From contig NC_006624.1 in the NCBI RefSeq assembly GCF_000009965.1, forward strand, positions 780,001-812,000: a DNA stretch of 32,000 bases. Direction: 5' to 3'. Below, one piece after another: positions 1-32,000 of this stretch. This stretch comes from Thermococcus kodakarensis KOD1 (GTDB taxonomy: Archaea; Methanobacteriota_B; Thermococci; Thermococcales; Thermococcaceae). Made by a program: the position numbers and the translations under genes. Each line of letters begins with the position of its first letter. Position 1 is the first letter of the stretch. The notes beneath the pieces are model-generated. The model did no database searches. It was given only the letters and a program-made list of their open reading frames with translations, and had not been told where the DNA came from.

Positions 1-2
1 AC

Positions 3-254
3 GAAAAGACCGGCAGAAAACGCTTCCTGGTTGCTACAGAACTCATCTCCGGGATCGAAACTGCCTTCCAGCTGACGGGGAAATATGCCCCGGTTGCCAT
101 ATCAGTAGTGGAGCCAGAGATCGTTGATTTGAACCCATCGGAGATCCAGGGTGTTCTTTCCGACCTGGCAGGCTTCGCTCACGAGCTTGTCATAAGGCCG
201 CTAAAGGCCATGGCCATTGAGAAGGCGAACACCTCATTCAAGCTGACTAGATAA
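3..254 (+). CDS. 3' end of a protein-coding gene whose start lies upstream of the window (function unknown)
   Basis: Frame is open from the window edge to TAA at 252-254 (...ISVVEPEIVDLNPSEIQGVLSDLAGFAHELVIRPLKAMAIEKANTSFKLTR*). Codon usage resembles neighbouring genes. T-rich tracts follow at 297-312 and 326-333. No family recognised. Confidence 0.45.
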   Translation, partial: EKTGRKRFLVATELISGIETAFQLTGKYAPVAISVVEPEIVDLNPSEIQGVLSDLAGFAHELVIRPLKAMAIEKANTSFKLTR

Positions 255-355
255 TATCGGCAAAAGGCGAATTATGTGTAGGCATTAGGTTAAGCCTTCT
301 TTTCATTTTTACGGCAATCAGCGAGCTTTTTTTGGCCGCTGAAAGGGTCTGAAAG

Positions 356-370
356 CGAAAAGTATTTAAA
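356..370 (+). promoter_or_regulatory. BRE/TATA promoter of the S-layer gene
   Basis: cgaaaag (356-362, BRE-like) lies directly upstream of tatttaaa (363-370, archaeal TATA consensus). Expected TSS is about 392-396, giving a leader of about 50 nt ending in the strong RBS ggaggtg (431-437) before ATG 445. Confidence 0.6.
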
Positions 371-406
371 CCCCAAGTGGCCAGATAGGTATGACAACAC
401 TTAGTA

Positions 407-420
407 GGGGCTAAAGCCCC
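407..420 (+). promoter_or_regulatory. 5'-UTR hairpin GGGGC-UAAA-GCCCC in the S-layer mRNA leader
   Basis: Perfect 5-bp G/C stem with a 4-nt loop, between the predicted TSS and the RBS. Confidence 0.35.
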
Positions 421-444
421 AACAACCCAAGGAGGTGTTGTGGA

Positions 445-2283
445 ATGAAGGTGAAGAAGATCGCGGCACTCGCAGTCGGTGCCGCTATGGTTGGCGCAAC
501 CCTCGGCTTTGCCAGCGCTACCGAGGTCCCGAACATCCCGAAGGACTTCTTCGTTAAGAACGGAGAGCCCAACGTTAAAATCGTCATTGGAAGCCAGGCC
601 GCTGCTCAGGATGTTGCTTCAGCCGCTGACATAGCCGTTGCCCTTGGTACCCTGCTCTACACCGAGGAGGATGTTAAGGTTAAGGACGCCAGCGTTGTTG
701 TTAAGAAGGACGTCGCCTACGACCCGGCTGACATCCCGGTCTTTGACAACCTCTACAAGGGGAACTACAAGCTTAAGGAGGACCTTAAGGACGTTGAGGG
801 CTGGTGGAATGGCGCCTTCGACAAGGATGACTATCCCGAGTTCACCGTTACTCTCAAGGACTCACCATGGGACGATGGTATCTTTAACAAGGACGACCCG
901 GGATGGGAGGATGTCGGAAAAGTCACTGTATACAACGCCGTAGAGTGGAAGGACGGAAACGACAACAACTACTGGAAGGACCCGAAGGGCAACTGGCACG
1001 ACGCTACCGACGTCAGCATCCACTACACCGTGGCCATAGGCAAGATCGAGCTTAAGGGCTTTGACGAGGTCGACACCACCGACATAGACGAGTTCAGCGA
1101 CTTCACACTCATCGTTGACGACGTGGTCGCCAACGTGAGCTTCAGCCTGAACGCCTACGAGAAGACCCTCAAGGATAAAGTCCTCGGTGCCACTGAAGAG
1201 ACCTACGCCGTCAGTGACGTTAAGCCGAGCAGCTCCTACAGCCTCTACCAGGCCGATGTCATTAAGGGCGTTGAGAAGGGAGACACCATCACCCTCTTCG
1301 GCAAGACCATCAAGGTCCTCGACATAGGCGATGACTACATCGAGTACGGTAACGACTGGGGAGAGAAGTACGTCAACAAGGACGAGGTAGCAACCTTCGG
1401 CGACTATACCATCAAGGTCATCGATATCGACGTCAACAAGGTCAAGGCCCTCTTCGAGGTCTCAGGCCCGGCCGGAAGCAAGATAGTAACCCTCGACACT
1501 GACGACAGAACCGACATAAAGGACTCCGAAACCCTCTTCAACGGAGGCATAAGGATAAAACTCCTCGACACCTTCATTGGTATTGGTGGAACCACCAGCG
1601 CCCTCATCGAGGTCCAGACCGACATCAGCTACATCGAGGACGGCAAGGAGTTCATGCCCGGCTGGATAGCCAAGCTCGGCATAAAGGACGGCAAGCTCGA
1701 GTGGTTCGCCCTCCAGAACAAGGAGGAGCTTGAGGGCAAGGAGGTCAAGCTCTTCGACACCTACAAGGTTGACTACGTCGCCGACATCATGAAGAAGAAG
1801 AACCCTAAAGACGACAAGACCTACGCCGCCATGAGTGCCTACGTTGTCATCGACCCGCTCAAGCCGGAGTACACCACCAAGGAGCTCGGCGTCGGCGACG
1901 AGCTTGAGGGCTGGACAATCGACGACATAAAGGCCACCGCCAGCCCGGCCAAGGCCGCCGTCGTCAGCAAGATAACCACCCCGATAACTGTCCTCGACGA
2001 CGAGATCATCGAAGCCGGCCTCGACAGCGTTGACAGCAACCTCATCCTCGTCGGTGGTCCGGTTGTCAACAAGGTCACCGCCGCCCTTGCCGACAAGCTC
2101 GGCGTCCCGACCACCTACGAGGAGTGGGCTGCTGACGAGAACCTCAAGGCCGGTGTCGTCAAGTACATCGACAACTGCCCGACCATCGGCGGCCACGGCG
2201 TCGTCCTCGTCGCTGGTGCTGACAGGGACGGCACCAAGGCAGCCGCCGAGGCTCTTATGGAGTACCTCGCTGGCCTTCACTGA
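445..2283 (+). CDS. csg: S-layer protein (Methanococcales/Thermococcales S_layer_N/S_layer_C type) with signal peptide
   Basis: N-terminal signal peptide MKVKKIAALAVGAAMVGATLGFASA. Acidic, Thr/Val/Asp-rich 612-aa protein. C-terminal ...LILVGGPVVNKVTAALADKLGV...GVVLVAGADRDGTKAAAEAL is typical of the archaeal S-layer C-terminal domain. Strong promoter and RBS. Confidence 0.85.
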   Translation: MKVKKIAALAVGAAMVGATLGFASATEVPNIPKDFFVKNGEPNVKIVIGSQAAAQDVASAADIAVALGTLLYTEEDVKVKDASVVVKKDVAYDPADIPVFDNLYKGNYKLKEDLKDVEGWWNGAFDKDDYPEFTVTLKDSPWDDGIFNKDDPGWEDVGKVTVYNAVEWKDGNDNNYWKDPKGNWHDATDVSIHYTVAIGKIELKGFDEVDTTDIDEFSDFTLIVDDVVANVSFSLNAYEKTLKDKVLGATEETYAVSDVKPSSSYSLYQADVIKGVEKGDTITLFGKTIKVLDIGDDYIEYGNDWGEKYVNKDEVATFGDYTIKVIDIDVNKVKALFEVSGPAGSKIVTLDTDDRTDIKDSETLFNGGIRIKLLDTFIGIGGTTSALIEVQTDISYIEDGKEFMPGWIAKLGIKDGKLEWFALQNKEELEGKEVKLFDTYKVDYVADIMKKKNPKDDKTYAAMSAYVVIDPLKPEYTTKELGVGDELEGWTIDDIKATASPAKAAVVSKITTPITVLDDEIIEAGLDSVDSNLILVGGPVVNKVTAALADKLGVPTTYEEWAADENLKAGVVKYIDNCPTIGGHGVVLVAGADRDGTKAAAEALMEYLAGLH

Positions 2284-2312
2284 AGGCCTTTCTTCTTCTC
2301 TTTCCTTTAGTT
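2284..2312 (+). terminator. Pyrimidine/T-rich tract downstream of the S-layer gene (possible archaeal intrinsic terminator)
   Basis: aggcctttcttcttctctttcctttagtt immediately follows the stop codon. Archaeal termination typically uses oligo-T runs; these runs are short, so the call is weak. Confidence 0.3.
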
Positions 2313-2335
2313 AGAATTTCTAGGAGGTTGTTGAT

Positions 2336-3115
2336 GTGTCCAGAAGACTCCTTGCTGCCCTAGTTCTTATAATCCTGATTGCTGCTCCTCTAGGTTATCT
2401 AGGATATGGATATTCAAATTATGAGAGTTCAATTCATCCGTCCAAGTCAGCACCTGCTAAAACATACCTGGTTTTCAAACTGCCCGATGGTCGTTATCTC
2501 TCCCTTACCCCCAAGGAGTACGTTAATCTGACACTCCAGGGTTTTAAGCTACCTGCGGGCGCTAAAGGCTACGCAGTAAATGTCACGGGATACGTGACTG
2601 GAATCCCCGAAGTGGACGTAAACGTAACACTAAGAGCACCTTACGAGAAGTTTACCATAATCATCGGCGACACAAACGTCAAGCTATGTTCATCGTCTCC
2701 TGAAGAATTCGTTGGCAGCTGTGTCGAGAGAACTGCCGCAGTATCCGAGATAAGCGCCCTGACTTCAACTCTGTTTAAGAGGTACTACTACTGGAAGGGC
2801 CTTCAGGAGGGCATGGACAACGCCAGTGCCAAGGCCTATGCATATGAAGAGACCCTGAAAAGGCATGACATTAGGTACCTGACGTTCTTCACCAAATCCC
2901 TCATTGGACTTGGGCGTATTGGAAACAGAAAACACCTGGCAGTTGTGTTACTGGGGCCCAACGAAGGAGCTACCACGAACAGAATTACAGTGCCGAGAGA
3001 AGGACTGATAGTACTTGAAGGAAAATCTGACAGTGCCCTCCGCGCTGAAGTAGCACTCATAGAACACATAATCGGATTCAAATGGCCGGAGGGCAACCAG
3101 ACCTCTACAGGGTGA
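2336..3115 (+). CDS. N-terminally membrane-anchored extracellular protein, function unknown
   Basis: GTG start 8 nt after RBS aggaggt (2322-2328). N-terminal TM/signal anchor LLAALVLIILIAAPLGYLGY. Several N-glycosylation sequons (NLT, NVT x2, NAS, NQT). Lies 52 bp downstream of csg. Confidence 0.6.
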   Translation: MSRRLLAALVLIILIAAPLGYLGYGYSNYESSIHPSKSAPAKTYLVFKLPDGRYLSLTPKEYVNLTLQGFKLPAGAKGYAVNVTGYVTGIPEVDVNVTLRAPYEKFTIIIGDTNVKLCSSSPEEFVGSCVERTAAVSEISALTSTLFKRYYYWKGLQEGMDNASAKAYAYEETLKRHDIRYLTFFTKSLIGLGRIGNRKHLAVVLLGPNEGATTNRITVPREGLIVLEGKSDSALRAEVALIEHIIGFKWPEGNQTSTG

Positions 3116-4850
3116 TTAGGTCTTTTAGCACGTTCTTTTTATCCTCTCCAATAACTTCGAAGAACTCTTCTGGAGTCTTAAAGGGACGTTTTGCCAGTAT
3201 TTTCACGGCAGTCTTCTTTCCTATGCCCGGTATGTACTCCAAGACCCTTGGGCTCTCTTCATTCACATTTATCGGCACAGGGATTCCAGTTATGCTCCTG
3301 AACCCGTGATCAACGATTAAAACGTCGTAGAATTTGTTGAGGGGAACCTGCTTGGGCATCCCGACTATGAGTGGGTAACTCCCAATCTGCCTCCCATAGG
3401 TTAAGCCGTTATCAAAGACTTCAGCGCGGACGTCCCTTAGAACAGTTCCCACTGGGACAACACGCCTGAGCATAGGTAGGTCTATCTCGTGCCTTATCTT
3501 GTAGCGGTAGTGCTGGATAAGCTTCTTGTGCTTCTCAACCTTCACTTTATCCCTCATGTGCCACAAAGGTGTTCCTGGAAAAACTACTACCTGGCGGATG
3601 TTTATGCGCCTGACCATCAGACCATCATCCAGGAGTCTTTTCAGGAACTGGAACGTGATTTCGTAGCTCTTTTTGGTCTCTCCTGGCAGACCAAAGATTA
3701 TGTTTATGCCCGGAAGAAGCCATGGCATTCCGTTGTAGCCTCTTCTTCCCCCAATTTCGTTGAGAAGTTTGACCGCCTCGTAGGTCTCCTCAGCTGTGGC
3801 GTTAAGGTTGTTGAGCTTTGCAACCTTTGGGTCGGCGCTCTCCAGTCCGAAGGCGACTACATCCCCGGGAGTGCCGTACTCTATCAGGGCCTTCGCTATT
3901 CTCCTGCTCTCGTCAGGATAGTTTGCTATGACAGCAGGGTTGGCGTTGTCTACATGGAGCGTCTTAACATTCGGAGCGACCGAGCGAATTCCGCGGAAGA
4001 GCTTCTCAACTGCCTCGGGGTTTGGTATAGGGACCCTGCCATCTGGCTTTGCCATGTAGGAGAATATACAGCTCTGCCTGCCTACCCGGAAGTGTCTGAC
4101 ACCAAGGGTATAGAGGGCTTTAACCTCTGCAACGACGTCCTCAACCGACCTGTCTTCCACTCTGCGATACCTGACAGGCTCGGTACAGAAGGAACATCCC
4201 CCAATTCCCATGGCTTTGGGACAGCCGCGTTGGGTTTCAATTTCAACTATAACAAAGTCAGGATAATCGGGAAACTGCTTGACGACTTCTGCTCCGATAA
4301 TTGCATAATCCCTTAATTCTGCATAAGTCCTGAAGCGAAGCGGGTCTGCATCTTTTGGATTGCTCAAGTAGTCAAAGAGAAATGCCTCAAGGTCGCCATA
4401 GACTACGTGGTCAAAAACCTGATGGGCGAGCTGCAGTTCTCTGCTGGTTATCTTAATGCCCCCCATGCTGGCGGAGCCCATGAAAGCAGGCCCGCCGAGG
4501 ATTTTCTCTCCTTTGAACTGAGTGAGAAACCTTGCTACCTCCTCCACGCTCCCGGGGACTGCGGACAGGTACTTTCCAGGAGTGTGGAGACCGCCGATGT
4601 AAACTATGATGTCGGCTTTTTCTAAGATTCCTTTCGTCTTAGGAAAGTTCGGCGTCTTGTTTCGGGTCGCTATCCCCCCCTCACCCAAGAATGTGGCACG
4701 CAAGTCGTCTATTGTGAGGTAGAAAATCGACGCATCTTTCCTGGCCTTCTTTATTGCACCGTAGGCATACCTCGGGTATATACCGAGGTAAGGAGGAACT
4801 CCCAAGCCAGCTGGTTCGTCGGTGTAGCCGTCTATAATAGCGACTATCAT
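3105..4850 (-). CDS. Radical SAM enzyme with N-terminal flavodoxin/B12-like domain and C-terminal helix-hairpin-helix domain
   Basis: Cluster motif RGCPKAMGIGGCSFC (CX8CX2C). N-terminus MIVAIIDGYTDEPAGLGVPPYLG. C-terminal HhH LEYIPGIGKKTAVKILAKRPFKTPEEF. Start moved from 4934 to ATG 4850 because the upstream 28 codons run across the TATA box at 4871-4880. Confidence 0.8.
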   Translation of the reverse strand: MIVAIIDGYTDEPAGLGVPPYLGIYPRYAYGAIKKARKDASIFYLTIDDLRATFLGEGGIATRNKTPNFPKTKGILEKADIIVYIGGLHTPGKYLSAVPGSVEEVARFLTQFKGEKILGGPAFMGSASMGGIKITSRELQLAHQVFDHVVYGDLEAFLFDYLSNPKDADPLRFRTYAELRDYAIIGAEVVKQFPDYPDFVIVEIETQRGCPKAMGIGGCSFCTEPVRYRRVEDRSVEDVVAEVKALYTLGVRHFRVGRQSCIFSYMAKPDGRVPIPNPEAVEKLFRGIRSVAPNVKTLHVDNANPAVIANYPDESRRIAKALIEYGTPGDVVAFGLESADPKVAKLNNLNATAEETYEAVKLLNEIGGRRGYNGMPWLLPGINIIFGLPGETKKSYEITFQFLKRLLDDGLMVRRINIRQVVVFPGTPLWHMRDKVKVEKHKKLIQHYRYKIRHEIDLPMLRRVVPVGTVLRDVRAEVFDNGLTYGRQIGSYPLIVGMPKQVPLNKFYDVLIVDHGFRSITGIPVPINVNEESPRVLEYIPGIGKKTAVKILAKRPFKTPEEFFEVIGEDKKNVLKDLITL

Positions 4851-4870
4851 GTACTCGGGTCGGAGAGAGG

Positions 4871-4880
4871 TTTTAAAAAA
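4871..4880. promoter_or_regulatory. Shared A/T box (TTTTAAAAAA) in the 60-bp divergent intergenic region
   Basis: Near-palindromic ttttaaaaaa lies about 21 nt from ATG 4850 (minus gene, leaderless geometry) and about 31 nt from ATG 4911 (plus gene, short leader with gagggggt). Confidence 0.45.
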
Positions 4881-4910
4881 GCTTGGGTGTTGTAAAGAGT
4901 GTGAGGGGGT

Positions 4911-6845
<1,935 letters not shown>

Positions 6846-6933
6846 AGTCTCTCCCCCAGAAGTTATTCACCTACCAGTTTTTATACTTTCCTCAAGGGAA
6901 AAGAAAAGAAGTCACTCGAGGGGCCGGTATTCG

Positions 6934-7287
6934 TCAACTAACCTTGATAATCTCCTCGGCCTCCTCGGGAGTCGGCATGTACTCCTCCTTCGCGAAGATG
7001 ACGCGGATGTCGAGGTAGTCCTCTGGTAGGATGTCAACGAGCTTTGCGGCTATTCTTTCGTTTATCCAGTCGAAGAGGCCCATAAGCTTCTCCTTAAGTT
7101 CCCTCGCCTGCTCGGGCTTCAGCTTTGCGAAGCGCTCGGCGTGCTCAAGGCTAACCCTGGCCTCGTAGAACATCGGCTCCTCAGGGTTTTCGGCAAGGCC
7201 TTCGGCATGCCTTCTCTCGAGGAGCTCCTTAGCCTCTGCTATGGTAATGTAGTGCTCCTCGAGCTTCTTCCTGCCTATCATAGTCAT
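6934..7287 (-). CDS. rpoF: DNA-directed RNA polymerase subunit F (Rpo4)
   Basis: [24 protein letters not shown]...; size and position after rpl21e. ATGA overlap with the rpl21e stop. The start could instead be ATG 7281. Confidence 0.85.
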
Positions 7288-7580
7288 CCCTTCTGGGGCC
7301 TGAGATGGACGGGGTGTATGAAGAAGGTCTTGACCTTACCGCCGTCGGTTATCTGGACGATGTAGGCGTCTCCGCGCTTGCCGACGACAGTTCCCGTCCT
7401 TCCGTGGAACCTCGGGTCGGGCATGCCCTTGTGGTAGCTCGGCTCGATGACGATGTGAACCTTCTGCCCGACCTCGAACTCCTGGAGGAACCTGGTAAGC
7501 GGGGGAAGGCCCCTTCTCCTCGGGTGCTTGCTGAGCTTGCCCCTCGTCTTCCTCCTGAAGCTGTGCGCCTTCTTAACCAT
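7284..7580 (-). CDS. rpl21e: 50S ribosomal protein L21e
   Basis: [48 protein letters not shown]... Start set at ATG 7580, preceded by gaggtgat. The track ORF start at 7610 adds 10 non-conserved residues. Confidence 0.9.
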
Positions 7581-7730
7581 TTCAATCACCTCACAGGTGT
7601 CTTTAATCACTCAATCCAGCAACTCCCACAGGGAGAGTCCAGTCTTTTCACGAGTTTCCCGGGGTCGCTCTTTTCGCACCAGTTTACCAACTAACCCAAC
7701 CCGGGAATCAGTATTGCCTCTGGTGAAGCG

Positions 7731-7738
7731 TTTATAAA
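7731..7738 (-). promoter_or_regulatory. TATA box (tttataaa) with purine-rich BRE-like gtgaaaaa on the minus strand, far upstream of rpl21e
   Basis: Minus strand reads ggtgaaaaatttataaacgc just downstream of the pus10 stop. Predicted TSS is about 7708, which is the foot of a perfect 8-bp stem (7700-7707 pairing with 7656-7663). Confidence 0.4.
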
Positions 7739-7749
7739 TTTTTCACCAC

Positions 7750-8931
7750 TCAAGAAGAGTCCTCAGATCTCTCCTCATCAAGGACGTTTAGAACATCAAG
7801 CCGCTCACACCACGCCGGCTTGCCGAGAAGGTCGCTGACGCTCGGCTTCGTCCTTCCTTTGTCCCCGGAGATGAGCTCCTTGATGTAGAGGCCGCCGTCT
7901 GTAATGAGCCTCAGCTCGAAATGTTTATCATCGATCCATCTTGCTTCGGCGTAGTGGACTCTCCTCACCCTCACTTTGTCGGCCCTCGCCTTCCTGACTC
8001 TCCAGGGCGTTCTCTGGTGAATCTCAAGTCCAGTGAGCTTTTTGGCAACTTCCTCAGCTTCTTCGGGAGTAACACCTTCCTTCACAAGCACAAGGGCAAG
8101 GTACTCCTTCCTGTGCGGTGTCGAGAGGACTCTCTCAGCTTCGTCTGGGGTGGTGAACCTTAGGTTCAGCACTTCAACCTTTCCGCTTGCGTTGATCTCC
8201 CTCGCTATCTCTTCAAGGTTAATATTTCTCCTCTTCGGGCGCTTTATCTCCAGGATGAAGGGCCTTCCGTTGCCGAGCATCCTAACGTCAACGTCCTCTC
8301 TTCCGGCCCCTTTAAAGACGCACTTCCCTCCGGTTGCCCTTGAAAACGGGCGACAGATTATTGATGCGACGCTCTCTTCGAAGTCCGGGTGCGGTGTCTG
8401 GGGTATTCCACGAAGGAGCTTTCTATAACGACCGTATATGTAGAGGGGGTTTATCTGGAGCTCAATTTTGCCGGAGTAAGGCTCGACTATGAAGACAACG
8501 TCAGGACTTTTTGACGTGTCCTTTCCGGTTGCCCTCCCAAAGGCCTTTCCAAGCTCGCGGTTGAACTCGCGGTTTATCGGCTCGGCGGTTTCTATTCCGA
8601 ACTCATCCCAGATCGCCTTCTCTTTCTCCTTGACCTCATCAGGAAACCTCGAGCCGACGAGAAAAGTCTCAAACTCAACATCTTTCGCTGCTTCCTTCAT
8701 ATTCTCGACAAGCTCAGGGATTCTATCAAAAACATTGTTGCACAGCTCACATTCCTTGGGCTCTTCCACCGGTGGGAGACCATCTTTAGCCCGCTCCATG
8801 TTGAGAACGAACCTTATCGCCTTTCCCCTCTCCTCGTTCGTGCCTTTTCCGAGCTTTGCGAAGAGCCTGCCGAGGCAGTGGTCGCAGAGCTGATACCTCT
8901 CAAGCACTTCACTGGCCTTCTCGACTATCAT
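7750..8931 (-). CDS. pus10: tRNA pseudouridine(54/55) synthase Pus10
   Basis: N-terminal Zn-ribbon CDHC...CELC, THUMP-like middle region, C-terminal catalytic domain (...GREDVDVRMLGNGRPF..., ...YIKELISGD...). 393 aa, typical of archaeal Pus10. Confidence 0.85.
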   Translation of the reverse strand: MIVEKASEVLERYQLCDHCLGRLFAKLGKGTNEERGKAIRFVLNMERAKDGLPPVEEPKECELCNNVFDRIPELVENMKEAAKDVEFETFLVGSRFPDEVKEKEKAIWDEFGIETAEPINREFNRELGKAFGRATGKDTSKSPDVVFIVEPYSGKIELQINPLYIYGRYRKLLRGIPQTPHPDFEESVASIICRPFSRATGGKCVFKGAGREDVDVRMLGNGRPFILEIKRPKRRNINLEEIAREINASGKVEVLNLRFTTPDEAERVLSTPHRKEYLALVLVKEGVTPEEAEEVAKKLTGLEIHQRTPWRVRKARADKVRVRRVHYAEARWIDDKHFELRLITDGGLYIKELISGDKGRTKPSVSDLLGKPAWCERLDVLNVLDEERSEDSS

Positions 8932-8975
8932 GCTCCCACCCTAAAGCTTTTTATTTCCAGCTTCAAACTACCCCC

Positions 8976-9269
8976 ATGCCGACTCGGAGGGAGAGGATAA
9001 TAAGCCTTTTGGAGGAGCGGGATTACTCCCCCAGCGAGCTGGCGAGAGCGCTTGATCTCCACGGGAAGGGATCAGTGAAGATAATCCTCGAAGACCTGAA
9101 GGCGATCCAGAAAATTCTCAAGAGAGATGGGAAAGTTCTTCTGATAAAGCCTGCAGAGTGCAGAAACTGCGGCTTCGTCTTCAAGCCCGAGATAAAAGTC
9201 CCCTCCAGGTGCCCACGCTGTAAGTCCGAGTGGATAGAAGAGCCGAGGTTTAAAATAGAGAGCAAGTAA
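8976..9269 (+). CDS. Transcriptional regulator, HTH domain fused to a C-terminal Zn-ribbon (COG3357-like)
   Basis: MPTRRERIISLLEERDYSPSELARAL... then CRNCG...CPRC. ATG 8976 lies about 21 nt after the A/T box at 8948-8955 (leaderless geometry). The track's upstream extension from 8856 overlaps pus10 and the promoter. Confidence 0.65.
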   Translation: MPTRRERIISLLEERDYSPSELARALDLHGKGSVKIILEDLKAIQKILKRDGKVLLIKPAECRNCGFVFKPEIKVPSRCPRCKSEWIEEPRFKIESK

Positions 9270-9317
9270 GGCCTGTCTTCCAAGTTAGGCTTTTCTGTGG
9301 AATGCAGTCCACGATTA

Positions 9318-9866
9318 TTACCGTATCTTTTCCTGCTTTTTCCTCCCAGTAAACTCGCGGGATATTATGGCGAGGAAAACTGAAATTCCTTCCACAACGA
9401 GCGCACCTGTTATTGCAACAAAAGTTATGCCAAATGCGTTCTCAGCTGTAATGAGACCCATTGCGCCAACAATGGCGAGTCCTGTTATTGCACCACCGAA
9501 GTACTCTGGACCCGAAATAAAAGCATCCAGAAGTGATAATGGTCGGAAAAAGTATGTCGGGAGTGATGAAACCGCCACAACCAGGAGAAGGGCGCTTCCG
9601 GGAATATCCTTATTCCAATAGCTCAAGGCCGCTACCAGAAACACCGCTCCAATGCCTGAGATGTAGGATATCGGAGCCGACAAGAAGTCCTTGGATACCT
9701 TAGTCTCAAAAAGAGTTCCAACGACGATCATCCCGATTAGTATGGTCGTAAGGGATATCCTGGGCGATACTGATTCTTGATACTGAGTGACAATGATAAC
9801 GAACGAAACCAGAGTCCCCATTCCTGAGCCCGTTATGAACCTCTGAACCCTCTTAGTGTTCATCAT
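9318..9866 (-). CDS. Polytopic membrane protein, function unknown
   Basis: 182 aa with about 5 hydrophobic segments. Start overlaps the EndoV stop by 14 nt (operon). Confidence 0.6.
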
Positions 9867-10452
9867 TTACTCCCCCACTCCAGCTAGTATGGCCCCTTGA
9901 AAGCCTGTCCGCAATTCTCAGCGGTAGCGGATAGCCATTTTTGTTTAAAGTCTTAACTACTTCAACCGCCGAGGGCAGGTCAATGAGGTGTCCAACACTG
10001 ACGTAGGCCTTACCCACCTTCACCCATGAACCCTCTGGAGTGCCCCTCAACAACCGCTTTGAAATTCCAATCGTCGGAATTCCCAGAACAAGGCCGATGT
10101 GCGAGGCCAACCCATATCCCCTTGGATGGGCCCTCCCGTGTCCTTCCACGAGGAGTACGTCTGGTCTCTCCTTCCCGAGGGCAATGAGAACCGGCCTTGT
10201 CTCCCGGAGGAAAAAGAAAGTTGGGATGTACGGAAAGCTCACATCAACTTCAACAACCCTTTGTTTCAGCAGTTCGCAGTCTGGAAAAGAGCAGAGGACG
10301 AAGGCAGCTCTTGCTCTTTCATCTCGATAAGAGACGTCAACTGCCCCTACGGTTTTAATCTTCGAGACTTCCAGCGGCCTTTCAACTATCCTTTCGGCCA
10401 ACTTCCTCTGAACTTCCTCCAGCTTTTTGAAGAGTCCCTCACTCATCCCCAA
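9853..10452 (-). CDS. nfi: Endonuclease V (deoxyinosine/inosine 3' endonuclease)
   Basis: VGAVDVSY..., [36 protein letters not shown] match the EndoV catalytic core. Overlaps the upstream translin-like gene by 8-14 nt. Confidence 0.85.
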
Positions 10453-11059
10453 CCGCCGCTTTCAGCTTCTCTTCAAGCCTTTTGTTCAGCTTGGCCCTCG
10501 TGAGGTCCTCAAGGGTTCTCTCCAGAATGTGCCGCGCCTGATCCTGCTTCGTCCTGATGTTTACGAGGCCTTTGGGGTACTCAAGCGTCATAAGCTCGCC
10601 GTACAGCTCCTCCATGAAGCGGTAAACTTCTTCAGCTTCCTCAACCTTGCCATCGATGAGCAGGAGCAGGAAGTGCCTTCTCAGTTCGCCTACGAAATCT
10701 CCAAGGCCCAGGAGATAGTCAGCCTCTGGAACACCTAGATCCCAGGGGGATGGGAACTCCCTTCCTTCCCTGTAGGCCAGGAGAAGGGTCGCCTCGACGA
10801 ATTCCTGGTGGGCGCTCTGGACGTAGCCGGAGTAGTACAGCATCGGGTAAGGCTTGAGACTCTCCCTGATCATCTCCACGAGCTGCTGGGCACTTTTGAG
10901 CCTCTGCCTTGCAGTCTCAAGGTCGTTTCTGTGGATGGCCTTCACGGCATCGCCGCTCAGCCTGACAACCTCTCGCGTTAGCCTTAGAGCCTCTTCCCTT
11001 GCGGAATCAGCCTCGTCTAAGGTTCTCCTTATGCCATCAATTATCTCTTTCAGCTCCAT
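10439..11059 (-). CDS. Translin-family protein (COG2178-like predicted RNA-binding protein)
   Basis: Helical 206-aa protein: ...[34 protein letters not shown]...[12 protein letters not shown]...[16 protein letters not shown]... Recognised from memory as the archaeal translin-like family. Confidence 0.6.
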
Positions 11060-11141
11060 ATGACCACCACTTTGTGTACGCGAAACTCCTTAAAAGTCCA
11101 TTCACAAGCGTTTTATAGTGTTTGATAAACTTTGGCAGGGG

Positions 11142-12470
11142 ATGGGAATGAAGAGAAAGGTCGATGAATTCATGGAAAGGCACGGCCTCGGTGTGGGGGA
11201 CCTCGTCAGGGTCGTCAAGAGGGAAGGAGACGAGAGGATAACCTTCGAGGGCCTTGTTATGCCGCCCTACGAGCTTTCTCCAGGAGAGACACTCACAATT
11301 AAGCTCGACAACGGCTACAACATCGGCATCCTGATAGACGCGATAGAGGGCATCGAAATCCTTGAGAAGGCGAAGGAAGCCCCCAAGATGGAGTTCAGGG
11401 AAGTCCTGCCGAGGAAAGAGGGCCTCCCAAGCGTTACCATTTTAGGAACGGGTGGAACAATAGCAAGCAGGATAGACTACAAGACCGGCGCGGTTCACGC
11501 CGCCTTTACTGCCGAGGAGCTGGCGAAGGCAGTCCCGGAGATCTTCGATATAGCCAACATAACGCCAAAGCTCCTTTTCAATATAATGAGCGAGGACATG
11601 AAGCCCGAGTACTGGAAAAAGATCGCCCACGAGGCCGCGAAGGCTCTCAACTCCGATGAGGACGGAGTCGTCATTGCCCACGGAACGGACACTATGGGCT
11701 ATACTGCAGCTGCACTCAGCTTCATGCTGAGGAACCTCACAAAGCCCGTAGTTCTCGTGGGCTCCCAGAGGAGTTCCGACAGGCCGAGCAGCGATGCGGC
11801 GATGAACCTCATCTGCGCCACGAGGATGGCAGTTAGTGACGCTGCTGAGGTTATGGTGGTCATGCATGGAGAGACCAGCGACACCTACTGCCTCGCCCAC
11901 CGTGGAACCAAGGTCAGGAAGATGCACACGAGCAGGAGAGACACATTCAGGAGTATCAACGACGTTCCTATTGCCAAGGTCTGGCCAGACGGAAAGATCG
12001 AGTACCTAAGGGACGACTACAGGAAGAGGGGCGAGGGTGAGGTAGAGGTTGACGACAAATTCGAGGAGAAGGTCGCGATACTCAAGATCTATCCAGGTGT
12101 AACCAGCGAGCTCCTTGAGTTCCTTGTTGATAGGGGCTACAAGGGAATCGTCATCGAGGGAACGGGCCTCGGCCACACGCCAAACGACATGATACCCGCA
12201 ATTGAGAGGGCCGTTGAGAACGGTGTGGCGGTATGCATGACGAGCCAGTGTCTCTACGGGAGGGTGAACCTCAACGTCTACTCAACTGGAAGGAGGCTCC
12301 TAAAGGCTGGCGTTATTCCATGTGAGGACATGCTCCCTGAGACGGCCTACGTCAAGCTTGGCTGGGTTCTCGGGCATACGGACGATCTCAAAGAAGTTAG
12401 GAGAATGATGCTGACCAACTACGCCGGCGAGATAACGCCCTACACGAGGTTTGACACATTCCTGAGGTGA
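11142..12470 (+). CDS. gatD: Glutamyl-tRNA(Gln) amidotransferase subunit D
   Basis: N-terminal GatD domain plus asparaginase-like domain (ILGTGGTIAS, HGTDTMGYTAAALSF). TATA ttttatag (11111-11118) places the TSS near ATG 11142; ATG 11148 is also possible. The track start at 11118 lies inside the TATA box. Confidence 0.9.
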   Translation: MGMKRKVDEFMERHGLGVGDLVRVVKREGDERITFEGLVMPPYELSPGETLTIKLDNGYNIGILIDAIEGIEILEKAKEAPKMEFREVLPRKEGLPSVTILGTGGTIASRIDYKTGAVHAAFTAEELAKAVPEIFDIANITPKLLFNIMSEDMKPEYWKKIAHEAAKALNSDEDGVVIAHGTDTMGYTAAALSFMLRNLTKPVVLVGSQRSSDRPSSDAAMNLICATRMAVSDAAEVMVVMHGETSDTYCLAHRGTKVRKMHTSRRDTFRSINDVPIAKVWPDGKIEYLRDDYRKRGEGEVEVDDKFEEKVAILKIYPGVTSELLEFLVDRGYKGIVIEGTGLGHTPNDMIPAIERAVENGVAVCMTSQCLYGRVNLNVYSTGRRLLKAGVIPCEDMLPETAYVKLGWVLGHTDDLKEVRRMMLTNYAGEITPYTRFDTFLR

Positions 12471-12676
12471 TGAGATTGGGTATTAAGGCCGTTTACCGGA
12501 ACGGGGTGTTCAAGCCTCTTGAAAAGGTGGAACTACCTGAGGGCATCGAGGTAGAGGTAGTGATAAGAAAAGCCGGCCCGATTTTGAAGAAGTACTCAGG
12601 AGTCCTGAAGAAGAGCGAGTACGACTGGGAGGCAGAGTACTATGAGTACATCGAAGAGAGAGCGCGTGGTGATTGA
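12470..12676 (+). CDS. DUF104-family antitoxin (AF2212-like)
   Basis: MRLGIKAVYRNGVFKPLEKVELPEGIEVEVVI is the DUF104 signature. Start overlaps the gatD stop (gtGATGa). Overlaps the downstream PIN gene. Confidence 0.75.
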   Translation: MRLGIKAVYRNGVFKPLEKVELPEGIEVEVVIRKAGPILKKYSGVLKKSEYDWEAEYYEYIEERARGD

Positions 12677-13115
12677 CAGCAATATCTGGGTGGAAGTCCT
12701 GAGCGGGAACAGCGACGTCATTGAACTTCTTGACAGAGTCAGCGAGGATTTCACCCTATGCATAACGCCAACCATCTATTCAGAGGTCTCTTTCGTGATA
12801 CTCGGTCACTACTTTACATCAAAAACTGGGAAGAAAGGTGTCTACGCCCTGAAAAAAGAGCTGAAAAAGAACCCAGAACTTTATGAGATCGTCGAAAAAT
12901 TTGATGAACTTCTCTATGAGCTTTCAGAAGCTGGCCTACTTGAATTCCTGGGGGAGAATGAAGAAGTCATCAGAAGGAGCAGAAAGCTCAGAAGGGAGTA
13001 CAGGCTCCTACCTAACGATGCTATGATTCTTGCTGTCTGTGATGTTTATGGAATATCCAAAATTGTGACCCTTGATGATGACTTTTTGAGAACTCACCTG
13101 GAGGTGTTGAGATGA
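12642..13115 (+). CDS. vapC: PIN-domain ribonuclease toxin (VapC-like)
   Basis: Acidic PIN residues in [30 protein letters not shown]. In-frame GTGs at 12666/12669 are alternative starts. Stop overlaps the gatE ATG (ATGA at 13112-13115), and the gatE RBS ggaggtg lies inside this ORF. Confidence 0.8.
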
Positions 13116-15001
13116 CAGACAAGTTCAACTACGAGGAGCTCGGCCTCAAGGTCGGTCTTGAGATACACAGGCAGCTCGACACCAAGAAGTTATTCTCCCC
13201 TGTCCCGAGCGAGCTCAGCGACGAGGTTGACTTCACCTTTGAAAGAAGATTGAGGCCCACGATGAGCGAGCTGGGGGAGATTGACCCTGCTGCTCTGGAA
13301 GAGTTCAAGAAGGGCAGGAAGTACATCTACGAGGGCAACTACAGGCTTACCGACCTCGTTTACATGGACGAGGAGCCGCCGAGGGGGCCCGACAGGGAGG
13401 CCCTTGAGGTTGCACTCCAGATAGGCTACCTCCTCAACGCCAAGCCAGTTGATGAGGTTCACTTCATGAGGAAGATCGTCATAGACGGTTCCAACGTCTC
13501 CGGCTTCCAGAGGACGGCGATAGTTGCCGTGAACGGGAAGGTAGATACCCCCTGGGGGAGCGTTGGAATCCCAACAGTCTGCCTTGAGGAGGATGCCTGC
13601 CGTATCGTCGAGAGGAAGGAGAAGGAGGTAATCTACCGCATAGATCGCCTTGGAATCCCGCTGGTCGAGATAAGCACAACCCCGGACATACACCACCCTG
13701 AGCAGGCTAAGGTCGTAGCCAAGTATATAGGAGACGCCCTAAGGGCCACGAGAAAGGTCAAGCGCGGTCTCGGAACCATCAGGCAGGACCTCAACGTCTC
13801 GATCAGGGGCGGAGCGAGAGTCGAGATAAAGGGTGTCCAGGAGCTTGACATGATACCACTCATCATAGAGAGGGAAGTCGAGAGGCAGCTGAACCTGCTC
13901 AGGATAAGGGACGAGCTGAAGAGGAGGGGTGTTAAGCCTGAGGACATCAAGGAGGAGTTCTACGACGTGACGGAGATCTTCCAGAACACCGGCTCGAAGA
14001 TAATCGCGAGGGCAATTAAGAGCGGCGGGAAAGTCTTAGCTGTAAAGCTCCCCAAGTTCCGCGGGTTAATCGGGAAAGAGATTCAGCCTGGAAGAAGGCT
14101 CGGAACGGAGATGGCCGACAGGGCCAAGAAGTACGTGAGGGGCATCTTCCACATCGATGAATTACCTAATTATGGAATTACAGAATTAGAGGTTAATGCG
14201 GTTATTGAAAAACTTGGTCTCGGAGAGGAGGACGCGTTCGTTCTCGTCGCGGCCGAGGAAGAGACAGCCAAGAACGCGCTCCGCGAAGTCATCAAGAGGG
14301 CGAGGGAAGCCATCGAAGGCGTTCCTGAGGAGACGAGAAGGGCCTTACCAGACGGCAATACACAATATATGCGCCCGCTTCCAGGAAAGGCCAGAATGTA
14401 CCCAGAAACTGACATACCCTCTATATTCCTGCCGCCGGAGGAGAAAGAGAGAATAAGGGCCAACCTGCCCGAGCTCCCGCAGGAGAGGGTAGAGCGCTAC
14501 GTCAAGGAGTACAAGATAGACAGGAGCTTAGCCGAGACCCTTGTAAACGACGAAAGGGATGAGCTCTTCGAGGAGCTGGTGGAGAAGGGAGTTAAACCCT
14601 CCCTGGCGGCTTCAATACTCGTCGTCGTCCTTAAGGGCCTCAAGAAGGAAGTCCCGGTCGAAAACATTACCGACGGGCACATCATGGAAGCCTTCCAGCT
14701 CTACCTCGAAGGGAAGATAGCGAAGGAGGCCTTTGAGGAGATATTCAAGGAGCTGGCACTCCACCCGGAGAAGACTGCAAAGCAGGTGGCTGAAGAGAAG
14801 GGACTGACGCTCCTCAGCGAGGAAGAGGTCGAGAAAATCATTGATGAGGTTATCCAGCAGAACATCGAGGTGATCAAGGCCAAGGGCATGGGGGCAATGG
14901 GCATGATAATGGGAAGGGCAATGGCGAAGCTCCGCGGAAGGGCCGATGGAAAGCTTGTCAGCTCCCTCGTCAGAAAGAAAATCCAGGAAATAGCGGGCTG
15001 A
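13112..15001 (+). CDS. gatE: Glutamyl-tRNA(Gln) amidotransferase subunit E
   Basis: 629 aa. GatB/E core ([32 protein letters not shown]) and C-terminal YqeY-like tail. Confidence 0.92.
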
Positions 15002-15026
15002 GGTTTTTAAGTCCTTTTTCTCCTAT
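15002..15026 (+). terminator. T-rich tracts after gatE (possible terminator, overlapping the next gene's TATA)
   Basis: ggtttttaagtcctttttctcc. tttttaag may also serve as the TATA box for the 15039 gene. Confidence 0.3.
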
Positions 15027-15038
15027 CCTCTTTTGTGA

Positions 15039-15545
15039 GTGAAAATGAAAGCCAGATTCATTGTCTTTTACTGCATAACGGACGACCAGCCACGAGGTCT
15101 CGACATAAAGGGCTACCTCAAACTTTTCGAGCCTGATACCCAGACCCTCACTGATGCTCTCCTTCAGGTCGCTCAGACTTCAGAGGTAATAACCGTTCTG
15201 AAGGCTAATTCAGGCGATTATTCAGTTGTTTACGTGGTTCCTGGTAAGACCGATGGACTCCCGTGCAGAGAAGCCTACGAGTTCCTGGTTCAGAGAGAGA
15301 AAGGTCTGGGAAAGGTCGCTGAAGATATAGTTGGCGGGGATTCAAGAAAATCTGTCCTGGGAGGTGCTTTGGTTCTGGTGGGAATAGCCGTTCTGTTCTA
15401 CGTCGGCTACTACTATCACGCACTCTCCGAGATAAACAACCTGCTCCTCTTCATCGGCGTTTTCCTCAGCGTTTTTGGTGGTATCTTGAAGGGATACCAG
15501 AAGAAGAGGGTCAGAGCATCGGCTCCTCGTCACAGATCGGAGTGA
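15039..15545 (+). CDS. Small membrane protein, soluble N-domain plus C-terminal 2-TM hairpin, unknown function (paralog A)
   Basis: GTG 15039 or ATG 15045. About 105-aa soluble domain containing LFEPDTQTL, then VLGGALVLVGIAVLFYVGYYY and LLLFIGVFLSVFGGIL, with a basic tail. Confidence 0.55.
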   Translation: MKMKARFIVFYCITDDQPRGLDIKGYLKLFEPDTQTLTDALLQVAQTSEVITVLKANSGDYSVVYVVPGKTDGLPCREAYEFLVQREKGLGKVAEDIVGGDSRKSVLGGALVLVGIAVLFYVGYYYHALSEINNLLLFIGVFLSVFGGILKGYQKKRVRASAPRHRSE

Positions 15546-15566
15546 GGGAAACTGCTCATCATCCCC
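15507..15566 (-). ncRNA. Candidate box C/D sRNA (2'-O-methylation guide)
   Basis: Minus strand reads GGGG-AUGAUGA(C)-GCAGUUUCCCUCACU-CCGA(D'-like)-UCUG-UGACGA(C'-like)-GGAGCCGAUGCU(12 nt)-CUGA(D)-CCCU. Terminal GGGG/CCCU pairing, about 60 nt. The TATA-like cctaaaaact (15586-15595, minus strand) is centred about 26 nt upstream of the 5' end. Confidence 0.45.
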
Positions 15567-15710
15567 GTTTAAGCCTCCACTGAGAAGTTTTTAGGTTTAG
15601 CTTTTTCATCTGGAACACAACGCTTTTAAAATCCAGAGTAGTATTCGACTTGATGGAGTCAGAGAAAAAAATCTCGTATAGGCCTTCCCCGGTGGAAGCC
15701 CAAAAAATAC

Positions 15711-16226
15711 GTGATGTACGCGCAGATTAGGTGTAATGTTCTTTCAACCTGTGCCTCAGAGCTTGAGGCGATTTTCAAAACGGCTGGAGTTGAGTTCGTG
15801 GGGCTCCTTGAACCCGACCCCGAAACTCTCGCCTCCTATTCGGACAGGCTCTACTCGGGAAAAACAATTGAAATAATCGAACTAATCGATGGACTGAGCA
15901 GGATGTTTTACCTGGCCTCCCTCCAGACCCCGATTAAGCCCGGTGGGGAACTTGAACCTGAGTTTACCCTCTTCTTCAATGTGAATAGCAGGGAAGCCCT
16001 TCAAGTCCTTCTCAGGGTGATCGGGAAGAAGAGAATCCGCGGAAAGAGATACAGACATCGTTCTGGGATAAACTTCGCAATAAGCTTCCTGGGCAGTCTC
16101 CTTTTTTCATCCCTCCTTAACACTAAGAACTACTTTCTCCAGTCCATCCTCCTTCTTGCTCTCACTCTTCTGATATATCTTGCAATTGACTACCCCCTTC
16201 GCGCTCCTCTACTTCAGAGGCATTGA
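15711..16226 (+). CDS. Small membrane protein, soluble N-domain plus C-terminal 2-TM hairpin, unknown function (paralog B)
   Basis: Same architecture and size as the preceding gene. Shares the LLEPDPETL motif at the same position, followed by a basic linker KKRIRGKRYRHR and two TM segments. Confidence 0.5.
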   Translation: MMYAQIRCNVLSTCASELEAIFKTAGVEFVGLLEPDPETLASYSDRLYSGKTIEIIELIDGLSRMFYLASLQTPIKPGGELEPEFTLFFNVNSREALQVLLRVIGKKRIRGKRYRHRSGINFAISFLGSLLFSSLLNTKNYFLQSILLLALTLLIYLAIDYPLRAPLLQRH

Positions 16227-16310
16227 GGTACTCTCCCACGATCCCTTTGAAAAGAAGAGCGTTAAAATAGTTAAAATTGTGAGGGCAAAGACAAACCAAG
16301 AAGAGAAAAC

Positions 16311-17537
16311 CTAACGTCCAAGCTCCTTATGGGCCTTTGCTAGGTGCTTCGCCGCTATCGCCGCCAGCAGGGAAAGCTCGCCAGCGAGAACTGCTCCAGC
16401 GACTATCTCCGCGAACTTCTTGGCGTTCGTTCCCGGTGGGTCTCCACCTCCGGCAACGCCCATAATCGAGAGAGCCTCCCTCTGCGTGGGGACTCTTGTA
16501 CCTCCGCCAACTGTCCCAATCTCAAGGCTCGGCATGGTGATGCTGATGTAGAGGTCGCCCTCTGGCGTTACTTCGGCGAGAGTTATGCCGTGTGATCCTT
16601 CTGTTATCTGGGCCTCGTCCTGCCCGGTAGCAAGGAATATCGCGCCGACGATGTTTCCGAAGTGGGCGTTGAAACCGTACGAGCCGGCCTGCGCTGAACC
16701 AACGAGGTTCTTGCGGTAGTTCACCTCGGCTATGAGTTCAGGCGTTGTCTTCAGCTTCTCCTCGACGATCTTCCGAGGAATCACGGCCTCGGCAATGACG
16801 GTCTTGCCCCTCCCGTTGATGAAGTTCATCGCGTTGGGCTTCTTGTCAACGCAGAGGTTGCCGGAGAGTGCAAGATACTTCACGTCGGGGAATTCCTCCT
16901 CGATGACCTTCATTATCTCCTCGCTCGCTATCGTGACCATGTTCATTCCCATTGCATCGCCGGTCTCGAACTCAAAGCGTAAATAGAGGTTGTTGCCCAC
17001 GATGAATGGCCTAACACCCCTCAGCTTCCCGTGCCTGGTGACCTTTGAGACCGCCTTCTCCTGGAGGTAGTCAAGGTTGTTCTTCACCCACTCAGCAACT
17101 TCTCTAGCCCTCCTCGCGTCGGGACACTTGAGGAGTGGCGCGCGCGTCATCTTGTCGTCTATTAGGGTTGTCTTAACGCCTCCCGCAGCGGTCAAGGCAG
17201 AACAGCCGCGGTTCACGCTCGCAACGAGTGCGCCCTCAGTTGTGGCGAGAGGAATGTAAAACTCTCCTTTCGCGTACTCGCCGTTGATTTTAAGCGGCCC
17301 AGCAACGCCCATGGGTATCTGGACGACGCCGATCATGTTCTCAATGTTCTTTCCTATGACCTGGTTGGGATCTATTGAGTAGTGCCCGATGTTCTCAAGC
17401 TTTATTCCGAGCTTTTTCTCAAGGGCTTTTCTTCTTATTTCAGTCGCGAGCTTTTTATCGCCGTTCGTGTACTTCTCGACCTGGTGGAGCTTAATTTCAC
17501 CGCTTGCTACCTTCTCAACAAGCTCTTCAAAGTTCAT
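16311..17537 (-). CDS. hmgA: 3-hydroxy-3-methylglutaryl-CoA reductase, class I
   Basis: EN(M)IG..., TTEGALVAS, DAMGMNMV, GTVGGGT motifs. 408 aa. RBS gggggtg lies in the 15-bp gap after the minD-like stop. Confidence 0.92.
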   Translation of the reverse strand: MNFEELVEKVASGEIKLHQVEKYTNGDKKLATEIRRKALEKKLGIKLENIGHYSIDPNQVIGKNIENMIGVVQIPMGVAGPLKINGEYAKGEFYIPLATTEGALVASVNRGCSALTAAGGVKTTLIDDKMTRAPLLKCPDARRAREVAEWVKNNLDYLQEKAVSKVTRHGKLRGVRPFIVGNNLYLRFEFETGDAMGMNMVTIASEEIMKVIEEEFPDVKYLALSGNLCVDKKPNAMNFINGRGKTVIAEAVIPRKIVEEKLKTTPELIAEVNYRKNLVGSAQAGSYGFNAHFGNIVGAIFLATGQDEAQITEGSHGITLAEVTPEGDLYISITMPSLEIGTVGGGTRVPTQREALSIMGVAGGGDPPGTNAKKFAEIVAGAVLAGELSLLAAIAAKHLAKAHKELGR

Positions 17538-17552
17538 TTCAACACCCCCAAG

Positions 17553-18299
17553 TTATTCGCCAAAAATCCATTCCTCAAGAACATCACCAATCTCCCTAAA
17601 GGCTATTGCCGCATCACTGTTTGGCATGTATTTAACTATCGGAATACCAGCGTTTACAGATGCGGGAACATTGGGATCAAAAGGTACCCACCCCAACACG
17701 GGAACATCGAGGTCAGTTTCAATGGCGTTTATAATCTCATCGACCACATCCTCACTTTCACGGACTTTGTTGAGAACTACCCCAATGTTGAGGTTGTACC
17801 TCTCTCCCAACGCCTTGAGCTTTTCAATCTCATTTTTGACCATGACTTCGAAGGAGTATATCGGAGAACGCTCTATTTCCACCACTATGATCTGGTAATT
17901 GGCCAGCTGAAAAGTCGGGAGCGTATCAAAGGGCACCCCCGTTGGGGAGTCCACGAAGACCACTCCAAACTTGTAACGGACTTTGTCTATAACATCCACG
18001 AGCTTCCTTGGAGATATTCCCAAAACATCCTGAAGCTGGGTGCTTCCGGGCATTACATATACGCCGGTCTCTCTGTGCTTGTATATTGCCCATTCCGGGT
18101 CTATATCAGGATTCTTCATAAGGGTGTGCACGGAGTACTTCACAGCATCCAGGCCAAAATGGAAACCCAAGTTTGGTAAATAAAGGTCTCCGTCAATCGC
18201 CAGAACACGGTACTCTTTCATGGCGAGGTGTGAACTTAGGTTTGCCGTTGTCGTTGTTTTTCCAGCCCCACCTCGTCCTGTCACGACGATCACTGCCAT
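17553..18299 (-). CDS. minD: MinD/ParA-family P-loop ATPase (archaeal MinD-like)
   Basis: Deviant Walker A VTGRGGAGKTTTTANL, then AIDGDL..., VVFVDSPTG. Start placed at ATG 18299 (MAVIVV...) because the TATA at about 18335-18343 predicts a TSS downstream of ATG 18317. Confidence 0.8.
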   Translation of the reverse strand: MAVIVVTGRGGAGKTTTTANLSSHLAMKEYRVLAIDGDLYLPNLGFHFGLDAVKYSVHTLMKNPDIDPEWAIYKHRETGVYVMPGSTQLQDVLGISPRKLVDVIDKVRYKFGVVFVDSPTGVPFDTLPTFQLANYQIIVVEIERSPIYSFEVMVKNEIEKLKALGERYNLNIGVVLNKVRESEDVVDEIINAIETDLDVPVLGWVPFDPNVPASVNAGIPIVKYMPNSDAAIAFREIGDVLEEWIFGE

Positions 18300-18334
18300 C
18301 TCTATCCCTCTAGCCATTAGTGTGCAGTTTGGGG

Positions 18335-18436
18335 GATATAAGGTTTCCGATTTTCTCTCTGGATAATCCTCGGAATTTTACACACATATGTCCCCTGAAG
18401 AATAACCTTGAACGCATGAACACAAAAGGTTTATAT
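18335..18436. promoter_or_regulatory. Divergent promoter pair for the minD-like gene and tdh
   Basis: The inverted copies gggGATATAAgg (18332-18343) and aaaggTTTATATCCC (18425-18439) give each divergent gene a TTATATCCC-type TATA element about 25-45 nt before its start. Confidence 0.45.
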
Positions 18437-18482
18437 CCCAAGCTGTTTAGACTGTGATTGTAAGGTTAAGGAGATGATCACT

Positions 18483-19535
18483 ATGGCCGAGAAAATGCAG
18501 GCTATTATGAAGACTAAGCCGGCGTACGGCGCCGAACTTGTAGAAGTTGACGTTCCAAAGCCTGGGCCAGGAGAAGTCCTCATTAAGGTTCTCGCAACGA
18601 GCATCTGCGGTACAGACCTCCATATCTACGAGTGGAACGAATGGGCGCAGAGCAGGATAAAGCCGCCCCAGATAATGGGCCACGAAGTGGCTGGAGAGGT
18701 CGTCGAGGTCGGTCCCGGCGTTGAGGATCTCCAGGTTGGAGATTACATCAGCGTTGAAACTCATATCGTCTGTGGCAAGTGCTACGCGTGCAAGCACAAC
18801 CGCTATCACGTCTGCCAGAACACCAAGATATTCGGAGTTGATATGGACGGTGTCTTCGCCCACTACGCGATAGTTCCGGCCAAGAACGCCTGGAAGAACC
18901 CGAAGGACATGCCGCCAGAGTACGCAGCCCTTCAGGAGCCGCTCGGAAACGCCGTCGATACCGTTCTTGCAGGCCCGATTGCTGGGAGGAGCACCCTCAT
19001 AACCGGTGCTGGACCGCTCGGTCTTCTCGGCATAGCAGTTGCCAAGGCAAGCGGGGCTTATCCAGTCATCGTTAGCGAGCCGAGTGAGTTCAGAAGGAAG
19101 CTCGCCAAGAAGGTCGGTGCTGACTACGTCGTTAACCCCTTCGAGGAAGACCCAGTCAAGTTCGTTATGGACATAACCGACGGAGCGGGCGTTGAAGTTT
19201 TCCTTGAGTTCAGTGGTGCACCTAAAGCCCTTGAGCAGGGCCTCAAGGCAGTAACACCCGGAGGACGCGTCTCACTTCTCGGCCTCTTCCCGAGAGAGGT
19301 CACGATAGACTTCAACAACCTCATAATCTTCAAGGCCCTTGAAGTCCACGGCATAACCGGAAGGCACCTCTGGGAAACCTGGTACACCGTCTCAAGCCTC
19401 ATCCAGAGCGGCAAGCTGAACCTCGATCCGATAATCACCCACAAGTACAAGGGCTTCGACAAGTTCGAGGAAGCCTTTGAGCTTATGCGCGCTGGAAAGA
19501 CCGGAAAGGTCGTCTTCTTCCCTCACAAGGGATGA
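18483..19535 (+). CDS. tdh: L-threonine 3-dehydrogenase (Zn-dependent MDR family)
   Basis: [59 protein letters not shown]...[12 protein letters not shown]...CGKCYACK closely matches my recollection of Pyrococcus/Thermococcus TDH. RBS ggag lies 10 nt before ATG 18483. Confidence 0.9.
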
Positions 19536-19610
19536 GTGGCTTGATATTCTTCTTTCCAATTTTTCAGAAAGGGTTTAAATACTGAGATACCAACTTCCCA
19601 CGGTGAGAGT

Positions 19611-19859
19611 ATGGAGATAGTAATCCCTGACGACATAATCACTGCCATGAAGCTCCCGCGTGGAGAAGTTGAGAGGGAACTGAGAGTTGACCTTGCTGTT
19701 ATTCTCTACCAAAGGGGCATTCTCCCGCTTGGAAAAGCCGCCAAGCTCGCTGGAATGACAAAGAGGGAGTTCCTTGAGGAACTGGCCAAGAGAAAGGTTC
19801 CAAGGCACTACACTGAGAAGGAGCTTGAGGAGGATCTGGCCTTTGCCCGTGGTGAGTGA
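19611..19859 (+). CDS. UPF0175-family antitoxin
   Basis: ...LAVILYQRGILPLGKAAKLAGMTKREFLEELAKRKVP is the UPF0175 signature. TATA gggtttaaatact lies about 30 nt upstream. Confidence 0.75.
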   Translation: MEIVIPDDIITAMKLPRGEVERELRVDLAVILYQRGILPLGKAAKLAGMTKREFLEELAKRKVPRHYTEKELEEDLAFARGE

Positions 19860-20328
19860 CTCAACGCCCTTAATCCACCTAGCAAAGATAGACAGGCTCG
19901 AACTTCTTCGGGAGTTCTTTGGAGAGATAATTATTCCTGAGGCCGTTTATAGAGAGTGCGTCCTTGAAGGAGGGAACTCAGAAGACGCCTTAGCTATTAA
20001 AAACGCCAAGTGGATCAAAGTCGAGAAGATATCGGACGAGAAGCTGAAGCGCGCCTTAATGCTTGAACTGGATGAGGGGGAGAGCGAGGCGATAGTTCTT
20101 GCCATCGAAAGGAACGCTGAGCTGATTCTGATCGACGACTACGATGGACGGGAAGTTGCGAGGGCCTTAGGGCTTAAGGTTGTTGGAACCATAGGTATTC
20201 TTCTCAAGGCGAAACTCCTTGGAAAGATAAAGAGCCTGAGGGAAGAACTCGAAAGGCTGAAAGCCACCGGATTCTGGTTAAGTGAGGAGTTTTATGAAAG
20301 AATTTTGAAAGAGACGGGAGAGCTTTAG
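19849..20328 (+). CDS. DUF3368-type PIN-domain toxin
   Basis: VVSDSTPLIHLAKIDRLELL...GESEAIVLAIE...LILIDDYDGREVARALGLKVVGTIGILLKAK. GTG start at 19849 or 19852 overlaps the antitoxin stop by 8-11 nt. Confidence 0.75.
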   Translation: MVSDSTPLIHLAKIDRLELLREFFGEIIIPEAVYRECVLEGGNSEDALAIKNAKWIKVEKISDEKLKRALMLELDEGESEAIVLAIERNAELILIDDYDGREVARALGLKVVGTIGILLKAKLLGKIKSLREELERLKATGFWLSEEFYERILKETGEL

Positions 20329-20519
20329 AGTTTAACGGCTATCTCGGCGTTTCCCTCCTCTGTAACTTTGAGAAGGAGAAGAGCCTTCCTCGGCTCCTTG
20401 TAGCGGCTGTGGGCGATGAATATCATTATGAAGTTGGCGAGGTTGCCGAGTCAGGCCAAGATAGTTGATATCGGTCCGATCATCCATGTAATAATGAACG
20501 CTATCCCACCAAGTATCAT
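20325..20519 (-). pseudogene. Small membrane-protein ORF interrupted by an in-frame TGA (20451-20453)
   Basis: Minus strand reads MILGGIAFIITWMIGPISTILA*LGNLANFIMIFIAHSRYKEPRKALLLLKVTEEGNAEIAVKL*. Host-like codon usage after the TGA. ATG overlaps the stop of the upstream 68-aa ORF (ATGA at 20516-20519). Confidence 0.3.
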
Positions 20520-20722
20520 GACTTTATCGAGTAATTGCGGGCGTCCTTTGCCATTTCCATTGCATTCTTGATAGCACCCTCTCCCTTGTAGTGTGTTACT
20601 AGGTATTCGGCTTCTTCTAACTCTTGATAGCTCTTTATGGCTCCCGAGATTAAAGGTCCTCCGAAAAGCAATCCGACTCCAGTGTCAGATAATATCCAGA
20701 GAAGCATAAATCCAAGTATCAA
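20516..20722 (-). CDS. Small protein with one N-terminal TM segment, unknown function
   Basis: 68-aa ORF with a TTG start (or ATG at codon 6): (M)ILGFMLLWILSDTGVGLLFGGPLISGAIKSYQELEEAEYLV... A/T-rich compared with its surroundings. Confidence 0.4.
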   Translation of the reverse strand: MILGFMLLWILSDTGVGLLFGGPLISGAIKSYQELEEAEYLVTHYKGEGAIKNAMEMAKDARNYSIKS

Positions 20723-20919
20723 CGAACATAAGGTTAGGTAATACTAAGTCTTACCATTCTGTTGAGGATAGTCATAGATACCAACGGCCATTTCCCTCAC
20801 TACCGGGGGTATAATCCTGAAGAGCAGAAGAAGAGGGACCAACTTGGCGGGTTTTCCGACACTTCTTCAACCGCAATTCTCTTAAGTTCTCCCTCTCACT
20901 CACACGGGGAGGTGGCAGT

Positions 20920-22425
20920 ATGGAGTTAAGCTACCCGGAAAAGCTCACACTCATTAAGCTCGCGGAGCTCAAGAGGGCGAAGGTTGAAGAGCTCGTTAAA
21001 GAGAGCGGTCTCGAACAGGTCGCAGTGATGCGCGCCCTTCTCGGCCTTCAGGCAAAGGGACTTGCGAAGCTCCACGAGAGGAGCGAAAGGGTTGTCAAAC
21101 TCACCGAGACCGGAATGAAGTACGCTCAAATCGGCCTTCCGGAGTGGAGGGCTTTGAAGGTTCTCCGCGAGAAGGGAAAGGCAACACTTGACGACCTCAA
21201 AGACGTTCTCAGCGAGGACGAGCTGAAGCCCATCGTTGGCCTTCTCAGGAGGGAAGGCTGGGCAAACGTGAGGAAAGAAGATGGGAAGCTAGTCCTCGAG
21301 ATAACCGAGAAGGGAAGAGAAGCTTCGGAGAGACCCATTGATAAAGCCTTAAAGCTCCTCGCCGAGAGGGGCGAAGTTCCGGTTAAGGAAATCGAAAAGC
21401 TCGTACCCGTTAACGAACTCAAGAGGAGGAAGATCGGCGAAGAAGACGTCATCACCGAGAGAGTAGCCGAGATAACCGAGAAGGGAGAGGAGCTCGTTAA
21501 GAAGGGGCTTGAGCTCAAGAAAGAGGTCTCAGTTCTCACACCTGAACTCATAAAGTCCGGCAAGTGGAGGGAAGTGGAGTTCAGGAAGTTCGACATAAAG
21601 GCTCCGGTGAGGAGAATTTACCCGGGCAAGAAGCAGCCCTACAGGGCCTTCCTCGACAAGATAAGGAGAAGGCTCATAGAGATGGGATTCATCGAGATGA
21701 CCGTTGACAGCCTCATAGAGACCCAGTTCTGGAACTTCGACGCGCTCTTCCAGCCGCAGAACCACCCGGCGAGGGAGTGGACAGACACCTACCAGCTCAA
21801 GTACCCGAAGGTCGGCTCCCTGCCGGACGAGGAGCTTGTCGCAAGGGTTAAAGCCGCTCACGAGCACGGCGGCGATACTGGCTCAAGGGGGTGGGGCTAC
21901 GTCTGGTCGCCGGAGAGGGCGATGCTCCTTATGCCTCGTGCCCATGGAACTGCACTCGACGCCAGACAGCTCGCGAAGGGCGTTGAGATACCGGGCAAGT
22001 ACTTCACAATACAGCGCGTTTTCAGACCCGATGTCCTCGACAGAACTCACCTTATCGAGTTCAACCAGATAGACGGCTTCGTAGTTGGGGAAGACCTCAA
22101 CTTCAGGCACCTGCTTGGAATACTCAAGCGCTTCGCCGTTGAAATAGCCGGGGCGAAGAAGGTCAAGTTTCTGCCGGACTATTATCCGTTCACCGAGCCG
22201 AGCGTCCAGATGAGCGCCTACCACCCTGAGCTCGGCTGGGTAGAGTTCGGAGGCGCTGGAATATTCAGGGAGGAGATGACGAAGGCCCTAGGCATAGACG
22301 TTCCAGTTATAGCATGGGGAATAGGTATCGACAGGTTAGCTATGTTCAAGCTCGGAATAGACGACATCCGTTACCTCTTCAGCTACGACCTGCGCTGGTT
22401 GAGGGAAGCGAGGCTGGTGTGGTGA
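20920..22425 (+). CDS. pheS: Phenylalanine--tRNA ligase alpha subunit
   Basis: Archaeal-type long N-terminal wHTH repeats plus class II core ([16 protein letters not shown]-like [27 protein letters not shown]). RBS ggggaggtgg. Confidence 0.92.
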
Positions 22426-22436
22426 GGGATTGAGTT

Positions 22437-22673
22437 ATGAGTGAGGAGATAATTGTGAAGTACGACCCAAACGTTGACATCCTGTACATCCAGCTCTCAC
22501 CAAAGAAGCCCGTGGACGCTGACATGAAAGGAGACGTTGTTATGGACCTCGACGAGAACGGTGAGGTCGTGGGTATAGAGATATGGCGCGCGAGAGAGCT
22601 CGTTCTCCCAGAGTTCCTCAAGTTCATTGAAAGGGTTAAAGAAGAAGGAAAGGCCGTTGAAAGCCAGGGGTGA
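22437..22673 (+). CDS. DUF2283-domain protein
   Basis: VKYDPNVDILYIQLSPKKPV...VVMDLDENGEVVGIEIWRARE is the DUF2283 signature. Starts 11 nt after the pheS stop, with the RBS ggtgaggg overlapping that stop. Confidence 0.75.
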   Translation: MSEEIIVKYDPNVDILYIQLSPKKPVDADMKGDVVMDLDENGEVVGIEIWRARELVLPEFLKFIERVKEEGKAVESQG

Positions 22674-22891
22674 TGGCCGTGCCCAAAATCGTTGTTCAGA
22701 TTCCGGAAGGTGTGAGAAAGGAATTTGTGGAGCTCCAAGTTAAGCGGGCGATTGAGGCCGAGAGGGCGAGGATAGAGTTCATCGAGGACATCGCGCGGAG
22801 GCTCGGGATAGACGAGAAGGACATTGAGGCAATAGAGAAAGCGAGGGATGAGGCTTGGCAGGAGTTCAAGAAAGAATTAGGGCTGGAGTGA
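22673..22891 (+). CDS. Small helical protein, putative antitoxin of the downstream PIN toxin
   Basis: 72-aa charged helical ORF. ATG shares one nucleotide with the DUF2283 stop (TGATG), and its stop overlaps the PIN GTG start (GTGA). Position and size fit a VapB-like antitoxin. Family not recognised. Confidence 0.5.
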   Translation: MAVPKIVVQIPEGVRKEFVELQVKRAIEAERARIEFIEDIARRLGIDEKDIEAIEKARDEAWQEFKKELGLE

Positions 22892-23298
22892 TCGTGGATA
22901 CCAACGTCATAATCTCAGCCCTCATTCCCAAAAACTCGAAGCTGAGAGAGTTCCTACTTACGACCGAAATACCACTCCACGCCCCGGATTATATGCTAAG
23001 GGAGCTTAAAAGATACTGGACCATTATTGAGGAAAAAGCCAGAAAAAGAGGAATAACTGAGCCCGAGTTAGCCCACTTCAGGGAAGAGCTCCTGGGGAGG
23101 ATTATCTCTCATCCGCTTTCCGAGTACCGCGGTTTTATAAATGAGGCCTACCGAATATGCAGGGAGTTTGACGAAAAGGATACTCCCTTCGTTGCACTCG
23201 CACTCTCGCTAAGGCTTCCGATAATAACCAACGATAAGGATTTGCTCGCCCACGCTGGCGAGTATGAGGCAATTCCCCTGAACGATGTGTTGAGGTGA
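22888..23298 (+). CDS. PIN-domain toxin (PIN_3/TIGR00305-like)
   Basis: VIVDTNVIISALI..., EKDTPFVALALSL..., PIITNDKDLL supply the conserved acidic residues. Stop lies 5 nt before pheT ATG 23304, and the pheT RBS gaggtga lies inside this ORF. Confidence 0.75.
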   Translation: MIVDTNVIISALIPKNSKLREFLLTTEIPLHAPDYMLRELKRYWTIIEEKARKRGITEPELAHFREELLGRIISHPLSEYRGFINEAYRICREFDEKDTPFVALALSLRLPIITNDKDLLAHAGEYEAIPLNDVLR

Positions 23299-23303
23299 TG
23301 CTC

Positions 23304-25028
23304 ATGCCGAAGTTCGACGTTTCAAAGCGCGACCTTGAGAGGCTCGTCGGGAAAACTTTCAGCGTCGAGGAGTGGGAAGACCTCTTCCTCTACGCCAAAT
23401 GTGAGCTGGACGACGTCTGGGAGGAGAACGGTGAAATCTACTTCAAGGCCGACTCAAAGGACACCAACAGGCCCGACCTCTGGAGTGCCGAGGGTATAGC
23501 GAGGCAGATACGATTCGCCCTTGGCTTCCAGAAGGGTTTGCCGAAGTACGAGATCGAGAAGAGTGACGTTGTAGTTTACGTGGACGAGAAGCTGAAGGAC
23601 ATCAGGCCCTACGGTGTCTATGCAATCGTTGAGGGCCTGAACATCGATGAAGAGGCCCTGAGGCAGATGATCAACCTGCAGGAGAAGGTCGCGCTCACCT
23701 TCGGAAGGAGGAGAAGGGAGGTAGCGATAGGCATCTTCGACTTCGACAAGGTCAAGCCGCCGATATACTACCGCGCCGCTGAGAAGACCGAGAAGTTCGT
23801 TCCCCTCGGCTACGACGAGGAGATGACGCTTGAGGAAATCCTTGAGAAGCACGAGAAGGGAAGGGAATACGGACACCTGATAAAGGACAAGCCCTACTAT
23901 CCTCTCCTCGTGGACAGTGAGGGCAAAGTCCTCTCGATGCCGCCGGTAATCAACTCCGAGACAACTGGAAGGGTGACAACCGAGACCAAAAACGTCTTCG
24001 TTGATATAACCGGCTGGGACTTGAATAAAGTCATGCTTGCCCTCAACGTCGTCGTCACAGCTCTCGCTGAGCGCGGCGGAAAGATAAAGAGCGTGAAAGT
24101 AGTTTATCCAGACTTCGAGATAGAGACTCCAGACCTAACGCCGAAGGAGTTCGAGGTCGAGCTCGACTACATCAGAAAATTAGCCGGCCTTGAGCTGAGC
24201 GACGGGGAAATCAAGGAGCTCCTTGAGAGAATGATGTACGAGGTCGAGCTTGAGAACAGAAGGGCAAAGCTCCGCTATCCGGCCTTCCGCGACGACATAA
24301 TGCACGCGAGGGACGTTCTTGAGGACGTGCTCATTGCCTACGGATACAACGAGATCGAACCAGAGGAGCCGAAGCTGGCAGTCCAGGGAAGGGGCGACAA
24401 GTTCATCGAGTTCGAGGACGCCGTTAGGGAGCTCATGGTCGGCTTTGGCTTACAGGAGGTCATGACGTTCAACCTGACGAACAGGGAGGCCCAGTACGAC
24501 AGGATGAATCTCCCCTGCGGGGAGCACCAGGAGGAGTGCCGGGACTACTTCAACCACCCGCCCGCTGAGCTCGTGGAAATAGAGAACCCGATAAGCCCGA
24601 AGTGGTCAGCTTTGAGGAACTGGCTCATTCCGAGTTTGCTCGACTTCCTGAGCCAGAACACCCACGAGGAGTATCCTCAAAAGTTGTTCGAGGTCGGAAA
24701 GGCTACGCTCATAGACGAGAGCAGGGAGACTAAGACGGTCAGCGAGAGCAAGCTGGCAGTGGCTTTAGCTCATCCGCGCGTGACCTTCACAGAGGCAAAA
24801 GAAATCCTCGAGGGCGTTATGCGTCACCTCGGCTTCGAGTACGAGCTTGAAGAGGCAGAACACCCGAGCTTCATTCCGGGCAGAGTTGGTAAGATCATTG
24901 TTAACGGGGAGACGATAGGAGTTATAGGGGAGATACACCCGGCCGTCTTAGAGAACTGGGGAATTGAGATGCCCGTTGCGGCCTTCGAGCTGTTCCTTGC
25001 TCCGCTCTACACGGAGCCCTATCTATGA
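23304..25028 (+). CDS. pheT: Phenylalanine--tRNA ligase beta subunit
   Basis: MPKFDVSKRDLERLVGK..., B3/4 and B5 domains, C-terminal class II-like fold. About 575 aa, typical of archaeal PheT. Confidence 0.92.
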   Translation: MPKFDVSKRDLERLVGKTFSVEEWEDLFLYAKCELDDVWEENGEIYFKADSKDTNRPDLWSAEGIARQIRFALGFQKGLPKYEIEKSDVVVYVDEKLKDIRPYGVYAIVEGLNIDEEALRQMINLQEKVALTFGRRRREVAIGIFDFDKVKPPIYYRAAEKTEKFVPLGYDEEMTLEEILEKHEKGREYGHLIKDKPYYPLLVDSEGKVLSMPPVINSETTGRVTTETKNVFVDITGWDLNKVMLALNVVVTALAERGGKIKSVKVVYPDFEIETPDLTPKEFEVELDYIRKLAGLELSDGEIKELLERMMYEVELENRRAKLRYPAFRDDIMHARDVLEDVLIAYGYNEIEPEEPKLAVQGRGDKFIEFEDAVRELMVGFGLQEVMTFNLTNREAQYDRMNLPCGEHQEECRDYFNHPPAELVEIENPISPKWSALRNWLIPSLLDFLSQNTHEEYPQKLFEVGKATLIDESRETKTVSESKLAVALAHPRVTFTEAKEILEGVMRHLGFEYELEEAEHPSFIPGRVGKIIVNGETIGVIGEIHPAVLENWGIEMPVAAFELFLAPLYTEPYL

Positions 25029-25181
25029 TTTCTCCCTTTCCAAACTTTTCTCGAAGATGGCCTTCATTATCTCAAAGTTCTCAAGGTTTGTAATTATCTC
25101 GATATCCCTCACCATTTTCATCGCCGGTTCTACCTGTATGGCAGTATTTATCAACTTTTTCCAGATGTTTCTGTCATTCAT
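25023..25181 (-). CDS. Unannotated 52-aa ORF, hypothetical small protein
   Basis: Hand translation of the minus strand: MNDRNIWKKLINTAIQVEPAMKMVRDIEIITNLENFEIMKAIFEKSLEREKS*. Fills an otherwise empty, A/T-rich 230-bp gap. Below the 60-aa track cutoff. Its stop overlaps the pheT stop by 6 nt. Confidence 0.35.
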   Translation of the reverse strand: MNDRNIWKKLINTAIQVEPAMKMVRDIEIITNLENFEIMKAIFEKSLEREKS

Positions 25182-25236
25182 TCCAGATTGAAGTTTACAA
25201 ATATCAAGTTCTCTGCCAGGGTGTCAAGGAAAACCA

Positions 25237-25243
25237 TTTTATA
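25237..25243 (+). promoter_or_regulatory. TATA box for leaderless truA
   Basis: ggaaaac-c-attttata is centred about 26 nt upstream of ATG 25266. Confidence 0.5.
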
Positions 25244-25265
25244 CCGTTCCCGAAAAGTGGATGCC

Positions 25266-26069
25266 ATGAAGCTCGCACTGAGAGTTGCCTACGACGGGAG
25301 CGCCTTCTACGGCTTCCAGCGCCAGCCAGGCGTAAGAACCGTTGAGGGAGAGATAATAAAAGTCCTTCAGAAGCTTGGGATAATTGAGAGTCCTGAAAAA
25401 AACGACTTCAAGGGGGCTTCGAGAACCGACAGAGGGGTATCCGCGTTCTTCAATGTGGTCTCCTTCGTTCCATCGGAGAGGCCAGACCTCGCCCGCCCGG
25501 AAGTCCTCAACCACCATTTAAGCGACGTCTGGGTTCTCGGGATTGCCGAGGTTCCCGACGATTTTCACCCGCGCTTCTGGGCAAAGTTCAAGACATATCG
25601 CTACTACCTAGTGAACGAGGGCTTCGACCTCAGTGCCATGAGAGAGTGTGCGAGCCTTTTCGTTGGGAGGCACGACTTTTCGGCCTTTGCAAAGCTCGAA
25701 CCAGGCAGAGACCCAATAAGAGAAGTCGAGAGAGTTGAGGTCATCGAGAGGCAGGGCTACCTTGTGATTGAAGTCCAGGGAAAAAGCTTCCTGTGGGAGA
25801 TGGTGCGGAGAATTGTAAATGCCCTCCGCTTCTGCGGGCTAGGCCTTCTCGAAGCTGAGGAAGTTGAAAGGATGCTTTCCGGGGAGTACGGGAAGAAAAT
25901 ACCGCCGGCGCCGCCTGAGGGGCTGGTACTGTGGCACATAGAGTACCCGGGGATCGGGTTCGAAGGTGATGAAAAGGGCATCAAAAAGGCCAGGAGAGAC
26001 ATTTTTGAGCGCTATTCAAGAGCCTTAACTAGAGCGGCGCTTTTTGGGGACTTTCTCCTCGAATATTGA
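25266..26069 (+). CDS. truA: tRNA pseudouridine(38-40) synthase TruA
   Basis: MKLALRVAYDGSAFYGFQRQPG...ASRTDRGVSA (catalytic Asp)...GRHDFSAF...SFLWEMVRRIV. Start moved from 25188 to 25266, since the extension crosses the TATA box and is not conserved-looking. Confidence 0.88.
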   Translation: MKLALRVAYDGSAFYGFQRQPGVRTVEGEIIKVLQKLGIIESPEKNDFKGASRTDRGVSAFFNVVSFVPSERPDLARPEVLNHHLSDVWVLGIAEVPDDFHPRFWAKFKTYRYYLVNEGFDLSAMRECASLFVGRHDFSAFAKLEPGRDPIREVERVEVIERQGYLVIEVQGKSFLWEMVRRIVNALRFCGLGLLEAEEVERMLSGEYGKKIPPAPPEGLVLWHIEYPGIGFEGDEKGIKKARRDIFERYSRALTRAALFGDFLLEY

Positions 26070-27422
26070 CTCCATTCCCTTGTCGTAGTACTTCCCATAG
26101 TACTGCTTGAGGGCCTTTTGGCGCTCTATGAAGTGCGTGTAGAGGAGTGGGTCGTCGTCCTCGATGTCAACTATAAGGGCTTTCATTCCCTTCTTCGGCC
26201 TCAGTGCACGCCCTATCGTCTGAATCGTCATTATGTCGCTCTTTCCGCCGCCGGCGAGTATTATGGCAGAGATCTCCGGTATGTCAACGCCTTCCTTTAG
26301 GAGGGTCGAGATTAATACTGGAATTTCGCCGCTCTTGAACGCTTCCAGTATCTCCCAGCGGTTCGGGCTTTGCGAGCTGAGGAATTCGGCTTTAATACCT
26401 TCTTTCTCCAGCATCTCCTTCAGAATCTTTCCGTGCTCAATTCTCCTGACGTCTATGAGAACTCTGTGCCCCTTCCTGGCAAGCTCGATGGCCTTCTTCA
26501 CTATCGCCCTGTTCCTCTCGTCGTTGTTCATTATCATGTCCTCGTAAAGCTCCTTGTAGCGTTCGCTGAAGGAGGGCATCTTTGATTCGTAGGTTATTAT
26601 CTCGAACTTCGGCTTTGCCAAAAAGCCCTCCCTTATGAGGTCTTCAGCCCTGACCTCGTAGATTATCGGCCCAACTACCGCCTCAATCTTGATCTCCTCC
26701 CCCCTAACGCGCCTCCATGGAGTTGCCGAGAGACCGAAGCGGTAGACCTGGGGAAGGCTTATGCCGAGCTGGTAGAACTTTTCAGCTGCTGAAGTCCTGT
26801 GGCATTCATCGAAGAGGACTATCGCATAGTCTCTCTGGAGTTTATCAACTCCCCTCGAAAGGAGGGTCTGTATCATGGCAACTGTCACAGGCCCCTCTTC
26901 CCACTTGTTGTCCCCCACGATGCCAGCCTTTATTCCGAGGACTTCCTCAATCCTCTCAGCCCACTGGTAGAGGAGCTCCTTGGTGTGGACGACTATAAGA
27001 GCGGAGAGGTCAAGCTCATGGATTATCCTGAGGCCGACTATCGTCTTTCCACTCCCAACCGGGAGGGCGAGAACGCCCATTTTCTCCTTTAGTGCCTTCT
27101 TGACTGCCCTCCCCTGGTAGCGCCTCATCTGGAACTTCTCGTTCCAGGTGGAGTTGAGCTTTTCTCCGCGTATCTGCCTCTCGTCCTTTACCCTAACGCG
27201 GTAGCCCTTGCTGTTGAGGAATTTCTTCACCCGGGGCAGAAGCCCGACGGGAAACGTCTTCTCGTAGGGGTCGTAGAGGCTCTCGGGCTTCTCCCACTTC
27301 CCGTAGTCCTTCTTGTAGGTGAGCAGGTCGTAGATTTTGAAGTAGACGCTCGGGTCGGCTTTCTCTATGTACACCAGTGCTGAGCCATCTGGGATTCTCA
27401 GGACAACCATGGGCATGGCCAA
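26025..27422 (-). CDS. SF2 DNA helicase, XPB/Rad25-like
   Basis: RRYQ(Q-like), LPVGSGKT (I), VLFDECHR (II), [14 protein letters not shown] (III plus degenerate RED-like), QTIGRALR (VI). Has an N-terminal domain of about 100 aa, like the XPB damage-recognition domain. 465 aa. Confidence 0.6.
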
Positions 27423-27444
27423 TCGCCGAAAGTTTAGAAAAAGG

Positions 27445-27452
27445 ATTTATAG
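27445..27452. promoter_or_regulatory. Single shared TATA box (ATTTATAG/CTATAAAT) for the divergent helicase and UbiD genes
   Basis: Centre at about 27449 lies 27 nt from ATG 27422 (minus gene) and 32 nt from ATG 27481 (plus gene). The intergenic region is only 58 bp. Confidence 0.5.
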
Positions 27453-27480
27453 ACCTTTTGGAAGTTGGTATGGTGATAGC

Positions 27481-28746
27481 ATGCTGAGGGAGATACTCTC
27501 ACGGTTTGAAGACCTAGTTGTCATTAAGGAACCCGTAAAGAAAGAGCTGGAGATAACCCGCTACCTCCTAAAATACCCTGACAGGCCGGTTCTGTTTGAA
27601 GACGTGGAAGGCTGGAAGGTCGCTGGAAACATCTGGAGCACCCGGAAGAGGATAGCCACTTACCTCAACACCACGAGGGAAGAGCTCATCCACCTGATAG
27701 CGGAGGCAATGGAAAACCCAAGGCAGTACAAAGAGGTTAAAGAGGCACCTTTTCTCAAGAACTCGACGAAGGACTTCTCCCTCAAGAAGCTCCCGATTCC
27801 AAAGTACTACCCAAGGGACGGCGGTCAGTACTTCACCTCGGCGATGGTCATAGCGAAGGATGACAACGGCTTTGTCAACGTGTCCTTCCACAGGATGATG
27901 GTGCGTGACGAGAAAACCGCCGCCATAAGGCTCGTTCCGAGGCACCTCTACGCGATGTGGAAGGAGAAGGCCGAGAACGGTGAAGACCTCGACGTTAGGA
28001 TAGTGGTTGGCAACCCAGTACACCTTCTTCTGGCAGGGTCCGTGAGCACCGCCTATGGGGTTAGCGAGCTGGAGATAGCATCGGCCATGAGTGAGATTGC
28101 CTTTGGAAAGCCGCTCGAAGTCATAGAACTTGGCGGGATTCCAGTCCCGATCGAGAGCGAGTTCGTCTTTGAGGCCAGAATAACGCCAGAACTCGTCGAT
28201 GAAGGGCCATTCGTTGATATAACAGGGACGTACGACATAGTCAGGAGGCAGCCGCTGGTAGTGTTTGAGAAGATGTACCACGTGGATGATCCCATCTTCC
28301 ACGCCCTGCTCTCCGGCGGCTACGAACACTACATGCTGATGGGCCTTCCAAAAGAGCCGCAGATATACGCGAGTGTTAAGAGGGTCGTGCCGAAGGTTCA
28401 CGGGGTCAGGCTGACCGAGGGCGGGGCAATGTGGCTCCACGCCGTCGTTTCGATAACCAAACAGCACGACGGTGACGGCAAGAACGCAATTTTAGCGGCC
28501 TTCGCCGGCCACCCGAGCCTGAAGAGGGTTATAGTGGTCGATGAAGACATAAACATCTACGACGACAGGGAAGTCGAGTGGGCGGTCGCTACCCGCTTCC
28601 AGCCGGACAGGGATCTGGTGATTGTCCCGAACGCGAGGGGAAGCTCACTCGACCCCTCAGCGGAGAAGGGACTTACGGCGAAGTGGGGAATTGACGCGAC
28701 GAAGCCTCTGGGCAGAAAAGAAGAGTTTGAGAGGGCGAGGGTGTGA
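27481..28746 (+). CDS. UbiD-family (prenyl-FMN-dependent) decarboxylase, probably anhydromevalonate phosphate decarboxylase
   Basis: 421 aa with UbiD-like features throughout (...[21 protein letters not shown]..., ...FHRMMV..., ...[10 protein letters not shown]..., ...[29 protein letters not shown]...). Start set at ATG 27481, downstream of the TATA box. Confidence 0.8.
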
Positions 28747-29577
28747 TCACTCCCCCATTTCCCTAATCTTCCTGACTTTTCCACCCTTTATTTCGATGTA
28801 GCCGAGCTTCTTGAGGAGTTTCAGTGTCTCTTCTATGGCCTCCTTGGAGTAGTTTATCACAAGAGTCCCCTTGGGCGTTGGTATCGCCATTGGAGCGGCC
28901 CTCATGAAGCTCTTGATGAGCTCTTCCTCAGGGATCTTTCCGTCCTTTAGAACCCTCAGGATTTCTTCCGCGAGGATGCCCCTGCTTATGAGGGCAAAGT
29001 AAGCCTTAAGGAGAACATCCTCCGGGAAGTACCTGCCCGCTATCGAGCCGATTTTGTTGATCCTGGCTATGTCCAGCTCCAAGAACTCGAATTCATACTC
29101 GGGAAGGAGGTCTGTAAACACAAACTGCTTGGCTACCTTTTCAGCCTCTTCAGGATTGTGGACGATGTTGAAGGGGAACTTAAACTCGAATCTGATTGAG
29201 GATGGGTCAACACCTTCCCTGAGCTTAACGGTCTTTCCATCGTAATCAAGCACTCCAGCCCTGTGGAGCTGGTCGAGGATATCTCCTACCCATGCACCCT
29301 CCATTAGGAGCTTTTCGGCGTCTTCCCCAACTTTCAGGTGCTCAAGTATGTGGGTCACACTTTCTTTAAACGACATGAAGCCCTCTCTCAAAGCGTCTCT
29401 ATCAACGCCCTCAATGCTTTCAACGGCTTTTTCAATCTCGTCAAGGGTGCCCGTGAGCATGTAGCCGATAAAACCGTCGTAGCCGAGCCGCTCCCTGACC
29501 TCAAACTTTATCCCTTCCTTCCGCAGTTCGGCGGCGAGGGAATCCCTGATGTGCTTACCTCTAACGATCAGCCTCAT
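28747..29577 (-). CDS. Hypothetical protein (276 aa), possible C-terminal winged-helix
   Basis: Long ORF with host-like codon usage. RBS aggggtg. C-terminus ...TLKLLKKLGYIEIKGGKVRKI looks wHTH-like. No family recognised. Confidence 0.6.
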   Translation of the reverse strand: MRLIVRGKHIRDSLAAELRKEGIKFEVRERLGYDGFIGYMLTGTLDEIEKAVESIEGVDRDALREGFMSFKESVTHILEHLKVGEDAEKLLMEGAWVGDILDQLHRAGVLDYDGKTVKLREGVDPSSIRFEFKFPFNIVHNPEEAEKVAKQFVFTDLLPEYEFEFLELDIARINKIGSIAGRYFPEDVLLKAYFALISRGILAEEILRVLKDGKIPEEELIKSFMRAAPMAIPTPKGTLVINYSKEAIEETLKLLKKLGYIEIKGGKVRKIREMGE

Positions 29578-29643
29578 GATACCACCCCTCAGCCTGGGGA
29601 AGGGACACTTATAGGCTTTGTGGAGAACACGAAAGGTGAACTA

Positions 29644-29724
29644 CCCCGTCCTTTCGGGCGGGGCTTCCTGCTTCATAAGGAAGACTTGCCCCGTGATGAC
29701 GGCCTCATAAGGCACGACACGGGG
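29644..29724 (-). ncRNA. Predicted omega-RNA (reRNA) scaffold segment at the tnpB 3' end/right end
   Basis: Three consecutive hairpins on the minus strand: CCCCGUG...CACGGGG (29724-29689, with inner GCCU-UAUG-AGGC), CUUCC...GGAAG (29683-29664, tnpB stop codon in its loop), and CCCCGCCC-GAAA-GGACGGGG (29663-29644). The full RNA probably extends further in both directions. Confidence 0.4.
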
Positions 29725-30848
29725 TAGAGGTCTTCCCTCCACAGGCAATCCGGTCGTCCCAACCCTTCATCCAAACCCCTCTTCAATATGTTGAGGGAAG
29801 CGTTCAAGTCCCTATCCATCACCAGCCCACACTTCGAACAGCGAAAAACCCTCTCCAGGAGAGGCAATTCCTCCACAACGAATCCACAACGGGAGCAAGT
29901 CCTTGAAGTGTAGGCTGGCTCGACGAAAACAACTCTCCGACCAGCTCTCTCAGCCTTGTCGGAGAGTATCCTAATGAAAGCACCGAGAGAAGAATCGAGC
30001 AAACGACGGTTGAGACTTTTATTACCGTTCCCAACCATATTCTTTGGTTTTAGGTTTTCCACGACAATAATGTCGTAATTCCTAACGTAGTAAAGAGCGA
30101 GTTTATGGAGAAAATCATTTCGCTGGTTCGTTAGCTTCTCGTAAGCCTTAGCTAATTTTATTCTCTCCCTCTCCCAGTTCTTCGAACCTTTTTGCTTCCT
30201 TGAGAGTCTCCTCTGTATTTTCTTAATCCTTTCAAGGGATTTCTCAAGGAACAGCGGGTTCTCAAAAGCGTTGCCGTCGCTATCAACGACGAAATGAGCG
30301 ACTCCCAAATCAATTCCAACTGCCCTACCCGTTCTGGGCAACGGTTCTGGTTCTTCCTCAGCCTGAAAAATAGCATACCACTTCCCAGTCTTCGTCCGTT
30401 TAATTATTACGCCCTTGATTTTACCTTTGATTCTCCTATGGAGCTTTATGGGGACTTCCCCAACCTTAGAGAGACGTAGTCTCTTCCTCTCCTCGTCAAG
30501 CTTGAAACCGCTTTGGTTGTAGTTCAGCGTCTTCCAGCTATTCGGTGAGGTCTTGTATCTAAGCCTCCCAACTTTATGTCCGTTCTTTTTTAGAGCCTTC
30601 AGGACGGTCAGGTTGTTCCAGAGCTGGTGGTTCACCATTTGGAGAACTTTGGAGTAAACCTCCTTGAGTTCTGGCTTTTCCTTCTTTAATTCAACGATTA
30701 GCCTTTGGGTGTCGATTCTCCCGAGCGAAGGGTTTTCCCGTATTGCCCTCAATAACTCGTTGTAGAGCCAGCGACAGAGTTCCATATGTTGGAGCATCCT
30801 TTCCTGTTGTGCTTTTGAGGGATAGATTCTGAAGCGGTAGGAACGCAT
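29673..30848 (-). CDS. tnpB: TnpB (IS605 OrfB) RNA-guided endonuclease, apparently intact
   Basis: RuvC-I GIDLGV, RuvC-II IIVVENLK, Zn finger CSRCG...CSKCG, RuvC-III MDRDLNASLNI. 391 aa. Confidence 0.9.
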   Translation of the reverse strand: MRSYRFRIYPSKAQQERMLQHMELCRWLYNELLRAIRENPSLGRIDTQRLIVELKKEKPELKEVYSKVLQMVNHQLWNNLTVLKALKKNGHKVGRLRYKTSPNSWKTLNYNQSGFKLDEERKRLRLSKVGEVPIKLHRRIKGKIKGVIIKRTKTGKWYAIFQAEEEPEPLPRTGRAVGIDLGVAHFVVDSDGNAFENPLFLEKSLERIKKIQRRLSRKQKGSKNWERERIKLAKAYEKLTNQRNDFLHKLALYYVRNYDIIVVENLKPKNMVGNGNKSLNRRLLDSSLGAFIRILSDKAERAGRRVVFVEPAYTSRTCSRCGFVVEELPLLERVFRCSKCGLVMDRDLNASLNILKRGLDEGLGRPDCLWREDLYPVSCLMRPSSRGKSSL

Positions 30849-31258
30849 CAACTCCCCTCACCTTGGCTCTCAACGTAGGCTTTGAGAACGTCGAGGGTCA
30901 CCTGCCCAGAGGTTGCGAGGAAGTATGAGGGTGACCAAAAGGTGTTTCTCCAGAGTTTTTCCTTCACTTCTGGGAAGTTCCTGCGTATTTCCCGTGAGGT
31001 AATTGTCTTTAGGGCGTTGATGTATTTTGGTATGTTGAGGGTGGGTTTTGCCTTGAATAGGATGTGAACGTGGTCTTGGTCTGTCTCTATGGTGAGAACT
31101 TCTACCTCGTGGGTCTCTGATATTTCGTGGATTTTCTGTTTGAGGAAGTCTATTATCCTGTCGTTGGTGAAGACTTTTCTGCGGTGTTTTACGACTAAAA
31201 TGAGGTGGTAATAGAGTGAATAGACTGAATGTGCTCCTTTATCGAGTTTGTATTTCAT
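30848..31258 (-). CDS. tnpA: IS200-type Y1 (HUH) transposase TnpA
   Basis: MKYKLDKGAHSVYSLYYHLILVVKHRRKVF, HUH motif DHVHIL, catalytic Tyr in SPSYFLATSG. ATG 31258 preferred over GTG 31267. Confidence 0.9.
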   Translation of the reverse strand: MKYKLDKGAHSVYSLYYHLILVVKHRRKVFTNDRIIDFLKQKIHEISETHEVEVLTIETDQDHVHILFKAKPTLNIPKYINALKTITSREIRRNFPEVKEKLWRNTFWSPSYFLATSGQVTLDVLKAYVESQGEGS

Positions 31259-31300
31259 AGTTATCACAAATTTTGTGTAACTATGAGAGTATTTGAGGGT

Positions 31301-31347
31301 TTCGGGCTTTCATCCCCTCCCTCTCGGAAGGGGACTTCTCGCCCGAA
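31301..31347 (-). repeat. IS left-end subterminal hairpin
   Basis: Outer 7-bp stem ttcgggc/gcccgaa (31301-31307 with 31341-31347) encloses an inner 8-bp bulged stem tcccctcc/ggaagggga (31313-31320 with 31326-31334) and a 5-nt loop. Confidence 0.5.
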
Positions 31348-31391
31348 TATGTTAAAAAGCCCAAGTCATGTGCAGGATTGGGGGAGAAACC

Positions 31392-31607
31392 ATGAGTGAG
31401 AAACAGTACTTGCTTGACAAAACACTCGAGCGCTGGAAGGGACAGAGGGTTGCTGTAGGGATTGGAAGCGAGATCAGTTTTTCGGGAATTCTTGAGGACT
31501 TCGACGAAGAGGTGATACTGCTCAAGAACGTCACTGACTACGCAGGCAATAAAGCGAGGGAGCTTATCGTGAAGATAGACGATATGAACTGGATAACGCT
31601 CCTGTGA
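31392..31607 (+). CDS. Sm-like (LSm-fold) small protein
   Basis: MSEKQYLLDKTLERWKGQRVAVGIGSEISFSGILEDFDEEVILLKNV...ELIVKIDDMNWI fits the Sm1/Sm2 pattern (G-x-L-x-x-F-D...hydrophobic strand). RBS gggggag. ATG 31392 preferred over 31368. Confidence 0.5.
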   Translation: MSEKQYLLDKTLERWKGQRVAVGIGSEISFSGILEDFDEEVILLKNVTDYAGNKARELIVKIDDMNWITLL

Positions 31608-31617
31608 GGTGCCTGCG

Positions 31618-32000
31618 ATGAGAGCGGTGGCGTTCGTGGGCTACAAGAAGAGCGGGAAGACGACCACAGTAGAGGCCGTCGCCAGAGTCCTCAAAGAGAG
31701 AGGTTACAGAGTAGCGATAGCGAAGAGCATGCATGCGGAGTTCGATAGAGAGGGCACTGACACTTGGCGGTTTTCCCGAGTGGCCGACGCCGTTCTGGTG
31801 AGAGCGGAGGACACGGATGCCCTTCTCTTCAAAGCTAAGGACATAAACGCGCTCTTCTCAATGGTCAGCGCTGATTTTCTGCTCCTTGAGGGATTCAAGT
31901 CGGTGGAGCACGTTCCAAGGGTGGTTTGTGCAAGAACGCCGGAGGAAGTCGAAGAACTTGACGGGGGACTTGCCATAGCGGTTAGCGGAGTTGTTGCATC
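31618..32000 (+). CDS. mobB: Molybdopterin-guanine dinucleotide biosynthesis adapter protein MobB (3' end outside window)
   Basis: MRAVAFVGYKKSGKTTTVEAVARVLKERGYRVAIAKSMH...GTDTWRF...; P-loop and MobB pattern. RBS gaggtg. Open to the window end. Confidence 0.8.
   Translation, partial: MRAVAFVGYKKSGKTTTVEAVARVLKERGYRVAIAKSMHAEFDREGTDTWRFSRVADAVLVRAEDTDALLFKAKDINALFSMVSADFLLLEGFKSVEHVPRVVCARTPEEVEELDGGLAIAVSGVVA

Follow-up and report, generated by a model that had tools for sequence, protein, structure and literature searches.

Toxin–antitoxin modules between the subunit genes of GatDE and PheST in Thermococcus kodakarensis KOD1 are probably mobile passengers

Introduction

Why do putative PIN-domain toxins lie between the two subunit genes of tRNA-dependent enzymes? 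In positions 780001-812000 of the T. kodakarensis KOD1 chromosome (a 32-kb stretch, here called the window and numbered from its first base), an earlier note placed toxin–antitoxin (TA) cassettes exactly between gatD and gatE and between pheS and pheT, and offered two readings: selfish hitch-hiking, or functional coupling to tRNA-Gln and tRNA-Phe. The coordinates and gene identities at both operons were upheld by profile matches and sequence inspection, with TK0909/TK0910 found in gatD|gatE and TK0922/TK0923/TK0924 in pheS|pheT. Judged from sequence, ~60 Thermococcales loci set side by side speak for selfish hitch-hiking more than for functional coupling; the relatives indicate that the KOD1 cassettes are movable, dispensable passengers and not partners of the tRNA enzymes.

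Results

The gatD-gatE operon carries an AF2212/PIN cassette

The features of the first operon are as follows.

11118/11148-12470, + strand: gatD (TK0908), which opens the operon (TIGR02153, 9e-195)
11138 (791138), + strand: primary start site of gatD (Table S2 of PMC4247193), TTTTATA box ~27 nt upstream
12464-12476, + strand: left copy, GAGGTGATGAGAT, of an imperfect direct repeat (family D6) that brackets the cassette, at the stop/Shine-Dalgarno/start junction
12467/12470-12676, + strand: TK0909, AF2212-like (COG2880/DUF104) antitoxin (PF01954, 2e-19)
12642-13115, + strand: TK0910, PIN-domain (VapC-type) putative toxin, PIN1 (PF01850, 2e-17)
13101-13113, + strand: right repeat copy, GAGGTGTTGAGAT; PIN gene end plus translation-initiation region of gatE
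13112-15001, + strand: gatE (TK0911), downstream subunit (NF003107, 3e-279)

Genes abut or overlap in both operons (largest gap, 11 nt), and packing is by 1-4-nt stop/start overlaps (GTGA, ATGA) throughout, apart from the exceptions given for each junction. The TK0909 start shares one base with the end of the gatD stop codon, or overlaps it as GTGA with the GTG at 12467 as start codon; its Shine-Dalgarno site is the terminal GAGGTGAT of gatD. The AF2212-like family has been described as a PIN-associated antitoxin family (PMC2701414), and the TK0909 gene overlaps the PIN gene by 35 nt. All four acidic residues (D12, E48, D125 and D144/D146) are kept in TK0910 in an alignment of 11 family clusters. 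The TK0910 stop overlaps the gatE start as ATGA, and the GGAGGTG of gatE lies within the last TK0910 codons. NCBI names TK0910 a VapC family toxin.

The two repeat copies found by the repeat search are identical at 12 of 13 positions, and unoccupied gatD|gatE junctions of relatives have the sequence CTGAGGTGATGAGGATGAC. The C-terminus encoded by the right copy, LEVLR, is invariant in the family alignment. The repeat is no more than suggestive, since Shine-Dalgarno motifs are bound to recur.

The pheS-pheT insert is composite

20906 (800906), + strand: primary start site of pheS (Table S2 of PMC4247193)
20920-22425, + strand: pheS (TK0921; NF003210, 7e-187)
22437-22673, + strand: TK0922, DUF2283 orphan antitoxin (PF10049, 1e-17)
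22669-22696, + strand: left copy of a direct repeat (family D1) that brackets TK0923-TK0924; Shine-Dalgarno, start codon and pheT-like first codons
22673-22891, + strand: TK0923, 72-aa protein, presumed PIN_2 antitoxin, no Pfam family
22888-23298, + strand: TK0924, PIN_2-family putative toxin, GTG start (PF10130, 1e-22; TIGR00305, 2e-8)
22980 and 23207, - strand: two antisense start sites opposite TK0923/TK0924 (Table S2 of PMC4247193)
23294-23321, + strand: right repeat copy; Shine-Dalgarno site, start codon and opening codons of pheT
23304-25028, + strand: pheT (TK0925), downstream subunit, start MPKFDV (B3_4/B5/tRNA_synthFbeta domains)

One PIN cassette per junction had been proposed, which holds for gatD|gatE but not for pheS|pheT, where an orphan DUF2283 gene precedes a separate 72-aa/PIN_2 module. 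The insert is built from two modules, DUF4258+DUF2283 and 72-aa+PIN_2, and all combinations occur in relatives. A DUF4258 ORF (PF14076, 4e-12) lies just upstream of DUF2283 and completes the pair at pheS|pheT in L006, L015, L090, L091 and L114, whereas KOD1 keeps DUF2283 only, still conserved (dN/dS 0.01-0.07). TK0922 is an apparent leftover antitoxin, its DUF4258 toxin gene having been deleted in KOD1.

The spacers measure 11 nt between pheS and DUF2283 and 5 nt between PIN_2 and pheT; TK0923 and TK0924 overlap as GTGA, and the GAGGTGAT for pheT crosses the TK0924 stop codon. The aligned PIN_2 proteins share the motifs DTN / E / DEKDTPF / T-D. The AF2 model of TK0923 (pLDDT 81) has an extended N-terminal segment followed by two long helices and found no match in the PDB by Foldseek; a gene of this type is always directly upstream of PIN_2 in the Thermococcus and Methanoperedens loci. 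The bracketing repeat copies are identical at 20 of 28 positions (repeat search). In L113 the repeat is clearer (24 nt at 88% identity), with an ORF start of MPKVV vs MPKFDV in PheT; the Methanoperedens homologue of the 72-aa protein begins MKQ. Since the two embedded PINs have no BLASTP similarity and their partner genes are unrelated, the cassettes are independent, as had been claimed.

The cassettes are expressed with the host operons

In published dRNA-seq data (PMC4247193, Table S2), the only primary start sites within both operons are those at gatD (791138) and pheS (800906), and none is listed between 791138 and 795566 or for TK0922-TK0925. Raw read counts track gene length along both operons. 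The embedded cassettes have no promoter of their own and depend on those of the host operons for transcription. The modules are co-directional insertions at the stop/Shine-Dalgarno/start junction, translationally coupled within the host operon; gatE and pheT each have their ribosome-binding site in the 3' end of the preceding toxin gene, as the earlier note had stated.

The third module is indeed free-standing, with a mapped start site of its own.

19602 (799602), + strand: primary start site of TK0917/TK0918 (Table S2 of PMC4247193), TTTAAATA box
19611-19859, + strand: TK0917, UPF0175 antitoxin-like (PF03683, 7e-28)
19852-20328, + strand: TK0918, DUF3368 / PIN-like, toxin-like (PIN clan; PF11848, 9e-17; weak PIN-TPR-GreABC match)

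Across all fetched loci, tblastn matched this module in none of the relatives of T. kodakarensis.

Presence is patchy, with decay and exchange among relatives

About three quarters of the Thermococcales relatives have insert-free junctions (gatD|gatE and pheS|pheT; ~60 loci compared). An unbiased scan of gatD|gatE found the full cassette at 5 loci, a solo AF2212 gene at 2 and an empty junction at ~22; at pheS|pheT, TA modules were found at 8 loci, Fe-ADH at 2 and an empty junction at ~22. Junctions with these TA modules fall in one Thermococcus subclade only, interleaved with empty ones: L104 is empty and L113 occupied despite 95.6% pheS nucleotide identity, and L006, the closest MAG relative of KOD1 (GatE 95% identical), has a solo AF2212 gene at gatD|gatE. 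There are at least two divergent alleles plus the solo variant at gatD|gatE and at least two independent TA modules at pheS|pheT, and the occupied junctions derive from only ~3 insertion events. Differing in alleles and in module combinations, the modules are dispensable and polymorphic. Other tight co-directional junctions of the same syntenic block were occupied in 0 of 65 observations vs 21 of 72 for the two tRNA-enzyme junctions.

Three independent partial deletions each spare a 3' stub with the ribosome-binding site of the next gene. PIN_2 is lost in L015, with the last ~42 nt of the gene kept; DUF2283 is lost in T. peptonophilus, with the last ~25 nt kept; and DUF4258 is lost in KOD1, with ~12 nt of its 3' end kept, including the Shine-Dalgarno for DUF2283. 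In decayed versions the toxin is gone and the antitoxin and 3' stub are left.

Cassette and flank identities were compared between pairs of loci. L030 and L007 share 86% and 92% identity in the flanks and 58% in the cassette, and L007 and T. camini 73% and 80% in the flanks and 75% in the cassette. Between KOD1 and T. stetteri the cassette is 94.5% identical and the flanks 89-90% (Fisher p = 6e-5), with dS of 0.12-0.22 in the cassette and 0.55-0.61 in the flanks. The cassette alleles are incongruent with flank history, which favours the selfish reading. The case for recombination is built on short genes compared by identity and dS and on single-protein NJ trees of MAG or metagenome contigs, some of them duplicates.

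dN/dS of the cassette genes was 0.00-0.25 overall (TK0909, 0.00-0.25; TK0910, 0.05-0.23; TK0922, 0.01-0.07; TK0923, 0.08-0.22; TK0924, 0.03-0.10), and the catalytic residues of the embedded PIN families are invariant in the alignments. These values indicate purifying selection on the cassette genes, orphan antitoxins included, which are therefore predicted to encode working proteins.

Related modules and other cargo

A 72-aa+PIN_2 pair, 49% identical, sits between the TBP gene and a TPR gene in Methanoperedens, and an antitoxin+VapC pair on plasmid pDSM2661_1 of M. jannaschii shares 37% identity with PIN1. In all contexts examined, the PIN1 family (11 clusters) occurred at gatD|gatE only. Other cargo was found at pheS|pheT in L094 and L108 (an Fe-ADH of 406 aa, encoded on the other strand) and in L124, a non-Thermococcales contig (a LAGLIDADG endonuclease ORF), and at gatD|gatE in two Methanomassiliicoccales (an ABM-domain gene). 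The tdh|pheS spacer of relatives holds a ParE/RelE-type gene in L104 and a RelB-like gene with a PIN fragment in L115, and five cargo types in all when the window's own module is included. The 32-kb window contains no tRNA genes or RNA motifs, and the comparative data gave no tRNA link for the cassettes.

Discussion

Ordinary mobile type II TA modules have probably colonised two permissive intercistronic junctions, where they behave like 'minimal mobile elements' lodged between essential, conserved genes. Transcription from host promoters, the ribosome-binding sites in toxin 3' ends and the three deletions that spare a 3' stub agree with the hitch-hiking first proposed. Persistence would have two sources: addiction, in which antitoxin loss would free an RNase toxin, and entrenchment, in which the only viable deletions would be those sparing the translation-initiation region of the next gene. 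Homologous recombination across the strongly conserved flanks would account for gain, replacement and clean loss in a naturally competent, recombination-proficient lineage, and the tRNA handling of both flanking enzymes would be incidental. Against this explanation, the restriction of PIN1 to gatD|gatE could reflect a role tied to that locus instead of plain vertical or recombinational inheritance; among the tight co-directional junctions of the block none but those of the two tRNA enzymes is occupied, so some property of both operons may matter; and the flanking direct repeats are short, with Shine-Dalgarno motifs that recur anyway.

Under functional coupling, the PINs would cut tRNA-Gln/tRNA-Phe or the operon mRNA and be co-expressed by design, in fixed stoichiometry, with the enzymes charging or transamidating these tRNAs, for instance to brake translation in quality control or under stress. 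Many VapC toxins studied so far cut particular tRNAs (cited in PMC3543421), both embedded putative toxins have intact active sites, are under purifying selection and are co-transcribed with the GatDE and PheST genes, PIN1 is seen at gatD|gatE alone and other nearby tight junctions are never occupied. This proposal of the earlier note nevertheless fits poorly with the patchy presence and the toxin loss with antitoxin kept (the solo AF2212 of L006, the lost PIN_2 of L015), with a non-PIN toxin, DUF4258, in the pheS|pheT niche, with Methanoperedens PIN_2 pairs beside unrelated genes and with a window free of tRNA genes and RNA motifs, and we consider it very improbable. Coincidence, by which two of the many TA loci of T. 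kodakarensis fell by chance into tRNA-enzyme operons and the junctions are irrelevant, is hardly more credible. It would accommodate the few historical insertion events, the third module and other TA families in ordinary spacers nearby, and the post hoc definition of the class 'heteromeric tRNA-dependent enzyme', but not the repeated occupation by independent modules and divergent alleles while control tight junctions are empty in every relative.

A generic hotspot is somewhat less improbable, though still unlikely: the junctions would tolerate any DNA, co-translation of the subunits being unneeded, and TA modules would be there simply as the commonest mobile genes of small size, neither entrenched nor addictive. 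Some orthologous junctions do hold unrelated cargo (Fe-ADH, LAGLIDADG and the ABM-domain gene), which agrees in part with what the earlier note had named as the sign of such a hotspot, unrelated cargo at similar frequency, and the neighbouring tdh|pheS spacer holds five cargo types. However, the co-directional, promoter-less, coupled inserts are TA in 10 of 10 distinct occupied states, every partial deletion spares the downstream translation-initiation region and purifying selection persists on orphan antitoxins.

The passenger reading can be set against known systems. mazEF lies downstream of relA in Escherichia coli, and ndoAI/ndoA lies in the sigB-region operon of Bacillus subtilis. The earlier note regarded the pattern as undescribed; our literature search found no published account of TA cassettes between GatDE or PheST subunit genes, but TA-like modules inside operons were already on record, as with MNT-HEPN, which Thermus thermophilus HB8 but not HB27 carries inside its lysine operon (PMC2701414). 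Such operon-embedded modules are likewise co-transcribed with unrelated host genes, and their strain-level presence or absence indicates recent mobility. KOD1 differs in having two insertions 10 kb apart, each between the subunit genes of one enzyme, and the Thermococcus junctions in their stacked modules and documented series of decay states. VapBC-type modules share the small, overlapping, antitoxin-first pair, the four conserved acidic PIN residues, the patchy distribution and archaeal plasmid relatives (PMC2701414). Unlike them, the KOD1 cassettes have no promoter, operator or intergenic space of their own, being host-driven and translationally coupled, the next host gene takes its ribosome-binding site from the 3' end of the toxin gene, and the AF2212+PIN1 lineage is known from a single chromosomal site.

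T. kodakarensis is naturally transformable, as are the Neisseria hosts of minimal mobile elements. In those elements, variable cassettes in conserved flanks are swapped by transformation and homologous recombination (PMC3787668, PMC1797815). Depending on the lineage, the Thermococcales flanks similarly hold nothing, other alleles or other cargo, with incongruent cassette and flank histories, although here we infer the exchange, and the Thermococcus site is an intercistronic, operon-internal one, where an insert has to keep the coupling intact. Free-standing homing endonucleases and other selfish genes beside essential genes also have a counterpart at these junctions, although TA modules have no recognisable endonuclease-driven homing mechanism: the LAGLIDADG ORF at pheS|pheT of L124 suggests that the junction niche may suit selfish genes generally.

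Organization of the two operons

Genes were mapped by ORF listing and by Pfam and NCBIfam scans of the window (KOD1 NC_006624.1, 780001–812000); published KOD1 gene coordinates agree with window positions once 780000 is subtracted. The map bore out what the earlier note had claimed: one PIN cassette lies inside gatD/gatE (cassette 1; its toxin is called PIN1) and another inside pheS/pheT (cassette 2).

Genes of the two operons and of the third PIN module (window positions)
11148–12470, + strand: gatD (TK0908)
12470–12676, + strand: AF2212-like antitoxin (TK0909; PF01954, 2e-19)
12642–13115, + strand: PIN toxin (TK0910; PF01850, 2e-17)
13112–15001, + strand: gatE (TK0911)
19611–19859, + strand: UPF0175 (TK0917)
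19852–20328, + strand: DUF3368/PIN-like (TK0918)
20920–22425, + strand: pheS (TK0921)
22437–22673, + strand: DUF2283 (TK0922)
22673–22891, + strand: 72-aa protein, no family (TK0923)
22888–23298, + strand: PIN_2 toxin (TK0924; PF10130, 1e-22)
23304–25028, + strand: pheT (TK0925)

Sequence inspection revealed tight packing at both sites. The AF2212-like gene shared its first base with the end of the gatD stop codon, TK0909 and TK0910 overlapped by 35 nt, the terminal ATGA of TK0910 contained the gatE start, and the GGAGGTG of gatE was located within the TK0910 reading frame. The spacer between pheS and the DUF2283 gene was 11 nt, TK0923 and TK0924 were joined via TGATG and GTGA overlaps, and the PIN_2 stop codon was spanned by GAGGTGAT, which serves pheT. 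Upstream of the antitoxin genes of either cassette, the spacer was 11 nt at most. Because BLASTP between the two embedded PIN proteins found no similarity and their partners were also unrelated, we judge the cassettes to be independent, as had been proposed, though each is a PIN-superfamily member.

Transcription of the embedded cassettes

The published dRNA-seq table lists a primary start for gatD at genome coordinate 791138 and the next start only at 795566, with no primary start for TK0909–0911; pheS has a primary start at 800906, and none is listed for TK0922–TK0925 (Jäger et al., 2014, PMC4247193, Table S2). Besides the pheS start, the table lists for pheS–pheT only one start internal to pheT and, opposite TK0923/TK0924, two antisense starts (PMC4247193). 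Per-gene raw read counts from the same data were proportional to gene length along both operons. Because internal primary starts were missing and read counts scaled with gene length, we conclude that the embedded cassettes are promoter-less and are carried by transcription of the host operons. The third module has its own primary start ahead of TK0917 at 799602 (window 19602; PMC4247193, Table S2), and TK0917/TK0918 is a conventional unit, free-standing as the earlier note described.

The antisense starts inside TK0923/TK0924 are at window positions 22980 and 23207 (− strand), and a further one at 19924 lies opposite TK0917/TK0918 (published dRNA-seq table). Transcripts antisense to the toxin genes could provide an extra control layer for the promoter-less cassettes.

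The gatD–gatE junction in relatives

Loci of relatives (L006–L085) were collected by a GatE scan of species-representative genomes followed by tblastn mapping, and four states of the gatD–gatE junction were counted across lineages. The junction was bare (overlap or spacer ≤5 nt) in 22 distinct Thermococcales loci and held AF2212 plus PIN in five (L007, L011, L030, L033 and L104). In L006, the closest relative of KOD1 (GatE 95% identical), and in L015, the junction (L006 9714–10007; L015 8781–9058) carried ~130 nt of non-coding DNA followed by a solo 49–53-aa AF2212-like gene and no PIN. The stop codon of this solo gene overlapped the GTG start of gatE, and the non-coding DNA contained a conserved TATA-like motif, GATAAGTATATAAAGGAGGTG, through which gatE may have a promoter of its own in these two loci. 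gatD and gatE were adjacent in ~50 Methanomassiliicoccales and other archaea, with the exception of two loci in which an ABM-domain gene lay between them on the opposite strand. The homologue search with PIN1 yielded only 11 clusters, all from Thermococcus, and every genomic context checked (T. stetteri, T. camini and T. atlanticus) placed the gene between gatD and gatE.

Two loci titled Bacteroides salyersiae and Eggerthellaceae bacterium (L068 and L075) carried an archaeal, Methanomethylophilaceae-like gatD–gatE with ~48% identity to the query. Both are probably contigs that were binned wrongly in MAG sets from the gut.

The pheS–pheT junction in relatives

Loci for pheS–pheT (L086–L129) came from a metagenome scan with PheS followed by mapping. 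The junction was empty in ~22 mapped loci and the remainder formed a mosaic, with at least seven states counted across lineages. A DUF4258 toxin gene (PF14076, 4e-12) was present upstream of DUF2283 in L006, L015, L090, L091 and L114; the window carries DUF2283 alone and so lacks the complete DUF4258/DUF2283 TA pair.

Module content of the occupied pheS–pheT junction
Both modules: L006, L114
DUF4258 + DUF2283 only: L090, L091
72-aa + PIN_2 only: L113, T. cleftensis, T. peptonophilus
DUF2283 + 72-aa + PIN_2: KOD1, L117
DUF4258 + DUF2283 + 72-aa, PIN_2 deleted: L015

Because relatives carry DUF4258 upstream of DUF2283 and combine the modules in various ways, the insert consists of two independent modules, DUF4258 + DUF2283 and 72-aa + PIN_2. 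Other cargo was also found. In two Thermococcus contigs the junction held an oppositely oriented gene for a 406-aa Fe-alcohol dehydrogenase (L094 2160–3380; L108 1168–2388); in both, pheT had a GGAGGTG and an upstream spacer of its own, and therefore pheS and pheT need not be co-transcribed. A non-Thermococcales metagenome contig (L124 4976–5842) held a free-standing, co-directional ORF for a 288-aa LAGLIDADG-type endonuclease with a zinc ribbon at its C-terminus.

Decay states and cassette boundaries

Three independent partial deletions were identified at pheS–pheT. In each, a 3'-terminal stub of the deleted gene survives and carries the Shine-Dalgarno site for the gene that follows. Before pheT in L015, ~42 nt remain from the end of PIN_2; before the 72-aa gene in T. 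peptonophilus, ~25 nt remain from the end of DUF2283; and before DUF2283 in KOD1, ~12 nt remain from the end of DUF4258. This is the outcome predicted by the earlier note, which held that deletion becomes costly once the ribosome-binding site of the downstream subunit sits inside the toxin gene; on that reading, toxin stubs are retained only because they bear the next gene's ribosome-binding site. Decay in the T. peptonophilus draft (L135, BBBE01000005.1) should be read with caution, since its pheS, pheT and tdh appear split into several frames, probably by sequencing frameshifts and not as real pseudogenes.

Cassette 1 was bracketed by GAGGTGATGAGAT and GAGGTGTTGAGAT, imperfect direct repeats of the junction, and the 72-aa + PIN_2 module of L113 was bracketed by a 24-nt repeat (88% identical) covering the Shine-Dalgarno site, the spacer and ATG CCN AAR. 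The 72-aa protein begins with MPK in L113, which is PheT-like, and with MKQ in the Methanoperedens homologue. These repeats, short and Shine-Dalgarno-rich as they are, suggest that the junction was duplicated upon insertion and would offer a route for precise excision.

Selection and history of the cassettes

Pairwise dN/dS was 0.00–0.25 across every cassette gene, the orphan DUF2283 included. The acidic active-site residues were invariant in both PIN families, with D12, E48, D125 and D144/146 of PIN1 unchanged in its 11 clusters. Because of this constraint and the intact active sites, the cassette genes appear to be working genes and not debris.

Cassette and flank histories appeared incongruent in pairwise comparisons. 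Between L030 and L007, gatD was 86% and gatE 92% identical but the cassette only 58%; between L007 and T. camini, the flanks were 73% and 80% and the cassette 75% identical. Between KOD1 and T. stetteri, the cassette was 94.5% identical and the flanks 89–90% (Fisher p = 6e-5), with dS of 0.12–0.22 in the cassette and 0.55–0.61 in the flanks. A sliding window for this pair displayed a tract of raised identity at ~12390–13450 amid a noisy background, which is suggestive of a recombination tract; the signal is plausible but noisy.

In NJ trees, all occupied junctions fell within a single Thermococcus subclade, with empty junctions interspersed among them. L104, in which pheS–pheT is empty, shared 95.6% pheS nucleotide identity with L113, in which pheS–pheT is occupied. 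The cassettes were missing from ~3/4 of the Thermococcales junctions and from all ~60 non-Thermococcales junctions examined. A search of plasmid records found no close copy on any Thermococcus plasmid, only distant relatives (29–37% identity) on haloarchaeal megaplasmids and an M. jannaschii plasmid. The simplest account would be a small number of insertion events, divergent alleles, exchange by homologous recombination through the conserved flanks, and repeated loss.

Relation to known systems

Like the toxins of the VapBC class, TK0910 has a PIN domain in which the four acidic residues are conserved, and TK0909 is a small upstream antitoxin of a PIN-pairing family that overlaps the toxin gene. 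COG2880/AF2212 is a PIN-associated antitoxin family (PMC2701414). A similar antitoxin paired with VapC was found on the M. jannaschii plasmid. TK0924 belongs to the PIN_2 family, the broader of the two toxin families, and its 70–72-aa upstream partner is conserved in Thermococcus and in Methanoperedens, where the PIN_2 copy (49% identical) keeps the 72-aa partner and is flanked by TBP and a TPR gene. TK0923 matched nothing in Pfam, NCBIfam or PDB by sequence; its AF2 model (pLDDT 81) predicts a strand-like N-terminus and two helices, for which Foldseek found no PDB match. Sequence searches for relatives of PIN1, PIN_2, TK0922 and TK0923 among solved structures likewise found none. Both cassettes have the patchy, mobile distribution of VapBC modules among close relatives but differ from the class in lacking an autoregulated promoter/operator of their own before the antitoxin.

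In population behavior, the cassettes resemble the minimal mobile elements of Neisseria, with a conserved flanking pair that holds alternative cargo or nothing, depending on the lineage. Anecdotal cases of TA-like modules within operons are on record, such as MNT-HEPN in the lysine operon of Thermus HB8 (PMC2701414). A literature search covering TA modules between pheS and pheT or inside essential operons found no description of the present arrangement, which agrees with the earlier note. Promoter-less, translationally coupled embedding between the subunit genes of one enzyme appears unreported, as do two such embeddings within 10 kb and the stacked modules and full series of decay states.

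Hitch-hiking or coupling to tRNA enzymes

Two readings had been offered for these loci, selfish hitch-hiking and functional coupling of a tRNA-targeting nuclease to the enzyme acting on its substrate. The data support hitch-hiking: the cassettes have no promoters of their own, ride on host operons and leave 3' stubs when deleted. Functional coupling found no support in the comparative data and was rejected as the lead explanation because the cassettes are patchily distributed, toxins have been lost and some occupants are not PIN proteins. Nor do the cassettes qualify as accessory subunits or regulators dedicated to GatDE or PheRS, as they are not conserved together with these enzyme genes throughout the lineage. 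A search of the window for tRNA genes and known RNA families, as a possible link between the cassettes and tRNA, found none. Another reading, in which junctions between subunits of tRNA enzymes are a selected niche and the RNase toxins target tRNA-Gln/Glu-tRNA-Gln, tRNA-Phe or the operon mRNA, is kept in view because PIN1 is locus-restricted and control junctions are empty, but we consider it very improbable. If it were true, promoter-less co-expression would tie toxin dose to enzyme amount, and in some Thermococcus lineages the decoding of glutamine and phenylalanine would come with an inherent brake or quality-control step.

The control junctions were tight, co-directional and in the same syntenic block: KsgA–DUF655, Rpb4–L21e and HMGR–MinD were occupied in 0/65 observations, a count that includes duplicate contigs and phylogenetically non-independent genomes. 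No statistical enrichment is claimed, because the occupied operon junctions represent only ~3 events. The ordinary spacer between tdh and pheS held five different cargo types across loci.

Cargo of the tdh–pheS spacer
UPF0175/DUF3368: KOD1 only
ParE/RelE-type pair: L104
RelB-like gene + PIN fragment: L115
Unknown 233–254-aa protein
MFS transporter

Because of this cargo, TA modules are seen to land also in ordinary spacers, in a neighborhood that is TA-rich.

The loci reveal neither a new kind of system nor a link between nuclease and tRNA enzyme. They form a compact natural series of TA modules entering, stacking, diverging, decaying and becoming trapped in essential operons. Every stage is represented among sequenced relatives: bare junctions, junctions with one or two modules, antitoxins left as orphans, and toxin stubs. 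The series raises the questions of whether selfish genes are stabilized by operon embedding, how toxin and antitoxin are balanced in promoter-less TA modules, and whether archaeal PIN toxins act on tRNAs at all. T. kodakarensis is genetically tractable, and direct tests on embedded TA modules are possible.

Other features of the neighborhood

The MinD–tdh spacer (window 18300–18482) held a gene for a 78–87-aa TRAM-domain protein in fourteen related loci (e.g., L110 8517–8765); the gene was missing in KOD1 and its closest relatives, where the spacer is 183 nt. Downstream of gatE are two small genes without family assignment, TK0912 (15045–15545), with a weak membrane-protein match, and TK0913 (15714–16226). 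They are poorly conserved (28–50% identity) and vary in number among relatives. TK0913 has a published start site of its own at 15652, and antisense starts are reported at 15566 and 15601 opposite TK0912 and at 16239 opposite TK0913. An IS200/IS605-type element at 29673–31258 (− strand), ~4.6 kb downstream of pheT, encodes a Y1 transposase (136 aa) and TnpB/OrfB (391 aa). In T. stetteri, a TnpB gene lies directly downstream of the gatDE region, at the break of synteny with KOD1.
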